Shown here one piece after another: positions 1 through 64,000 of a stretch of 64,000 bases of DNA. Position numbers and translations under genes: made by a program. Source of the DNA: an uncultured Actinomycetes bacterium (lineage in GTDB: Bacteria > Actinomycetota > Actinomycetes > Streptosporangiales > Streptosporangiaceae); assembly GCA_963835775.1 (NCBI GenBank), contig CAWIHB010000012.1, positions 13,702-77,701 on the forward strand, written 5' to 3'. Numbering within the stretch: position 1 is the stretch's first letter; the number at the start of each line of letters is the position of its first letter. The notes beneath the pieces are model-generated. The model made no database searches. It saw only the letters and a list, made by a program, of their open reading frames with translations, and was not told the DNA's origin.

Positions 1-475
1 CCGCTGGAACTGGCGCCAAGGGGAACCAGCTCAGCTTCTTCGCGTTGGTCAGGCAGTAGCCGTAGAACTGCGTGACCCGCAGGATCGTCCAGGGTAGCCC
101 GGAGCTGGCCACGATCTGCTCGGCCTGGAGCTTCGTCTTCGGGTATCCCCAGGAGGCGATGTGGTCGATACCGACGATCGACACGTAGACCAGGTGGGCA
201 GAACCTGTCCGGGACGCGACCGCCACGAGGTTGCGGGTTGCCTCGACGTCGCCCCTCGTGCTGGTCGCGCAGTGAATAATGGCCGCCGCTGCGGTCACCG
301 CCGGCTCGATGCCCTGGCCCGTCCGCAGGTCTGCGGTGAAGAATGTGACGCCCTGCGGGATGGCCCGGTCATGCCGGGCGAGCACGCGGACATCGCAACC
401 GCTGTCCTGTAGTTGCGCGACGACAAGCTTCCCGAGGCGTCCGGTGCCGCCAGTGACAAGGACGGGCGAGGCCAT
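1..475 (-). CDS. NAD(P)H-binding NmrA/atypical-SDR family protein, N-terminal 158 aa (3' end lies left of the window)
   Basis: Own translation from ATG at 475 (absent from ORF track, no stop in window): MASPVLVTGGTGRLGKLVVAQLQDSGCDVRVLARH...; GxxGxxG Rossmann motif; G/C-rich codon position 3. Confidence 0.75.
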   Translation of the reverse strand, partial: MASPVLVTGGTGRLGKLVVAQLQDSGCDVRVLARHDRAIPQGVTFFTADLRTGQGIEPAVTAAAAIIHCATSTRGDVEATRNLVAVASRTGSAHLVYVSIVGIDHIASWGYPKTKLQAEQIVASSGLPWTILRVTQFYGYCLTNAKKLSWFPLAPVPA

Positions 476-672
476 GGGCTCTCCTTATTCTGATTAGCCT
501 TCGACAGGGAGTGAGTTAACCCCGCCCGTTGACAGTGCGCGGCTGCACGATCGTTTCCTCGGTGTAGGACATGGCTGAGCCGGCATGCCGAACGTCAAGT
601 CGGGCCTCCTGTCACATCGGCGGGGATTGGGCGGTCACTTCTATGTCCGGCAACGACAAGGGAATGTGACCG

Positions 673-1060
673 ATGGACGAACAGGACGTGCTCGCGGGAC
701 GGTTCGAGGCCCACCGGGCCCGGCTGCGGGGGTGACCTACCGGACGCTCGGCTCGGTCAACGAGGCTGACGACTCCGTTCAGGAAACCTGGCTGCGGCTG
801 AGCCGCTCTGACTCCGGGAACATCGAGAATCTCGGCGGATGGTTGACGACGGCCGTCGCCCGGGTGTGCCTGGCTATGCTGCAGTCGCGCCGGGACGAGC
901 CAGTGGGGATGCACCTGCCCGAGCCAAACCGCCAGCGACGCGGACGGCATCGACCCCGAGACCGAAGCGCTGCTTGGCGACTCCATCGGTCCCGCGCTAC
1001 TGGTAATCCTGCACACGCTGGCGCGACCGCGGCCGGAGCGAGGCGGCCGCGGCCCAGATC
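673..1060 (+). pseudogene. ECF/SigJ-like sigma-70 factor remnant (frameshifted, region 4 missing)
   Basis: ATG 673 hits TGA at 733. The next frame continues NEADDSVQETWLRLSRS...GGWLTTAVARVCLAMLQSRR (region 2). A third frame gives DPETEALLGDSIGPALLVILHTL. Confidence 0.6.
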
Positions 1061-1119
1061 GCTGCGGTGGCTGCGTCACCGCCGCGTGCGGAGACCGCCG
1101 ACCTGGCCTCGCTGGAACA

Positions 1120-1623
1120 GGTGCGCGGACTGGCTGGCCGGGCTGGAGCGCATCGACGTGCTCATCAACAACGCCGGCCTGGTGCTCGGTGAACGACGGA
1201 TCACCCCGGACGGCCTTGAGCACGTGTTCGCGCTCAACCATCAAGCGCCCTTCCTGCTGACCAACCTGCTGCTGCCGAAGCTGACGGCCTCCGCGCCCGC
1301 GCGGGTGGTCACCCGTGACGTCCGACGCGCACTCCGCCGCCCCGTCTCGACCTCAGCGACCCGAACCTGGAGCACGGGTGGGACAGCTGGCGGTCCTACG
1401 CCAACAGCAAGCTGGCCAACATCTTGTTCACGCGCGAGCTTGCCCGCAGGCTGGACGGCACCGGGGTGACGGCCAACTGCGCACACCCCGGGTGGTGCGG
1501 ACGGGCTTCGGCCGGGAACGCATAGCTTCGCGGGCCCGGCCGGAGGAGGCTGCCGCCAAGGGCGGCACGGCATCGTGGGCCGTTATCGCTGAGCCGTCCG
1601 GCGAGGCAGAGTTTGTTCGTTGA
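1120..1623 (+). pseudogene. short-chain dehydrogenase/reductase remnant (5' truncated, at least 2 frameshifts)
   Basis: IDVLINNAGLVLGERRITPDGLEHVFALNHQAPFLLTNLL, then [19 protein letters not shown] (YxxxK) and [12 protein letters not shown] in other frames. Confidence 0.6.
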
Positions 1624-2011
1624 TGTCCCGCCCGGTGGTGCTGTCGACGTAGGCGGGAATGTCACCTTCGTGGCGGTCGCCGGTTGTCAACGTTCCGGAT
1701 GGTTCGAACATCAAGATGGCGCCGCCCGGTGATGACGGCTTGTGCTCGATGCCCTTGGGGACCACGAAGATGTCACCGGCGCGGAGTTCTGCCGTGCGTT
1801 GCTGGCCATCGGATTCGCGCAGGGTGATATCGAACTGGCCGTCGATCACCAGGAAGAACTCATCGGTGTGCTCGTGGACGTGCCAGACGTGCTCACCGGC
1901 GGCGTGCGCCACTTTGACGTCGTAATCATTGACCCGGCCGACAATGCGTGGGCTGTAGATATCGTCGAAGGTGGCCAGTGCCTGGCTCAGGCTAATGGGC
2001 GTGACTGTCAT
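1583..2011 (-). CDS. cupin domain protein
   Basis: ATG checked at 2011 inside ORF 1583..2392; HVWHVHEHTDEFFLVIDG...GDIFVVPKGIEHKP two-motif cupin signature. Confidence 0.8.
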   Translation of the reverse strand: MTVTPISLSQALATFDDIYSPRIVGRVNDYDVKVAHAAGEHVWHVHEHTDEFFLVIDGQFDITLRESDGQQRTAELRAGDIFVVPKGIEHKPSSPGGAILMFEPSGTLTTGDRHEGDIPAYVDSTTGRDINEQTLPRRTAQR

Positions 2012-2059
2012 GCATTCATCATCGGCGGCGGGAAGACCTGCGTCTTGTACGATCTTGAC

Positions 2060-2923
2060 GTGGACGCGGAGCTGCCGGGCCGTTGCCACGTCGAGGCGTG
2101 GGCGCCGCAGGTGCCGGGGATCCGCGAGGTGTTCCATGCCCGCATGGTGGATTACGCCTATCCGCCGCACTGCCACGAGACCTGGGCAGTCCTCATCGTC
2201 GATGATGGCGCGATCCGTTACGACCTGGACCGCCGCCGCTGCGGAGCAGCGGGCCAGACCGTGACGATCCTGCCCCCCGGAGTGCCACACGACGGTCGCC
2301 CGGCGCCCGGCGCCAGCGGATTCCGCAAGCGCGAGCTCTACCTGGACAGGGCATTCTTGCCGGCTGAGCTGACCGGCGCCGCGGTCGACCACACCACTAT
2401 CAGCGACCCGCCGTTGCGAGGGGCGCTATCCCAGCTTCATGATTGCCTGCTCCAGGACGCGGAGAGCCTCGATGCCGAGGCCAGGCTCGCGCTGATCGCG
2501 GAGCGATTCACTGGCCGCCTGACCCAGGCATCGCTCCCGGCTCGCGCACCGGAACCAGGCATCGCCGGGCAGCTCCGGCAGCTACTCGACGACCACATCA
2601 CCGGCCAGGTCAGCCTGGCCTGGGCCGCCGCCACCCTAGACCGCAGCATCCCGCATCTGGTGCGCAGCTTCACTCGCCAGTTCGGCCTGAGCCCGCACGC
2701 ATACGTGATCGGCTGCCGCATCGAGGCTGCCCGCCGGCTCATGCTGCAGGGCGCCGCGCCCGCCGAGGTGGCCACCGCAGTCGGCTTCTACGACCAGGCG
2801 CACTTCACCCGCCACTTCAAAAGGCACACGGCCACCACCCCGGCCGGATACGCTCGCAGTCACCGAACTGGCAATCTGCGCGCCGCGCCGCCTACGCTAA
2901 CAACCCAAGGTCAAGCGCACTAA
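2060..2923 (+). CDS. AraC family transcriptional regulator (AraC-binding N-domain + HTH)
   Basis: MVDYAYPPHCHETWAVLIVDDG..., C-terminal HAYVIGCRIEAARRLM and FYDQAHFTRHFKR; divergent from the cupin gene. Start uncertain (GTG 2060/2090 or ATG 2144). Confidence 0.8.
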   Translation: MDAELPGRCHVEAWAPQVPGIREVFHARMVDYAYPPHCHETWAVLIVDDGAIRYDLDRRRCGAAGQTVTILPPGVPHDGRPAPGASGFRKRELYLDRAFLPAELTGAAVDHTTISDPPLRGALSQLHDCLLQDAESLDAEARLALIAERFTGRLTQASLPARAPEPGIAGQLRQLLDDHITGQVSLAWAAATLDRSIPHLVRSFTRQFGLSPHAYVIGCRIEAARRLMLQGAAPAEVATAVGFYDQAHFTRHFKRHTATTPAGYARSHRTGNLRAAPPTLTTQGQAH

Positions 2924-2960
2924 ATCGGCGTTTCGTATCCGAGTCACGCTGCTTCTTACG

Positions 2961-3431
2961 TCACGCTCTGTATTCCGCCGAGCTCGGCAGGAAGTAGCCC
3001 GGATGCACGGAATCCGGGTCGACGCCACCGGTCATCCACTGGCCGGTCAGCCAGCCCCCGATGGCTATCGTCACGGCCAGGAACACGATCACCAGCACGC
3101 GCCCGGCGGCCGGGGCGTCTTGGGCCAGCGCGGCGGCCAACAGCATCGCGGTGAGGGCGGAAGACGAAACGAACGGCGACAGAACAGGGTCGCGGAGGTC
3201 GGCCAGGACGATCCGGGGCCCCTGGGCCAGGTACGCGCCGGCCAGCACCAGCCATAGGGCGGCGGCCAGGACGTCAAGCGCGCCGGGAACCGCCTGCACA
3301 GTCCCGAGCACCGGCACGGCCGCATGCCACGCCTGCGCGAGCCCGGCGATGCCCAAGGCGATGCCGAACAGATTCGGCGGAACCCGGGGGCCCAGGAACC
3401 AAGGAGGGAATCGGGGATGATCGAGGCACGG
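2961..3431 (-). pseudogene. TehA/SLAC1 (TDT) family transporter remnant, about the first 150 aa only
   Basis: [22 protein letters not shown]... then 3-4 TM helices ending at stop 2961. The in-frame upstream stretch has no usable start before a TAG, and overlaps the ABC fragment start. Confidence 0.55.
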
Positions 3432-3540
3432 GGCCTAACGAAACGTTACGGGGACAAGGTAGCCGTCGACGACCTGTCGTTCACGGTCCGGCCCGGCCGG
3501 GTGACCGGCTTCCTAGGGCCGAACGGCGCGGGCAAGCCCG
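3417..3540 (+). pseudogene. ABC transporter ATP-binding protein, 5' fragment ending right after Walker A (copy A)
   Basis: RBS aaggaggg + ATG 3417; [40 protein letters not shown] followed by unrelated [10 protein letters not shown]. Confidence 0.8.
3522..3538. repeat. 17-bp direct repeat aacggcgcgggcaagcc (Walker-A codons), copy 1
   Basis: Identical 17-mer recurs at 3840-3856, 318 bp downstream. Confidence 0.9.
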
Positions 3541-3572
3541 TTACCGAATTGAGACAATCATTTTGGCTTCAG
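3539..3572. repeat. junction motif cgttaccgRattgagacWWtcattt..tcag, copy 1
   Basis: Directly follows ggcaagcc. The same motif follows ggcaagcc again at 10462-10494. Confidence 0.85.
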
Positions 3573-3589
3573 GCTGGTTGTCCGGGTCC

Positions 3590-3814
3590 GGGCTGGCTGA
3601 GCAGGCGCTACTGAGCGGGTCTCGGCCGCTGATCAGCGTGACCAGTCGCGCTCAAATAGGTGACAACCTCGCCGCACTCGACTTCGGCCTCCCCGCCGAG
3701 ATCGAGGACCGCCTGGAGGAAGCAAGCCGACCGGCGCTGACCTACCCGTACTACTTTTCCGGCGCGACGATGGGCACTGTCATCAACGCGGGGACGACCA
3801 TATCCTCGCGCTGA
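3590..3814 (+). pseudogene. aldo/keto reductase, C-terminal remnant
   Basis: ISVTSRAQIGDNLAALDFGLPAEIEDRLEEASRPALTYPYYF resembles the AKR C-terminus; no N-terminal barrel present. Confidence 0.5.
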
Positions 3815-3839
3815 CCACCTGGCTGCCGGTAGAAAACCC

Positions 3840-3856
3840 AACGGCGCGGGCAAGCC
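3840..3856. repeat. 17-bp direct repeat aacggcgcgggcaagcc, copy 2
   Basis: Identical to 3522-3538. The downstream sequence is not ABC-like. Confidence 0.9.
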
Positions 3857-3998
3857 GAACTCCGGATATCGACACTTCTTTGATATGGTGCCCGGTTTCC
3901 CTGGGAACCGCAGGTTCCCGTCCGGGGTGCTCGGGGTCTGGCAGCGGTGAGGCCGGGTCATCTGACTGAGCGGGGGATGCGGATGAGCGCCAGCGAGG

Positions 3999-5834
3999 TC
4001 ACGACTCGCGGAGTTCGGGCTGGTACCTGCGTAGCCATTGGTTGAATTGCAGGACGGAGGCGATGGCGTGGGTGGCTAGTGGTGTGCTGGCTGCGGCGAG
4101 GCTGGCGAGGCGCTTCGGGTCGGTTATGGTGCTGAGGGGTGCGTTGCTGTCGGCGGCTACTGCCTTCAGTTCGCGTCGCAGTGCCTGGTCGTAGGCTGGG
4201 TCCTGGGTACGGGGGTAGGGGCTCTTGCGGCGGTTGGCCACGGCCGGGGGGAGCAGGTCGCGGGTGGCGGCCCGGAGCAGGCTTTTCTCCCGCCCGTCGC
4301 TGGTTTTCATCTGCCATGGGGTGGTGTAGAGGTAGTCGACGAGGCGGTGGTCGCAGTAGGGGACGCGGACTTCCAGGCCGTGGGCCATGCTGAGCCGGTC
4401 TTTGCGGTCGAGCAGCCGCGGCAGGAAGTAGGTCAGGTGGAGGTAGGTGATCTCGCGCATGCGGTGTTCGCTGCGGTCGCCGGCGTCGCTGTCGGGGTGC
4501 GGTACTGCGGCGAGGGACTCGCGGTAGATGCCGCGGACGTGGCCGCGGAGGTCGAGCCGGTCGGCGAGCGTTTGGGGGAGGAGCCGGGCGGGTGAGTGCT
4601 GGGGTGACCGGGAGGCGAGCCAGGGAAATGTCGGCGCGCCGACTGCGCCGGGGTCGTGGAAGGTGAGGTAGCCGCCGAAGACCTCGTCGGCGCCCTCGCC
4701 AGATATCGCGACGGTGCAGTGGCGGCGGATCGCGCCGAAGAGCAGGTAGAGGGAGGTGTAGGCGTCGCTGCCGCCGACGGGGGCGTCCATGGCGTCCAGG
4801 ACGGCGGCACGGGCGGCGGGGTCGGCGAGCTGGCTGCTGGACAGCACGATGTCGGTGTGCGCGGTGCCGGCGTGCTCGGCCAGGGCGTGGACGTACGGGG
4901 CGTCGGGGGCGGGCCGGAGGCGGTCGGGGACGAACCTGTCGCTGTGCCCGGTGAAGTCGACGGCGAACGACCGTACCGGCCCGGTCTGCTGGCCGGCGGC
5001 GATCGCGGTGAGCGCGCTGGAGTCCAGGCCTCCCGACAGCAGGGTGCAGACCGGCACATCGGCGGCCATCTGGTCGGCCATGATGTCCTCGAGCAGGCTG
5101 CGGATGGCGCGCGTGGTGGCGGGCAGGCCATCGCGGTGCTCGCGGGCCTGCAGCCGCCAGTAGGCGCGCACGGACCTGCCGGATGCTGACCATTCGATGA
5201 GGTGCCCGGGCGGTACCTCGTAGATGTCGCGGTAGATCGTCTCGCCCGGGCGCTTGATGCCGGTCAGCAGCCGGCGCAGCCCGTCGAGGTCAATGACGGG
5301 CGTGACGTCCGGGTGGGCGAGCAGGGCCTTGGGCTCGGAGCCGAACAGGACTCCGCTGCCGGTGGGGTGGTAGTACAGCGGCTTGACGCCCAGCCTGTCC
5401 CGGACGAGAAGCAGGCGCTGCAGGCGGACGTCCCACAGCGCGAAGGCGAACATGCCGGTCAGCCGGGCGGCCAGGCCGGTGCCCCATTCCTGGTAGCAGC
5501 GCAGCACGACCTCGGTGTCGCTTGCCGTCCGGAACCGGTGCCCCCGGCCGCGCAGTTCCTCACGCAGCCGCCGGTAGTTGTAGACCTCGCCGCAGTAGCT
5601 CAGCACCACGGCCGGCTCATCCTCGTGCCCGTCCCGGCAGGCGATCATCGGCTGGCGGCCCCCGTCTGGGTCGATCACGGCCAGCCGCCGGTGGCTGAGG
5701 ACGGCATGGCCGTCGGCCCATAGCCCGCCGGCATCGGGGCCGCGCGCGGCGATGGCGTCCGTCATGGCCTGCACCCGGGCCGCCAGCGGTGCATGATCGC
5801 CGGAGAAATCCGCCCAGCCGGCGATGCCGCACAT
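3999..5834 (-). CDS. asnB: asparagine synthase (glutamine-hydrolysing)
   Basis: ATG checked at 5834; MCGIAGW (Cys2 glutaminase nucleophile), LLSGGLDSSALTA PP-loop, 611 aa. Confidence 0.9.
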   Translation of the reverse strand: MCGIAGWADFSGDHAPLAARVQAMTDAIAARGPDAGGLWADGHAVLSHRRLAVIDPDGGRQPMIACRDGHEDEPAVVLSYCGEVYNYRRLREELRGRGHRFRTASDTEVVLRCYQEWGTGLAARLTGMFAFALWDVRLQRLLLVRDRLGVKPLYYHPTGSGVLFGSEPKALLAHPDVTPVIDLDGLRRLLTGIKRPGETIYRDIYEVPPGHLIEWSASGRSVRAYWRLQAREHRDGLPATTRAIRSLLEDIMADQMAADVPVCTLLSGGLDSSALTAIAAGQQTGPVRSFAVDFTGHSDRFVPDRLRPAPDAPYVHALAEHAGTAHTDIVLSSSQLADPAARAAVLDAMDAPVGGSDAYTSLYLLFGAIRRHCTVAISGEGADEVFGGYLTFHDPGAVGAPTFPWLASRSPQHSPARLLPQTLADRLDLRGHVRGIYRESLAAVPHPDSDAGDRSEHRMREITYLHLTYFLPRLLDRKDRLSMAHGLEVRVPYCDHRLVDYLYTTPWQMKTSDGREKSLLRAATRDLLPPAVANRRKSPYPRTQDPAYDQALRRELKAVAADSNAPLSTITDPKRLASLAAASTPLATHAIASVLQFNQWLRRYQPELRES

Positions 5835-6086
5835 CAGGCGGCGCCTCCCCGCCTGTCGGCGCTCGCGCCCCCCGCAGGCGCCAGCGGCCCGGCAGGCCGC
5901 CGTGCCGCCTGCCGGGGCGGGAGCGGGCCGAGGGCCTGCGGTGCGGCGAAGACGGCACCGGCAAGACGCTTCAACGAACTCCATGTCATACGTTACATCT
6001 TACTATCTATCATTCGTTGCCTGGCCGGGTAATGCTTAATATTGTGCTAACTGACGAGTTAGGTTCGCACTACAGGGAGATAGTTC

Positions 6087-6102
6087 CTACGTGCTATCGT
6101 AG
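6087..6102. promoter_or_regulatory. inverted repeat ctacg-N6-cgtag in an AT-rich divergent asnB/marR intergenic region (candidate MarR operator)
   Basis: ctacgtgctatcgtag lies 5 bp upstream of the marR-family start. The 5985-6107 region is visibly AT-richer than its surroundings. Confidence 0.3.
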
Positions 6103-6107
6103 TAAAT

Positions 6108-6674
6108 GTGATATCGGATGAGGAACTGCCGGGGATGGCGACGGTGCTGCGCAGGGGCACCACGCGGCTGGCCCGGCGGCTGCGGATGGAACGGCCGGAG
6201 ACGGGAGTGCCGCTGCTGGAGATCAGCGTGCTTGGTCACCTGAGCCGGCGCGGGCCGATGACGCCAGGCGAGATAGCCGCCGCGGAGCGCGTTCAGCCGC
6301 AGACGCTGACGCGCACGCTGGCCGCCCTGGAGGCCGGGGGGCACCTCAGCCGCCACGCCGATGCCGCGGACCGGCGCCGGTCGCTGCTGTCGATCACCGG
6401 CACCGGGCGCGAGGTGCTGGCCCGCGACATGTGGCAGCGTGACAGCTGGCTGTCGCTCGCCATGGCCGCCCAGCTGACCGCCGTCGAATGCCGGCTGCTG
6501 GCACTGGCCGGGGAATTGATGGACCGCCTCGCCGACGCCGAGGTCACGGCGCTGCACGCGGCGCAGCCAGGCCAGCACAGCGATATCTCCGGCTCCGCCG
6601 CCCGCTGCGGCGATGACAGCAGCCGCGCCGGCAGCGGTGACCGCCGCGCAGCCCCGGGACCAGGTCCCGGATGA
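6108..6674 (+). CDS. MarR family transcriptional regulator
   Basis: LLEISVLGHLSRRGPMTPGEIAAAERVQPQTLTRTLAALEAGGHLSRHADAADRRRSLLSIT wHTH; GTG 6108 (alternative ATG 6135); ATGA overlap with the next gene. Confidence 0.85.
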   Translation: MISDEELPGMATVLRRGTTRLARRLRMERPETGVPLLEISVLGHLSRRGPMTPGEIAAAERVQPQTLTRTLAALEAGGHLSRHADAADRRRSLLSITGTGREVLARDMWQRDSWLSLAMAAQLTAVECRLLALAGELMDRLADAEVTALHAAQPGQHSDISGSAARCGDDSSRAGSGDRRAAPGPGPG

Positions 6675-8374
6675 TAGGCAGCGCGCGCCCCGGCCGCCGC
6701 TGGATGGCGGGGCGCGATCCGGGGCTGACGCGGCTGCGGGCAGCGGCGGTCACCATGGCCGCGGCACTGGCCAGCTTCGGCAGCGCGCTGCTGGTCGGCC
6801 ATCTTGCCCGGCTGCCGGCGGGCATCGCGATCCTTGCCGTGGCCATCGGGCTGTCCGTCGGGCGGATCCGGCAGCGGCCAGGAGCCAAGCCGCCGGGCTT
6901 GCCCGGCCTCCTGGTACTGCCCCTCGTCGCGGCAGGCGCGAGCGAGATCAGCACCCAGATGCTCGAGCACCCGGACCTCGGCGACGCGCTGTTCGTCCTC
7001 GCGGTCACCGCCTCGATCTGGGTGCGCCGGTTCGGGCCGCTCGCCACCCGCGCCGGGGCGCTGGCCAGCGTGCCGCTGGCCGCCATCTTGATCATCCCGG
7101 CCCCGGCCATCACCGCCCCCGGCTCATCGGGGAACGCTCCCTGGTGGGCCGCGCTGATCGCGGTCATCGCCCTGGCCTGGTCCGCCGCCGTCCAGCTCAT
7201 CGCGGGCCGCATCCGCCTGCTGCCCCGGCCGTCAGCCCCGCCCCCGCCCCCGCCCGTCAGCAGGGCCGCGTCACCGGGACCACGGTCCCGCCGCCGGATG
7301 CCGGCGAGCACCCGGATGGCACTGCAGATGGCCGCCGCGATCGCCGCCGCCTTCGCCGTTGGCCGCAGCCTCTATCCGGCGCACTGGATGTGGGTGGTCC
7401 TGACCGCGTTCATCGTCTGCAGCGGCAGCCGCAGCCGCGGCGACGTCGCCCACAAGGCGGTCATGCGGGTGCTCGGCGCCGCGGCCGGCACTATCGCCGC
7501 GACCGCGCTCACCGGCGCCTTCCCGCCCGCGGACACCTGGTCGGTCGTGGCGATCTTCGCCGTCCTCACCACGGGGCTGTGGCTGCGGCCGGTCAACTAC
7601 GCCTACTGGGCGGCCGGGATGACCGCCGCGATGGCCCTGCTCTACGGCTACTACGGCCAGCGCGGCATGCACCTGCTCGGCGACCGGGTCGAAGCCATCG
7701 CCATCGGCGCGGCACTCGGGATCGCTGCGTCCTGGATCATCTTCCCTACCCGGACCACCAACCTCGTCCGCCGCGACCTCGCACTCGCCCTGGCCGCGCT
7801 GAGCGACTACCTCGCGGCGACCGGTATCGACACCGCGGCCCTGCCCCGCCTCCAGGCCCGCTTCGAGCAGGCCGTCGCGGCACTCCAGCAGGCCACCAGC
7901 CCGCTCCAGCTGCTCCCCCCGCCCTGGCGCGCCGGTCATGACTACCTACCCGCCGTTACCGCGCTGCGGCAGTGCGCCGCCACCCTGCCCGCGATCACCC
8001 GGCAGGCCGCAACCGCTCCGGCGAGCGAGGACCAGCCCGGCACCGCGACAGCGGCAGCCGGCATCACCGCCAGCATTACCGCGATCCGCCGCCGCCTCGC
8101 CGGCCGCCATCCGCTGCACGCGGCAACATGGCCGCAGCTCGCCGCCAACGTCACAGCCCTCACCGCCGCAACCCGCATCGGCACGCAGTCCGGAAAAGAC
8201 CAGGCTGAAAAAGACGCCTCAAGCACCGCCCAGCAAGAGCCAGCATCGCTTTCAGACAGCAGCCCCGCCGACTCCGGTCATGACCAGTCTCGCCGCCTGC
8301 CAGCCCAGCGCAGCGAATCGGATGACAACCGCGAGCCGGATCCGTGCCAGAGCCTGGGACCTCCGAGCGGTTAG
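6671..8374 (+). CDS. FUSC family (fusaric acid resistance / aromatic acid exporter-like) membrane protein
   Basis: 567 aa with two hydrophobic multi-TM blocks separated and followed by soluble helical regions; coupled to marR, a typical pairing. Confidence 0.75.
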   Translation: MIGSARPGRRWMAGRDPGLTRLRAAAVTMAAALASFGSALLVGHLARLPAGIAILAVAIGLSVGRIRQRPGAKPPGLPGLLVLPLVAAGASEISTQMLEHPDLGDALFVLAVTASIWVRRFGPLATRAGALASVPLAAILIIPAPAITAPGSSGNAPWWAALIAVIALAWSAAVQLIAGRIRLLPRPSAPPPPPPVSRAASPGPRSRRRMPASTRMALQMAAAIAAAFAVGRSLYPAHWMWVVLTAFIVCSGSRSRGDVAHKAVMRVLGAAAGTIAATALTGAFPPADTWSVVAIFAVLTTGLWLRPVNYAYWAAGMTAAMALLYGYYGQRGMHLLGDRVEAIAIGAALGIAASWIIFPTRTTNLVRRDLALALAALSDYLAATGIDTAALPRLQARFEQAVAALQQATSPLQLLPPPWRAGHDYLPAVTALRQCAATLPAITRQAATAPASEDQPGTATAAAGITASITAIRRRLAGRHPLHAATWPQLAANVTALTAATRIGTQSGKDQAEKDASSTAQQEPASLSDSSPADSGHDQSRRLPAQRSESDDNREPDPCQSLGPPSG

Positions 8375-8413
8375 CCGACGCCAAGGCATCTACCAGGCCA
8401 AACCGAATCATAT

Positions 8414-9075
8414 GCCCAGGGCGTCGGCAAGACCACCACGTTCAACGCGTGCAGCGGCCTCGTACGGCCGGCCTCCGGCAAGGTTCTCCTCGGCGGAAGG
8501 AACATCTCGCGGTTCACCCCCGCCAGGCGTGCCCAGGCCGGGATGGGCAGGACCTTCCAGCGCGTCGAACTGTGCGAGAGCCTGCCGGTCTACGACAACA
8601 TCGCGGTCGGCTGCGAGGCGGGCCTGGCCGGCAGCAGCCCGCTCAAGCACGTCCTGTCCCGCCCGGCAACACGGCGCACAATCGATGACCGGGTCTGGGA
8701 CGCCGTCAAGCTCTGCGGCCTGGACTCCGTGGTCAACACCCCGGTGCACGCCCTATCCACAGGGCAGCGGCGGCTCCTGGAACTGGCCAGGTGCCTGGTC
8801 AGCCCGTTCCAGATCCTGCTGCCCGACGAGCCGTCGTCCGGACTCGACCGCAACGAGACGGACCGCTTCGGCGAACTCCTGCAGCGGGTCGTGGCCGAAC
8901 GCGGGCTGGGCATAGTGCTGGTCGAGCACGACATGGACCTCGTCATGCGCGTGTGCTCGACGCTATATGTCCTGAACTACGGGGAACTCATATTCAGCGG
9001 CTCACCCAGCGAGGCCCGCCACTCACCCGTCGTGCAAGCGGCCTACCTGGGCCAGCCCGAACCAGTACAGGGAAG
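8414..9075 (+). pseudogene. LivG-type branched-chain amino acid ABC ATPase, lacking the N-terminus up to Walker A
   Basis: Begins AQGVGKTTTFNACSGLVRPASGKVLLGGRNI...LSTGQRRLLELARCL...LLPDEPSSGLD...AAYLG; follows the FUSC stop in the same frame. No start and no proper stop. Confidence 0.7.
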
Positions 9076-9080
9076 ACGGC

Positions 9081-9368
9081 ATGACAGCCACCGCCGATCC
9101 ACAGCCAGCTCCCCCTCTGGAGCTCCGGGGCATCCACGCCGGCTACGGCAAGGTGCCGGTCCTGCGGGACATCAGCGTGATCGTGCCATGCGGGTCCATC
9201 GTCACCTTGCTGGGAGCCAACGGCGCCGGCAAGACTACGATGCTCCGGGTGCTTCTCGGCCTGGTGCGGCCCACCAGCGGTCAGGCCACGATCTGGGCCA
9301 AGCCGTACCGGGAGCTGGGGAATCAGCGGCGCCGGGCTGCCGTCATATACGGACATGACGTAGCGTGA
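9081..9368 (+). pseudogene. chimeric ABC ATPase fragment: LivF-type N-terminus joined at Walker A to a BcrA/DrrA-type segment, truncated
   Basis: LELRGIHAGYGKVPVLRDISVIVPCGSIVTLLGANGAGKTT (LivF-like), then MLRVLLGLVRPTSGQATIWAKPYRELGN, parallel to TTTMRMILGLDRPAAGSVTVNGKPYAEL at 14194; stop after 95 aa. Confidence 0.55.
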
Positions 9369-9495
9369 CAGGGAAATCGGGCGCCCAGCGCTCAGGACCA
9401 CGCAGATCCCTGCCGATTACGGACGGGAGGCCGTCGCCGGCAGACCATCGCATACCGGGCGGCAGAACGCCTGGTTATGGCTGGCCGGGTCGGGG

Positions 9496-9759
9496 TCAGT
9501 GGTCGTCATAGTGGAAGCGGCAGGCGATGATGGTGATCACGTCGGACTGGATGTCGTACACGAGCCGGTCCTTCTCGGTTATCCGGCGTGACCAGGCCTC
9601 GCCGCCTAGGTGCTTGAGACGTTCCGGCTTGCCAGTGCCGGTTCGCGGCGTGCGTGTCGTCTCAGCGATCAGCCTGATGATCTTGGAGAGCACTTTGGGG
9701 TTGGTCATCGACCAAGCCTCGAGGTCCTCAAGGGCACCGGAGGTGACCGACAGTTTCAC
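9496..9759 (-). CDS. yoeB: type II toxin, Txe/YoeB family
   Basis: 87 aa, ...KPERLKHLGGEAWSRRITEKDRLVYDIQSDVITIIACRFHYDDH; GTGA overlap with the upstream antitoxin. Confidence 0.9.
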   Translation of the reverse strand: MKLSVTSGALEDLEAWSMTNPKVLSKIIRLIAETTRTPRTGTGKPERLKHLGGEAWSRRITEKDRLVYDIQSDVITIIACRFHYDDH

Positions 9760-10040
9760 TCGCCTGCCTGCACGTTGAACCGGGCGGCCAGCGTCTCGAG
9801 TTCGGTCGGCTGGGCGGATCCTTCGCGTGCCTCGGCCAGCCCGCGCAGGATGTGGACGGCATTGGCGCGCGTGGAGAACAGGTAGAGCGTTTCCTGCAGC
9901 GACTCGTAGTCTTCGGCGGACATCAGGACGGCGTTGCCGCCGTTGCGTGCCACGATCTCGATGACAACGTGGTCGTCGTTGACCTGCCGTACCAGCGGGA
10001 ACAGATTCTCGCGGGCGTTGCTGATGCTTACCGCGGTCAT
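9756..10040 (-). CDS. yefM: type II antitoxin, Phd/YefM family
   Basis: MTAVSISNARENLFPLVRQVNDDHVVIEIVARNGGNAVLMSAEDYESLQETLYL. Confidence 0.9.
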   Translation of the reverse strand: MTAVSISNARENLFPLVRQVNDDHVVIEIVARNGGNAVLMSAEDYESLQETLYLFSTRANAVHILRGLAEAREGSAQPTELETLAARFNVQAGE

Positions 10041-10054
10041 CTCGGCCTCATCTC

Positions 10055-10079
10055 ACTCGTACAGGAACCTTGTACGAGT
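10055..10079. promoter_or_regulatory. near-perfect palindrome actcgtacagg-aa-ccttgtacgagt (candidate YefM/YoeB operator)
   Basis: Lies 15 bp upstream of the yefM start and contains GTAC-centred half sites like the TGTACA operators of yefM-yoeB loci. Confidence 0.5.
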
Positions 10080-10329
10080 TTACGTGATCGGAGGCAAGAA
10101 TGGCAAGGAGGCGATCCGCTGCATGCGTAGCCAGCACAGCCAGGCCAGCTCCAAGCAGGCACCATGCTGCCTTAACGCGGACCGATCACCGCTTGCAACC
10201 GCCGGGCAGATCGCCCGGATCTGCATCACCACGACGGCTCTGCCGCGGGCGTACCTGCCACTCAATCAGGCGGATCTCGTGCTGCCTATGGTCCTCTTGC
10301 CGCGCTGCGTGATGACACTCCGGCAGTGC

Positions 10330-10461
10330 TTGATGTGGCCAGGTTCCCTGGCGACGGCAAGAAAAGAACGGCGTTGCTGTCAGCTCAGGGGCTGCCGGGT
10401 GGCACGGTTGCCGGTTTCCGCTGGTCAGGCGGCACAGGACGCGCAACGGTGCCGGCAAGCC
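10330..10461 (+). pseudogene. ABC ATPase 5' remnant ending at Walker A (copy B)
   Basis: RTALLSAQGLPGGTVAGF...NGAGK with a 17-nt insertion before the P-loop; homologous to 14118-14193. Confidence 0.55.
10377..10458. repeat. direct repeat, copy 1 (paralogous ABC 5' segment)
   Basis: ctgtcagctcaggggctgccgggtggcacggttgccggtttccgctggtcaggcggcacaggacgcgcaacggtgccggcaa aligns with 14118-14193 (roughly 75% identity by eye). Confidence 0.75.
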
Positions 10462-10494
10462 CGTTACCGGATTGAGACTTTCATTTGCGCTCAG
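10462..10494. repeat. junction motif cgttaccgRattgagacWWtcattt..tcag, copy 2
   Basis: cgttaccggattgagactttcatttgcgctcag directly after ggcaagcc; compare 3539-3572. Confidence 0.85.
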
Positions 10495-10520
10495 CGGCGG
10501 TCAAGTCGGCGGTGGGTCGA

Positions 10521-11102
10521 TCAAGCCAAACGCTCTCTCAGGCCGTTCACGTAGGTGGCGAGCAGCCGGCGGCATGTCGCGTCCCATTCCGGGTCGGATT
10601 GCCGGGGCTGAGCGAGCATCGCTCCGAAGACCACGACATCGCGCGGAGTCACGTCCAGGCTAATCGTGCCGTCCGTACGGCCACGTTCGATGATCCGTTG
10701 CACGGCGCGGTGGACCTGGTCGCGCACCGCTAGGGTTTCCGGGACTGTAACCGAAGGCCCGCCATGCAGCGGCAGGACGAGGTCGTTCCGCTGAGCGATC
10801 GCGGCTTCGATGAAGCGCCGCAGCGCATCGCTGGCTGTCGTCCCGTCGCTTTCAGCCGCCTGCACGTTCGAGAGCACCTGCTCGAAGGAACGGTGGGCAA
10901 GGAAGTTGAGCAGATCCTCGCGGGTCGGGAAGTGACGGTAGAGCGTTCCGATGCCGACACCCGCGTCTGCCGCGATGGTTGCCATAGGCACGTGCGTGCC
11001 CTCACGGTGCACGGCTGCGGTCGCGGCGCGAACGAGGGCCTCGTGGTTGCGGGCCGCGTCGCTGCGCTGTTCGCGCGGACGGGGCTTCCTCGCGATTGCC
11101 AT
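10521..11102 (-). CDS. TetR/AcrR family transcriptional regulator
   Basis: ATG checked at 11102; MATIAADAGVGIGTLYRHFPTREDLL HTH. Confidence 0.9.
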   Translation of the reverse strand: MAIARKPRPREQRSDAARNHEALVRAATAAVHREGTHVPMATIAADAGVGIGTLYRHFPTREDLLNFLAHRSFEQVLSNVQAAESDGTTASDALRRFIEAAIAQRNDLVLPLHGGPSVTVPETLAVRDQVHRAVQRIIERGRTDGTISLDVTPRDVVVFGAMLAQPRQSDPEWDATCRRLLATYVNGLRERLA

Positions 11103-11264
11103 GCGCTCATTGAAGCCGTCTCCGATTCCCGTTGAGAACGGCTACACTAAAACGGACGAAATCCTCCGGATTGAAGGAGTGAGGGTGTTGGCGCGCTCAC
11201 TGGAGGACTTCTCCGCCAGACTCGCCCAGCAGGTCCGCACCCCGTCCATCCGCGAGGAGACAGC

Positions 11265-11804
11265 ATGTCCAGCCAGCCCGCGCCCGTCCCGCCCGACGAC
11301 CTGTCACGCGAACTCACTGTCGCGCGGCCGGACCACGACCAGAGCCTCCCGCACATCGGGCTCGTCGGCGACACCTACACGATCCTGGTCACAGGCGAGG
11401 ACACCGCCGGGAAGTACACGCTCATCGACATGCACGTGCCCCCGGGCGGCGGTCCGCCGCCGCACCGGCACGACTTCGAGGAGATGTTCACCGTGCTCGA
11501 CGGCGAAGTCCAGGTGACCTTCCGCGGCGAGACGCTCGTTGCCCGCGCCGGCGAGACCATCAACGTGCCGGCCAACGCCCCGCACGCGTTCACCAACACC
11601 GGGGATAAGCCGTCGCGGTTGCTGTGCATGTGCGCGCCATCAGGGCAGGAGGAGTTCTTCACGCTGGTCGGCCAGCCCGTCGCCACCCGGACTGAGGCGC
11701 CATCGCCGCTCGACGCCGACGCGCAGGCGGCCTTCATCGCCAAGTCGCAGGCGCTCGCGCCCGAGTACAAGACTGAACTGCTTCCGCCGCCCGGCGCGAA
11801 ATAA
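11265..11804 (+). CDS. cupin domain protein
   Basis: PPHRHDFEEMFTVLDGEVQVTF...INVPANAPHAFTN; divergent from the TetR gene. Confidence 0.85.
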   Translation: MSSQPAPVPPDDLSRELTVARPDHDQSLPHIGLVGDTYTILVTGEDTAGKYTLIDMHVPPGGGPPPHRHDFEEMFTVLDGEVQVTFRGETLVARAGETINVPANAPHAFTNTGDKPSRLLCMCAPSGQEEFFTLVGQPVATRTEAPSPLDADAQAAFIAKSQALAPEYKTELLPPPGAK

Positions 11805-11917
11805 AGGACGAGTGCCAAGATGACTTCACGCCGAACCGCGTACCAGCAGAAGACCAGCCAGACGATCCCGGTCATCGCGCTCATCCGTCGCGACGCCTCG
11901 GCATCTGACGCGGGCAC

Positions 11918-12331
11918 ATGAGCCGCAGGGTGCAGTTCGACCACTACGGGTCGCCGGACGTCCTCCGTGTCGTCGATGTCCCGCGTCCCTCGGTCAGCGA
12001 TGGGCAGGTTCTGGTTCAGGTCGCCGCTGCGGGCATCAATCCTGGCGAGATCGCCATCCGGAACGGTGCGATGGAACAGATGTTCCCCACGACCTTTCCG
12101 TCCGGCCAGGGTAGCGACTTCGCCGGCCGGGTCGTCGAGGTTGGGCCAGGCGTCACCGAGTTCGCGCCTGGCGACGAGGTCATGGGCTGGTCCGACAGGC
12201 GGTCAGCACAGGCCGACCAGGTCGTATCCGATCGGCAGCACCTGATAGCCAGGCCCCGCGCGCTGGACTGGATCCGCGCTGGGTCGTTGTGGGCGATCGG
12301 GGTGACCTCCTTCTCCGCGGTTCGCGGCTGA
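11918..12331 (+). pseudogene. zinc-type/quinone oxidoreductase (MDR family), N-terminal 137 aa only
   Basis: VLVQVAAAGINPGEIAIRNG...GSDFAGRVVEVGPGVTEFAPGDEVMGW; stops before the Rossmann domain. Confidence 0.65.
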
Positions 12332-12622
12332 CGGACCGGTCCATCACTTGTACGCGCAGCGAGGCGGCCATCAGTGCTTATCCACGCGAACGGTCGCCTG
12401 AGTGACGCTGCCGCGAATGAGGTCAGCATGTGGCGCTCCACCGCCGGATTAGCAGAACCGCCGTCGGATTCCCCTACACGAGGACGGAGATGCGGGCCGG
12501 CAATTGCTCGGCGTCTACCGCGGCCACTTGCTTTCATCGGTCGCTGCCGGTGTGCCGCCCAGCTGCAGATCCGCCATTTCCGGGCCTTGAGGGCTGCTCT
12601 GCGGGCATGAGAGGCGGAATTG

Positions 12623-13573
12623 TCATGGTCGGTGGCCGCTTATTGCCTGCTCCAGCGCGGTCAGGCTGGCGAGCAGGTCCTCGTGGGCGTTGGCCTGGAC
12701 CCAGTGCCTGATCAGGAGGGGCAGGGGCCGGGGAAGCTTGACGGGCATCGTCGTGTACACGCCACGTGTCTCCAGGAGCTTGTCCCGCAGCTGCTCGGGT
12801 GAGGTGCCTGGCCGGGGGATGCAGATGAGCCGGCCGAACGGGCTGGTCCGGTCGGACGTCTCATCCCTGAGGTCGGCCAGCGGGAGGAAGGTGATGTGAT
12901 GAAGGCCGGGATGGTCGTGCGCCCACGGGCGAGCGCTCGCCCGGCTGGCGATGACCCGTGCCGTCTCGTCGGTGCTTATGTTGGGAGCGATGTTCTCGAT
13001 GACGACCTGTGTCCGGTCGTCGCTGATGCTGACGTGGGCCTGGAGGCGCAGTTCGGCCGGGCGGCCCGCGGCCAGTGCCGTGAGATCGCCGCTGACCGTG
13101 CAGCCGGTCAGGAAGTTAGGCTGGCCGACGATGCCGGCCAGTTCCTTGCCTGTCACGTCCGGCCGCCTGATGACCTCGCGGACCGCCTCGATGATCGCGT
13201 CTGGGCGGAACGGCGGGCGGAGTCCGTCGCGGTAGGTGTTCCCGTTGATCAAGCCGATGGGCACGGGGGCGATCTGGCCGCGTTCGGCGGCGAGGGCAAC
13301 TCTCCCGGCGGGCGAGATCCAGGCCTCGGTGTACCGGAAATTCGCGGGCGGGTCGTCGCCGCGGCTGCCGAAGTTACCCCGGCCGTGCACCAGGCTGACG
13401 GGCATGGTCCACGGCCTGGCCAGGTCGACAAGCACCTCATATGCATACCCGGGTGCCAGGCCGATGCGTTCTTCCACGCCGGCCAGCGCCTTATCGCACC
13501 TGAGAAACCGGCTGGTCTCGACTGCTTCCAGGAGCGCTATCTCGACGACGCCAAGCCCGGTGCGCTCGCTCAC
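12623..13573 (-). CDS. stand-alone GyrA/ParC N-terminal (winged-helix + tower)-like protein, 316 aa
   Basis: [25 protein letters not shown] vs GyrA [32 protein letters not shown] vs [28 protein letters not shown] vs [31 protein letters not shown] vs ISALRDESDKD. GTG start overlaps the upstream stop (GTGA). Confidence 0.7.
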   Translation of the reverse strand: [316 protein letters not shown]

Positions 13574-13980
13574 TGTCCTGCTCTCTTGTACCGGCGCCTG
13601 AGATTCCAGGCGTCGGAGCTGGCGGCTACCAGGACCGGGACATCAGCGACTGGCACCAGGCCGGCCCCGCGGCGCAGCCGCGCCCAGTCCTGGCGGCCCC
13701 GCTCCAGCAGGCAGTCGACCTTGCCGTAGGCAGTCATCACAGGCACCACCGAACCGCCGGAAAACCAGTCCGCAGACGGCACCGGCCCGGTAGCGATCCC
13801 GGCAAGGGCGTCGCGCAGACGGTGCATGCTGTCCTCGCCTGCCTCGATGACCACATCGGCGTCCGCGACGCCGATGACCTCACCCCGCAGCCACAGCGCC
13901 GCGCTGCCGACCAGCAACGTTGACGCTCCTTCCGCAGCAAGGACTGCCGCAGCGAGAACTCCGGACGGGAATACCGGCAA
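13570..13980 (-). CDS. minimal nucleotidyltransferase (MNT)-like protein, 136 aa
   Basis: LLVGSAALWLRGEVIGVADADVVIE fits the GS...DxD pol-beta NTase motif. TTG start at 13980 is the only start after an in-frame TGA; translationally coupled to the GyrA-like ORF. Confidence 0.5.
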   Translation of the reverse strand: MPVFPSGVLAAAVLAAEGASTLLVGSAALWLRGEVIGVADADVVIEAGEDSMHRLRDALAGIATGPVPSADWFSGGSVVPVMTAYGKVDCLLERGRQDWARLRRGAGLVPVADVPVLVAASSDAWNLRRRYKRAGQ

Positions 13981-14094
13981 TGACGACGCTCACAACAAGC
14001 CGAGGGACAAGAAGAACCAAGTGTTGCAGGAGATGACCTCCCCCGCGCGGGCCCAGGCCCCGCAGGAGCCGATAACGATCTCGGCAGCACGTGG

Positions 14095-14460
14095 CGCCTC
14101 GTCAGCGATCGTACCCGCCTGTCGCCTACCGGGTTGGGCGCGGTTGCCGATTCCCCTGATCAGACGGCATAGGACACGCAGCGGTGCCGGCAAAACCACG
14201 ACCATGCGGATGATCCTCGGGCTCGACCGCCCGGCCGCCGGATCGGTGACGGTCAACGGCAAACCGTACGCCGAACTGTACAGCGCGATACGCGAGGTCG
14301 GCGCGCTGCTGGATGCCAAAGCCGTGCACGGCGGCCGCAGCGCATACAAACACCTGCTGTGCCTGGCGCAGACCAACAGCATCCCGCGCAGCCGGGTCGA
14401 CGAGGTCATCGGCATCGTCGGGCTGGAGGACGTGGCAGGGAAACGGTCCAAGGGCAGCCA
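14095..14460 (+). pseudogene. BcrA/DrrA-type ABC ATPase remnant (copy C): decayed 5' part plus intact-looking Walker A to pre-signature segment
   Basis: GAGKTTTMRMILGLDRPAAGSVTVNGKPYAELYSAIREVGALLDAKAVHGGRSAYKHLLCLAQTNSIPRSRVDEVIGIVGLEDVAGKRSKG. The upstream part has an in-frame stop and the same 17-nt insertion as copy B. Confidence 0.7.
14118..14193. repeat. direct repeat, copy 2 (paralogous ABC 5' segment)
   Basis: cctgtcgcctaccgggttgggcgcggttgccgattcccctgatcagacggcataggacacgcagcggtgccggcaa; see 10377-10458. Confidence 0.75.
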
Positions 14461-14569
14461 CATCATGGCCAAGCTCGGCCTGCGCGACCGGATCCAGGCC
14501 GTCGTCTACGCCTACGAGACCGGCCTAATCACCCCTCAGGGCGGCACCACCGGGCCAACGCCGGGGTGA
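14461..14569 (+). pseudogene. LuxR/NarL-type response regulator, extreme C-terminal remnant fused in frame to the ABC fragment
   Basis: HIMAKLGLRDRIQAVVYAYETGLITP is the last helix of a LuxR HTH. Confidence 0.55.
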
Positions 14570-14834
14570 GACGGACACAGCCGCAGGTGACCCGCCCGCC
14601 GACCCAAAATCCCCGGGACCGGAAACACTAGCCTCAGCACGGGAGCCTCCGCGCCGCAAAGTATCCTCCTCTGACGGTGTTGAGGCATGTCGGATCACCG
14701 TGCGCCTGACAGGCGGCGCCGCTACCAAGACGTGAACCTGCAAGCCCGGATGACCGCGCGTTATGTGCCGGACGTACGGAAGCGATCCAGGGTCTGGGCA
14801 TCGCGGTGCCCCAGACCCCTGGATTCCCGGCCTC

Positions 14835-15050
14835 GGCGCGGGGGAGCCGTTACCGCCGGGAACCGTCGGCCGCCCGTATGACCTGTGCGCCGGGCTGGCC
14901 GGCGAAGCCGTGGGGCCAGCTCGCCCGATCCAGACAGCTCCGGCTGAGCACGTCTGTCTTCCCGCGCGATCTCGGCGAAGGTCTGCGGGACAGCCGGGCT
15001 GAACGGCTCCTCGCCGCGGCAGATCAGCAACGTGCACTGGCGGGCCGTCC
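14835..15050 (-). pseudogene. alpha/beta hydrolase, C-terminal remnant (frameshifted)
   Basis: CTLLICRGEEPFSPAVPQTFAEIA, then in another frame VLSRSCLDRASWPHGFAGQPGAQVIRAA (GHWPH-type end). Confidence 0.4.
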
Positions 15051-15054
15051 CTTG

Positions 15055-15300
15055 TCTGCTGCTGCCGGCGCCGCGATCATCGAGTTCTAGCTTGACCCCG
15101 GGGCTGACCATGTGGCAGATGCGGGTCACGTCGGGTGTCTCGATCACGCGGCCCGGGGTGAGCTCGATGCCCTCGCGGGTGTCCAGCCCGAGGCTGGCGT
15201 CGAACAGCCGCATGCCGTCGCCGAGCAGCACCCGGGCGACGTCCAGCTCGAGCTCATCCAGCAGCCCGGCCGCCAGGGAGAAAGCAGCCAGCGGCCCCGG
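15055..15300 (-). pseudogene. dihydrofolate reductase-like (RibD C-terminal domain) remnant
   Basis: AAGLLDELELDVARVLLGDGMRLFDASLGLDTREGIELTPGRVIETPDVTRICHMV. Confidence 0.5.
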
Positions 15301-15572
15301 CAGCTCGCGCGTGCCGCGAGGATGGTCACATCACCGCAGCCGCACCCGATGTCGAGAACGTTCTCCCCGTCCTGGATCCGCGCGCCGGCCGACAGCCGCG
15401 CCGTCAGTCGGCCCAGCATCCGCTCATGCCGCTCACGCTGCTCGATGAACTGCCGCCCGCTGGCTCCGTTCCAGTCCTCAGCCTGCTTCGCATTCACCGC
15501 CACGAAGGCCGCGGTACTTCGCCCCGCAACCCTGCCCGGACCGGTGCCCGATGCGCCGTTCGGCATCTTCTT
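15296..15572 (-). pseudogene. class I SAM-dependent methyltransferase, N-terminal remnant
   Basis: AEDWNGASGRQFIEQRERHERMLGRLTARLSAGARIQDGENVLDIGCGCGDVTILAAR, then the frame is lost. Confidence 0.6.
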
Positions 15573-15885
15573 GCTGGAGATCGCGGCGGTCGCGGGGGCA
15601 TGCCAGAGCGGGGAATTCTGCGCGCAGCCGCTCGCCTGATCGGCGCGGCGACAGACCACCCCGAATCGGCCGGGAATCGGCCGTCTGGGCGCTTCGTCTC
15701 ACGCTGCGTAATCGGGCCCGACCATTTGAAGTGGCTCAGTCCAGCGGGCCTGCATGCGTTAGCGTTAGCGGTCCAGTGCGCCCCCCGGCCGCAGCACATC
15801 AAGTCTTCTCTTCGCCGGGCACGATGTCGGACGGCACCACATCGGTGTCGGGGCGAGTGGCTGCACGACGGCCGCTGGCCTTTTG

Positions 15886-16170
15886 TCAGTAGGCCTCTTT
15901 ACCCAGCAACGACTCACCGAACCGGTCGAATTCGGCAATGACCTTCTGCGTCGCGGCGGTAACGGCCTCACCGGTCCGTTGGCCAAGTTCCTCCAGCTGC
16001 CGTGATACCTCTGTCTGGATCTGAGCGGCCACCTCGTCCTTCACCAAGGCACGCTGCTCCTGCCTGGCCTCGCGGACCGCGGCCCGCAGATCCTTCGTCG
16101 CGGCGTGGGCTTCGCGGATCATCTCCCGGCACTCGCTCACCGCCGCTTCCAGCCGGTCCAGTTCGCTCAC
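15886..16170 (-). CDS. hypothetical coiled-coil protein, 94 aa
   Basis: GTG 16170 preceded by ggcgaggagga RBS; VSELDRLEAAVSECREMIREAHAATKDLRAAVREARQEQRALVKDEVAAQIQTEV..., heptad-like. Confidence 0.5.
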   Translation of the reverse strand: MSELDRLEAAVSECREMIREAHAATKDLRAAVREARQEQRALVKDEVAAQIQTEVSRQLEELGQRTGEAVTAATQKVIAEFDRFGESLLGKEAY

Positions 16171-16599
16171 GGCATCCTCCTCGCCCGCCGACTGGGCCAG
16201 GGCCGCTGCGATCCCGGCCGGCAATGCACTTCGCGCCCCGCACTGACGTCGTTCAGCGTGGCCAGCATTCCGGCTGCGACGTTGCGCGGTGCGGCTCAGC
16301 CACACTTAGCGGACCAGCAGGAAGGAACCAGGGCCTCGTCCTGCGCGCCCACGAGCCAGCAGAGCCCACCTGGCCAGGCTACCAACCAGCACGATGCCGC
16401 CTGGCCGGGCCTACCTCGGCTCATTGCCGGCACCGACAGCAGGGGCGGCAATTCCGAGCAGCGGTCAGAGGCACCTGGACAGGCCGATGATGAATCACGC
16501 AACGTGATCCGATCTGGGAAGGCGGAGCGCTCCAATATCCACCGCATGCTTCGTAGCTTTTGGGCGTACAGCTGCGGATACGCGCAGACACGGGGTGTT

Positions 16600-17100
16600 C
16601 AGCTCGGCTGGTAAAGGCAGTCCCTGGCTCGGGCGCCGCGGACCGTCTTGCCGTCTAGCATGATTATCAGGGCTGCGGCATCGGCCAGCTCGACGGCACC
16701 TGGTCGCGCATCTGCCCGCCGAACGCAGCCGTCATCGTCTGCGCGTCCAGCCGCCGCAGGACCCGGCACTGCGGGTTGCAGGCGTCTTTGTGGGCGCGCG
16801 GTCGTTTCCCGTCCATGCCTCCGGTAGCGCTCCTTATGGCCGGCATCTGCCTGCGGCAGACGGCGGTCGCGTGCATCTGTGTCCGCCCGGCCGCGCCGCA
16901 GATGGCTGCCAGGCCTCTGCATCCACCCGGAAGAACCGGTGACATCAGCAGCAAGCCAGACACCTGCCCCGCTCCGTGCGGCTGTTGCCAAGGTGGCCCT
17001 ACGAGGTGCCGTGCTGGCACGCGCAGAACTGGTCCGTGCGGACGCCTATGGCCGGCGGAGTCCCTTTACGGATGCTGGCGATCGTGGCCTGCACTGAGCG
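16600..17100 (-). mobile_element. ISAs1-family transposase remnant (N-terminal part, frameshifted, DDE domain missing)
   Basis: VLRRLDAQTMTAAFGGQM in one frame and AALIIMLDGKTVRGARARD (the xDGKTxRG hallmark) in another. Confidence 0.5.
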
Positions 17101-17196
17101 CGGCACAGTTGCCCGGGTATGCCGCGGCCTGACGAGATCGGTAGCCGGTCCCAGCGCCATTCAGGCTCGGGACTGGATTGCGGTCTCCGTCCCGCG

Positions 17197-18111
17197 TCAA
17201 GTACGGAGCCGGGCAGCAGCTTCCCGCAACGCCTCGTCCATCGCGGTCGGCTGCAGCCCGAACATCTCAGTAGTCACACTGGCGTCGAGCACGAACGGCC
17301 TGGTGAACTGGTATCGCGTCGTCCGCAGCTCGTTGATCAGCGGGGAGAACAGGCCGCTCACCCACAGTACCGGGTACGGGATCTGCGTTACCTTGGCCCG
17401 CGGCGCGCCGTTGACCTCCGCGAACCTGGCCGCTAGCTGGCGCACGGTCAGCGGCGGGTTGGTCGGCACCAGCCAGGCCTGGCCGTAGGCCAGCTCGTCG
17501 GCGGCGGCCCTGACCAGGGTCCCAGCGCAGTCGTGGATCGAGGTCCAGCTGTGCGGCACGTCCAGCGGCGAGGGCGCGTACGCCCGCCTCCCAGCCAGCA
17601 GCGGCTTGCCGATCACCGTGGACAGGATCGAGTTCGCCTCGATGTAGTCGCTGGCCCGGACCTCGGTGGTGCGGATCCGCCCTGCCTCCTGCGCGGCGAG
17701 CTGATCGCCCCACATCTCGGCCCGCAGCCGGAGCTTGGGGTGAGTCGCGGCGAGCGGGGTCTTGTGGGTAATCGGACCGTCCACCGGCCCGTAGCCGTAC
17801 AGGTTGCTCATCGAGGCCAGGACCGCACCGCTGCGCTCGGCCGCGGCCAGGAACGCCCGGGCCAGCGGCGGCCAGTCGGTGAACCACTGGTGATAGAGCG
17901 GGCTCGCGCAGTTATACAGGGCCGCAGCGCCGGCAGCCAGCTCCGTCAGCCGCTCCGCATCGGTCGCATCCGCGGCGACCCGCTCGATCGCCGGGTGCTC
18001 GGGCCCGCTGCCGCGCCGGCTGACCATGCGGACGTGCTCGCCCCGCTCGGCCAGCAATAGCGCCGCGGCTGAACCCACGGCTCCCGCTCCGACGATGACG
18101 TGCTCGGACAT
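17197..18111 (-). CDS. NAD-dependent epimerase/dehydratase family oxidoreductase
   Basis: ATG checked at 18111; MSEHVIVGAGAVGSAAALLLAERGEHVRMVSR Rossmann fold; divergent from a TetR gene. Confidence 0.85.
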   Translation of the reverse strand: MSEHVIVGAGAVGSAAALLLAERGEHVRMVSRRGSGPEHPAIERVAADATDAERLTELAAGAAALYNCASPLYHQWFTDWPPLARAFLAAAERSGAVLASMSNLYGYGPVDGPITHKTPLAATHPKLRLRAEMWGDQLAAQEAGRIRTTEVRASDYIEANSILSTVIGKPLLAGRRAYAPSPLDVPHSWTSIHDCAGTLVRAAADELAYGQAWLVPTNPPLTVRQLAARFAEVNGAPRAKVTQIPYPVLWVSGLFSPLINELRTTRYQFTRPFVLDASVTTEMFGLQPTAMDEALREAAARLRT

Positions 18112-18264
18112 TTCCTGCTCCCTTATGTCATGGCGCCTTCTGGCCACCTGGTGACCCGTGACCCCGCTCTCCGAGAGCGTTGCTCTCTCTTATAAGCACG
18201 AGTCTTGCGCAGTCGGCCCGACATTGCAAGAGCGGCGCTCTCGTTTGTGTGCGATAATCTCTTC

Positions 18265-19056
18265 ATGCCAGCAGGGTCCATCCGGGCGCGCGTCCGCGCC
18301 GAGATGATCGCCGAGATCAAGACCATCGCGCGCTCTCACCTGGAGACGGACGGGGCGAACCTGTCGCTCCGGGCCGTGGCCAGGGACATGGGCATGGCGT
18401 CGTCGGCCTTGTACCGCTATTTCGCCAGCCGCGACGACCTGCTCACCGCGCTCATCCTGGACGCCTATAACGCGCTCGGCGAAGCGGCCGAGGCAGCGGA
18501 CGCGGCAGTGACCGACCGCAGCCAGTTGCGAGCCCGGTGGCTGGCCACTGCGCGCGGGATCCGGGGCTGGGCGCTGCGAACGCCCGCCGAGTACGCCCTG
18601 CTGTTCGGCACTCCGGTGCCCGGCTATGCCGCACCCGCCGACACGATCACCGCAGCCGCGCGGACCCCGGTCGTGCTGATCCGGATCCTGGCCGACGGCT
18701 TCGCCTCGGATGCGCTTACCGGCGAATCGGCCCTCCGCATCGGCGCTCCGGCTGGCGGCCCCGGCGCGCTGGCCGCAGCCAGCCCAGCCAGCCCAGCCAG
18801 CCCAGCCAGGCGACCGCAGGCAGCGGGCATCGCCGCACGACTTGCCGACGCGGTACGGGCGGACCTAAGCCGGGCCCGCGGCGACATCGCCCCGGAACTG
18901 CCCGACGAGCTGATGCTGGCCGGGATCACCGGCTGGGTTCAGCTATTCGGCATGGTCAGCTTCGAACTCTCCGGCCAGTTCAACAACGTGATCGAGGCCA
19001 GGGCTGAATTCTTCGGCCTGCAGATGGAGGTGATGGCCGATCTCATCGGGCTGTAA
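18265..19056 (+). CDS. TetR/AcrR family transcriptional regulator (WHG-type C-domain)
   Basis: LSLRAVARDMGMASSALYRYFASRDDLLTALI HTH; contains a 9-nt x3 in-frame repeat (ASPASPASP) at 18781-18807. Confidence 0.85.
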   Translation: MPAGSIRARVRAEMIAEIKTIARSHLETDGANLSLRAVARDMGMASSALYRYFASRDDLLTALILDAYNALGEAAEAADAAVTDRSQLRARWLATARGIRGWALRTPAEYALLFGTPVPGYAAPADTITAAARTPVVLIRILADGFASDALTGESALRIGAPAGGPGALAAASPASPASPARRPQAAGIAARLADAVRADLSRARGDIAPELPDELMLAGITGWVQLFGMVSFELSGQFNNVIEARAEFFGLQMEVMADLIGL

Positions 19057-19192
19057 ACGGGACCACCCATGCGGCCACGGCGACCGCGGCGGTTCGGGCG
19101 ACCAGCAGCCGACCCGAGCGGACCACATGAGTCCGGCACGGCAGCCCAGCCGCTTTGCCGCGGGGTTGGCGCAGCCGAGGGGGATGTAGGTG

Positions 19193-19351
19193 AAGGGGGG
19201 TCGTCGCCGTAGGTGCCCTGCCAGTAGCCGCGGCCGTGCTTCTGGCAGGTTTCGCGGATCCGCGGCGGGCGGAGTGCGGCCTGGTTGTTGAGCCAGGCGA
19301 GGTGCCGCGCCTTCGATCCGTCGTCTGTCTCGCCGGGTGGCCGTGTCGTCA
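19193..19351 (-). CDS. hypothetical protein, probably 3'-disrupted
   Basis: ATG 19351; MTTRPPGETDDGSKARHLAWLNNQAALRPPRIRETCQKHGRGYWQGTYGDDPP has high GC3, which collapses after about codon 53. The rest of ORF 18939..19595 is antisense to the TetR gene. Confidence 0.3.
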
Positions 19352-19564
19352 TGTGTTCATGGTGCGTTCTGGTCAGATCAGGCGGCGCCGCGGCGGATGG
19401 CGTATGGCGCGCCGGTTTCCCGCCGTTATCGTGAGCGGTTGCCGAGCCTGGGTCTGCCCGGAGGAGGAAGGCGAGTCGTGCGGGGCGGATGCACGTCCCT
19501 CGGGGCGCATCCAGGGTCGAGGCGGCGGCTTGCATGGTCCCGTGACTGCAACGACTATGAGGGC

Positions 19565-19726
19565 ATGGTCGCTGCCCTGCTCCTGGTCGCGGCAATTGCT
19601 GCTATCTGGTGGCTGGTCGGGCATAAGGGGTGGGGGGCCGTCCAGAAGGTGGTCTTCTGGGTGGTGCTCCTGGCGATACTGTGGGTGGTGGTGACCCGGT
19701 ATAGCGCACCGCATCCCGGGGGTTAG
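19565..19726 (+). CDS. small membrane protein, 53 aa, two TM helices
   Basis: gaggg RBS + ATG 19565; MVAALLLVAAIAAIWWLVGHKGWGAVQKVVFWVVLLAILWVVVTRYSAPHPGG. Confidence 0.5.
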   Translation: MVAALLLVAAIAAIWWLVGHKGWGAVQKVVFWVVLLAILWVVVTRYSAPHPGG

Positions 19727-19755
19727 GCGCACTGTTCTGTGAGGCCGCTGTCTTG

Positions 19756-19905
19756 TCAGGCTGCGCCGCGGCGGATGGCGCGTGCCGCGCTTTCGGGTAC
19801 TTCGCGCTTGTAGTCCTGGCCCTGGAGGGCGGCGGCGCAGGCGGTGCAGAGGACCAGGCGGCGGAGGCCGTAGCGGCCGGTGTCGCGGTTCCATCTGGCG
19901 GACAT
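19756..19905 (-). CDS. small Cys-containing protein, 49 aa (below the ORF-track cutoff)
   Basis: Own translation MSARWNRDTGRYGLRRLVLCTACAAALQGQDYKREVPESAARAIRRGAA; nearly every codon ends in G/C; lies just downstream of the phosphotransferase gene. Confidence 0.4.
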   Translation of the reverse strand: MSARWNRDTGRYGLRRLVLCTACAAALQGQDYKREVPESAARAIRRGAA

Positions 19906-19995
19906 AGCAGCCCGTGCGGTCTGCGGTGTCTGGCCTGCATAGCTGGTCGATCTGACTTCCTCTTATATGGCCCGGCGGAATGTGCGATTGGCCGA

Positions 19996-20937
19996 TCACC
20001 TGATGTTGATGTTGAGTTCGCGAAGACGCGCGGCGATGTCGTCCACCCAGGCACTTGGTGACCGGTGGTCTGCTAGAGGGATGCCGGCTTCGCTGCGCCA
20101 TAGCACGTCGCCGAGGGCGTGGCGGACGTGCCAGGCCATGATCCGCTCCACGGACAGTGCGCGGCCGGTCAGCCGCTCGTAGTGACGCATCGTCGCGGTC
20201 AGCAGCTCGACGCCGGGACCCATGTCCGGGCCGGGGAAGCCGCGCAGCTCGTACTCCGGCTCGCCGAGCCCGGTGTTCTCGAAGTCGAGCACCACCTGCA
20301 GTTCTGCGGCGGACCAGACCTGGTTGTCGCCATGCAGGTCGCCATGCACGAGCACCTGCGGGAAAGGATAGGGCCGCGCCAGGATCTCATCTGCCCAGTC
20401 GCACCAGCGTCCGACGGAGTGCTGCTCCTGCCGTGTCACCAGCGCGCCAAAGCGTTCCCGCAGCGCCGCGGTGGTGGCCAGCGGATACCACGCGGGGACC
20501 GGGCCGATGACCGCCTCGGCGCGCCGCCGCACCTGGTCGCTATGCAGTGCCGCCAGGAACCGCGCGAGCTGCCTGGCCGCATGATCACGGCCGATCCCGT
20601 CCACGACCTTGACCAAGCTCGTCCCGCGCACTCGCCTGGTGACCAGGATCAGCGGACTGGTCCCGGCTGCCACAACCTCGGGCAGGTAGGGGACCGCCGG
20701 CTCGACCGCGAGCATCTCCAGGATCCGGATCTGGTGCAGCACGAACCGTGCCGCGGCCCGTGACCACGCGAACTTCACGATGTAGTCCTCGCCAACAGCG
20801 GCGGTCGGCATCTGCCACACCGGGTCGTCCTGGCCGGCCAGGCTGGGTATCGTGACCGGCAGCCCGGCCAGGTCAGGTGCGGCCATCCGCAGCGCGTCCG
20901 CGACGGCAGCAGGCGACGGCTCGCGGAGCCATCTCAT
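19996..20937 (-). CDS. aminoglycoside/choline-kinase-type phosphotransferase (APH family)
   Basis: VLVHGDLHGDNQVW (HxDxxxxN catalytic loop) and VLDFENTG (DFE metal-binding motif). Confidence 0.85.
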   Translation of the reverse strand: MRWLREPSPAAVADALRMAAPDLAGLPVTIPSLAGQDDPVWQMPTAAVGEDYIVKFAWSRAAARFVLHQIRILEMLAVEPAVPYLPEVVAAGTSPLILVTRRVRGTSLVKVVDGIGRDHAARQLARFLAALHSDQVRRRAEAVIGPVPAWYPLATTAALRERFGALVTRQEQHSVGRWCDWADEILARPYPFPQVLVHGDLHGDNQVWSAAELQVVLDFENTGLGEPEYELRGFPGPDMGPGVELLTATMRHYERLTGRALSVERIMAWHVRHALGDVLWRSEAGIPLADHRSPSAWVDDIAARLRELNINIR

Positions 20938-21690
20938 CCAGCAGCCACCACGCCCGCGGCGATGAGATCAACGCAGCCGCCGGCACCGGCTTCGGCGCTT
21001 CGCCAGTTCGGCAGGCGGACAAACCGCCCGCCGAACCGGTCAAGAACATCACCGCTGACGGCGATACCCCGGTGAGGCATAGATCCGATCTTCGCCGGCG
21101 ATACGTTACCCGCGCCTCGGCTTGCCAGTTCGCGCACCACAAGGATCGCTGGGGCCCGATCGCCGCCCAGACCCGCCATACCTGCACGGCAGCCTGAGTC
21201 CGCTCGGAACCGCCCGTGACGCGCCGGGTAGGTTGATCCGCGCACGGTTCAGGTCCGCCCCGACGAGCGCCACTGCCGCGCATAACGGGCTGATATGCAC
21301 CGCCCAGCGGGCCAAAAGGGTTCTGCGGACCGGGAAAATAATCGGCGTTTGGGGTCTCCATTTAACCGGAGTAGTGCAGGTCAGGACCACGCCACGAGCA
21401 ACCGGACGACCGGGCACTTTGAGGCCATGACCAGCGCTAATGTCGGTTACCTCCCACCCCGCAGGTCCGCCTAGATGGAGAGCCCGAATCGGCAGGGATG
21501 CGAGGCTCCGAGTTGGCGGCTCAAATCCTCGGCCCTTGGGTGATTTTGATGCGGGCAGGCTGTCGCGGCGGAGGATCACGTGGACCCTTGTCAGCGAAGC
21601 GGGTGGGGAAGGCCGCCTCCTCTGTGGCCGGGCCATGGCCGTCGGCGGCGGCGGTCGTACGCTGCCGGGAGAACAAGCCGCCTTGTGGTC

Positions 21691-22224
21691 TTACGCGTAA
21701 GGATGCAGGACGAGGTAGCCGTCAATGCGCCGGACGTGGTCGGACTCAGGGTCGGCGGGCAGTGCGTGGCCGAGGTGGCCGGCACGGACTTCGCTGATCC
21801 ACTGGTCGTGCTGGTACTCGTGGTTGATAAGCGCGGTCATCAGGCAGGTCGCCACGATGGTCAGCTGCGTGGGGGCGCTGACTTTACCGGTGGCGATGTC
21901 GCCGATGCGGGCATGGACGCGCTCGGCGACGGTTTCGCGGAAGGCGGAGAGCCGTGGCACCGTGGGCAGGGCGCCGCGGAACTGTTCGGGCAGCGCGGAG
22001 TCCATCAGGCCGTCCAGAGCCGGGTCGGGGCTGGGTTCGGCCGCGGTGAGGTTGCGGATCATGAAGTGAGCGACATGGGCCTGGTGGCCGAGATGCCAGC
22101 CGATAGCGCTGAAGTTCTCGTGCGGGCGCCAGGTCACCTCGCCAGGGCTGAGGTCCTTCCACAGTTCGTCGGTGTAGGCGCGAGCACGGTCGTACTCGCG
22201 CAGCAGTGCTCTTACATCGTGCAT
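21691..22224 (-). CDS. DinB family (four-helix-bundle metal-binding) protein
   Basis: ATG checked at 22224; FSAIGWHLGHQAHVAHFMI...ALINHEYQHDQW His triad pattern. Confidence 0.8.
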   Translation of the reverse strand: MHDVRALLREYDRARAYTDELWKDLSPGEVTWRPHENFSAIGWHLGHQAHVAHFMIRNLTAAEPSPDPALDGLMDSALPEQFRGALPTVPRLSAFRETVAERVHARIGDIATGKVSAPTQLTIVATCLMTALINHEYQHDQWISEVRAGHLGHALPADPESDHVRRIDGYLVLHPYA

Positions 22225-22608
22225 GACTGCTCCACCTGTCCCTATCCGGTGAGCGGCCGTCTGGCGTGACCGCGTGCGGCCGTGGACCTGGGACCGGGCG
22301 GGCACGTCGCTGCCCGCCAAGCCGATTGCGAAGGTACCTCCGGTGCGGGCCACCGGGGGCCGGGGTTGCCGGGTGAGGCATCGGAAGACAGCCGCCCGGT
22401 CTGGCGCCAGCGGTCAGGTACGGGCCTGTCCGGCAGTTGCGGCAGTTGGGTCAAGGCGCCCAGCAGTGCCGGTACGGCTCATTCTTCTATCGGCACGCGG
22501 CTCCTTCGCGATCATTCACTGCTGCGCGCAGATCGGGTCTGATCTGTCACTCGGCGCCGATCGCAACGGCCCTGGATGTGCCGCCACGGCCGGACTGCTC
22601 CCGGCGGC

Positions 22609-23035
22609 TCAGGACCTCGGCCACTGGTCAAGGTAAGCGCTCAGGACGCGCTGGTTGGCTACCCGGATCGGCACGATCGCTGGCAGCGCGTCGAGGGGAT
22701 AGGGCCCGGACTGGGCCTTCGGGTCCCTCGTCCAGCATCGAGCCGCCAGTCACCCGGGCCAGGTAGCCGTGGGCGCGCATGGTGCCGGTTGGCGTGGCGG
22801 GCTGGATGAAGGTCACCAACTCGCGGACGATCTCGACCTCAAGGCCGGTCATCTCGCGCGCCATGCGGGCCGCCCCGTCCGCCGGTGCTTCTCCGGGCGC
22901 ACACGGATTGCTCGGCAGCGAGGCTGGCGCCCTGGCTGGAGCCCCCGGCGGATGGATGAAGACGATCTCGCCAGCCTGGGTCTCGATCACCACGAGGGCG
23001 CGGTGATAGTCGAACTGCCTACTGCTGGTACTCAT
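22609..23035 (-). pseudogene. NUDIX-like hydrolase with an apparent 1-nt frameshift near the 3' end
   Basis: PGEAPADGAARMAREMTGLEVEIV (degenerate Nudix box). After ...MLDEGPEGP, the protein-like continuation SGPYPLDALPAIVPIRVANQRVLSAYLDQWPRS* is in another frame (shift near 22705-22725). Confidence 0.5.
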
Positions 23036-23332
23036 CGCCTTGAAGCTAACACGGAGTGCCGCCCGTCACGCCGTTGAGCCGACCCGGACACTACGCTGAG
23101 CCGACGATCCGGCGGCATTACCGTTTAGGCTCGACGTCACTTTCTGTGATAAGTCCTGCTCTTGGCTCACGCGCGCCGTTCCGCCGATATGCTCGGCCCC
23201 GCAGGCAGCCGGGCGGAGGCGACGTCGGTAGGCCAGATTCGGTCGTTATGCACGTCCAGGACTCGTCGGATCATAGCCGATGGGCGACACAGCCCGGTTA
23301 CCGTGGAGGTGGCAATAAGGCCGTAGGTCAGG

Positions 23333-23743
23333 TCAGTTCGTGGCGTTGCCCGGATCGCGCAGGTCCAGCCACATGATACGGAGGCCGACGCGGCCCAGGA
23401 TGGGGTGCCGGAATGCTCCTGGGGCTGTCCCAAGAGTGACGAACCCGAGACTCTCGTAAAGTAGCACCGCGGCCGTGTTCGTATCGACGACGGCATTGAA
23501 CTGGATCGCCGCGAATCCGCTCCGCCGCGCCCAGCCGATCATGTCGATGGTGAGGGCTCGTCCCACGCCTCTGCCCCGTGCCTGTTTAGCGACCATCAGG
23601 CTGCCGGACGCCACGTGGTTTCCCGGACCGGACCGGTTCGCGTACATGTTCGCGGTACCTAGTATCAGGTGGTCGTCGGCAGCGACGACCACCCTCGCTG
23701 GTGCGGTCAGCAGCCAGACTTGTTTCGCATCATCCTCGCTCAT
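23333..23743 (-). CDS. GNAT family N-acetyltransferase
   Basis: LMVAKQARGRGVGRALTIDMIGWARRSGFAAIQFNAVVDTNTAAVLLYESLGF (R/QxxGxG motif A). Confidence 0.9.
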   Translation of the reverse strand: MSEDDAKQVWLLTAPARVVVAADDHLILGTANMYANRSGPGNHVASGSLMVAKQARGRGVGRALTIDMIGWARRSGFAAIQFNAVVDTNTAAVLLYESLGFVTLGTAPGAFRHPILGRVGLRIMWLDLRDPGNATN

Positions 23744-23891
23744 GGCGGGTCATAAGGGAGCGCCCAGGACGCCGCGGGCCAGACCTGCGAGGGGCACAAA
23801 GATTCTTCCCGGGCGCGGGTGTCGAATTCTCGGTGGCCGTTCGTGGACATGGTGAGCGGTGCAGATGGCGCCGCCGCGAAAGGAGCCGATC

Positions 23892-24308
23892 ATGTCCACC
23901 GTTACCGCCTCTCCCGGCGCCACCGTCACCCGGCACCGGCTGACCAGGACGCTGCCGCGGGCCACCGCCTCCGCCGGTGCGCTGGCCGCCGCAGCCGTCA
24001 CTGCCGCCGCGGCTGTCCTGCGGGGCGGCGGAGTTCCGCTGGCTGTGCACGGCAAGATTTCGCTGGCGGCCGTCGCCCAGCTCACCTTTCTCGCGGCGGT
24101 GGGCGGCGGGGTACTCCTGGCCGTGCTGATCCGGCACGGTTCCGCCACTCGTCAGCGGTTCATCCGGATCACCGCCGGGCTTACCGCGCTCTCTTGTGCC
24201 GCCCCTGCGGCGTTCGCGGACACAACCGCGAGCAAAATCGTCCTCGTCGCTCTGCACCTTCTTGCCGCGGGGATCATTGTTCCCGTGCTCGCACGACACG
24301 CTGACTGA
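23892..24308 (+). CDS. small integral membrane protein (4 predicted TM helices; DUF6069-like by recollection)
   Basis: aggag RBS + ATG 23892; hydrophobic segments; sits upstream of a YciI/sigma pair. Confidence 0.6.
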   Translation: MSTVTASPGATVTRHRLTRTLPRATASAGALAAAAVTAAAAVLRGGGVPLAVHGKISLAAVAQLTFLAAVGGGVLLAVLIRHGSATRQRFIRITAGLTALSCAAPAAFADTTASKIVLVALHLLAAGIIVPVLARHAD

Positions 24309-24347
24309 CCTACCCGACCCGATCTGATACCACGAGGAGCAGCCACG

Positions 24348-24695
24348 ATGCCGCAATACCTGATCTCCGTCTGGCACGACGACACCTACGAGACCGACTT
24401 CTCCGCACCTGACGCGCAGCGCCGTGTCACCCAGGTGGCAGCGTTCAACGAAGAACTCCTGCAGGCAGGCGCCTGGGTGTTCGCCGTCGGCCTGCAGCCT
24501 GCGTCATCGGCCACGGTCGTGCGGTCCTCCGGAGGGGAGGTGTCGATGACCGACGGTCCGTATGCCGAAACCAAGGAGCAAATGGGCGGCTTCTGGGTCA
24601 TCGAAGCGCCCGACCTCGACGCCGCCCTGGCATGGGCCGGCAAAGCGACCGCGGCCAGCGGGGAAACTATCGAAGTTCGCCCCGTCCAAGGATGA
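24348..24695 (+). CDS. YciI family protein
   Basis: MPQYLISVWHDD...MTDGPYAETKEQMGGFWVIEAPDLDAALAWA. Confidence 0.9.
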   Translation: MPQYLISVWHDDTYETDFSAPDAQRRVTQVAAFNEELLQAGAWVFAVGLQPASSATVVRSSGGEVSMTDGPYAETKEQMGGFWVIEAPDLDAALAWAGKATAASGETIEVRPVQG

Positions 24696-25936
24696 CCGGC
24701 CCGCTCGATGAGGTCTTCCGCCGCGAAGCTGGCCGCTGCACCGCCACCTTGATCCGGGTCCTCGGCGATATCGATCTCGCCGAGGACGCGGTGGCGGAGG
24801 CCTTCGTTGTCGCTGCCGAACAGTGGCCCAAGACAGGGACACCGCCCAACCCGGGTGGCTGGATCACCACGACCGCCCGCAACCGCGCCATCGACTGGCT
24901 GCGACGCGAATCAACCCGCGGCGAGAGGCACCTCGCTGCCCACCGGCTACGGATCGACAGCATGGAACCTGACCATAATCCCGAACTAGACCAGCTCGAC
25001 GATTTCGTCGATGTTGTCGCCGACGACCAGTTGCGGCTCATGTTCCTGTGCGCTCACCCTGCCCTGGGCGCTGACGCCCAGGTCGGTCTCATTCTGCGGC
25101 TCCTCGCCGGCCTGTCGATGGGCGAGATCGCCACGGCCTTCCTGGTACCTGAGGCGACGATGGCACAACGGATCGTACGGGCCAAGCGCAAACTTCACGA
25201 CAACCACGCCTCCTTCCGCGTACCTGGCGCCGAGGAGCTCCCGGTCCGGCTGCACGCCGTCCTCTCAGCGATCTACCTCATCTTCACCGAAGGCCACACC
25301 GCCACCTCAGGGCAGGCGCTGACGAGAACCGACCTGTCGGCCGAAGCCATCCGGCTCGGGCGGACCCTCGCCGAGCTGATGCCAGACGAACCTGAAGCCA
25401 TCGGACTGCTCGCCTTGATGCTGCTGTCCGAGTCCCGCCGTGCCGCTCGCGTCACCGCCGACGGAACGATGGCGCGTCTCACTAACCAGGACCGCACCCG
25501 ATGGGACCGGACGCTCATCAGTGAAGGCCACGAGCTGGTGCGCGCGTGCCTGCGCCGCAACCAGCCCGGCCCGTTCCAGATCCAAGCGGCCATCGCTGCC
25601 GTACACGCCGACGCGCCGACCGCCGAAACCACCGACTGGTCGCAGATCGTGGCGCTCTACGACCAGCTCTGCGCACTCCGTCCCAGCCCCGTCGTCGCCC
25701 TGAACCGGTCGGTGGCTATCGCCGAACTCCACGGGCCGGCCGAGGGGCTCGACGCTTTCGCCGAGATTGACCCGGCCGCTCTCGAGAGCTACCAGCCGTA
25801 CCACGCCGCCCGCGCCGACCTGCTCGCGCGTGCCGGCCGCCGCGACGACGCGGTAGCCGCCTACGACCGGGCCATCGAACTCACCACGAACACAATCGAG
25901 CGCGATTTCCTTGCCCAGCAGCGCGCCGCTCTGTGA
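24692..25936 (+). CDS. sigma-70 family (ECF-like) factor with a long C-terminal helical extension
   Basis: ATGA overlap with yciI; DLAEDAVAEAFVVAAEQWP...GGWITTTARNRAIDWLRRE (region 2), MGEIATAFLVPEATMAQRIVRAKRKL (region 4), about 200 aa extra. Confidence 0.85.
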   Translation: MTGPLDEVFRREAGRCTATLIRVLGDIDLAEDAVAEAFVVAAEQWPKTGTPPNPGGWITTTARNRAIDWLRRESTRGERHLAAHRLRIDSMEPDHNPELDQLDDFVDVVADDQLRLMFLCAHPALGADAQVGLILRLLAGLSMGEIATAFLVPEATMAQRIVRAKRKLHDNHASFRVPGAEELPVRLHAVLSAIYLIFTEGHTATSGQALTRTDLSAEAIRLGRTLAELMPDEPEAIGLLALMLLSESRRAARVTADGTMARLTNQDRTRWDRTLISEGHELVRACLRRNQPGPFQIQAAIAAVHADAPTAETTDWSQIVALYDQLCALRPSPVVALNRSVAIAELHGPAEGLDAFAEIDPAALESYQPYHAARADLLARAGRRDDAVAAYDRAIELTTNTIERDFLAQQRAAL

Positions 25937-26189
25937 ACGGATGACACTCCGGAACACCGGAACCCCGTGAATAGGCACATCTGCCTCGCACATCGCCCAA
26001 GTGACGACAAGATCAATACAGCCTGCATCGCCTGCTAACGCGCGATGATCTCCGATGTCTTGTTCTGCATGGACGCATGGACCAACCGCAGGCGGATGCC
26101 GCGCCGTCCGCCCGTGCCCTGCGGCGCACCTCCGCGCAGCCTTACTGGGCAAACGGGAGCGGGACGCCATCCCCGCGGCGGGCCTGGCA

Positions 26190-26545
26190 GGCCGCCGTCG
26201 ATGCCCCGGGCAGGTCCGCGAGCGGCGGCCCGACCAGGCCTGCGGCAACCCGAGGTGCGCCCACCGCAAGTGCTGGGTTGAGGAGGCCAGGCCTTGTGGG
26301 TGCCGGTGCCACCCCCAACATCTCGGTCCAGCTGCACACCGAGGCGGTCGGCGAGCAGGGCACCGAGCGGCTGGAAAGACTCACCCCCCGCGATAACCGC
26401 AGCGGCGGTACCCAGACCGTCCCCGCGGCGGCCCTGTTCGTGCTGATCGGCGCCAGCCCGCGCACCCGATGGCTACGAAACCATCGACTGCGACCAGCGA
26501 GGCTACGTGCTGACCGGGCGTGACCTGGCCGGCGCTAAGCCGCCA
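26190..26545 (+). pseudogene. thioredoxin-reductase-like FAD/NAD(P) oxidoreductase, C-terminal remnant (frameshifted)
   Basis: PNISVQLHTEAVGEQGTERLERLTPRDNRSGGTQTVPAAALFVLIGASPRTRWL, then DCDQRGYVLTGRDLAG in another frame. Confidence 0.5.
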
Positions 26546-26609
26546 CCAGGCGCTCACCATCGTTCCGACATCGGTCTGCCGCTACGTCGGCCACATAGCC
26601 GGGTCGCCT

Positions 26610-27164
26610 TCAACAGGCCCCGGTCGTCAGGGCGGTGATCACGATGTTGTGTACGTGGGGATGCGAAAGGCCATGCGGGCCGCGGTGGTGCTCAAAGGAG
26701 GCGACCACCCAGCGCTGGGGCTTGACCGGCGAGAACCTGCTGAGGCCCGCGTCCTGAAGGAACTTGAGCGCCGCATAGTTAGCTGACCAGGCCACCGACC
26801 AGATCGCCTGGACCTGCTGCCACAGTTGCTCTCCCGTCTTCGGCTTCCCGTCCTGCGCAGCCTGGATCGCGGCCTGAAGTAGCTGGCCGTGTTCGGCGAC
26901 CAGTTCTCTACGTGGTTCCCAGATAAGGTCGGCGATCTGGCCGTGGGCGGACAGCCGCCGCAGCGTCGCGTTGTCCACGTCGCCGCCCAGCGCCAGCCCG
27001 TGATCTTGGCAGGCCAGGCCGGTCCACGCGCCGGAGGGCTCGTCGGTCTCGCAGTGGTCCAGGACGTGCGCCAGGTGATCCTCGACCCAGGTCAGCCGCA
27101 TGACGCCGCGCAGTCCCGCGCCTTCGATGCGGCCGCCTGCCATCGCTCCCCTCTCCAGTTTCAA
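26610..27164 (-). pseudogene. MobF/TrwC-type conjugative relaxase, N-terminal about 180 aa only
   Basis: ...WTGLACQDHGLALGGDVDNATLRRL...ASFEHHRGPHGLSHPHVHNIVI (HxDxxxPxxHxH-type relaxase histidine motif). Confidence 0.5.
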
Positions 27165-27379
27165 GCGTGCACCCTGGACGCCACTAATTGACGGCCTCCA
27201 TGTCCAGGTCTTGATCCATGGCTCCCACCACGATGCGGGCTGGGTATTCGGAGAGTTCTAATACCCGGCTCCACCATTCCGGCACGCGGCAGCCTGGACC
27301 GGCACGCCACCTGCATCGTCGCCAGAGCCGCCCGGTAGGCAAGTCCTCACCACTCTGCGGGCGAGTCTGGGGAACAGGC

Positions 27380-27610
27380 GCGCAGCCGAAGACGCCGTCC
27401 GGGAGGCCTTGCGGTGGAGGCGGTCCAGACGCTGATGGTCGCCAAGCGCAGTGCCCGCTCCGGGCGGACCCAGGCCAGCAGCCGGGCCCGGGCCCTGATC
27501 GTGACCGGCCCCGAAGATTATGCCGCCCGGTTCGCCGCGCACGCCACCGCTGACCTGGTCACCGACCTGGCGTCCCTGCGGCCCCGGCCCGGCGCGGTCA
27601 TAGGTCTGCG
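27380..27610 (+). mobile_element. IS110-family transposase internal remnant
   Basis: AAEDAVREAL / AVQTLMVAKRSARSGRTQASSRARALIVTGPEDYAARFA...DLASLRP resembles the region between the IS110 N- and C-domains; no intact ORF. Confidence 0.45.
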
Positions 27611-27960
27611 CGTGCAGACAGCTATGGCGGTTTCTCGAAGACCGCGACCTGGTTGTGGCTGGCGGAGGTGAACGGCGCCTGCTCCCAGCCCGCCCACCGG
27701 TCCCGGACCCGGTCCCGGGCCCGGGAGCCTGTGTTCTCAGCCGGAAAGGCGTCCTGCCCAACTTGTTGTTTCCCGCCGGCCGCTCCTGGTTCGTGTCGAC
27801 GTTGTGGGACGACGACTGGACCTGCATCGGCGGGCCGGGCTGGCTTGTGCGCAACTTCCTGCGCGATCCTGACCTGCGGTCAAGGCAGGCGGCCTTCGGT
27901 CAGGACGCCGCGCCACCAGGTCATGAGGTGCGGTAGCGTCCGCTGCGCGCCCTCGTCGCG

Positions 27961-28464
27961 CTACCTATCGAACCGCCAGCGCGAGGCCCCGTGCGGCTCC
28001 GCGGTCGCGACGCCGAACGCGGTGCGCAACAGGACGCGGTATAGGTGCCACGGCGGCGGCCCGGCGCTCGGCGCGCTGTAGGGCGCAGTGAACGCGTCGC
28101 CCTCGGCCTGCGCCAGCCAGCCGGCGTCGCGGTATACGGCGGCGAGCCGCTCGATCGTGCCGATGTCAACTGCCCGTTCGGCGCGGCCTTCGAGCACGAC
28201 GTCGATCCCCGGCAGCCGGCACGAGATCGTGCACGCGGGGTTGGCGGCGAGGTTGCGCGCCTTGCGGGTCCGCGGGCCGGTCACGAACCACAGTGTGCCG
28301 TCCGCCCAGACGGCGCCGATCCCGGCGGCGTGAGGCGTCGCGTCCGGGCCCACGGTGCCGAGGAAGAACGCGGCACCGGGGCCGCGGCTCCCCGCCAGGG
28401 CCTCCCGGGCGCGGGTCCACGGGATCGGCTCGGAACCGTAGATATCGAGGTTCTTGGTCTCCAT
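27961..28464 (-). CDS. pyridoxamine 5'-phosphate oxidase family (FMN-binding split barrel) protein
   Basis: ATG checked at 28464; AAFFLGTVGPDATPHAAGIGAVWADGTLWFVTGPRTRKARNLAANPACTIS. Confidence 0.8.
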   Translation of the reverse strand: METKNLDIYGSEPIPWTRAREALAGSRGPGAAFFLGTVGPDATPHAAGIGAVWADGTLWFVTGPRTRKARNLAANPACTISCRLPGIDVVLEGRAERAVDIGTIERLAAVYRDAGWLAQAEGDAFTAPYSAPSAGPPPWHLYRVLLRTAFGVATAEPHGASRWRFDR

Positions 28465-28494
28465 GCAAGGTCAGACCGGGCCCGGGCGCCGGAC

Positions 28495-28725
28495 TCATCG
28501 GCCCGCTGACGGCATGGTCCGGCGCCACCGGCTCAGTGCCTGGCGCACCGCGGTGACGACGTCGGCGACCGAGGCGCACTGGACGATCAGCTTCGGGCGG
28601 TGGTCGATCATCCCATTCCAGACCGACCGGGCGGAGTCGTACCCGCGCGTGCCGGGAGTGAGGACCTGTCCATCGAAGTGCGAACGGTGAACGGTGGTGG
28701 CAGGGAACCGCGCTGTAGTAGTCAT
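28495..28725 (-). pseudogene. FAD-binding (FAD_binding_4/BBE-type) oxidase, N-terminal 76 aa only
   Basis: PGTRGYDSARSVWNGMIDHRPKLIVQCASVADVVTAVRQA. Confidence 0.6.
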
Positions 28726-28789
28726 AGCGCCATGGTCCCCAGGAATCGGGCCCCTTGATAAGGTCCAGTTCTGTGCCGAGTTTGAGGAC

Positions 28790-29035
28790 CAATTTGCCGC
28801 CGGTCTCGGAGCTGGCGATCGACCTGGACCGCGGCGGCGGCGCGCTGCACCGCCAGATCGAGACGTCGATCCGCCAGCGGATCCGCTCGGGAGCCATTCC
28901 TCGTCGGCGGCAACATGGCATCAGCGGCCACAGCGCCCGCCCATCACGCCCCCCGCGAGTTCGGGCTGACCTGCATCCTCGACGGCGAGCCCCTTCGGGG
29001 GTCGGAGCCAGGCCTGTGGGTGGCAGGTGAGGAAG
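28790..29035 (+). pseudogene. MocR/GntR-type wHTH regulator, N-terminal remnant (frameshifted)
   Basis: LAIDLDRGGGALHRQIETSIRQRIRSGAI... and, in another frame, LTCILDGEPLRGSEPGLWVAG. Confidence 0.45.
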
Positions 29036-29048
29036 AATTACCTGGCCG

Positions 29049-29549
29049 TCAGTCTTGCGGGTTCTGGGCGGCCGGCTCCTCGCCGGGCGGGGCGTCGATG
29101 ACCGGGACCGGGTCCAGGCCGAGCTTCTCGGCGATCCGGGTCAGCAGCACGTCCTGGGCGGCTAGATGGCCTTGCACGTGGGCTACCTCGTGCAGCGTCG
29201 CGCTGGCGTCGTGGAAGGTCGCCTCCGCTCGCTTATCCGCCGCGGCAGCCTGCACATTCTGCCCGACCATGATCACCGACAACAGCACCAGCTGCAGGAA
29301 CGTCTGGGCCACCCAGGACACGATCGCCGAAGCGCCGCTGCGGATCGCGGTCGGCAGGCTGATCAGGTCGAACAGCGCGAACGCGTACGCGCACCACATG
29401 CTGCCGACCGCCCGCGTGATCACCAGGGCAACCGTGGTGTTGAACCTGCTCACCGCCGTCCCCCGCGGGAACAGGTCGGATACTTTCACCGGGCGGTCCG
29501 CGCGCCGGGCGGTGATGCGGGGATGGCGTATGTGCTGGTAGATCGTCAT
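29049..29549 (-). CDS. DUF1003-like membrane protein
   Basis: ATG checked at 29549; VSRFNTTVALVITRAVGSMWCAYAFALFDLISL...TFLQLVLLSVIMVGQNVQAAAADKRAE. Confidence 0.7.
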   Translation of the reverse strand: MTIYQHIRHPRITARRADRPVKVSDLFPRGTAVSRFNTTVALVITRAVGSMWCAYAFALFDLISLPTAIRSGASAIVSWVAQTFLQLVLLSVIMVGQNVQAAAADKRAEATFHDASATLHEVAHVQGHLAAQDVLLTRIAEKLGLDPVPVIDAPPGEEPAAQNPQD

Positions 29550-29833
29550 GACCAGGCCTTTCAGCGATCGGGCAGGCTCTTCGCTTCGGGTGGGGAATCG
29601 CCGCCAGAGCCGATATGTGCCCGTGCGGCGGTGTGATGGCAATAGCAGGATCCGATGCGCAACTGGATGTTCGGGGCACCGTCGCCGGGCTGCGCGGGCA
29701 GAACGTCGCTGGTCCTGAGCCGGCTGCCAGGTCCCCTGAGCCATAGACCCCGGTCGGCTCGGGGAACCTGACGAGCGCAGAAGACCAGGTGCCCGCGTCT
29801 GGCCCGGGCGTGAGCCCGGTCTGGTGCCGGTGA

Positions 29834-30298
29834 TTAGGTGATGACCGGCTGGCAGCTGACGGGGAAGCTGACCGAGCGGGCGATAAAGCAGAGCCGGCGG
29901 GCCTCCTGGTGGAGTTCCAGCGCACGGTCCGCCTGGCCTGAATCGGTGATGGCGGCCCGGGGACGGAGGGTCACGGCGGTGAATTCGCCGCCGCCGTCTG
30001 CGCCCTCGGCCATGGTGCCCTGGGCATCATCGGTGTAGGAGATGACCACGATGCCGTTCGCCGCGCACAGGTTGAGGAACCACAGCATGTGGCACTGAGA
30101 CAGCGCGGCGACGAGCAGTTCCTCCGGGTTCCACCGCTTGGGGTCCCCGCGGAAGGCCGGGTCCGAGCTGCCCGGCAGCATCGGCTTGCCGTTGCCCGAC
30201 ACCTCGTGGTCCCGGCTGTAGGAGCGGTAGCCCGCAGTACCCTCACCGAGGTTGCCAGTCCAGGTGATGGTGACCTGATAGCGATGTTCGCGGCCCAT
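29834..30298 (-). CDS. OsmC family peroxiredoxin-like protein
   Basis: WNPEELLVAALSQCHMLWFLNLCAANG...CFIARSVSFPV (two conserved Cys). Confidence 0.85.
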   Translation of the reverse strand: MGREHRYQVTITWTGNLGEGTAGYRSYSRDHEVSGNGKPMLPGSSDPAFRGDPKRWNPEELLVAALSQCHMLWFLNLCAANGIVVISYTDDAQGTMAEGADGGGEFTAVTLRPRAAITDSGQADRALELHQEARRLCFIARSVSFPVSCQPVIT

Positions 30299-30494
30299 CC
30301 GGCCATCCTGTCACGCGGATGACGGGGCGCCGCCCGGTCAGGGCACACACCCATTGGCGGCAACTTCGTCCGGTAGCAGCGGCCGGGCGAAGCTGCTCGT
30401 ATACCACGGCCGTCCTGGCTATGTGGCTCGCAGTCGGCGTGTAACCCCCGGCGCAGACGGGATTCCCGTCCTGTCCGGGCCTACCGCGAAGGCT

Positions 30495-32801
30495 TCAGGC
30501 GGTCGCGGGCGGGCGAGTAACCGATAGTTCCGGCGGAGTCCCGCGATACGCCTCAACCTCCACAAGCGCCAACTGCCCTGTACACCCCTGGCTGAGGCTC
30601 GAGGACGGAAGGTCGGCAGTCAGGACGTTGGGATTCCCATGCCGGCAAAACCCCGGGTCGGCCGGGTCCGGATCGTACCAGGCCCCGGTGGACAACTGGA
30701 CGACCCCGGGACGCACCGCGTCGTCCACGGAAAGCCCGGCCAGGCATGCACCCCGGTCGTTGAAGATCCGCACGAGGTCACCGTCGCGCAGCCCTCGCGC
30801 CTCCGCGTCGGAAGGATGCATCCGCACCGGCTCACGCCCGGCGATCTTGACCGACTGGCTGTGCGCGCCGACATCCAGCTGGCTGTGCAGTCGCGACCGC
30901 GGCTGATTGGCGACCAGCTGCAGGCCGAAGCGCCCCGCGGCCACCGAGCCCAGCCACTCGTCCGGCTCGAGCCAGACCGGGTGGCCCGGGCAGTCCGGGT
31001 ACCCGTATCCGTCGATGGTCGAGGAGAAGATCTCGATCTTCCCGGTCGGCGTGGTGAGCGGATGCTTCTCCGGGTCAAGACGGAACTCAGCGAACGCCAC
31101 CTGCGGCTCGCTGGACACCGGCAGCTCGATGCCATGGCCGGCCCAGAACTCGTCAAAACCCGGAGCCCAAGCCCGGCCCCGCCCCTGCGAAGCGAGCGAA
31201 TCCCGCCACTCGCCATACAGATGCCGCAGCCACTCCATCGCGGTGCGGCCCTCGGTGAAGTCCTTGCCTACACCGAGCCGGTCGGCCAGCTCGGCGAAGA
31301 TGGCGTAGTCGTCCCGGGCCTCGCCGTGCGGCCGGGTCAGCGCGGGCATCGGGAAGAACATCCGGTCGTTCTGCCCGGAGCCGAAGTCGTCACGTTCGAT
31401 GGTCATGGTCACCGGCAGCACGATGTCGGCGTGCCGGGCCGTCGCCGTCCAGAACGAGTCGTGCACCACGACCGCCTCCGGGCGGGTGAAGGCCTCGCGC
31501 AGCCGGGCGAGGTCCTGGTGGTGATGGAACGGGTTGCCGCCGCACCAGTACACGAGCCGGATGTCCGGGTAGGTCAGCCGCTGCCCGTTGTAGTCATAGC
31601 CGGCACCGGGATTCAGCAGCATGTCAGCGATCCGGGCCACCGGGATGAACGTGGAGACGGCGTTCCGGCCCTGCCGCAGCCGCGGCACTCCCACCCGGGG
31701 CGCCGGCTCGCCGACCAGGGCCGCGGACCCGTACCCGTGGCCGAAACCGCCGCCCGGCAGCCCGATCTGGCCGAGCATGGCCGCGAGCACCACGCCGAGC
31801 CACAACGGCTGCTCGCCGTGACGGGCACGCTGCAGCGACCAGCTGACCGTCACCAAGGTGCGGGCGGCAGCCATCTCGCGCGCGAGTTCCCGGATGCGCG
31901 CCGCCGGCACCCCAGTGATCGCCGAAGCCCACGCGGGATCCTTGACGACCCCGTCTGCCTCGCCGCGCAGGTACCGGGCGAACCGCGGGAACCCGACGGT
32001 GTAGCGGTCCAGGAAGCCGACCTCGGCCAGGCCGTCGGCGTCGAGGACCTGGGCCAGCGCGAGCATCAGCGCGGCGTCGGTCCCGGGCCGCGGCGCGATC
32101 CACTCGGCCCGCGCCTCGGCAGGCGTGTCGTCGCGCAGTGGGCTCACGGACACGAACCGGCAGCCCCGGGCCCGCGCGGCGCTGATCCAGCCGCGGGCAT
32201 GATGCCGGGACACCCCGCCCGGCGACACCGCCGCGTTCTTAGGTGACAGCCCGCCGAAGGCGACCACCAGTTCGCTGTGCTCCGCGATCACGGACTTGGC
32301 CGTGGCGTGGGTCTGCAGCACGTTCACGTCGGCGATCACATAGGGCAGCAGCACGGTGGAGGTGCCGAGGCTGTAGCTGTTGACGTGCCGCACGTAGCCG
32401 CCGAGGCAGTTCAGGAACCGGTGCACCTGGCTCTGCGCGTGGTGGAACCGGCCCGCGCTGGCCCAGCCGTACGAGCCGCCGTACACCGCTTCGGCCCCGT
32501 GGTCGCGGTAGACCCGCCGCAGTTCCCCGGATAGCAGGTCCAGTGCGGTGCCCCACGACACCGGCACGAACGGCTCGTCGCCGCGGCCCTTTGCAGCACT
32601 GTCCGGCGCACCCGGCCCGTGGTCCAGCCACCCCTTGCGCACGTGCGGCCGGGCGATGCGCGCCGGGTGATGCTGCGCGGAGGCGACGTTCTCGATCAGC
32701 GGCATCGGCTCCGGATCCCCGCGCCACGGACGCACCTCAGTCAGCCGCTCACCATCGCTGACAGCCTCGAACGTCCCCCAGTGCGTCAGATGCACGGTCA
32801 T
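30495..32801 (-). CDS. molybdopterin-dependent oxidoreductase, BisC/TorZ-like (cytoplasmic biotin/S-/N-oxide reductase type)
   Basis: ATG checked at 32801; MTVHLTHWGTFEAVSDGERL... 768 aa, no twin-arginine signal, typical DMSO-reductase-family length. Confidence 0.85.
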   Translation of the reverse strand: MTVHLTHWGTFEAVSDGERLTEVRPWRGDPEPMPLIENVASAQHHPARIARPHVRKGWLDHGPGAPDSAAKGRGDEPFVPVSWGTALDLLSGELRRVYRDHGAEAVYGGSYGWASAGRFHHAQSQVHRFLNCLGGYVRHVNSYSLGTSTVLLPYVIADVNVLQTHATAKSVIAEHSELVVAFGGLSPKNAAVSPGGVSRHHARGWISAARARGCRFVSVSPLRDDTPAEARAEWIAPRPGTDAALMLALAQVLDADGLAEVGFLDRYTVGFPRFARYLRGEADGVVKDPAWASAITGVPAARIRELAREMAAARTLVTVSWSLQRARHGEQPLWLGVVLAAMLGQIGLPGGGFGHGYGSAALVGEPAPRVGVPRLRQGRNAVSTFIPVARIADMLLNPGAGYDYNGQRLTYPDIRLVYWCGGNPFHHHQDLARLREAFTRPEAVVVHDSFWTATARHADIVLPVTMTIERDDFGSGQNDRMFFPMPALTRPHGEARDDYAIFAELADRLGVGKDFTEGRTAMEWLRHLYGEWRDSLASQGRGRAWAPGFDEFWAGHGIELPVSSEPQVAFAEFRLDPEKHPLTTPTGKIEIFSSTIDGYGYPDCPGHPVWLEPDEWLGSVAAGRFGLQLVANQPRSRLHSQLDVGAHSQSVKIAGREPVRMHPSDAEARGLRDGDLVRIFNDRGACLAGLSVDDAVRPGVVQLSTGAWYDPDPADPGFCRHGNPNVLTADLPSSSLSQGCTGQLALVEVEAYRGTPPELSVTRPPATA

Positions 32802-33037
32802 GCCATCCAGCGTCTCCCAGCCCGCCAATCACATTCAAGAGATTTTTCCGCCGAACGCCCCGTGCCACCTGCACCCACACCGTTCCCTGCGTCTGCGGAA
32901 CTTGCGCCTGAACCGGCCATAAGCCGGAACGCGCTTTAGCTGGGACACCGGGCGGCTCCGACGCGGCGGCCGTGCCGATGCCGGGTCTTTGCACCTTGCA
33001 CCGGGTACGGTGAGGAAAGACACGCCGGTGCTGCGTC

Positions 33038-33770
33038 GTGCTGCGGCGAGGAGGCGCTTTGCGGGAGGACAGACGGCGGACCCGCATTATGGCGGCGGTG
33101 GCCGGGGATGACGTCGCGGCCAGTGCGGGCGAGCTGGTGCAGCGGCTATGCCGGTTCGCGCTGGATGAGATGGCCCTGTCGGGGTGCGCCTTGGTGCTGA
33201 TGTCAGGGTCGGAGTCGGCCAGTGTGCTGGCCGGTGCCGGGCGGCACGCCCAGACGGTTACCGGGCTGCAGATGGAGCTGGGTGAGGGCCCATGCTTGCA
33301 TGCCCATGCCCACGGGATTCCGGTGTTGCTGCCGGACCTGTCATCGGAGAACGCGAAGCGCTGGCCGGCTTTTCGCGGCGGCGGCCCTGGCGGTCGGTGT
33401 GCACGCCGAGTTCTCCCTGCCGTTGACCGTGGGGCCCGGCGGTATCGGCACGCTCGACCTGTGCCGTGACCGGCCGGGCATGCTCAGTGACGAACACCTG
33501 GCCGATGCTCTGGTGACGGCGGAAATCGCCCGTGATGCCGTGCTGTACCAGCAGTACGCCCCGGGTCGTCAAGGCCTGCCGGAGTTGCTGGCGACGGCCG
33601 GCACAGACCGGATTGTGATCCATCAGGCGACCGGGATGATCGCTGTGCAGCTGGATGACACCATCGCGAACGCACTGGCCCGGCTGCGTGCCGCTGCGTT
33701 CGCAAGCGGGCGTTCGATGTACGACGTGGCCCAGGACGTCGTTGAACGGCGGGTGCGGTTCGATGAGTGA
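33038..33770 (+). pseudogene. GAF + ANTAR domain RNA-binding regulator, interrupted by a +1 frameshift in a T4 run (33370-33373)
   Basis: ORF 33038..33469 (GAF: GEGPCLHAHAHGIPVLLPDL...KRWPAF) continues in ORF 33222..33770 (AAAALAVGVHAEF...IVIHQATGMIAVQLDDTIANALARLRAAAFASGRSMYDVAQDVV = ANTAR). Confidence 0.7.
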
Positions 33771-34515
33771 GACCGATCGGGAGCATGACGTTGCCCGTGA
33801 GGCCGTGCTGGCCAAGGCCTTCGTCCGCTTGGCGGACACGCTGTCCAGCGACTTTGACGTCGTTGATTTCCTGCATGGCCTATCCGCCGACTCGGTCGAG
33901 ATTCTCCGGGCCGCGGCAGCCGGGGTGATGCTCGCTGACGCACGCGGTGGGTTGCGGCTGATCGCCTCCTCGGACGAGCGGATGCGGCTGCTCGAGCTCT
34001 TCGAGCTTCAGGGCGCGCAGGGCCCGTGCCTGGACGCGTACTCCTCCGGCCGGGCCATCCAGGCCAGCGCGGCCGACAGCCGCGCCCGCTGGCCGGTCTT
34101 CGCCCCGCGAGCGTCCGGTGCGGGCTTCCAGATGATGTGCGCCGTCCCACTGCGAGTACGCACCGACGTCATCGGCGCCCTGAACCTGTTCCGCGGCAAC
34201 GACGAGCCGTTCACCGGTGCCGAGATGGAGATAGCGCAGGCCATGGCCGAGATGGCCGCGATCGGGCTGATCCAGGAACGGGCGCTCAGGGAACGCAACC
34301 TGCTGGCCGCGCAGCTGCAGGCGGCGCTGAACAGCCGGGTGATCATCGAGCAGGCCAAGGGAATGATCGCCGAGTACCTCGAGATGAGCGTGGACAATGC
34401 GTTCGCGGTGCTGAGGAAGTACGCGCGCCACCACAACCGCAAGCTCTCCGAAGTCGCGGGCAACGTGGTCGACCGGAGGGTCCCGAGAGCCGCGCTGGGC
34501 CAACCACCTGGCTAG
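33763..34515 (+). CDS. GAF + ANTAR domain RNA-binding regulator
   Basis: ATG 33763 overlaps the previous stop; QGPCLDAYSSGRAI...VIIEQAKGMIAEYLEMSVDNAFAVLRKYARHHNRKLSEVAGNVV. Confidence 0.85.
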   Translation: MSETDREHDVAREAVLAKAFVRLADTLSSDFDVVDFLHGLSADSVEILRAAAAGVMLADARGGLRLIASSDERMRLLELFELQGAQGPCLDAYSSGRAIQASAADSRARWPVFAPRASGAGFQMMCAVPLRVRTDVIGALNLFRGNDEPFTGAEMEIAQAMAEMAAIGLIQERALRERNLLAAQLQAALNSRVIIEQAKGMIAEYLEMSVDNAFAVLRKYARHHNRKLSEVAGNVVDRRVPRAALGQPPG

Positions 34516-34520
34516 CATGC

Positions 34521-35200
34521 CTAGGTCTTGTGATCGGACAGGTCACCGTTCCCCCGCCGCGTGTTCGTGGCGCGCCGGATGATCGTCAGGGCGACGGGGA
34601 TGGCGGCGAGACCGGTCAGCCCGCACACCCACAGAGCCCGCTGGAACCCGCCGGTGAGCGCGGCGGCCGTCGCGTAGCCCTGGTGGATGAGTGTGTCGGA
34701 GCGCGAGGCCGCGATGGACGAGGCGACCGCCACGCCGATCGCACCGCCGAGGTTCTGCGAGGTGCTGAGCAGGCCGGAGGCGACTCCCGCGTCGCGTTCG
34801 GTGACACCGGCGAGGGCACCGATGGAGATCGGGATGAAAGCGGAGGCGGTGCCGACGCCGGCGATGAGGAACGGCCCGGCCAGGTCTGGCCAGAAGCTGC
34901 CGTTGGGTGGCGCCTGGGCGGCCCACAGTATCCCGGTGCCGATGAGGGTCATGCCGACGGCCATGACGGCCTTGGCCGAGGTACGCGTCACGATCCTCTG
35001 GGAAAGGCCGGCGCAGGCCAGGGAGGTGACCGAAGCCGTGACCCAGGCCGCACCGGTGGCAAGCGCGGAGAACCTGAGTACCTGCTGCATGTAGAGGGTG
35101 CCCAGGAAGACGAAGGTGTAGAAGCTCGCTCCCAGCAGGAAACCGACCGCGTTCTGCAACCATGAGTTGCAGATCTGCTCGTAATGCGCTACCTTTGGTT
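34521..35200 (-). pseudogene. MFS (DHA2/EmrB-type) transporter, C-terminal half only
   Basis: ...NAVGFLLGASFYTFVFLGTLYMQQVLRFSALATGAAW... about 6 TM helices; no N-terminal half and no credible start. Confidence 0.65.
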
Positions 35201-35306
35201 GCAGTTCGAGGGCACGAGTAAGCGATGACCGAGATGCGATACCAAGCGGCGACCCCGGCGGCCGGCCATGGCCGCCGATGCACTCAAGGGAAAGGACCGG
35301 GTACTG

Positions 35307-35753
35307 ATGGCAGACCTAGTGATCGATCGGGAGGTTCTGATCGAGGCGCCGGTGGGAGTGGTGTGGCGCACCATCACCGAGCCTGACCAGATGAGCCAGT
35401 GGTTCGCCGACCGGGTGGAGCTCGTGGTCGAACCGGGCGCTCACGGTTACATGGAGTTCGGGGACCAGGGCGGCCCGGTCGTCGTGGCGGCGGTCGATCC
35501 GCCGACCCGCTTCTCATTCCGCTGGAACCACCCCCGCGGGGAAGAGCCGGTGGCCGGCAACTCCATGCTGGTCGAGTTCACGCTGACGCCTGAGGGAGAC
35601 GAGCGGACCCGCCTGCGCGTGGTCGAAAGCGGCCACGAACTGCGCGCCTGGGCCGACGCGGAGAAACAGCGTTATGCCGACGAGCACCGGGACGGCTGGG
35701 GCGAGTACCTGGATCGCCTGACCCGGGTGCTCGCGAAGGGGCAGCCGGGATGA
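35307..35753 (+). CDS. SRPBCC (AHSA1/START-like) domain protein
   Basis: ATG checked at 35307; REVLIEAPVGVVWRTITEPDQMSQWFAD... Confidence 0.85.
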   Translation: MADLVIDREVLIEAPVGVVWRTITEPDQMSQWFADRVELVVEPGAHGYMEFGDQGGPVVVAAVDPPTRFSFRWNHPRGEEPVAGNSMLVEFTLTPEGDERTRLRVVESGHELRAWADAEKQRYADEHRDGWGEYLDRLTRVLAKGQPG

Positions 35754-36211
35754 CAGCGCAGGCCGATGACGAGCTGTGGTCGGCCATCGCCGACCCGTCT
35801 CGCCGCCGGGTCCTCGACCTCCTGGTCAGCAACGGTGGGGTCAGCGCCAGCTGGCTGGCCGGGCGGGTCCCGTTCTCCCGCCAGGCCGTCTCCAAGCATC
35901 TGGTCGTGCTCGAACAGGCCGGGTTGATCAGCCGGCGCAAGCAGGGCCGGGAGGTGCTCTACCAGGTGGAAGCCGACCGTCTTGACCAGGCCACGGCGGC
36001 CATGGCTGACCTCGCTGCGCGATGGGACCGGCGGCTCGCCGCGATCAAGCGGCTCGCCGAAGCGGCGCACGCGGAAAACAAGGAGAGAGAAAGCAGTACC
36101 AAGAGGAGACAGTTATGCAGGATGCACCAGCGCACCCGGCGGGCCCGCGGCCGGCGCCGCCAGCGCCCCGAGGCAGGACACTCCGATTATCTCGGCGCAG
36201 CTGAGCTCTGA
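35750..36211 (+). CDS. ArsR/SmtB family transcriptional regulator
   Basis: ATGA overlap with the SRPBCC gene; ADPSRRRVLDLLVSNGGVSASWLAGRVPFSRQAVSKHLVVLEQAGLISRRKQGREVLY; the C-terminal about 45 aa look non-native. Confidence 0.8.
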   Translation: MTAQADDELWSAIADPSRRRVLDLLVSNGGVSASWLAGRVPFSRQAVSKHLVVLEQAGLISRRKQGREVLYQVEADRLDQATAAMADLAARWDRRLAAIKRLAEAAHAENKERESSTKRRQLCRMHQRTRRARGRRRQRPEAGHSDYLGAAEL

Positions 36212-36589
36212 TGCGGTAGCCGCCTGGGCCTGAGTCTGAGTGCTCAAAAGCGGACACAGATATCGAATCAGGGCAATAGACCGAAATAGCTAAATGTAAT
36301 CGTATTCGCACCGTCACGTTTAGCCATTTTAGTGACTAATGCCTCTCGTTGTGTTGCGCTAAGCGATCAGCGGACGGTGAATGGTGCATGGGAAGCGGCT
36401 CGGAAGAAAAGGAGCCGCCGTAGGGAAACTCGGACCTGATCGGCCGCTCAGCCGCAGGTCCGGGACTCCCGCCCGGAGAGAGGAGGCCGGCCGGATGGCA
36501 CGCCTTAAGCGGGCGGTTGGCGTGATGAACGCTCTGGCTGGCTCGGCTGTATTCCGCGATCGCATGACCACCACCGGCTGACCTCGACC

Positions 36590-38134
36590 GTGCAGGCCAC
36601 CCCGACGCCGCGCGCGACGTTCCGCCATGTATTCGCGGTACGCGAGTTCCGTGCCGTGTGGCTGTCGGTCATCTTGTCCGCGGCCGGTGATCGCCTGGCC
36701 CTGGTCGCCCTGGCTGTGCTGGTCTATGACCGGACCCAGTCGCCGCTGCTGGCCGCCCTGGCCTATGCGGCCGGGTACCTGCCCTGGGTGATCGGCGGCC
36801 TTTTCCTCGCCGACCTGGCGGACCGCTGCCCGCGCCGGACGGTGATGGTGGCCTGCGACGCGGCCCGCGCCCTCCTCGTCGCGGCGATGATCGTGCCCGG
36901 CATGCCGGTGGCGGCGCTGGTGCTGCTGCTGTTCGGGGCGACGATGTTCGCTTCGCCGTTCGAGTCGGCCCGCGCCTCCATCACCCCGGGTATCCTGCCC
37001 GGCGAGCACTACGCACTGGGCACCGCGGTAATCCAGACCACCTACCTGACCGCCGAGGTGGCCGGCGCGGCCGTCGGGGGAGCCACGGTTACCTTCCTCG
37101 GCGTGCGGCCCTCGCTGCTCATCGATGCGGTCACGTTCGTGGCTTCCGGCCTCCTGATCGGGCTGGGCACCCGGGCCAGGCCCGCCGTGGCCCGGGTGGG
37201 CGCAGGTCAGGGCTCGCCGCTGGGACGGGCGGCCGCTGGGCTGCGGCTGGTGTTCGGCGACCGGGCGCTGCGGACGCTCGTACTGCTTGGCTGGCTGGTG
37301 GTCTTCTACACGATCCCGCAGGGCATTGCCGCCCCCTACGCGGCCCGGCTCGGCGGCGGCCCGGTCGCCACCGGGCTGGTGCTGGCGTCCACGGCGGCCG
37401 CCACGGCGATCGCCACGCCGTTGTTCAGCCGGTTCGTCAGCCCCCACCGGCGGCTGGCGCTGATGGGGCCGCTGGCCATGGCCACGTGCGCCACTCTCGT
37501 CCTGACGGCGCTCCGCCCGGGCCTGGCCGTGTCGCTGGTGATCTTCTCCGCCGCGGCCGCGGCCGGCGTCTATCAGCTCGCGGTCAACACCGCCTTCGTG
37601 GTCAGGGTGCCCGACGAGCGCCGGGCCCAGGCGTTCGGCATCGCGAGCATGGGCGTCGTCGTCGCCCAGGGGGCCGCGTTCGTGGGGGCCGGCGCCGCCG
37701 CGGAGGTGGTGACCCCGGAATCCGTCGTCGCCGCGGGCGGCGGAATCGGCGCGGTGGCGGCCTTCGCCCTGACCCTCAGCTGGCGGCGCGTGACCTCGCC
37801 GCAACGGCGTGGACGTGGCTATGCGGCGCTCGCAGAACCAGGTCACCCGCCATCGGGCGGGCACTGCAGGCGGTTCTATGGGGAAGGGCGCCACGTCGAG
37901 CCGCTGAGTTCGGCCTGGGTCGCCGGCCGTGGGCGGGAGCGCCACCTCGTACCTGCGGCCGGTCCGTGCCGTCCGTCCCATCGCACCGCCGGGCAGGCTC
38001 CGCGGCCCGGTCGCCCGGCTGGGCATGCGGCACGAGGCGATGTGTCACGCCCGCACCGGCACATGGCCAGCGGGTCGCTAGTTCAGCTGGGCACGGCAGG
38101 GCCAACGGCGGGCAGCGCGGCGCCATCGAATTAG
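36590..38134 (+). CDS. MFS transporter (EntS/enterobactin-exporter-like), with an Arg/Pro-rich about 100-aa run-on tail
   Basis: GTG 36590; 12 hydrophobic segments up to about residue 405 (...AAFALTLSWRRV). The remaining ORF to the TAG at 38132 is low-complexity. Confidence 0.8.
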   Translation: MQATPTPRATFRHVFAVREFRAVWLSVILSAAGDRLALVALAVLVYDRTQSPLLAALAYAAGYLPWVIGGLFLADLADRCPRRTVMVACDAARALLVAAMIVPGMPVAALVLLLFGATMFASPFESARASITPGILPGEHYALGTAVIQTTYLTAEVAGAAVGGATVTFLGVRPSLLIDAVTFVASGLLIGLGTRARPAVARVGAGQGSPLGRAAAGLRLVFGDRALRTLVLLGWLVVFYTIPQGIAAPYAARLGGGPVATGLVLASTAAATAIATPLFSRFVSPHRRLALMGPLAMATCATLVLTALRPGLAVSLVIFSAAAAAGVYQLAVNTAFVVRVPDERRAQAFGIASMGVVVAQGAAFVGAGAAAEVVTPESVVAAGGGIGAVAAFALTLSWRRVTSPQRRGRGYAALAEPGHPPSGGHCRRFYGEGRHVEPLSSAWVAGRGRERHLVPAAGPCRPSHRTAGQAPRPGRPAGHAARGDVSRPHRHMASGSLVQLGTAGPTAGSAAPSN

Positions 38135-38165
38135 GCGCCATCGAATTAGGCGCCATCGAATCAGC
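38119..38165. repeat. 15-bp tandem repeat cgccatcgaattagg x3.1
   Basis: Units at 38121, 38136 and 38151. The first unit contains the TAG that closes the MFS ORF. Confidence 0.9.
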
Positions 38166-38305
38166 CGTAGACCGCCAGCCGCGTTACATCTGACCAGGCG
38201 TACCCTACGAACGAGCCGGATGGGCGGCGATTTCGCGGCGACGGCCTGGTCTATATATGCGGCCAGCGGGGTCGCTGGCCATCGCGGACAAGTTGGGGTA
38301 AGCCG

Positions 38306-39274
38306 ATGACGGTCAGCGAGGATTTCACCAGTCTCACCGGCCGGTTCCGGGGTGAGCTGCTGGCGCACTGCTACCGGATGCTGGGCTCGGCCGAGGAAGC
38401 TGAGGACCTGGTCCAGGAGACGTTCCTGCGGGCCTGGCGGTCTTTTGACGCGTTCGAGGGCCGTTCGTCGGTGCGGACCTGGCTGTACCGGATCGCGACC
38501 AACGTGTGCCTGACCGCAATCGAGCGTCGCGGCCGGCGGCCGCTGCCGTCCGGGCTGGGCGCGCCGAGCGACAATCCGGAGGCGCCGCTGGTGGCGGGTA
38601 CGGAGGTGCCGTGGCTGCAGCCGCTGCCCGACGCGCTGCTGGCCGGGGAGCATGACGACCCGGCCGCGGTGACCGCGTCCCGGGCCGGCATCCGGCTGGC
38701 GTTCGTGGCGGCGCTGCAGTACCTGTCCGCCCGGCAGCGCGCCATGCTGATCATGCGGGACGTGCTGCAGTGGCCGGCCGCCGAGGTGGCGGACCTGCTG
38801 GGCACCACCACCACCGCGGTCAATAGCGGCCTGCGCCGGGCCCGGGCGCAACTGGCGGAGGCGCTGCCCGCCGAGGATGAGCTGGCTGAGCCGGCCGAGG
38901 CGGACCGGCGCGCACTGCTGGACCGGTTCGCCGCGGCCATCGAGAACGCCGACGCCCGCGCCCTGGCCGAGCTGCTGCGCGAGGACGTGGCGCTGGAAAT
39001 GCCACCGCAGCTGACCTGGTTCGCCGGCCGCCGGGCGGTAACCGGCTTCATCGCCTCGTACCTGTTCACCGGCCCTGGGCAGCTCCGGCTGGTGCCAGTC
39101 ATGACCAACGGGCAGGCCGCCTTCGCCGTCTACCGGCGCGAAGCCGACGGGACGTTTCATGCGCACGCGCTGCAGGTGCCCACGGCCACCGCGACGGGCA
39201 TCGCGCGGATCGTCGTGTTCCAGGACCCGAGCCTGTTCGGATCGCTCGGCCTGCCGCAGGTCTCCGGCCCTTAA
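38306..39274 (+). CDS. sigma-70 family factor with a SnoaL-like C-terminal domain (SigJ/TIGR02960-type)
   Basis: AEDLVQETFLRAWRSFDAFEGRSSVRTWLYRIATNVCL; LSARQRAMLIMRDVLQWPAAEVADLLGTTTTAVNSGLRRAR; about 130 aa C-terminal extension. Confidence 0.9.
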   Translation: MTVSEDFTSLTGRFRGELLAHCYRMLGSAEEAEDLVQETFLRAWRSFDAFEGRSSVRTWLYRIATNVCLTAIERRGRRPLPSGLGAPSDNPEAPLVAGTEVPWLQPLPDALLAGEHDDPAAVTASRAGIRLAFVAALQYLSARQRAMLIMRDVLQWPAAEVADLLGTTTTAVNSGLRRARAQLAEALPAEDELAEPAEADRRALLDRFAAAIENADARALAELLREDVALEMPPQLTWFAGRRAVTGFIASYLFTGPGQLRLVPVMTNGQAAFAVYRREADGTFHAHALQVPTATATGIARIVVFQDPSLFGSLGLPQVSGP

Positions 39275-39306
39275 GCGGAACGGAAAGGCATGGGGCTGGG
39301 CCGAGG

Positions 39307-40494
39307 TCATTCGTCGATGACCGGCACGGAAAACACCGGGCTGGTCATGATGTCCATCGGCTCGATCCGCATCAGGTCGTCCCTGCTCCGGCTCAGCTCC
39401 GGATCGCCGGCCAGCCGGTGGGCGTGCCGCAGCCGGGCCCGCTCCAGCTCGTTCCGGACGCTGCGGGCGTTGGCGAACCGGGGGTGCGCCATCCGTGCGG
39501 TCAGGTAGTCGCGGAAGGCCAGCTCGGCCGCATCCGACAGGTAATAGGACGACCGGTCCAGCATCCCCCGCCCGATGGCCACCAGCTCGTCGAGCTCGTA
39601 CGGGGCGAAGTCGAGGTGGTGCGCGATCCGCGAGCTCATGCCCGGGTTGCACTCGAAGAATTCGTCCATCCGGTCCTGGTAGCCGGCCAGGATGACCACC
39701 AGCTTGTCACGGTCGTTCTCCATGACCTGCAGCAGGATGTCGATGCACTCCTGGCCGTAGTCCTTGGAGTCGTGGGCCCGGTACAGGTAATACGCCTCGT
39801 CGATGAACAGGACCCCGCCCATGGCTTTCTCCAGGACGTGCTTCGTCTTGGGCGCGGTATGCCCGATGTACTCCCCGACCAGGTCGTCGCGCATGGCGTG
39901 GACCAGGTGGCCCTTTTCCAGATAGCCGAGCCGCCGCAGCATTTCCGCCATCTGCAGCGCCACCGTGGTCTTGCCGGTGCCTGGCGCGCCGGTGAAGCAC
40001 ATGTGCAGGTTCGGCCGCGGCGCATCGAGCCCGAACCGCTGCCTGACCCGGTCCACGAGCAGCAGCGCGGCGACCTCCTCGACCTTCTTCTTGACCGGGA
40101 CCAGGCCGACGAGCTCCTCGTTCAGCTTGGCGAAGACGTCATCGATGCCCGCGGCCGTGCGCTCGTCGGACAGGGTGACGGTGGCATCCGGGTGCAGGAT
40201 GTCGCCGCGCTTGCGGGCGCGAGCCTCGGCCCGGGCCGAACGGGCGCGCCCCTTCTCGTCGGCGCTGCCACTGACCCTGACCTTGGTCCGGGCCGGGCGG
40301 GAACCGGGCAGGTCACCCCGGCTGGCCTGGGTCCAGGAGTTCTTGACCAGTGCCATCATCACGATGCTGAGCAGGACGCAGACGACGACGGCGAAGATGA
40401 GGCGCGACAGGTAACTCCAGCTCAGAGCCAGGGCGACCATGATGCCCAACAGCACCATGCTAATTTTGAAATTTCTTACCGTAAAACCCATCAT
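39307..40494 (-). CDS. CbbX/SpoVK-type AAA+ ATPase with N-terminal membrane anchor
   Basis: Two N-terminal TM helices; LHMCFTGAPGTGKTTVA (Walker A), GGVLFIDEAYYLY (Walker B), VILAGYQDRMDEFFECNPGMSSRI. Confidence 0.85.
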   Translation of the reverse strand: MMGFTVRNFKISMVLLGIMVALALSWSYLSRLIFAVVVCVLLSIVMMALVKNSWTQASRGDLPGSRPARTKVRVSGSADEKGRARSARAEARARKRGDILHPDATVTLSDERTAAGIDDVFAKLNEELVGLVPVKKKVEEVAALLLVDRVRQRFGLDAPRPNLHMCFTGAPGTGKTTVALQMAEMLRRLGYLEKGHLVHAMRDDLVGEYIGHTAPKTKHVLEKAMGGVLFIDEAYYLYRAHDSKDYGQECIDILLQVMENDRDKLVVILAGYQDRMDEFFECNPGMSSRIAHHLDFAPYELDELVAIGRGMLDRSSYYLSDAAELAFRDYLTARMAHPRFANARSVRNELERARLRHAHRLAGDPELSRSRDDLMRIEPMDIMTSPVFSVPVIDE

Positions 40495-40575
40495 GGTGGA
40501 AAGGAGGGTAACCAGCGCATCTGTCGCAGGTCAAGCGCGGGGTGACCGGGCCCAGGGACCGGCAATCGCAGGTGG

Positions 40576-41961
40576 CTAATGCGGGATACCCGAGATCATG
40601 TCACCCGCCCGGGCCAGCAGCGAGGTCCGGCCGGAACGGCCCGCGGCTTCCAGCCGGTCCGCCGTCCGGTACAGCGCGTACAGGCCGTGCACGCCGGCCC
40701 AGCGCGCGGGCTCGGGTTCCCAGCGGGGCGAGCGGTGGCCGACCCAGGGCAGGGTGGTGAGCGGGCTGGGCACCCCGCGGACCAGGTCGGCGAGCGTGCG
40801 CCCGGCCAGGTTGGCCGCGGCCACCCCGTGGCCCGAGTAGCCGCCCGCCCAGCCCAGGCCGGTGCGCAGGTCCATCATGACCGTGGCGCACCAGTCCCTG
40901 GGCACCCCGAGCACCCCGCACCAGGCGTGGTCCAGGCCCGCCTCGGCGGCCGCCGGGAACATGCGGCGCAGGATCCGGCCCAGCTGGGCCATTGTCGAGC
41001 CGGCGATCGCGCCGTCCTGATCGAGCCCGGAGCCGAACCGGTACGGGACGCCGCGCCCGCCCAGCGCGATCCGGCCGTCCGCGGTGCGCTGAGCGTAGAT
41101 ATAGGCGTGCGCCTCGTCGCCGAGCGTCTCGCAGCCGTCCCAGCCGATGGATTTCCAGGCCGACTCGGACAGCGGCCCGGTGACGATCATGGAGCTGTTC
41201 ATCGGCAGCAGCGTGCGGTGCTGGCCGGGCAGGCCCGCGGTGAACCCTTCGGTGCAGCGCAGCACGAACGGCGCGCGCACGTCGCCCGCGCCGGTGCGGG
41301 CGACGCCGGCCGAGATCGACCGCACCGGCGTGCCTTCGTACAGCTGGACCCCGGCGCCGGCCACCACCTCGGCCAGGCCCGCGGCCAGGCTGGCCGGCTG
41401 CACCCGGGCGCAGTCCGGCCAGTACAGGGCGCCGACGGCCCCGGTCACCTGCAATCTGGCCGCCAGTTCCTCTTTTTCCAGATACCGAACGATCCGTGGC
41501 CCGTCACCCCAGGAACGTTCCTGCTCCAGGCGCTGGCGCAGCCGGGCGTCCTGGGCCGCCGAAGTGGCCACGCTCAGCGTGCCGCCCTTGACCAGGCCGG
41601 CGTCGATGCCCTCGGCCTGGCAGACCCGGGCCACCTCGTCCACGGTCTCGCGCAGCTGCTGCTCGAGCTCGCGGACGCCCGCCCGGCCCGGGGGACGCCG
41701 GGCGTAGCGGTCCCGGGATCCGGGCAGGGTGGCGGTGACCCAGCCGCCGTTGCGGCCCGAGGCGCCGTAGCCGGCGAAGTGCTGCTCGAGCACCACCACC
41801 CGCAGGCCCGGGTCGGCTCGGCTGAGGTAGTAGGCGGTCCACAGGCCGGTATACCCCGCGCCCACGATGCAGACGTCAGCGTCGGTGCTGCCGGGCAGCG
41901 ACGGCCGCCGGGGCGGCAGCCCGCGGGCCTGCCACCAGAACGACACGTCCCCGTTTCGCAT
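40576..41961 (-). CDS. FAD-dependent oxidoreductase (DAO family)
   Basis: ATG checked at 41961; DADVCIVGAGYTGLWTAYYL...GASGRNGG. Confidence 0.85.
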   Translation of the reverse strand: MRNGDVSFWWQARGLPPRRPSLPGSTDADVCIVGAGYTGLWTAYYLSRADPGLRVVVLEQHFAGYGASGRNGGWVTATLPGSRDRYARRPPGRAGVRELEQQLRETVDEVARVCQAEGIDAGLVKGGTLSVATSAAQDARLRQRLEQERSWGDGPRIVRYLEKEELAARLQVTGAVGALYWPDCARVQPASLAAGLAEVVAGAGVQLYEGTPVRSISAGVARTGAGDVRAPFVLRCTEGFTAGLPGQHRTLLPMNSSMIVTGPLSESAWKSIGWDGCETLGDEAHAYIYAQRTADGRIALGGRGVPYRFGSGLDQDGAIAGSTMAQLGRILRRMFPAAAEAGLDHAWCGVLGVPRDWCATVMMDLRTGLGWAGGYSGHGVAAANLAGRTLADLVRGVPSPLTTLPWVGHRSPRWEPEPARWAGVHGLYALYRTADRLEAAGRSGRTSLLARAGDMISGIPH

Positions 41962-42083
41962 CCGCCCGCCTCCGCCGTCCGGGGTGCTCGCACCACGGTT
42001 CGTTCGGCATAAAAATTACCTGAACCCCCGGCAAAGGGGCTCACCAGACCTCTTCGCGACACTGGCAGGGTAGCGTCTGGGGT

Positions 42084-43029
42084 ATGCGACTTGGGGTCCT
42101 GGACGTGGGGTCCAACACGATCCACCTGCTGGTGGTTGATGCCTATCAGGGCGCCCGGCCCATGCCCGCCTTCTCCCACAAGGCCGAGCTGAGGCTCGCG
42201 GCCCAGCTGGACAACGGCAGCGCGCTGTCCGGCCGGGGGGAGCGCAGCCTGCGCGAGGTGGTAGAGGAGGCGCTGCGCATCGCCGAGGACAAGGGGGTCG
42301 AGGACCTCATCGCGTTCGCCACCTCGGCCGTCCGCGAAGCCAAGAACGGCGAGCAGGTGCTGGCCAGGATCCTGGAGCAGACCGGAGCGCAGATCACCGT
42401 GATGACCGGCCACGAGGAGGCGCGGCTCACGTTCCTGGCCGCCCGCCGGTGGTTCGGCTGGTCCTCGGGCCGCCTGCTGGTCATCGACATCGGCGGCGGG
42501 TCGCTCGAGGTGGCCTCGGGCATCGATGAACTGGCCGACGCCGTGGCCTCCCTGCCGCTCGGCGGCCTGGCTGACCAGGGACTGGCTGAGCGGCGACCCG
42601 CCGTCCGCGGCCGAGGTGCGGCGGCTGCGCAAGCATGTGCGGGCGGAGATCGCCCGGGTGACCGGCGGCATGCTGCGCCAGGGCCCGCCAGATCACGTGG
42701 TGGGCACGTCCAAGACGTTCCGGCAGCTGGCCAGGATCGCCGGCGCGGCCCCGTCCGGCGAGGGCCCGTACGTCAAGCGGGTGCTGCGGCACGCCGACGT
42801 GGCCGCCCTGGCCGAGCGCCTGCCCGCCATGTCCCAGGCCGAACGGGTCAAGCTGCCCGGTGTCTCGGCCAGCCGGGTGGCGCAGCTTCCGGCCGGCGCC
42901 ATCGTGGCCGACGCCATCCTGGACCTGCTGGCCGTTGATCAGATCGAGCTGTGCCCGTGGGCGTTGCGCGAAGGCGTCATCCTGCGGCGCCTGGACATGC
43001 TGGCCCAGGGCCTGGGCGACGCCGAATAA
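42084..43029 (+). pseudogene. Ppx/GppA family phosphatase with an apparent 1-nt deletion near 42561-42566
   Basis: [20 protein letters not shown]...[13 protein letters not shown]...SLPLG in ORF 42084..42938; the conserved continuation [26 protein letters not shown]...CPWALREGVIL is in ORF 42526..43029. Confidence 0.75.
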
Positions 43030-43033
43030 AAAG

Positions 43034-43070
43034 AGGGGTGCGGCACTCTGGCTTCCAGTGCCGCACCCCT
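43034..43070. terminator. bidirectional stem-loop between convergent ppx and the DivIVA-domain gene
   Basis: ggggtgcggcact (43035-43047) pairs perfectly with agtgccgcacccc (43057-43069), 9-nt loop. Confidence 0.65.
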
Positions 43071-43086
43071 GAATGCTGCCGGGATC

Positions 43087-44139
43087 CTAGTTGTCGCTGC
43101 CTGGCATGACCCGGACGCCGTTGGTGGGCTTCTCGTCGGAGTCGATGACGACGGCCCGGACCGGACTGCGCTTGTCCTCGGCCGGCTGAGCCGGGGACTG
43201 CGGTGCGCTGGCCGGGGCGGGACGCGCCGGTGCGGTGCTGGCCAGCGGCTGGGTGGCGGTCCGCGGCGTCGCGGCGCCCGCCGCACCGCCCGGAGCCCCA
43301 GAACCTCCTGGACCCGCAGACCCGCCGGAAGCAGACGGCCCTTTCGCCCCAGCCGGGGCCGGGCGCGCGCTATCGCCCGCCGCGTGCGCGGCAATCGTCT
43401 TGGCCGTGTTCTGCTCGACCTCATCCTCCAGCGACAGCCGGGCGGCCTCCGCGGTGACCAGCGAGGACACACCGTCCAGGATGTCGGTCAGCCGCTTGAT
43501 GGTCTCCGCGTGCCTGGTGGACAGCAGGCTCAGCCGCCGCTCGGCGCCGTCGTGGATGGCGGTGGCCCGGGCCGTGGCCTCGTCCAGCGCCTTCTTGGCC
43601 TGCGCCTTCGCGCCCGCCAGCACGGTCTCGGACCTCTTCTTGGCGTCGGAGGTGGTCTGCTCCGCCTCGGCGCGGGCGGCGTTGACCGTCTTCTCCGCCT
43701 CGGCCCGCGCGGAGGTGATGGCCCGCTCGGCCTGCTCCTGGGCCGCGGTCAGCATTCGCTCGGCCTGCTCGCGGGCCTCGGCGCGGGCCTTGTCCGCCTC
43801 CTGCTGCGCGTCATTCCGCTGCCGGGCGATGTCCTCGTGGGCCTTGGTCTTCTGCGACCGGGCCTCGTCGTCGGCCAGCTTGAGGATCTGGGAGATGCGC
43901 TCGCTGACTTCCTCGTGCGCGGGCTTGGCCCCGAGCGCCTGCTGGCGCGCGGTGCTCAGATCGCGCTGGAGTTCTTCACGCTCGTCAAGGGCACGGGCCA
44001 ATCGCTGCTCTAGGTCCCGGATCTGGCTGCGGCACCGGGCGATGAACTCGTCCACCTGGCGGCGGCTGTACCCGCGCATCTGCATTTCGAAGGCGTCTTC
44101 GTGGGCGAGGTTCGGCAGGAGATCACTGTTGTCATTCAT
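43087..44139 (-). CDS. DivIVA domain-containing protein (coiled-coil, Ala/Pro-rich tail)
   Basis: FEMQMRGYSRRQVDEFIARCRSQIRDLEQRL, then a long AEAE-rich coiled coil. Confidence 0.85.
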   Translation of the reverse strand: MNDNSDLLPNLAHEDAFEMQMRGYSRRQVDEFIARCRSQIRDLEQRLARALDEREELQRDLSTARQQALGAKPAHEEVSERISQILKLADDEARSQKTKAHEDIARQRNDAQQEADKARAEAREQAERMLTAAQEQAERAITSARAEAEKTVNAARAEAEQTTSDAKKRSETVLAGAKAQAKKALDEATARATAIHDGAERRLSLLSTRHAETIKRLTDILDGVSSLVTAEAARLSLEDEVEQNTAKTIAAHAAGDSARPAPAGAKGPSASGGSAGPGGSGAPGGAAGAATPRTATQPLASTAPARPAPASAPQSPAQPAEDKRSPVRAVVIDSDEKPTNGVRVMPGSDN

Positions 44140-44543
44140 GGCTTTCCGAGATCAGTAGTCCGTGATAAGCGGAATGAACGTCCGGAGGCTAGCGGTGCTA
44201 GTGAGGCGCAGCACCGTCTAGCTTACCGACGGGACCGCTGCTTCTGCAGCATGCGTGCTCAGGACGCGGGTGGGCAGGGAATACGAGCATGACTCTTGTC
44301 GGTATCACCCCTCCGCGCAACCGAAACGAACTAGTGTCCCTTTTTATCCTAATCTGTGCCTGTATAGGCAATGTTGCGGCATGTGAGCGGTTCGGTTCGA
44401 GATGCCGGTGTGACGCGTGTGGCGTGTATTACCTGATTGATGGCAACTGCATGGCAGAATACCGGAATCGTTACCGCCTGGCTGGGTAAAACCGCACGTG
44501 AAGGTGGTAGGCGAATGGCCCTGATGGGTCATGCGGAGGAGCA

Positions 44544-44756
44544 GTGTCGGCACGTAACCTGGGCCCCAAGCGAACGGAGTCGCGATCGACGCCGGAGGTG
44601 AGCACGATTCCCAGGCAGTTGGACCTTCGTGTTCACGACCGCGTTGCCCTGGATGAGATAGAGCTCTACGCCGAGGTGCTGAGCGCGGTGGCGGCCACCG
44701 ACCGGCCGCTGACTCCCGCGGAACTCGACGAAGCCCTGGGCATCAGCAGCAGCTAG
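44544..44756 (+). CDS. small conserved hypothetical protein, 70 aa
   Basis: ggagga RBS + GTG 44544; MSARNLGPKRTESRS...RVALDEIELYAEVLSAVAATDRPLTPAELDEALG. Confidence 0.55.
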   Translation: MSARNLGPKRTESRSTPEVSTIPRQLDLRVHDRVALDEIELYAEVLSAVAATDRPLTPAELDEALGISSS

Positions 44757-44802
44757 CCCCGCCGCAGCTAGCCCCGCCGCAGCTAGCCCCGCCGCAGCTA
44801 GC
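44751..44802. repeat. 15-bp tandem repeat agctagccccgccgc x3.5
   Basis: Units at 44751, 44766 and 44781, plus a partial unit at 44796. The palindromic gctagc supplies the TAG of the + ORF (44754) and the TAG of mshD on the - strand (44798-44800). Confidence 0.9.
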
Positions 44803-45748
44803 ACTGCCGGTACATCGCGTCGGTCCGGTAGCGGGTGAAACCTAGGCTCTCGTACATCCTGATCGCGGGCACGTTGTCTTCGTCGACGTACAGCACGGCC
44901 TGGGCCAGGCCGCGGTCGCGCAGGTAGCCCAGCCCGGCCAGGGTCAGCGCCCGGCCGAGACCGGTGCCGCGCTGGCCCGGGTCCACCCCGACCACGTAGA
45001 CCTCGCCGAGGCCGGCGGGCGCGCCCGCCGGCCCGCTGACCTTGGTCCAGTGGAAGCCGGTCATGACCCCGTCCCGCTCGGCGATGAAGAAGCCCGCCGG
45101 GTCGAACCACGGCTCCCGCTCGCGCAGTTCGAGGTCATGCCGCGTCCAGGCGCCCTGTTCCGGGTGCTTGGCGAAGGCCCGGGCGTTCAGGCCGAGCCAT
45201 TCTTCCTCGTCCTGACCCGGGCGGAACGTGCGCAGCGTACTGCCCGCCGGGAAAGCGGGCGGGTCCAGCGGGCCCGTCAGCGGCCGGCGCATCTGCCACA
45301 GGGCGCGGAAGCGCTCGAAGCCGGCCGCCCGGGCCAGCCGCCCGGCCGCGGGCAGGTCGCCGTGCGCCCACAGCTGGACCTGGTGGCCGTCCGCCTCGGC
45401 GGTCAGCGCGTCCACCAGGGCCAGGCCGAGGCCGTGGCCACGGTGCCGCGGGTGAATGACCAGCTCGCCGCTCAGGTCGCGCGCCGGGGTGTTCGCGTCC
45501 ACGTGGGCGTAGCCGGCCAGCTCGCCCTGCGCCGTGGTCAGGACCAGGTCACGGTCGGTGCCCTGGCCGGCGCTCGGGCTGGCGCTGCCTCCGGCGGCAG
45601 CCGTCCCGGCGTCGTAGCGCAGGTGCAGCAGCGCGTGCTCGGACAGCGGCGCCACCCCGTCGGCGGCTTCGGCCGCATCGGCCAGGGCCAGGGCCTCGGC
45701 CACCTGGGCCGAAGTGAGCCTGCCGCCGGTGATCGACCACTGGCTCAT
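44798..45748 (-). CDS. mshD: mycothiol synthase (two-GNAT-domain acetyltransferase)
   Basis: 316 aa; IHPRHRGHGLGLALVDAL and VDPGQRGTGLGRALTLAGLGYL GNAT motifs; synteny with glnR and the pst locus as in other actinomycetes. Confidence 0.8.
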   Translation of the reverse strand: MSQWSITGGRLTSAQVAEALALADAAEAADGVAPLSEHALLHLRYDAGTAAAGGSASPSAGQGTDRDLVLTTAQGELAGYAHVDANTPARDLSGELVIHPRHRGHGLGLALVDALTAEADGHQVQLWAHGDLPAAGRLARAAGFERFRALWQMRRPLTGPLDPPAFPAGSTLRTFRPGQDEEEWLGLNARAFAKHPEQGAWTRHDLELREREPWFDPAGFFIAERDGVMTGFHWTKVSGPAGAPAGLGEVYVVGVDPGQRGTGLGRALTLAGLGYLRDRGLAQAVLYVDEDNVPAIRMYESLGFTRYRTDAMYRQC

Positions 45749-45772
45749 GGGCGGTCGGTCACCCCCGGCGGG

Positions 45773-46555
45773 TCATCGGGCCGCGGCCCGGGCCTGGACC
45801 CTCTGGACCCCCTGGACCCCCTGGGCGCCTTGGGCCGGCCGGGCGCCCGCGGGCCTGGCCCGCTCGTCGCCGGCCCGCTCGCTCTTGACCGGGACGAAGC
45901 GGTAGCCGACGTTGCGCACGGTGCCGATCAGTGCCTCGTGCTCGGGGCCAAGCTTGGCCCGCAGCCGCCGGACGTGCACGTCCACCGTGCGGGTGCCGCC
46001 GAAGTAGTCGTAGCCCCAGACCTCCTGCAGCAGCTGGGCCCGGGTGAAGACCCGGCCCGGGTGCTGGGCCAGGAACTTGAGCAGCTCGAACTCCTTGAAG
46101 GTCAGGTCGAGCACCCGGCCGCGCAGCCGGGCCGCGTAGGTGGCCTCGTCGATGGCCAGCTCACCGGAGCGGATCTCGTCCGGGGCGTCGGCCACCGCCG
46201 CCTGGGCGCGCCGCCCGATGGCCAGCCTGACCCGGGCCTCGACCTCGGCCGGTCCCGCGGTGGCCAGGATCACGTCGTCCACGCCCCACTCCGCGTTCAT
46301 CGCGGCCAGCCCGCCCTCGGTCACGATGGCGAACAGCGGGCAGTCCAGGCCGGTAGTATGCAGCAGCCTGCAGATGCTCTTCGCGTGCGCCAGGTCCCGC
46401 CGCGCGTCGACCAGTACGGCGTCGGCCGGAGGCGCCTCGACCAGGGCGGACGCGTCGGCGGGGAGCACGCGGACCGGGTGCAGCAGCAGCCCCAGGGCGG
46501 GCAGCACTTCCGCGGACGGCTCGAGCACGCTGGTGATCAGCAGCAGGTCGCTCAC
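45773..46555 (-). CDS. glnR: orphan OmpR-family nitrogen regulator GlnR
   Basis: [30 protein letters not shown]...[34 protein letters not shown]...[72 protein letters not shown] closely matches my recollection of Streptomyces GlnR. Confidence 0.8.
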
Positions 46556-46663
46556 CCGGCAGCACCTCCACTAGCTGGTGCGGTCGCACCTTCGGAACTT
46601 GTATAAACGAACAAGGACCCGGGGGCAACACCGCCCGGGTCCGCTAAGAAGAGGATAACTCAT

Positions 46664-46924
46664 ATGGCCGAAGTGACAATCCAGTACTGGGCCGCGGCCA
46701 AGGAGGCGGCCGGCGTGGCCCAGGAGTCGGTCGAGGCGGGCACGCTGGCCGAGGCGCTGGCCGAGGTGGTGGCCCGCCGGGCCGGTGACGGGCGGCTGCG
46801 GGCCGTCCTGGCCACCTCATCGTTCCTGGTTGACGGCGTGGCCGCGGGCCGCGGGATGGCCGCCGACCTGATCCTGCCCGACGCGGCCCGGATCGAGGTC
46901 CTGCCGCAGTTCGCCGGAGGGTAA
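46664..46924 (+). CDS. moaD: MoaD/ThiS family sulfur-carrier protein
   Basis: 86 aa ending ...IEVLPQFAGG (C-terminal Gly-Gly). Confidence 0.8.
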   Translation: MAEVTIQYWAAAKEAAGVAQESVEAGTLAEALAEVVARRAGDGRLRAVLATSSFLVDGVAAGRGMAADLILPDAARIEVLPQFAGG

Positions 46925-46988
46925 TACAGACGAAAGCTAAGCCGGGTGGGCATCGGTGGTCGGATAGGGCACACTGTGTGGATAGCGG

Positions 46989-47078
46989 CCTTACCGTGAG
47001 CAAGTCCTTACCGTGAGCAAGCCCCTTACCTTGAGCAAGCCCTAACCTTGAGCAAGCGCTGAGCAAGCCTGAGTGAGT
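46989..47078. repeat. degenerating 17-18-bp tandem array ccttaccKtgagcaagYc x4, then ctgagcaagc / ctgagtgagt
   Basis: Units at 46989, 47006, 47024, 47041, 47059 and 47069. The last units run into the GTG/ATG start of the ECF sigma gene (gtgagtatgagccag). Confidence 0.85.
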
Positions 47079-47732
47079 ATGAGCCAGCATCTACCGCCCC
47101 GGCCTCCGGGGTCTGACGTACCGGGCCAGCCGCCCGGCGGCACAAATTATCCCGGCCCGTTGAACCGTCCGGCGCAGCCGGACGTTCTCCATGGTGTGCC
47201 AAACGCGGGAACCGCGCCCCGTTCAGGGCGGGTGGCTGACGAGGCCTTTGTCCGGGCACTGTATGCCGAACATGGTGGCGCCCTGCTTCGTTACGCCCTT
47301 CACCTCACGGGCGGAGACAGGCAGCGTGCGGAGGACCTTGTGCAGGAAACGATAGTGCGGGCCTGGCGCCATCCGGAGGCGCTCGCCGACCGGCCGGCCA
47401 GGCCGTGGCTGTTCGCCGTCGCGCGCAACCTCGCCGTCGATTCCTACCGCGCCCGCCAGGCCAGGCCGCCGGAAACCGGCCAGGCCGCACTCGAGGTGCT
47501 GCCGGCCGACGACGACGCCGACCGGACCCTGGAATCCTGGGCCGTCGCGGACGCGCTGGCGTCGCTGCGCCCCGATCACCGGCGGGTGATCGTGGAAACT
47601 TACTACCGCGGCTGCTCGGTGGCCGAGGCCGCCGCCACGCTGGGCATTCCCCCAGGTACGGTGAAATCGAGAACGTTTTACGCGCTGAAGGCACTCAAGC
47701 TGGCGCTGCAGGAACGAGGACTGGCGCCATGA
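47073..47732 (+). CDS. ECF sigma factor (SigL/SigE-like)
   Basis: AEDLVQETIVRAWRHPEAL...PWLFAVARNLAVDSYR (region 2), CSVAEAAATLGIPPGTVKSRTFYALKALK (region 4); Pro-rich N-terminal extension, start uncertain. Confidence 0.85.
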   Translation: MSMSQHLPPRPPGSDVPGQPPGGTNYPGPLNRPAQPDVLHGVPNAGTAPRSGRVADEAFVRALYAEHGGALLRYALHLTGGDRQRAEDLVQETIVRAWRHPEALADRPARPWLFAVARNLAVDSYRARQARPPETGQAALEVLPADDDADRTLESWAVADALASLRPDHRRVIVETYYRGCSVAEAAATLGIPPGTVKSRTFYALKALKLALQERGLAP

Positions 47733-48439
47733 TGCAAACCTGGGACTGCACCGAGGCCCGGCCGTCGCTGGGTGTGTACGTGCTCGGGGCCATCGATCCC
47801 GCCGAGCGCGGGCTGGTCGACGCGCACCTGCAGACCTGCCCGGACTGCCGGGACGAGCTGGCGGGCCTGGCCGGCCTGCCCGCCCTGCTGGCCCGGGTCG
47901 ACCCGGACGAGATCAGCCGGATCGGCGTCGGCGACGCCGTGGGCGCGGTCGGCAGCGACCAGCCGCCCACCGAACTGGTCGGCACCGTGCTCAACCTGGC
48001 CGAGGCCAGGCGGCGCAGGAACCGCTGGCGGTACCTGGCCGCGGCCGCCGCCGTGGTGGCGGTGGCGGGCGGGCTGTTCGGCGGCCTGCAGACGGCCACC
48101 TCCACCACCCACACGGTCCTCGTCGGGGCCGGGACCGGGACCTGGGAGACGGTGCAGGGCTCGAGCTCGCTCACCGGGGCCACGGCCACGGTCGCCTACG
48201 CCAAGGAACTGTGGGGCAACGCCTTCCAGGTGCTGGTGGACAACATCCCGCTGGGCACCACCTGCGAGCTGTGGGTCGTCCACCCGGACGGCACCCGCAC
48301 CGAGGTGGCCGCCTGGACCACGGCCAGGGACGAGGGGAAGGTCTGGTACGCAGGCTCGATGCCCAGCACCGGCAAGCCGATCAGCAGCTTCCAGATCACA
48401 GCGGACGGCTGGGTGCTGGTGACCGCCACGCCCACCTGA
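47729..48439 (+). CDS. anti-sigma factor (zf-HC2, single TM)
   Basis: ATGA overlap; HLQTCPDCRDELAGL (Hx3Cx2C), TM segment YLAAAAAVVAVAGGLFGGL. Confidence 0.85.
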   Translation: MMQTWDCTEARPSLGVYVLGAIDPAERGLVDAHLQTCPDCRDELAGLAGLPALLARVDPDEISRIGVGDAVGAVGSDQPPTELVGTVLNLAEARRRRNRWRYLAAAAAVVAVAGGLFGGLQTATSTTHTVLVGAGTGTWETVQGSSSLTGATATVAYAKELWGNAFQVLVDNIPLGTTCELWVVHPDGTRTEVAAWTTARDEGKVWYAGSMPSTGKPISSFQITADGWVLVTATPT

Positions 48440-48472
48440 CCCCCGGCCATCCACCGGCGTTCCCCGGCGGGA

Positions 48473-48982
48473 ATGGATGACGGCGCGTCAGCGCTGTCCA
48501 TGGGCGTGACTGGCGGGCTGATTGCGCTGGCCGCGGTACTGGCCGTGGCGACCCTCGTGGGCTTGGTGCTGCGGCGCCGGGCCGGGCGATTCCGGACCGC
48601 CTCGCCTGGTGCGGCAGCGGCCGGGACGGCAGCGGCCGGGGCGGAGGCGCTGACCGAAGCCGACCTGGGCCGGGCCCTGGGCGAGCGGGCCACCCTGGTC
48701 CAGTTCTCCACCGAGTTCTGCGCGCCGTGCCGGCCCACCCGGCAGATCCTGGCCCAGGTCGCGGGCGGCCTGGCCGGCGTGACCCACGTCGAGATCGACG
48801 CCGCGGACCGGCTGGACCTGGTCCGGCGGCTGCGCATCAACAGCACCCCCACCGTGCTCGTGCTCGGCCCGGACGGCGTCATCACCCAGCGCGCCACCGG
48901 CCTGCCGCGCCAGGCCGACGTGATCGCCGCGCTCGGATCGGTGCTCGAGCCCGCCAACCTTGACCAGTTTGGCCGGAAATGA
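48473..48982 (+). CDS. membrane-anchored thioredoxin-like protein
   Basis: N-terminal TM, FSTEFCAPCRP (CxxC), INSTPTVLVLG. Confidence 0.8.
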   Translation: MDDGASALSMGVTGGLIALAAVLAVATLVGLVLRRRAGRFRTASPGAAAAGTAAAGAEALTEADLGRALGERATLVQFSTEFCAPCRPTRQILAQVAGGLAGVTHVEIDAADRLDLVRRLRINSTPTVLVLGPDGVITQRATGLPRQADVIAALGSVLEPANLDQFGRK

Positions 48983-49044
48983 CGGGCATGCGACCTGGCG
49001 GGGAAGTGACAGCCGGACTTAGCCCGAATAGCATCAAGTTCGTG

Positions 49045-49134
49045 ATGTCTCCGGCCGCGCAGACGCTGACCAAGCGGCGCGCCGTCGATTTCTGCCACGT
49101 CGCCACCGCCATCTGTCCGCCTGCGGTGCCGTAA
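49045..49134 (+). CDS. putative Cys-containing leader peptide, 29 aa (below the ORF-track cutoff)
   Basis: Own translation MSPAAQTLTKRRAVDFCHVATAICPPAVP. The LTxRRxVDxxxVxxxxC pattern matches my recollection of actinomycete 'putative leader peptide' annotations. Confidence 0.45.
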   Translation: MSPAAQTLTKRRAVDFCHVATAICPPAVP

Positions 49135-49200
49135 TCCCCGGAGTTCGTCGCGCCGCGCAGCGCAGACGGCTCGACCCCGGGGGAGGACAGCCAGCTCAGT

Positions 49201-49312
49201 GCTAACCAGATTGGGCTAACCAGATTGGGCTAACCAGATTGGGCCAACCAGATGGGGCCAACCAGATGGGGCCAACCAGATGGGGCCAACCAGATGGGGC
49301 CAACCAGATGGG
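49201..49312. repeat. 14-bp tandem array x8 (3x gctaaccagattgg + 5x gccaaccagatggg)
   Basis: Perfect head-to-tail units every 14 bp from 49201; ends 10 bp before the DUF4395 start. Confidence 0.95.
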
Positions 49313-49322
49313 GCGGAGGAAC

Positions 49323-49751
49323 ATGACCATGGACATCGACCCGCGCGGGCCCAGGTTCGGGGCCGTCATCACCACTGTCGTCCTGGCCGTGGTGCTCATC
49401 ACCGGCAGTGCCGCTCTGCTGGGCGCGCAGCTGCTGATATTCGCCATCGGTGCCCTGGCCGGGCTGCGGTACGCGCCGTACGGCCTGGTGTACCGCTACC
49501 TGGTCCGGCCCCGGCTCGGCCCGCCCGCCCACACCGAGCCGGAAGCCCCGCCGCGGTTCTCCCAGGGCATGGGCATGGTCTTCGCCCTGGGCGGCGTGCT
49601 GGGCTACGCCACCGGCGGCACGCTCGTCGGCATCGTGTTCACCGCGCTCTGCCTGGCCGCCGCGTTCCTGTCCGCCGCCTTCGATCTTTGCCTGGGCTGC
49701 CAGGTTTACCTGTTCATCCAGCGGAACCTAAGGGTCCGGCCGTCCGCCTAG
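49323..49751 (+). CDS. DUF4395 domain membrane protein
   Basis: ggagga RBS + ATG 49323; MTMDIDPRGPRFGAVITTVVLAVVLI...AAFDLCLGCQVYLF. Confidence 0.8.
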   Translation: MTMDIDPRGPRFGAVITTVVLAVVLITGSAALLGAQLLIFAIGALAGLRYAPYGLVYRYLVRPRLGPPAHTEPEAPPRFSQGMGMVFALGGVLGYATGGTLVGIVFTALCLAAAFLSAAFDLCLGCQVYLFIQRNLRVRPSA

Positions 49752-49780
49752 CGGCAGCCGGAAAAGGAGGAAATTCCACC

Positions 49781-50623
49781 ATGAGCCGTTCCGACGTCCT
49801 GGTAGACGCCGACTGGGCCGAGGCCCATATCGGTGACCCCCACGTCGTCATCGTGGAGGTTGACGAAGACACCAGCGCCTACGACAAGGGCCACATCCCG
49901 GGCGCGGTCAAGATCGACTGGAAGAAGGACCTGCAGGACCCGGTCCGCCGCGACTTCGTGGACAAGACGGGCTTCGAGGCGCTGCTGTCCGAGCGCGGCA
50001 TCGCCAACGACGACACCGTGCTGCTCTACGGCGGCAACAACAACTGGTTCGCGGCGTACGCCTACTGGTACTTCCGGCTGTACGGGCACGACCAGGTGCT
50101 GCTGCTCGACGGGGGCCGCAAGAAGTGGGAGCTCGACTCCCGCGAGCTGAGCACCGACGTGCCGTCCCGGCCGAAGACCAGCTACACCGCCACCGAGCAG
50201 GACCGCTCGCTGCGCGCGCTGCGCGACGAGGTCCTCGACGCCATCGGCAAGCGCAACCTGGTCGACGTCCGGTCACCTGACGAGTTCACCGGGCGGCTGC
50301 TGGCCCCGGCCCACCTCCCGCAGGAGCAGGCCCAGCGGGCCGGGCACATTCCCACCGCCCGCAACGTGCCCTGGTCCAAGGCCGCCAACGAGGACGGCAC
50401 GTTCCGCTCCGACGACGAGCTCCGCCAGCTGTACCAGGGCGAGGCGGGCCTGGACTTCGGCAAGGACACCATCGCCTACTGCCGGATCGGCGAGCGCTCG
50501 GCGCACACCTGGTTCGTGCTGCACGAGCTGCTCGGGCTGGCCAACGTCAAGAACTACGACGGATCCTGGACCGAGTACGGTTCGCTGGTGGGCGTGCCGA
50601 TCGAGCTGGGTGAGGCCCGGTGA
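49781..50623 (+). CDS. sseA: thiosulfate sulfurtransferase (tandem rhodanese)
   Basis: aaggagg RBS + ATG 49781; active-site loop YCRIGERSAHTW (CRxGxR[ST]). Confidence 0.9.
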   Translation: MSRSDVLVDADWAEAHIGDPHVVIVEVDEDTSAYDKGHIPGAVKIDWKKDLQDPVRRDFVDKTGFEALLSERGIANDDTVLLYGGNNNWFAAYAYWYFRLYGHDQVLLLDGGRKKWELDSRELSTDVPSRPKTSYTATEQDRSLRALRDEVLDAIGKRNLVDVRSPDEFTGRLLAPAHLPQEQAQRAGHIPTARNVPWSKAANEDGTFRSDDELRQLYQGEAGLDFGKDTIAYCRIGERSAHTWFVLHELLGLANVKNYDGSWTEYGSLVGVPIELGEAR

Positions 50624-50925
50624 CGGCCGACGGCTGCGGCGCGCCGGCCGGCGGGGTCAGCGCGTCCGCCGCGGCAGGCAACCAGGCCGTGGTGGAAGGC
50701 AAGGTCACCCGCGAGGGCGCCGCGGTGTCTACCGGGTACGCCCGGCTGCTCGGCACCGGCGATGAGTTCGTGGCCGAGGTCCCGCTCGGCTCCGACGGCG
50801 GCTTCCGGTTCTTCGCCGCCCCGGGCGCGTGGACGCTGCGCGTGCTCGCTCCCGGCGGGCTGCGGGCCGAGCGCTCCGTCGAGGCCGGCTACGGCCAGGT
50901 CACGAAGGCCGACGTCGCCATCTGA
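50620..50925 (+). CDS. DUF1416 domain protein (rhodanese-associated)
   Basis: GTGA overlap with sseA; VEGKVTREGAAVSTGYARLL...GGFRFFAAPGAWTLRVLAPGG. Confidence 0.8.
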   Translation: MTADGCGAPAGGVSASAAAGNQAVVEGKVTREGAAVSTGYARLLGTGDEFVAEVPLGSDGGFRFFAAPGAWTLRVLAPGGLRAERSVEAGYGQVTKADVAI

Positions 50926-51469
50926 CCCGGTCACCATCTGACCCGGTCAGCCGCGAAAGGGCGCGGCCACCACATATACGGCGGCCGCGCCCTTTTCCCT
51001 GGCCGAACGGACCGCGGCCGTGGCCACGAACCGGTAGCCGGGCGGCCTTGCCGCCGTGAACTCCGGCCAGCGCCGACGCCGGGGCCGGTGCGTCAGCCTC
51101 GGCTCCAACATGGGAGTGACATAACAGGTCCAGGAACGCGCGCAGGATGCGCCGCACTGCGGCCAGCTCGTCCGACGTGACGGCGCCAAGACGGCGGTCA
51201 AGACGCTGATATGCCACGGCCCGGGCGTCTTCGGGCCGGGTGTAGGAGGGAAGCTTGCTCAACCCGGACGATTGCGACGCGATCGGTATCTGATGACGGA
51301 GGCCGCGGTCCCGGCTCGTGACGGGTACCACGAAGACGACCGCGTGCGGTAGCGCCAGGTGCAGGGGCCCGGAAACGATGACCACCGGGCGGTGGCCAGC
51401 CTGTTCCGACCCGATGACCGGATTCAGGTCGGCCAGCCAGACATCGCCAGGACGCAGCGGTGGGCTCAC
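50900..51469 (-). CDS. mazF: PemK/MazF family toxin with an atypical about 74-aa C-terminal run-on
   Basis: MSPPLRPGDVWLADLNPVIGSEQAGHRPVVIVS...VVPVTSRDRGL...; the domain ends near residue 115, but the ORF continues through the sseA terminator to 50900. Confidence 0.75.
   Translation of the reverse strand: MSPPLRPGDVWLADLNPVIGSEQAGHRPVVIVSGPLHLALPHAVVFVVPVTSRDRGLRHQIPIASQSSGLSKLPSYTRPEDARAVAYQRLDRRLGAVTSDELAAVRRILRAFLDLLCHSHVGAEADAPAPASALAGVHGGKAARLPVRGHGRGPFGQGKGRGRRICGGRALSRLTGSDGDRVRWRRRPS
50918..50949. repeat. 16-bp tandem duplication ccatctgacccggtca x2
   Basis: Units 50918-50933 and 50934-50949. The first contains the TGA (50923-50925) of the DUF1416 gene. Confidence 0.9.
50956..50996 (+). 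terminator. rho-independent terminator of the sseA operon
   Basis: aaagggcgcggcc (50956-50968) pairs with ggccgcgcccttt (50983-50995), followed by a T run. Confidence 0.7.
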
Positions 51470-51717
51470 TCGTCGTCCAGCCCCTCACCTGCGGTGTGAT
51501 CCCATTCGGCCAGCTCGTTCACGTAATCCCCCCACTCCTGCGGATCGGCCTGCAGCCGCGCGTAGTCCGCCCGGACGCCCGCCCAGAACCGGGCCTCCTC
51601 GGCCCGGTCGAGAGTCCGGGCGAGCTCGGCGTCCATCGTGAGATGGTCTTCGTCCGCGAGCCTTTTGAGCCTGTCGCGTGTCTGCACGGAGACCTTGATG
51701 GTAGTCATTTCGGTCAT
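51466..51717 (-). CDS. ribbon-helix-helix antitoxin (MazE-like)
   Basis: ATG checked at 51717; MTEMTTIKVSVQTRDRLKRLADEDHLTMDAELA...; its stop overlaps the mazF GTG (GTGA). Confidence 0.75.
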   Translation of the reverse strand: MTEMTTIKVSVQTRDRLKRLADEDHLTMDAELARTLDRAEEARFWAGVRADYARLQADPQEWGDYVNELAEWDHTAGEGLDDE

Positions 51718-51797
51718 ACTCAAAGTATACCGGCCTTGGCTTGCCGTGCTCGCTGCTATCGCGCCATCCCCGGCCGGTTGCGCGGCAGGCGACCGGG

Positions 51798-52475
51798 TCA
51801 AGAGACGGCCGCCAGGCGTGGTGCCAGGCGCCCGACGCGATCGGCTAGCTGAGCCAGTGCCGCGTCGAAGCTGCCCGGGTCGCCGGCCGGCACCGGGTCC
51901 GGGATAGACCAGTGCACGGCCGTGGCCTCGGCGAGTTCCTCATGGGCCAGGTCGCAGACCGTGACCACGAGGTCGCCCTCGTGCCGGACCTCGCTGATAT
52001 GGCGGGGCCGCAGCCGGGGCAGCGCCAAGAGGTGGCGTCCGGCGGCGGCGATCGCGCCGGGATCGATCGCCGCCGCCGGATGCGTGCCCGCCGATACCGC
52101 CGGGACAGTGCTGGCCTGGCGCCACAGCGCGGCGGCCAGGTGCGAGCGCGCCGAGTTGGCAGTGCACACGAACAGCACCCGCAGCGCCGCGCGGGCCGCC
52201 GGGGGGGCCAGCGAGTCCAGGGCGCCAGGGATCAGCTGAAGGTAGGTGCGGCGGCGGTCGCCTTCAGACCGGCGGCGGGTGATGATCCCGGCTTGTTCCA
52301 GCACGTTCAGGTGGTGCGCGAGCAGGTTGGACGGCATGGCCAGCATGGCGGCCAGCTCGGAGGGGGACGCGTCCCCCGCCAGCAACGTATCGGTGATCTG
52401 CAGCCGGGCCAGGTCGGCCAGCGCGGCGTGCATGATGACGCGTCGGGCCAGGTCTGAGGTTCGATCATCAGGCAT
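51798..52475 (-). CDS. ArsR-family regulator fused to an LMW-PTPase-type arsenate reductase
   Basis: PSELAAMLAMPSNLLAHHLNVLEQAGIITRRRSEGDRRRTY (ArsR HTH) + VLFVCTANSARSHLAAAL (CX5R[ST] P-loop); ATG 52475. Confidence 0.8.
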   Translation of the reverse strand: MPDDRTSDLARRVIMHAALADLARLQITDTLLAGDASPSELAAMLAMPSNLLAHHLNVLEQAGIITRRRSEGDRRRTYLQLIPGALDSLAPPAARAALRVLFVCTANSARSHLAAALWRQASTVPAVSAGTHPAAAIDPGAIAAAGRHLLALPRLRPRHISEVRHEGDLVVTVCDLAHEELAEATAVHWSIPDPVPAGDPGSFDAALAQLADRVGRLAPRLAAVS

Positions 52476-52482
52476 TGACTCA

Positions 52483-52514
52483 ATCTTGACTGAGCTGTCG
52501 TCCTCTGTCAAGAT
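52483..52514. promoter_or_regulatory. inverted repeat atcttgac-N16-gtcaagat in the divergent ars promoter (candidate ArsR operator)
   Basis: 8-bp perfect arms at 52483-52490 and 52507-52514, between the arsR-arsC start (52475) and the aquaporin start (52521). Confidence 0.5.
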
Positions 52515-52520
52515 GGCGGC

Positions 52521-53315
52521 GTGACCAGTGCACCCGTCCTGCTGTGGCGTCGGCTGCTGGCCGAGTTCCTGGGCAGCGCGTTCCTGGCCGCGGTGGTGAT
52601 CGGCTCGGGGATCGCCGCGCAGCGGCTGTCCCCAGGTCAGACCGGTCTGGAGTTGCTAGAGAACGCGGCGGCGACGGCGGCCGGGCTGTTCACGATCATC
52701 CTCATGTTCGGCCCCGTTTCCGGCGGCCACTTCAACCCGGTGGTGTCCTTCGTCGATGCCGGCTTCGGCGGGCTGTCCTGGCGGGACGCCGCGGCGTACC
52801 TCCCGGCCCAGGTGGCCGGATGCATCGGCGGGGCAGTCCTGGCAAACCTGATGTTCGCCCTGCCCGCGGTCACCATTTCGACCAAGCACCGGGCCACGCC
52901 TGCCCACTTCCTGTCGGAGATCATCGCCACCATCGGCCTGCTGCTGGTGATCTTCGCGCTGGCCCGGTCCGGGCGCAGCCGGTCCGCTCCCGCGGCGGTG
53001 GGTGCCTACATCGGCGCGGCGTACTGGTTCACCTCCTCCACCAGCTTCGCCAACCCGGCCATCACCATCGGCCGGATGTTCTCGAACACCTTCGCGGGCA
53101 TCGCCCCGTCCTCGGCACCCAGCTTCATCGGCGCCCAGGTCGTCGGCGGCGTCCTGGCCGTCGGGATCATCAAGGCGCTGTATCCCGCCATCACGCCGGA
53201 AGACGCCGCCGGCATCATCGTCCCCCACAGCGACGGTCGGGCGCGGTCCGGGGCTGGATACGACGGCGCCTTGCCGGGCCGGGACCGGCCGCCCGGCCCG
53301 GTCCAGTCTCATTGA
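52521..53315 (+). CDS. MIP/aquaglyceroporin family channel (AqpS-like, arsenite context)
   Basis: GTG 52521; GGHFNPVVSF (NPV) and SFANPAITIG (NPA) boxes. The last about 30 aa look foreign (fusion with the remnant downstream). Confidence 0.8.
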   Translation: MTSAPVLLWRRLLAEFLGSAFLAAVVIGSGIAAQRLSPGQTGLELLENAAATAAGLFTIILMFGPVSGGHFNPVVSFVDAGFGGLSWRDAAAYLPAQVAGCIGGAVLANLMFALPAVTISTKHRATPAHFLSEIIATIGLLLVIFALARSGRSRSAPAAVGAYIGAAYWFTSSTSFANPAITIGRMFSNTFAGIAPSSAPSFIGAQVVGGVLAVGIIKALYPAITPEDAAGIIVPHSDGRARSGAGYDGALPGRDRPPGPVQSH

Positions 53316-53348
53316 GCAGACAACCAGAGGGAGCCTGCCGGCGACGGG

Positions 53349-54346
53349 GTGCACCTGCTGCACTCGATGGGCGACACCTTCGCCGTCATAGTGACCCTGG
53401 AACAAGCCGCCCCGGCCAGCGCGGTCATCGTCGGCGCCGGGTACATCGGCCTGGAAATGGCCGACGCCCTGACCGTCCGCGGCCTGGCGGTCACCCAGAT
53501 GGAACAGCTTCCCGAGGTCCTGCCCACGGTCGACCCGGATCTGGGCGCGCTGGTCCACGCCGAGGTGGCCGGGCGCGGCGTCGAGGTGCTGACTGGCACC
53601 ACCGTCCAGGCCATCACCCGCGCCCCGGCAGCCCAGCCCAGGAGGCTGCACGTCCAGGCCACCGTCGCCGACGGCTCGGCCGTGACCCGCACGGCCGACA
53701 TGGTCCTGGTTGTAGTCGGCGTCCGCCCCGAGACCGCCCTGGCGGCCGACGCCGGGGCCACGCTCGGCGTCAAGGGCGCGATCACGGTCGACCGGATGAT
53801 GCGGACTAACTTGCCGGACGTGTTCGCGGCCGGGACTGCGTCATCACTCATCACCGGCTGCTTGGGGTGACCTACTTGCCGCTGGGCACCACCGCGCACA
53901 AACAGGGCCGGGTCGCCGGGGAGAACGCACTGGGCGGGAACCGGCAGTTCGCGGGCAGCCTCGGCACCCAGGTCGTGAAGATCTTCGACCAGGCAGTCGC
54001 CCGCACCGGGCTACGCGACCATGAAGCCGCCGCAGCCGGGTTCGACCCGGTCACCGTCAGCTCGCAGGCCGATGACCACAAGGCCTACTACCCCGGCAGC
54101 CACCGCATCGCCATGCGGGTCACCGGCGACTGCGGCACCGGCCAACTGCTGGGAGTGCAGCTGTTCGGCCACAAGCACGCCGAGATCGCCAAGCGGATCG
54201 ACATCGCCGCCACCGCGATCTTCCACCACATGACCGTCGATGCCGTCAGCGATCTCGACCTGTCCTACACCCCGGCGCTGGGCAGCCCCTGGGAAGCAGT
54301 CCAGATGGGCGCCCAGGCCTGGGTCCGGGCCAGTCAGCGGCGCTGA
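53349..54346 (+). pseudogene. pyridine nucleotide-disulfide oxidoreductase (CoA-disulfide-reductase-like), 5' truncated and frameshifted
   Basis: Starts at the NAD domain (SAVIVGAGYIGLEMADAL), with no FAD N-domain. AAG-DCV..THHRLLGVTYLPLGTTAHKQGR needs one extra g in the ggg run at 53832-53834. Confidence 0.7.
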
Positions 54347-54378
54347 TCCGCCCCGGATCTTCGAGCAGAGGAACAACC

Positions 54379-55512
54379 ATGTCAGCGCACAGCACAGGGC
54401 CCGGCCCACAGCCACACCACACAAGGCACCCCGCCATCATGGCAGCCGCTGCCGCGGTCATCCTCCTGGGCCTCGGCGCATGCAGCAGCACGACCATCGC
54501 GAGCACCGTGGCCAGCGCTGGCCCCAGCGGCGGGCCGGGCACCCTCATCGGGGCCGGTTCGACGTACGTCGCCCCGTTCTTCGCCCTGGCCTTCGCCCAA
54601 TACCACCAGCAGCACCCCGCCGTCACCGTGAACTACTCCGCCGTGGGCAGCAGCGCGGGCATCGCCGCGATCAGCGCCCAGCAGGTCGACTTCGGCGCCT
54701 CCGACGTGCCCATGAACGCCAGCGAACTCGCAGCCGCCAAAGCAGGCCCCATCACCCAGGTGCCCGACGCCCTGGGCGCCGAAGGCATCGCCTACAACCT
54801 GAACCTCCCCGCGGGCGCCCGGCTGCACCTGACCGGCCCCGTCCTCGCCGCCATCTACCTCGGGCAGATCACGCACTGGAACGACCCGGCCCTCACCGCG
54901 CTCAACCCGGGCATCACCCTCCCCAGCGCTTCGATCGCCGTCGTGCACCGCTCCGACGGCAGCGGCACCACCTACATCTTCAGCAACTACCTGTCCAGCG
55001 TCGATCCCACCTGGGCAGCCAAGGTCGGCACCGGCAAGACGCTGAGCTGGCCGGTCGGGGAGGGGGCCGAAGGCAACGGCAGTGTGACCTCCACGGTGTT
55101 CCGCACCCCCTTCTCCATCGGATACGTCGAGCAGGCCTACTCCCAGGGCCTGCTCCTGCCGTTCGCCGAAATCCGCAACCAGGCCGGGAACTACGTCCTC
55201 CCCTCCACCCAGACCATCGCCGCCGCCGCCGCCCAGAAACCCGTCATCACGCCCACCGACTTCTCCATCGTCAACCAGCCCGGCGCCACCAGCTACCCCA
55301 TCAGCGGATACAGCTGGGCACTGATCTACACCCGCCAGCCCAGCCAGGCCACCGGGCAGACTCTGGTCACCATGCTCGACTGGCTCACCCACGACGGCCA
55401 GGCCTACGCCGCCGCGAACCTCTACGTGCCCCTGCCCTCCCAGGTCCGGCAACTCGCCGTCACCATGCTCCAGCAGGTCACCGGCCCCACCGGGACACCG
55501 CTCCTGAGCTGA
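54379..55512 (+). CDS. pstS: phosphate ABC transporter substrate-binding lipoprotein PstS (paralogue 1)
   Basis: Lipobox LLGLGAC; GAGSTYVAPFF...GSSAGIAAISAQQVDFGASD...VVHRSDGSGTTYIF. Confidence 0.85.
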   Translation: MSAHSTGPGPQPHHTRHPAIMAAAAAVILLGLGACSSTTIASTVASAGPSGGPGTLIGAGSTYVAPFFALAFAQYHQQHPAVTVNYSAVGSSAGIAAISAQQVDFGASDVPMNASELAAAKAGPITQVPDALGAEGIAYNLNLPAGARLHLTGPVLAAIYLGQITHWNDPALTALNPGITLPSASIAVVHRSDGSGTTYIFSNYLSSVDPTWAAKVGTGKTLSWPVGEGAEGNGSVTSTVFRTPFSIGYVEQAYSQGLLLPFAEIRNQAGNYVLPSTQTIAAAAAQKPVITPTDFSIVNQPGATSYPISGYSWALIYTRQPSQATGQTLVTMLDWLTHDGQAYAAANLYVPLPSQVRQLAVTMLQQVTGPTGTPLLS

Positions 55513-55612
55513 ACGCGCCGCTACGAGCGTCCCGGTAGCCGCGTCCCGACCGGTGGCATTTGTTCACCTGCCGGACATGAACGCGGGGCGGGGCGGCCAC
55601 TAGGCTTGGCCT

Positions 55613-56263
55613 ATGGCCGAGCACCGACAGGAATTCGAGCGTGATCTGGAGGCCATCGAGGCCCGGATCATCGAACTGTTTGCCGTGGTGGCCGAGGACC
55701 TGCCCGAGGCGACCAAGGCCCTGCTGACCGGCAACAGCGAGATCATGCAGCGGCTCATCGACCGGGACAAGGTCATCAACGCCCTGTACCCGGAGACCGA
55801 GGAGTTGGCCAACCGGGAGATCCTGCTGCAGGCGCCCGTCGCTGACGACCTGCGGTTCCTGCTGTCCGTGCTGCGCGTGCTGACTGAGTTCGAGCTGTCC
55901 CACAACCTGGTCATCCAGATCGCCTCCCGGGGGAACCACTTCCTGTCTGACGACCTGTCGCCGCGGGCCCGGGGGCTCGTCGAGCGGATGGGGACCGTCG
56001 CGGCCGACATGTGGCGCCAGGCCGCGGACTGCTGGTACCAGCGGGACCGGTCAGCGGCGCTGGCGCTGGCCGAACGCGATGACGAGATGGATCAGCTCTA
56101 CTCCAGCCTGATCGGCGAGCTGGCCTCGGGACAGATGGCGCTGCCGGTGACGATGGAGATGACGCTGGTGGCACGCTTCTACGAGCGGCTGAGCGACCAC
56201 GCGGTCACCATCGCCCGCCGGGTGGTGTACCTGGCCGGGTCCGCGCCCGGCCAGGCCAGCTAG
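55613..56263 (+). CDS. phoU: phosphate signalling complex protein PhoU
   Basis: 216 aa, two PhoU repeats; ...ERDDEMDQLYSSL...ARFYERLSDHAVTIARRV. Confidence 0.9.
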   Translation: MAEHRQEFERDLEAIEARIIELFAVVAEDLPEATKALLTGNSEIMQRLIDRDKVINALYPETEELANREILLQAPVADDLRFLLSVLRVLTEFELSHNLVIQIASRGNHFLSDDLSPRARGLVERMGTVAADMWRQAADCWYQRDRSAALALAERDDEMDQLYSSLIGELASGQMALPVTMEMTLVARFYERLSDHAVTIARRVVYLAGSAPGQAS

Positions 56264-56285
56264 CCCGTGCCTGTAATCCGGCGGA

Positions 56286-57203
56286 TCAGCCCATCCGGCC
56301 GGTGACGTAGGCCTGGGTGCGCTCGTCCTGCGGGTCGCCGAACAGGCGATCGGTCGGGGCGTATTCGACGAGCGTGCCGGTACGGGTGTCACTCTCGGGG
56401 TTGACCAGCACGGAGAAGAACGCGGTGCGGTCACTGACCCGGGTGGCCTGCTGCATGTTGTGAGTCACGATGACGATCGTGTACTTGGACTTGATCTCCT
56501 TCATCAGGTCCTCGATGGCGCCGGTGGCGATCGGGTCGAGCGCGGAGGCTGGCTCGTCCATGAGCACCACATCCGGCTCCACCGCCAGCGTCCGGGCGAT
56601 GCACAGCCGCTGAGCCTGCCCGCCGGACAGGCTCAGGCCCGAAGTGCCCAGGCGGTTCTTCACCTCGTCCCACAGCGCGGCCTGGCGCAGCGAGCGCTCG
56701 ACGATTTCGTTCAGCTTCTTCTTGTTGCGCTCGCCGTTGATGCGCGGCCCGTAGGCCACGTTGTCGTAGATCGACTTGGGGAACGGGTTCGGCTTCTGAA
56801 AGACCATGCCGATGCGGCGGCGCACGGCGATCGGGGAGACATCCTTGCCGTACAGCTTCTCTCCCCGGTAGCGCACCTCGCCCTCGATATGGGCGCCCAC
56901 GATGAGGTCGTTCATCCGGTTCAGGGTGCGCAGCACGGTGGTCTTGCCACAGCCGGACGGGCCGATGAACGCGGTGATCTGGTGTTCGTAGATGGTCAGT
57001 GAGACATTCGTGACGGCCCGGAACGAGCCGTAGTAGATCGAGACGTCTTTCATCTCGAAGATGGGTGCACCCGCCTCCGCCGACAGAGCCGCCTCCCCGG
57101 CGCCCCGGAGACCTGCGAGGTCGGGCAGTCGCACCTGCTGTTTGGTCGCCGACTCCGGTATTGACTGGAAGCCGGCGAGGGTGTCCTGCTCAGGGTTTTC
57201 CAT
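56286..57203 (-). CDS. pstB: phosphate ABC transporter ATP-binding protein PstB (about 45-aa N-terminal extension)
   Basis: [51 protein letters not shown]. Confidence 0.95.
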
Positions 57204-57210
57204 GACCTTC

Positions 57211-58107
57211 CTACCGAGAGTACCGGGCGAATCGGGCGGTGACGAAGCGGGCCACGATCATGAGGATGAAGCAGATGGCGATCAGGGTCAGCGCCGCGCC
57301 CCAGCCGCGGGCCTCCGCGCCGGGATACGGCTGGTTCGCGTTGGCGAAGATCTGCGAGGGCAGCGCCGTGGTGGCGCCGCTGAACACGTTCGTGTTCGTC
57401 GAGAGCGCCGCGCCGATGCAGAAGAGCAGCGGCGCCGTCTCTCCCGCGGCCCGGGCGACGGCGAGCAGGGCGCCGCTGACGATCCCGCCGATCGCCGCGG
57501 GCAGTACCACGGTCACCGTCACGCGGGCCTTGGTGGCGCCGAGGGCGTAGCTGCCCTCGCGCAGCGAGTTCGGCACCAGCCGCAGCATCTCGTAGCTGGA
57601 ACGGATCACGATCGGCAGCATCAGGCAGGCCAGGGCGAAGGCGCCGGCCAGGCCGGACAAGCCGAAGTGCAGCACCCAGATCGTGAAGATGAACAGGCCC
57701 ATGATGATCGACGGCACGCCGGTCATCACGTCGCTGAAGAACGCGATGAGCGCCGCGAGCGGATTCTTGCCGCCGTACTCGTTGAGGTAGATGGCGCCCA
57801 GTACGCCGAGCGGCACGGCTATGACCGTGGCCAGCGCGGTGATCTCGATCGTGCCGAGCACCGCGGGCCCCATCCCGCCCACGCCCGCGGGCACGACGAT
57901 CCCCGGGATCGGCCCGCTGGTCAGGAAGGACCAGCTGATGACCGAGGCGCCCTTGGCGATCACGGTGACCAGGACGAACCCCAGCGGGATGAGCACGACC
58001 ACGAACGCGATCACCATCAGGGCGGTCACGATGCGGTTCTTGGTCCGCCGCCAGCCCTTCGCCTCTCGCAGGTCGGGTTGCTGCGGTTCAGCGGTGACAG
58101 CAGCCAT
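57211..58107 (-). CDS. pstA: phosphate ABC transporter permease PstA
   Basis: Internal ATG 58107 of ORF 57211..59142 (ATGA overlap with the pstC stop); ...[26 protein letters not shown]-loop. Confidence 0.9.
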
Positions 58108-59105
58108 CAGGCACCACGCTTCCGCCGGGCGTTGCGTTCCACGATAAACCGGGCCAGCACGTTGATGATGATCGTGAAGACGAACAGCAGCACCCCGATC
58201 CCCATCAGCGCGGCGCGGAATGTGCCGGTGGCCTCGCCGAACTGGTTCGCGATGACCGCGGGCATGTTGTAGCCGGGGGCGAATAGGTGCGACGTGATCA
58301 CCGGCGACGAACCGATGACCAGCGCGACCGCGATCGTCTCGCCCATGGCCCGGCCCAGCCCGAGCAGCACGGCACCGACGACGCCGCCCTGGCTGTGCGG
58401 CCAGACGGCACCGGTGATCATCTCCCACCGGGTGGCGCCCAGCGCGTACGCGCCCTCCTTGTCGATAGCAGGCACGGTCGCGATGACCTCGCGCGACAGG
58501 GAGGTCACGATCGGAGTGATCATGAAGGCCAGGATGATGCCGGCGGTGAAGAACGAGGCCCCGCTCACCGGCTGCCCGAACAGCGGGCCGAGCACCGGGA
58601 CGCCATTGACGCCTCCGGCGATGTCGGTGTAGATGTGCTGGAGCCAGGGCGCGAAGACCAGGATCCCCCACAGGCCCCAGACCACCGACGGGACCACGGC
58701 CAGCAGGTCGACCACGTACACGATCGGCCGCGCCCACCGGGGCGGCACGACCTCGGTCAGCAGCAGGGCGATGCCCACGCTGACCGGGACGGCCATGATG
58801 AGCGCGATCGCCCCCGTGATGGCCGTGCCGTAAATGAAGGACAGGGCGCCGAGCTGGGTGTACTGGCCGGCGCTGTTGGGCGTGGGGTTCCAGTCTCTGG
58901 TGAAGATCTTGAGGCCCTCGGCGGAGAACCACGACGCGGCCTGCTGGCTGGTCGTGACCGCGATCAGGACCAGGATCACCAGCACCAGCAGGCCGCACCC
59001 GAGGGCGAGGATCGCGAAGCTGCGGTCGCCGAGCGGGCGCCGATGCTCCAAGGCGCGGGTGGATCCGGCCGGGCTGGCCGGATCCACCTGGGTAATGGTG
59101 CTCAC
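58107..59105 (-). CDS. pstC: phosphate ABC transporter permease PstC
   Basis: GTG 59105; ...DKEGAYALGATRWEMITGAVWPH...GETIAVALVIG. Confidence 0.9.
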   Translation of the reverse strand: MSTITQVDPASPAGSTRALEHRRPLGDRSFAILALGCGLLVLVILVLIAVTTSQQAASWFSAEGLKIFTRDWNPTPNSAGQYTQLGALSFIYGTAITGAIALIMAVPVSVGIALLLTEVVPPRWARPIVYVVDLLAVVPSVVWGLWGILVFAPWLQHIYTDIAGGVNGVPVLGPLFGQPVSGASFFTAGIILAFMITPIVTSLSREVIATVPAIDKEGAYALGATRWEMITGAVWPHSQGGVVGAVLLGLGRAMGETIAVALVIGSSPVITSHLFAPGYNMPAVIANQFGEATGTFRAALMGIGVLLFVFTIIINVLARFIVERNARRKRGA

Positions 59106-59149
59106 GATGGCGAGTCCATCTGATGTACCTGCGCCACGTCAACCCTTCG

Positions 59150-60247
59150 CTAGCTGGTGATCATGCTGAGCTGCGCCTGCGCCTGCGCCTGGAGGCTGCT
59201 CGGCAGCGGCGCATAGCCGAGGCCGCCGAGCAGTTGCTGGCCGGCCCCGATCAGGTAGCCGATGTAGGCCTTGAGCATGGCCGCGTCGTTCGCGTTCGGC
59301 TGCATCGCGTACACCAGAACCCACGACTGGTAGGTGATCGGGTAGGCCTGAGCGTTCGGGGAATCGACCGCGTGGAACGTGAGGTTCGACGCGATGGTGA
59401 TCCCGTTCCCGGCCGCCGATGCCGTCGTAGGCGAGGGGGCGACGTAGCTGCCGGAGGAGTTCTTGATCGAGGCGTAGGTCAGCCCGGAGGCCTTGGCGTC
59501 GGCGTAGTCCACGTAGCCGATCGCCCCGGAGGTGGACTTGATGATCTGCGCGACCCCGGGGTTGCCGTTGCCGGCCCGGGCGGTGGATGGCCACTTGATG
59601 GTCGAGCTGCTGCCGAGCGTCCACGCGCTCCCACCGGCGTCCTTCAGGTACAGGGAGAAGTTCTGCGTCGTGCCCGACGAGTCCGAGCGGACGGCGGTGG
59701 TGATCGGGGTGCTGGGCAGGCTAGTACCTGAGTTGAGCGCCGCGATCGCCGGGTCGTTCCACTTGGTGATCTTCCCGGAGAAGATCTCCGCGAGGACCGT
59801 CGCATCCAGCTTCAGGTTGCTGACGCCGGACAGGTTGTACGAGATCGTGATCGGGCCGAGGAAGACGGGGAAGTACAGCACCGTCTTGCCGTGGAAGTTC
59901 GCCACCTCGGCGGCTGGGATCGGCGCGGTGTCCGAACCCCCGAAGTTGGTGACCCCCGAGGCCAGGTCGGTGCGGCCCTTGCCCGAGCCGCCGCTGCCGT
60001 AGTTGACCGTCATATTCGGCTGGACCGCCTTGAAGGCCTGGATGGCCGACTGCTGGTAGACAGTCTGGAACGTCGATCCGCTCCCGTTGAGCGTGCCGCT
60101 GAGGGGGGCGCTGCTGGCGGAGGCAGAGGCAGTGCTGCTGCTGCTCGACGACGTGCTCGTGCTGCTCAACGACGAGCATGCGGCCAGGCCTATGGCAATG
60201 ACAGCAAGCCCCGCGGTCGTCACCTGCCGTCTACGTCGAAGGTGCAT
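59150..60247 (-). CDS. pstS: phosphate-binding lipoprotein PstS (paralogue 2, head of pstSCAB)
   Basis: Lipobox GLAAC, Ser-rich linker, GSGSTFQ...SGGSGKGRTDLASGVTNFGGSD...AVRSDSSGTTQNF. Confidence 0.9.
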   Translation of the reverse strand: MHLRRRRQVTTAGLAVIAIGLAACSSLSSTSTSSSSSSTASASASSAPLSGTLNGSGSTFQTVYQQSAIQAFKAVQPNMTVNYGSGGSGKGRTDLASGVTNFGGSDTAPIPAAEVANFHGKTVLYFPVFLGPITISYNLSGVSNLKLDATVLAEIFSGKITKWNDPAIAALNSGTSLPSTPITTAVRSDSSGTTQNFSLYLKDAGGSAWTLGSSSTIKWPSTARAGNGNPGVAQIIKSTSGAIGYVDYADAKASGLTYASIKNSSGSYVAPSPTTASAAGNGITIASNLTFHAVDSPNAQAYPITYQSWVLVYAMQPNANDAAMLKAYIGYLIGAGQQLLGGLGYAPLPSSLQAQAQAQLSMITS

Positions 60248-60471
60248 TACGGGTACTCCTTACAGAGGTCTATCGGGTTTCGGCCGCAAACGAGCAGCCC
60301 GGTCATGCTGCAAACCGTGGTGTGCCAGTACAGTTTGTCGGCGTCGCTGGAACTCGCGGGGAAATGCGAAGTGGATTAAAGGAGGCTAGAAGGTTAAGTT
60401 CTGGTGTCTTAGCCTCTGGCACCGTTCCCCGCTGGGCTGTGCTGACCGGCTGGCCGGGCCAAGTGTGCTCT

Positions 60472-60587
60472 GTTCCTGGTCGGTTCCTGGTCGCCCCGGG
60501 TGAGTGCCGCCGCCGGCGGCATTCACCTACATGACACCAACTGGCCGTCTGGCCGTTACTTCCAGATTCAATTCCTGTTCATTTATG
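60472..60587. promoter_or_regulatory. cluster of 11-nt PHO-box-like direct repeat units
   Basis: gttcctggtcg x2 (60472-60493), attcacctaca (60521-60531), attcaattcct + gttcatttatg (60566-60587), compared with the Streptomyces DRu consensus G(G/T)TCAYYYR(G/C)G; located in the divergent pstS/pstS intergenic region. Confidence 0.5.
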
Positions 60588-60648
60588 TATGGTGAAACTC
60601 AATGGGCGTGAGCAGGCGGAGCTCGTAACCTTCCGGCGAGAGAAGGGC

Positions 60649-61803
60649 ATGTTTTCGTTGGATGCCGAACAGGCGCGACCTGTTCCCGGCAGCCGTCCGG
60701 GACGGGGCACGCTGGCCGTGATCGCGCTGACCTCCGTGGTCGCCGTCGCCCTGGTGGCCTGCAGCGGCAGCGGCTCCGGCACCTCGGCGTCCACTGGTCC
60801 GGCGGCGGTGCAGTCGTTGCCCGCGTCCGGGTCGCAGATCCTGTCGGAGACCGGTAGCTCGCTGATGGCGCCGCTGTTCCCCCTGTGGGGAGCGGCATAT
60901 CACTCGCGGTTCTCGCAGGTGACCCTCAGGTCCGCAAGCTCCTCGTCGGGCGTGGGCATCTCGTCCGCGGCAGCCGGGACGACCGACATCGGCACGTCCG
61001 ACGCGTACCTGTCGCCGGCCGATATGACCAAAGATCCGGCCTTGGTCAACATCCCGCTGGCGGTCGCCGCGCTCATGGTCGTCTACAACATCCCGGGAGT
61101 CAGCCCGTCGGCGCACCTCAGGCTCGACGGCCAGGTGCTGGCGCGGATCTTCGCCGGAAAGATCATCGCATGGAATGACCCGGCGATCGCGTCCGTCAAC
61201 CCCGGCGTCAAGCTGCCGGGCGCCAAGATCGTTCTCGTGCACCGGGCCGACAGCTCGGGCAGCACGTTCTTGTTCACCTCGTACCTCAACGGCCAGGACC
61301 CCGCGGACTGGAGCTCCTCGCTCATCGGCACCACGGTCGCGTGGCCCAGCCAGCCGGGTGAGATCGGCGCGTCGGGTAGCGCCGCCATCGTCAGTAGCGT
61401 CAAGTCCGCCCCCGATTCGGTGAGCTACATCGGCGTCAGTTACCTGTCGGAGGTTACCGCGGCCGGCGAGGGCGAGGCCGAGCTCGGCAATTACTCGGGT
61501 CACTACGTACTGCCGACCGCGACCACCATCCAGGCGGCCCTGGCCAGCTTCACCAACACGCCGGCGAACGAGGTCATCTCGCTGATCAACGGCCCGGGGA
61601 CGCAGGCCTACCCGATCATCAACTATGAGTACGCCATCGTGAACACCTCGCAGTCCAGCGCCACCAAGGCGCGGGACCTGCAGGCGTTCCTTGACTGGGC
61701 GATCACGAGCGGAACTCCCGAGCTGGCGCAGGTGAACTTCCAGCCGCTGCCCGCCTCGCTCGTCAGCCTCTCCCGAGCGCAGATCGCCGAGATCAGGGGC
61801 TGA
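60649..61803 (+). CDS. PstS-family phosphate-binding lipoprotein (paralogue 3)
   Basis: gagaaggg RBS + ATG 60649; lipobox LVAC; ETGSSLMAPLF...SSSGVGISSAAAGTTDIGTSD...VHRADSSGSTFLF. Confidence 0.8.
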   Translation: MFSLDAEQARPVPGSRPGRGTLAVIALTSVVAVALVACSGSGSGTSASTGPAAVQSLPASGSQILSETGSSLMAPLFPLWGAAYHSRFSQVTLRSASSSSGVGISSAAAGTTDIGTSDAYLSPADMTKDPALVNIPLAVAALMVVYNIPGVSPSAHLRLDGQVLARIFAGKIIAWNDPAIASVNPGVKLPGAKIVLVHRADSSGSTFLFTSYLNGQDPADWSSSLIGTTVAWPSQPGEIGASGSAAIVSSVKSAPDSVSYIGVSYLSEVTAAGEGEAELGNYSGHYVLPTATTIQAALASFTNTPANEVISLINGPGTQAYPIINYEYAIVNTSQSSATKARDLQAFLDWAITSGTPELAQVNFQPLPASLVSLSRAQIAEIRG

Positions 61804-61838
61804 CACATGACCGCGTCCCTAGCGACCCTGACCCGGCG

Positions 61839-63071
61839 GTGTGCCGAATGACTGCTGGCGCCATCGGACGTGACCGTCCGATCCCCGAACAGCCCGCCCT
61901 GCCGCTCTCTGAGGCGCCGCGGCAGCGTGCTGAAGCCACTCCGGAAGGAAGGAAGGCCCTGACCGGATCGGCCGGGGTACTGGCCGACCGGATGGCGGCC
62001 GCGCTGGTCCACCGCGAACCTGGCTGGCGGCTGCCCCGGCGCAGTGCCCTGGCCCGCCGCTACAACGTCAGCCTGACCGAGATCGACGCCGCCATCACCG
62101 ACCTGGCCAACCGGTCGCTGGTCCGGCGGCTGCCCGACGGGCAGCTGTACCGGGCCAGCCCGGCTGACTACTGGATCCCGGTGGAGGGCGCGAGCGGTCT
62201 GGGCACCCGCCTGGACCCGATGGGCAGCGCGATCACCTGCCAGACCAGGCACGTGTCGCGGCGTGCGGCCCCGCAGGACGTGGCCTGGGCCCTCGGCCTG
62301 GCCGCCGGCGCGCCGATCCGCGTGATCCGCTGCGTGTGGGTCATTTCCGGCGAGCCCGCCGCGGTGTCCACCGCCTATCTGCACGAGCCGCCCGCCAGTG
62401 CAGACGAGGGTGCAGACGAGGGCGCGGACGAGGGCGCCGGTGAAGCAGGCGGGCCAGAAGCCGGCCAGCCGTTCTCCTCGCTCGGGTCGATGCTGAACGG
62501 GGTGCCGGCCACCGCGGCGAGCGTGGAGATGAGCCCGCCGCAGCCCGCGATCGCGCGGAGCCTGCGGCTGACGCCCGGGCAGCCGGTCATCACGGTGACG
62601 GTCAGGTTCGACGACTCCGACACCGGCACGTCGGCCGGGCTGACCGTGGTCATGCTGAAACCAGAGTTGTTCAGGGTCGCGATTGACACGGCTGGGGCAC
62701 CGGTCCGCACGCCGTTACGACTCGTAAGAGTGCTGAAAGCCCTGCTTCCTGGACACGTGTCTATCCCACCTGCGAACCTGAAGCAAGATGCCGGCCAGGG
62801 TCGCGACAGGGGCGGACCAGATGCCACGGCAGGCCCGATACATCGTCCCCAGGGGCCTTCCGCGCCGTGGCGAGTTCCTGGCTGCGTGCCTGGTGCTCGC
62901 GGTCGTGGCGCACGTCCTGTTCGCTCAGCTGACGATCATCGTGGCCGCGGTGTTCGTGCTGGTCACCAGGATGACCAGATGGCGCCTGTCCTGGCTCGCG
63001 GCTCCGGCCGTCATAGGCCTGGCCTGGACGGCGGCGGTGGGCCCGCGGGCGGCCGCGGCGGGCTTCGCTGA
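61839..63071 (+). CDS. GntR (HutC/UTRA-type) transcriptional regulator; 3' end uncertain (ORF runs about 250 nt into the next gene)
   Basis: LPRRSALARRYNVSLTEIDAAITDLANRSLVRRLPDGQLY wHTH, then a UTRA-like region with a 12-nt x3 repeat (ADEG x3). Beyond about 62720 the translation becomes Arg/Gly-rich. Confidence 0.6.
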   Translation: MCRMTAGAIGRDRPIPEQPALPLSEAPRQRAEATPEGRKALTGSAGVLADRMAAALVHREPGWRLPRRSALARRYNVSLTEIDAAITDLANRSLVRRLPDGQLYRASPADYWIPVEGASGLGTRLDPMGSAITCQTRHVSRRAAPQDVAWALGLAAGAPIRVIRCVWVISGEPAAVSTAYLHEPPASADEGADEGADEGAGEAGGPEAGQPFSSLGSMLNGVPATAASVEMSPPQPAIARSLRLTPGQPVITVTVRFDDSDTGTSAGLTVVMLKPELFRVAIDTAGAPVRTPLRLVRVLKALLPGHVSIPPANLKQDAGQGRDRGGPDATAGPIHRPQGPSAPWRVPGCVPGARGRGARPVRSADDHRGRGVRAGHQDDQMAPVLARGSGRHRPGLDGGGGPAGGRGGLR

Positions 63072-64000
63072 CGGCCCGGCCCATGTGCTGCGCTACCTCG
63101 GGGTCAGCGGGCACCAGGCGGCCCACGTGCTGCACTTCACCGCCGCGTTCACCGGCATCGGCTTCTGGCTGCCCCGGCAGCTGCCGCTGGCCATCCTCAC
63201 CGGCACCGCCGAGGCGGCCATCATCGGCTGGCTGAGCTGGCTGCACACCGACGAACAGAGCCTGCCGCCGTCCCGTCCCGGCCTGGTGGCGGCGGCCAGG
63301 CGCGCCGCGATCAAGCGGGCCATCCGGGCCGGCGGCGTGGTGACCAGGGACGGCGGCTGCCTGGGCATCGCCGAGGGATCGGGCGCCCGGGTCGCGGTGT
63401 CCTGGCCGGAGACGGCGGGCGGAGTCGCGGTGTGCGGCTCGGCCGGCCCCGACGTGCTGACCGCCGGATTCCAGCTGGTCCATGCGGCCATCAGGCGGCG
63501 CAAGCCGGTGCTCGCGGTGGACCTGACCGCCGATCCGGGCCTGCCTGCCCGGCTGGCCGCGATCTGCGCCGCGGCGGGCGCGCCGCTGCAGGTGTTCGGG
63601 GATGGCGCCTGCTACGAGCCGTTCAGGAACGGCGACCCGGCCCAGCGGGCCGCGCTGATCATGGCCATGGTCAGCTGGGACGGTCCGGGCAGCCAGTACC
63701 GCCGCAGCTGCCTGGCCTACCTGCAGGACGTGTTCGAGCTGATTGACGCCGCGCCGGGTGACCCCCGGGTCCCGGTGCTCGACGAAGTCATCCACCTGCT
63801 CAACCCGACCGCGATGAAGGCGCGCATGGAGCATGTGCCGGCCGCCCATCCGCGCCGCGCGGCGCTGGCCGAACGCACCCGGGTTTCTGTCACCCTGCTG
63901 CACGCCGAGCCCGCCACCACGGCCCAGCTCAGCCGGCAGCTGCGCGAGCTGCGCGGTTCGGCCTTCGGCCGCTGGCTGCGCCCGGCGGCCCGCGACCCGG
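62821..64000 (+). CDS. membrane protein with a large cytoplasmic domain, possible TraD/VirD4-like fold with degenerate P-loop (partial, continues right of the window)
   Basis: Own translation from ATG 62821 (no stop in window): MPRQARYIVPRGLPRRGEFLAACLVLAVVAHVLFAQLTIIVAAVFVLV... 4 TM, then ...VAVCGSAGPDVLTAGFQLVHAAIRRRKPVLAVDLTADPG...; high GC3. The functional call is weak. Confidence 0.6.
   Translation, partial: MPRQARYIVPRGLPRRGEFLAACLVLAVVAHVLFAQLTIIVAAVFVLVTRMTRWRLSWLAAPAVIGLAWTAAVGPRAAAAGFADGPAHVLRYLGVSGHQAAHVLHFTAAFTGIGFWLPRQLPLAILTGTAEAAIIGWLSWLHTDEQSLPPSRPGLVAAARRAAIKRAIRAGGVVTRDGGCLGIAEGSGARVAVSWPETAGGVAVCGSAGPDVLTAGFQLVHAAIRRRKPVLAVDLTADPGLPARLAAICAAAGAPLQVFGDGACYEPFRNGDPAQRAALIMAMVSWDGPGSQYRRSCLAYLQDVFELIDAAPGDPRVPVLDEVIHLLNPTAMKARMEHVPAAHPRRAALAERTRVSVTLLHAEPATTAQLSRQLRELRGSAFGRWLRPAARDP

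Follow-up and report, generated by a model that had tools for sequence, protein, structure and literature searches.

The window, a stretch of 64 kb assembled from a soil metagenome, contains the start of an ABC ATPase gene whose reading frame opens with the ATG at 3417, runs up to the Walker-A codons (GPNGAGK) and loses its ABC likeness at 3538, after GGCAAG(CC), as a preliminary description of this DNA had stated (Table 1). This 5' fragment is 89% identical to positions 3745-3894 of locus L009, where the gene is intact, and 88% identical both to L013 9976-10147 and to L010. The 3' continuation lies far downstream, and is 87% identical to L009 3879-4125 and 88% identical to L013 15272-15585. 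The intact homologues of L009 and L010 bridge the gap, aligning to 3391-3539 and then to 14182-14455 with an overlap of 16 bp at the Walker A, and protein P0001 is 92% identical over both halves. By comparison with these homologues, we show that the window has one ABC-2-type ATPase gene, split at the Walker A by 10.6 kb of DNA in three stacked segments. The alignment confines the crossover to GGCAAG, after which the intact homologues read GK-TTT. The 3' part is itself truncated, and the regulator stretch fused to it is 96% identical to L013 18425-18494. In L013 this stretch is found 2.9 kb downstream, past the genes of an ABC-2 permease and a HisKA_3 kinase. By comparison with L013, the fusion at 14457 marks a later deletion of the remainder of the operon.

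Table 1. Features of the split ABC gene and of the segments inserted in it (positions in the window).
Feature	Positions	Strand	Basis or remark
ABC-2-type ATPase gene, 5' fragment, ending in Walker-A codons GPNGAGK	3391-3538	+	Start codon 3417; Pfam ABC_tran
Core copy 1, AACGGCGCGGGCAAGCC	3522-3538	+	Both ABC Walker-A codons and junction-unit core
LEFT end copy 1, CGTTACCGAATTGAGACAATCATT	3539-3562	+	nhmmer model positions 54-94, E = 1.5e-11
Segment A, 277 bp of unrelated DNA	3563-3839		ORF 3563-3814, possible aldo/keto reductase C-terminal scrap
Core copy 2, identical to copy 1	3840-3856	+	Repeat search
Segment B, cargo	3887-10280		Pfam
AsnB (segment B)	3999-5984	-	Pfam
MarR (segment B)	6108-6674	+	Pfam
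FUSC (segment B)	6671-8374	+	Pfam
Liv-type ABC pieces (segment B)	8375-9368	+	Pfam
YoeB (segment B)	9496-9759	-	Pfam
YefM (segment B)	9756-10040	-	Pfam
RIGHT end copy 1	10281-10444	+	nhmmer E = 2.8e-26; alignment of 20 copies
Core copy 3, AACGGTGCCGGCAAGCC	10445-10461	+	Within complete RIGHT-core-LEFT unit
LEFT end copy 2	10462-10485	+	
Segment C, cargo	10486-14125		Pfam
TetR (segment C)	10521-11102	-	
Cupin (segment C)	11265-11804	+	
ADH_N-only fragment (segment C)	11918-12331	+	
ORF (segment C)	12623-13573	-	
RIGHT end copy 2	14126-14179	+	Pairwise alignment with 10392-10459; nhmmer model positions 10-71, E = 3.9e-8; repeat search
Core copy 4, AGCGGTGCCGGCAAAAC	14180-14196	+	Joined to ABC 3' part
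ABC gene, 3' continuation (GKTTTMRMILGLDRP...KRSKG)	14182-14455	+	Cut again at 14455; L009/L013 identity
GerE/LuxR regulator, last codons	14457-14569	+	Fused to ABC scrap; L013 likeness

The motif that follows the cut, CGTTACCGRATTGAGACWWTCATTT, occurs in the window at 3539 and 10462, both as first described, and nowhere else (chance expectation zero). The count of two recurrences was nevertheless incomplete, as four exist: a complementary right end lies at 14126-14196, joined to the missing 3' half of the ABC gene. Nor is the sequence before the core at 10445 a different ABC remnant, as had been proposed, because in the Walker-A frame it holds stops and has no ABC likeness; this second locus joins a RIGHT end to a LEFT end, either as an attP-like site or as a tandem junction. 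The full junction unit measures 80-95 bp and consists of a RIGHT end, a Walker-A-like core of 15-17 bp, and a LEFT end of 24 bp. The unit at 10392-10485 is complete and stops sharply at TCATT, the boundary of LEFT conservation in multi-copy alignments. RIGHT is conserved over about 55 bp in the whole family and over up to about 160 bp inside subfamilies; in its first copy in the window, which is 82% identical to L001 6381-6585, the family-wide part covers 10392-10444, with the subfamily extension reaching back to 10281. A derivation of RIGHT from a decayed ABC 5' region was rejected, since its Walker-A frame holds stops and the ABC pattern is absent. The two ends are unrelated to each other, and a search of the window and the other loci for terminal inverted repeats did not find the terminal 25-94 bp on the reverse strand. 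Inspection by eye revealed no consistent -35/-10 promoter pair in the unit.

The cores copy the Walker-A codons AAC-GGN-GCN-GGC-AAG of ABC ATPase genes. Every segment is flanked by a direct repeat of 15-17 bp, and the perfect 17-mer repeat noted earlier (3522-3538 being equal to 3840-3856) is confirmed; to it can be added two copies with 2 mismatches, at 9219 and 10445 (chance expectation 0.02). The 17-mer had been described as either an att-like core or a target duplication, and the first of these is the better supported. The core is, on comparison of copies, probably carried by the element itself, because the right-hand cores at the split gene show the GGT of many units, both in the window and in L013, whereas the intact homologues have GGC or GGG. 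Cores around one segment are usually not identical—those flanking the rpn gene described below differ at 4-5 positions in L013 and L019—and the point of crossover moves by 2-3 nt from one case to another (GK/TTT versus GKP/TT), which fits homology-guided repair as well as a recombinase. Past core copy 2, the 30 bp at 3857-3886 are weakly LEFT-like (66%; nhmmer E = 0.08, mostly from the core; not significant).

The segments differ in content. The aldo/keto reductase 3' scrap first reported in segment A is a weak call: the best solved-structure match of its ORF is to residues 291-332 of the 343 of the AKR DepB (E = 0.23), the Pfam search of the segment gave no match, and no likeness was found in any of the other loci compared. 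A match of 3802-3830 to post-Walker-A ABC sequence was judged to be due to chance, being within the C-terminal coding part of this AKR-like ORF. In segment B, the YoeB/YefM block is 91% identical to L014 10218-10838, which directly follows an ABC5'-core-LEFT junction there. The TetR-cupin cassette of segment C (10412-11812) has a counterpart, with 94.5% identity, at L015 6141-7542 within another array. Because none of the three segments encodes a recombinase, the window copies are best read as non-autonomous or fossil. Gene scraps and fusions are frequent in the window at large.

Given the soil metagenome origin of the window, the junctions could in principle be chimeras assembled at a shared k-mer, or GKPVTELR could be normal coding sequence of an ABC subfamily. 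Logan contigs of separate runs match the first locus with zero differences at 3408-3624 (run X1), 3494-3689 (X2) and 3597-5763 (X1), and the second at 10064-10629 (X1) and 10159-10631 (X2). The junctions at 3538/3539, 3856/3857 and 10461/10462 are not artefacts, because contigs from two runs span them without a difference. The right junction (14164-14267) is covered by no Logan contig and has the support of the orthologous L013. The same architecture is present in independent JGI, ENA, and NCBI assemblies. The source-soil runs gave 13-15 variant contigs each in three of the four runs, and 2 in X3; breaks recurred at 10445, 10459, and 10485. As for ordinary coding, a profile search, able to find sense-orientation junctions only, returned, for 90 of the 120 best matches, ABC N-termini that break off directly behind GPNGAGK and go on with PVT[E/G]LR, and all 90 ORFs stop some 5-45 codons past the motif with unrelated tails. 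Together with the GK-TTT of the intact homologues, these data refute both versions of the idea.

The profile search also bears out the original suggestion that the motif is the conserved end of a P-loop-targeting element. Clustering of the 90 truncated ORFs gave 75 groups at 90% identity and 37 groups at 70%, by which at least 37 different ABC genes have been hit. Four other ORFs have the reciprocal structure, RIGHT-ABC3'. The motif is not confined to the two places in the window: it recurs in other contigs, each time after GGCAA[G/C][C/T]C. One cassette interior can be joined to 2-6 different ABC clusters, and the identity between the window and L015 is 94.5% for the TetR-cupin cassette versus 87% for YoeB/YefM; because of these two observations, we conclude from sequence comparison that the cassettes are mobile. 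Many of the 'short ABC proteins' in soil metagenome annotations would then be insertion-truncated genes.

Junction units are found in other loci, alone or in arrays. RIGHT-core-LEFT units with the same sharp end were found in one genome match and seven metagenome matches, and the sequence before the core at 10445 is kept over 53-160 bp in at least 20 non-ABC copies on other contigs. RIGHT also precedes yefM and a 67-aa ORF. The window and loci L001, L002, L003, and L013-L017 have 2-5 units on one strand, with same-strand arrays of 5 units in L014, 4 in L015, 2 in L016, and 5 (two weak or partial) in L017. Their cargo is varied (toxin-antitoxin pairs, regulators, gene scraps), and the cassettes are multi-gene and of mixed orientation. 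In the orthologous locus L013, which comes from an independent assembly, the same gene is split at the same place and the contents are different: rpn alone (1.38 kb), a full unit, a cargo of adh_short, TetR and MarR, RIGHT-core-ABC3', and the intact remainder of the operon. The plasmid collection held no relevant match, near or distant. Two viral-contig matches, without core or RIGHT, were attributed to chance.

We interpret the motif as the LEFT end of a previously undescribed family of mobile cassettes of Trebonia-like soil actinobacteria that insert into Walker-A codons, a reading to which we give a probability of roughly 0.6. The sequences show the ends, the split gene, the arrays and the variety of ABC genes hit; the evidence for insertion is all comparative, and from it we infer the following course. 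The element's own core would recombine with the Walker-A codons of the ABC gene, the exchange falling inside GGCAAG or directly behind it, and the product would be ABC5'-core-LEFT...RIGHT-core-ABC3', in which the ABC gene is destroyed. Cores would be left on both sides of each insertion, and therefore further cassettes could enter, building same-strand arrays with internal junctions RIGHT-core-LEFT. In the window, three enzyme-less segments would have accumulated in this way, the loss of the operon remainder coming later. Walker-A codons of ABC ATPases are present in dozens of copies per actinobacterial genome and are conserved across hosts. As far as our literature search shows, their choice as a target has not been reported before.

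One may ask if dedicated machinery is needed at all. A dispersed intergenic repeat that happens to include a 15-mer identical to the Walker A could be joined to ABC genes by short-homology or microhomology recombination, as suggested by the abundance of scraps and fusions in the window, the variation by a few nucleotides of the crossover, the differences of the cores among copies, and the presence of solitary units in ordinary intergenic DNA (L004 and L006). Walker-A 15-mers are also the most abundant conserved words available for such events. However, this leaves unexplained why every copy has a sharp conserved LEFT end 24 bp past the homology, why in two genomes a single gene has both reciprocal junctions, separated by kilobases of inserted DNA, why the same interior adjoins as many as 6 ABC genes, and why at least 37 of these genes are cut at the same codon. 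Moreover, 15 bp with mismatches is less than the length usually needed for RecA-dependent exchange, which counts against a scenario that we regard as quite improbable.

The arrays resemble those of integrons, including CALINs, in having unrelated cassettes on the same strand, often with toxin-antitoxin pairs, separated by a recombination site (60-140 bp in integrons), contributed mostly by one cassette and over a short stretch by the following one. Integron cassettes also insert at secondary sites that mimic the core. Staphylococcal SCC elements, which are moved by the ccr serine recombinases and have integration-site repeats of 15-18 bp in rlmH, are similar in other respects: tandem stacks of cargo elements, some lacking a recombinase of their own, inserted in a conserved gene, with direct repeats of about 17 bp between the elements that regenerate the target. 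By analogy, the junction unit could be the site of a conventional recombinase (tyrosine or serine) whose gene lies elsewhere, either heading an array or on a different replicon, with Walker-A codons acting as core-mimicking secondary sites and rpn as defence cargo. Such a view accounts for the scraps and toxin-antitoxin cassettes of the arrays, for a core carried by the element, for an exchange limited to a few bases, like that of att sites, and for the absence of rpn from most sampled arrays.

The searches for such an enzyme speak against this view. Neither the window ORFs scanned (1-56 kb) nor about 100 kb of array loci yielded a tyrosine, serine, DDE or DEDD recombinase in or beside the arrays; as about 20 kb are visible per array in L013-L017, a more distant recombinase gene is possible. 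Specifically, no IntI/Phage_integrase-type match was obtained in the scanned window ORFs or the L013-L017 gene calls, no Resolvase, Recombinase or rve match in the scanned ORFs or precomputed gene calls of the window and array loci, no DDE transposase (rve, DDE_Tnp) in any segment, and no segment has an integrase gene beside the attP-like site. A scan of the window for tRNAs was negative. Integrons are defined by the IntI tyrosine recombinase, with adjacent attI and promoter, and by the attC hairpin with its RYYYAAC...GTTRRRY boxes. The unit does not have the attC-type fold or the R''/L''-L'/R' organisation, and its GTTACCG does not fit the GTTRRRY box. The ideas of an attC-like fold and of a small RNA were dropped, the unit having z = -0.98 relative to shuffles (both strands, as single-strand DNA). 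RNAalifold of both strands gave no supported helix and a positive covariation term, and Rfam returned nothing at the gathering threshold in the window (chance-level matches at 10040-10560).

Further differences concern the organisation. The unit is conserved in sequence, not in structure, the cassettes have several genes in mixed orientation, and the entry site is a coding motif of many paralogous genes, unlike the single attI of integrons. SCC elements use and preserve one site, the 3' end of one gene, whereas these cassettes hit dozens of genes in the middle and inactivate them, and no ccr-like gene was found. The rpn gene, or its truncated remnant, is the sole gene between the two ends in L013, L019, and L003, another point against this view. 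Overall, we consider a recombinase of the integron or SCC kind unlikely. We know of no report of integrons in Actinobacteria; the present loci show that cassette arrays with shared, exchangeable cargo exist in these bacteria. Xer modules (IMEX, pdif) have a dif-like site of 28-30 bp in which a 6 bp spacer separates the XerC and XerD arms, and the unit seems to lack a dif core of the ATAA-N6-TTAT type.

Other classes of elements deserve comparison. Like IS110/IS1111 elements (guided by a bridge RNA) and Tn7-type targeting, the cassettes have no terminal inverted repeats, their joined ends resemble the target, and this target is defined, conserved or repeated in the host and apparently used in one orientation (the profile search covered sense junctions only). 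Yet the cassettes neither contain nor adjoin DEDD or TnsABCD genes, most copies carry cargo and no enzyme, and joined ends and target are identical over 15-17 bp, compared with a core of 2 bp in IS110. A single DEDD_Tnp_IS110 gene was seen, in L010, where it adjoins an intact ABC gene and is without a unit. An origin of the unit as an IS200/IS605 right end, with TnpB and omega-RNA, was rejected, because the DNA upstream of the units holds neither a TnpB nor a Y1 gene. Homing endonuclease genes, inteins and group I introns in P-loop motifs are also selfish DNA that takes an invariant coding motif as recognition sequence, and a nuclease is the suspected driver of the cassettes too. In contrast to these, the cassettes have no splicing element, destroy the host gene instead of preserving it, and hit many paralogous genes, not one allele. 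No intein or intron signature was found (Rfam without match), and the ORFs reach stop codons soon after the motif.

The nuclease in question is encoded by rpn, of the Rpn/YhgA-like PD-(D/E)XK family (PF04754, "Transposase_31"). The preliminary description had asked if a recombinase gene accompanies the ends: in the loci scanned no tyrosine, serine or DDE recombinase was found to do so, but rpn does so as a candidate. It is the sole gene between LEFT and RIGHT in L019 and in the 1.4 kb first inserted segment of L013, a position in which no other gene was found by itself, and is truncated in L003 (63% identity; the fragment matches the PF04754 profile with E = 1.9e-4). Precomputed PF04754 matches exist for genes of L013, L017, L018, L019, and L020. 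The gene of L013 scores 42.8 bits with TIGR01784 of NCBIfam (below the cut-off of 52.1), and because its score with the RpnA equivalog is 63 bits, far under the required 583, its product is by these profiles a member of the Rpn/YhgA-like family and not an RpnA orthologue. Among 115 rpn homologues, residues D83, E102, Q104, and R114 show a conservation of at least 97% and have the spacing of D63, E82, Q84, and R94 of RpnA, a correspondence drawn from this spacing and not from an alignment with RpnA. The latter four are the catalytic residues of RpnA (PMC5350276). The same study showed that the Rpn proteins of E. coli cut DNA with low specificity and promote RecA-independent recombination (PMC5350276). 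The rpn gene resembles E. coli RpnA-E in family and in its D...E-x-Q...R pattern; it differs in lying within a 1.4 kb unit that has clear limits and a defined target, while no element ends or target site are known for the E. coli genes. No solved structure was found related by sequence to an rpn homologue.

The link between rpn and the ends has several facets. RIGHT is continuous with the conserved 5' region of rpn in L013, L017, and L019, and in 5 ORFs, belonging to 3 ABC clusters, LEFT is followed by the tail FPAGKRPPCAG of the rpn flank. A k-mer test for rpn ORFs reading into RIGHT identified the conserved rpn leader only. The gene is missing from the 64 kb of the window, as it is from the arrays of L014, L015, and L016 with their surroundings (20 kb each). 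The homologues of L018 (79%) and L020 (65%) have no recognisable ends nearby, and P0340, one locus seen across many samples, is without units. To our knowledge, PD-(D/E)XK nucleases do not perform conservative site-specific exchange. Since Rpn proteins are described as antiphage toxins (PMC10400941), rpn could also be ordinary cargo, in the manner of toxin-antitoxin pairs. On balance, we tentatively regard rpn as the leading candidate for the enzyme of the cassette family. The nuclease may cut Walker-A DNA, upon which repair would copy the core-flanked element into the break, in a homing-like process. Somewhat more speculative is the full scheme, in which a 1.4 kb LEFT-rpn-RIGHT element would cut the Walker-A sequence, enter by its own core, and mobilise enzyme-less cassettes in trans.

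If correct, this scheme would provide the 'Transposase_31' family with its first mobile element having defined ends and a target site, and would reveal the first transposable element to target the coding sequence of a universal protein motif over dozens of paralogous genes. In any case, the Rpn/YhgA family gains a concrete and testable candidate substrate and element. A nuclease with such specificity would be a natural reagent with a recognition sequence of roughly 15 bp. Finally, in L006, the peptide encoded upstream of the unit looks faintly ABC-like.

The preliminary description reported that the motif CGTTACCGRATTGAGACWWTCATTT recurs at 3539 and 10462 and that the 17-mer AACGGCGCGGGCAAGCC has perfect copies at 3522 and 3840. 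In the window (69.5% G+C) both are present as reported, the motif at those two sites only, and neither occurs in shuffled sequences. An ABC ATPase frame opens at 3417 and departs from ABC sequence after GGCAAG(CC) at 3538. Two intact homologues, compared as DNA, match 3391-3539 and, immediately after it, 14182-14455, with a 16-bp overlap of the two alignments at Walker A. The two segments are therefore one ABC gene split by 10.6 kb; querying with both halves joined gave proteins such as P0001, 92% identical across both. A five-way alignment confines the exchange point to GGCAAG or just after.

At 14455-14457, the ABC 3' scrap passes straight into the final codons of a GerE/LuxR regulator. The following stretch, 14457-14526, matches the end of the GerE regulator gene in L013, a 389-kb contig whose relatives are named Trebonia sp. 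There, 2.9 kb separate the ABC part from the regulator end and hold the remainder of the ABC gene, an ABC-2 permease, and a HisKA_3 kinase. A deletion has therefore additionally removed about 2.9 kb from the window. Among the homologues of the split gene (P0001, P0002, P0003, P0020, and P0021), several close ones are frameshifted or shortened, and genes of this family may often decay in the lineage.

The joined form of the element, or unit, consists of two conserved ends, RIGHT and LEFT (24 bp stopping at TCATT), around a Walker-A-like core of 15-17 bp; ABC5' and ABC3' are the gene parts before and after Walker A (Table). The DNA preceding the core at 10445, previously taken for a different ABC remnant, is not ABC. 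In a repeat search, the 43 bp preceding the core (10416-10458) recurred at 14151-14193 (86%), and that copy continues into GKTTTMRMILGLDRP..., the ABC ATPase part after Walker A. Both 17-mers are the core variant seen most often, which contigs L001 and L002 share; they flank a one-ended piece of 301 bp made of LEFT and unrelated DNA. The three left-hand junctions are covered without difference by Logan contigs of different runs, which rules out that they are assembly chimeras.

Table. Junctions in the window and successive segments at the split ABC gene of L013
Locus	Feature	Coordinates	Content
Window	ABC5'-core-LEFT junction	3522-3562	
Window	RIGHT-core-LEFT junction	10392-10485	
Window	RIGHT-core-ABC3' junction	14126-14196	
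L013	Insert, 1st		1.38-kb segment; sole gene Rpn/YhgA-like (PF04754, 'Transposase_31'), 3' end toward LEFT
L013	Insert, 2nd		Full unit
L013	Insert, 3rd		adh_short/TetR/MarR cargo
L013	4th		RIGHT-core-ABC3' and intact operon rest: ABC-2 permease, HisKA_3 kinase, GerE regulator

These sequences belong to one family of elements that have defined boundaries and carry a Walker-A-like core of their own. A search of 185,579 species genomes by pattern gave one matching contig, from an Actinobacteria MAG (L001), and a scan of metagenomes gave seven (L002-L008). The unit ...GGCACGGTTGCCGGTTTCCSCTGGTCAGGCGGCAYAGGAYGCGCAACGGYGCSGGCAAGCCCGTTACCGRATTGAGACNNTCATT is common to them all, and all copies diverge past TCATT. 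In the soil metagenome behind the window, variant contigs number 13-15 per run in three of the four runs and two in the other (X3); they break recurrently at the core start (with ABC 5' parts attached), at GGCAAG (joined to GK|TTTIRMIRGL), and at TCATT. The unit matched no known RNA family, plasmid in the collection, or viral contig, showed no supported folding or covariation in fold and alignment analyses, and had no inverted copy. A conserved 67-aa ORF with no Pfam match (MSAMREELHHLVDLLPEAELRP...; L002 2301-2504, minus strand, with equivalents in L014 and L015), followed by a hairpin with a 7-bp stem, directly precedes RIGHT in one unit subfamily.

Reciprocal junctions are found at one gene in two genomes: the ABC gene of L013, 88% identical to that of the window, is split at the same codon with different contents. 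In L002, a second, different ABC gene is cut at this codon and followed by LEFT. More broadly, many ABC genes are interrupted there. Searching with a profile built from the Walker-A-frame translation of the unit gave 130 short ORFs, of which the best 120 were classified: 90 are ABC ATPase N-termini cut right after GK and continued by PVT[E/G]LR[H/R/Q/L]S, 12 are RIGHT-core-LEFT, and four RIGHT-core-ABC3' (the set includes P0178, the window's own ORF). Clustering the N-termini gives 75 groups at 90% identity and 37 at 70%, and their source annotations vary (ABC-2, NatA, branched-chain amino acid, phosphonate, MlaF-like). The peptide past the motif reports the element interior, and identical tails occur on 2-6 different ABC clusters; one cassette therefore entered different genes. 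At 9081-9368 lies a LivF-like ABC 5' part that has a Walker A of its own (9219-9235) and ends 44 codons beyond it; its terminal residues, YGHDVA*, are the tail of P0187, a LivF-like ABC5'-LEFT ORF of another contig, and the part may be the trace of a recombination event at Walker A.

Cassettes stack. Same-strand arrays, seen on the larger contigs, contain five units in L014, four in L015, two in L016, and five, two of them weak or partial, in L017. Their cargo includes YoeB/YefM, PIN/MazE, PadR-PEMT/ICMT, TetR-cupin, MFS/ArsR, two-component systems, and gene fragments, and the gene adjacent to LEFT usually lies on the opposite strand, terminating at LEFT. Different arrays have cassettes in common. 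The TetR-cupin cassette is 94.5% identical between window 10412-11812 and L015 6141-7542. The YoeB/YefM DNA at 9479-10098 is 91% identical to L014 10218-10838, which directly follows an ABC5'-LEFT junction, and only 87% identical to that of L015. In the window this toxin-antitoxin pair is intact (9496-10098) and its promoter region carries TGTACA repeats; it is also LEFT-proximal cargo in L014 and present again in L015. Two arrays have DUF222/HNH (REP13E12-like) genes nearby, and a group II intron-type reverse transcriptase lies inside the L015 array (set at L013 18660-20180, L014 5608-6819, and L015 18067-19443).

More than 500 homologues of the L013 nuclease gene, rpn, exist. That of L019 has LEFT and RIGHT on its two sides, that of L003 is a 5'-truncated copy (63% identity) between both ends, and that of L017 has RIGHT and lies next to an array. 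The conserved rpn leader continues straight into RIGHT in L013, L017, and L019. Residues D83, E102, Q104, and R114 are kept in 115 full-length homologues, with the spacing of the RpnA catalytic residues (PMC5350276). The link between rpn and the element is weakened because the gene is absent from the 64-kb window and from the visible parts of L014-L016, no units lie near the homologues of L018 and L020, and Rpn proteins have also been described as toxins that act in defence (PMC10400941). No recombinase of the tyrosine, serine, DDE, or DEDD type was detected within or next to any array examined. The leader immediately before the rpn start codon (L013 11323-11360; GAATGTCGGTGGGGGCCGGTACGG) resembles same-strand LEFT (AATGAATGTCTCAATCCGGTAACAGG), and the two may represent a repeated protein-binding site.

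Insertion would proceed by exchange between the element core and the Walker-A codons of the gene. In the right-hand cores of the window and L013, the element-type GGT stands in place of the GGC or GGG of intact homologues; given this, the core is probably not a plain target duplication. The exchange point differs by 2-3 nt between cases (GK|TTT versus GKP|TT). Such a shift would be possible for a recombinase with a heteroduplex overlap. Nuclease-made breaks, repaired by copying a core-flanked element, would likewise permit it. We tentatively favour this break-and-copy repair over a recombinase, with an Rpn-like nuclease possibly acting in trans on enzyme-less cassettes (probability roughly 0.35-0.4). 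The system works similarly to integron/SCC-type cassette arrays and to site-specific insertion sequences. The tests that define these systems all went against it, with neither IntI nor attC, neither inverted repeats nor a DDE enzyme, and no DEDD enzyme in the sequences examined. Neither an element nor a target for PF04754 proteins, nor any element aimed at Walker-A codons, was described in the literature searched. The original interpretation of an element end targeting P-loop codons was essentially right and the finding is real: what emerges is a set of mobile, site-specific cassettes whose target, and possibly enzyme, is unusual.

The window region is heavily rearranged or decayed. Fragment or fusion genes are many (585-1469, 2961-3434, 11918-12331, 12623-13573, 26610-27257, 42406-43029, and 53316-53870): sigma70_r2 and adh_short in one ORF, a SLAC1 N-terminal half, ADH_N alone, a 48-aa GyrA-like stretch, a TrwC relaxase piece, and C-terminal parts of Ppx-GppA and pyridine-nucleotide oxidoreductase. 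About eleven tandem copies of a 14-bp unit, GCTAACCAGATTGG drifting to GCCAACCAGATGGG, occupy 49173-49326 at the start of a rhodanese-domain ORF (49220-50623), and four of a 15-bp unit (GCAGCTAGCCCCGCC) lie at 44746-44805, just upstream of an ORF without Pfam match (44846-46606).
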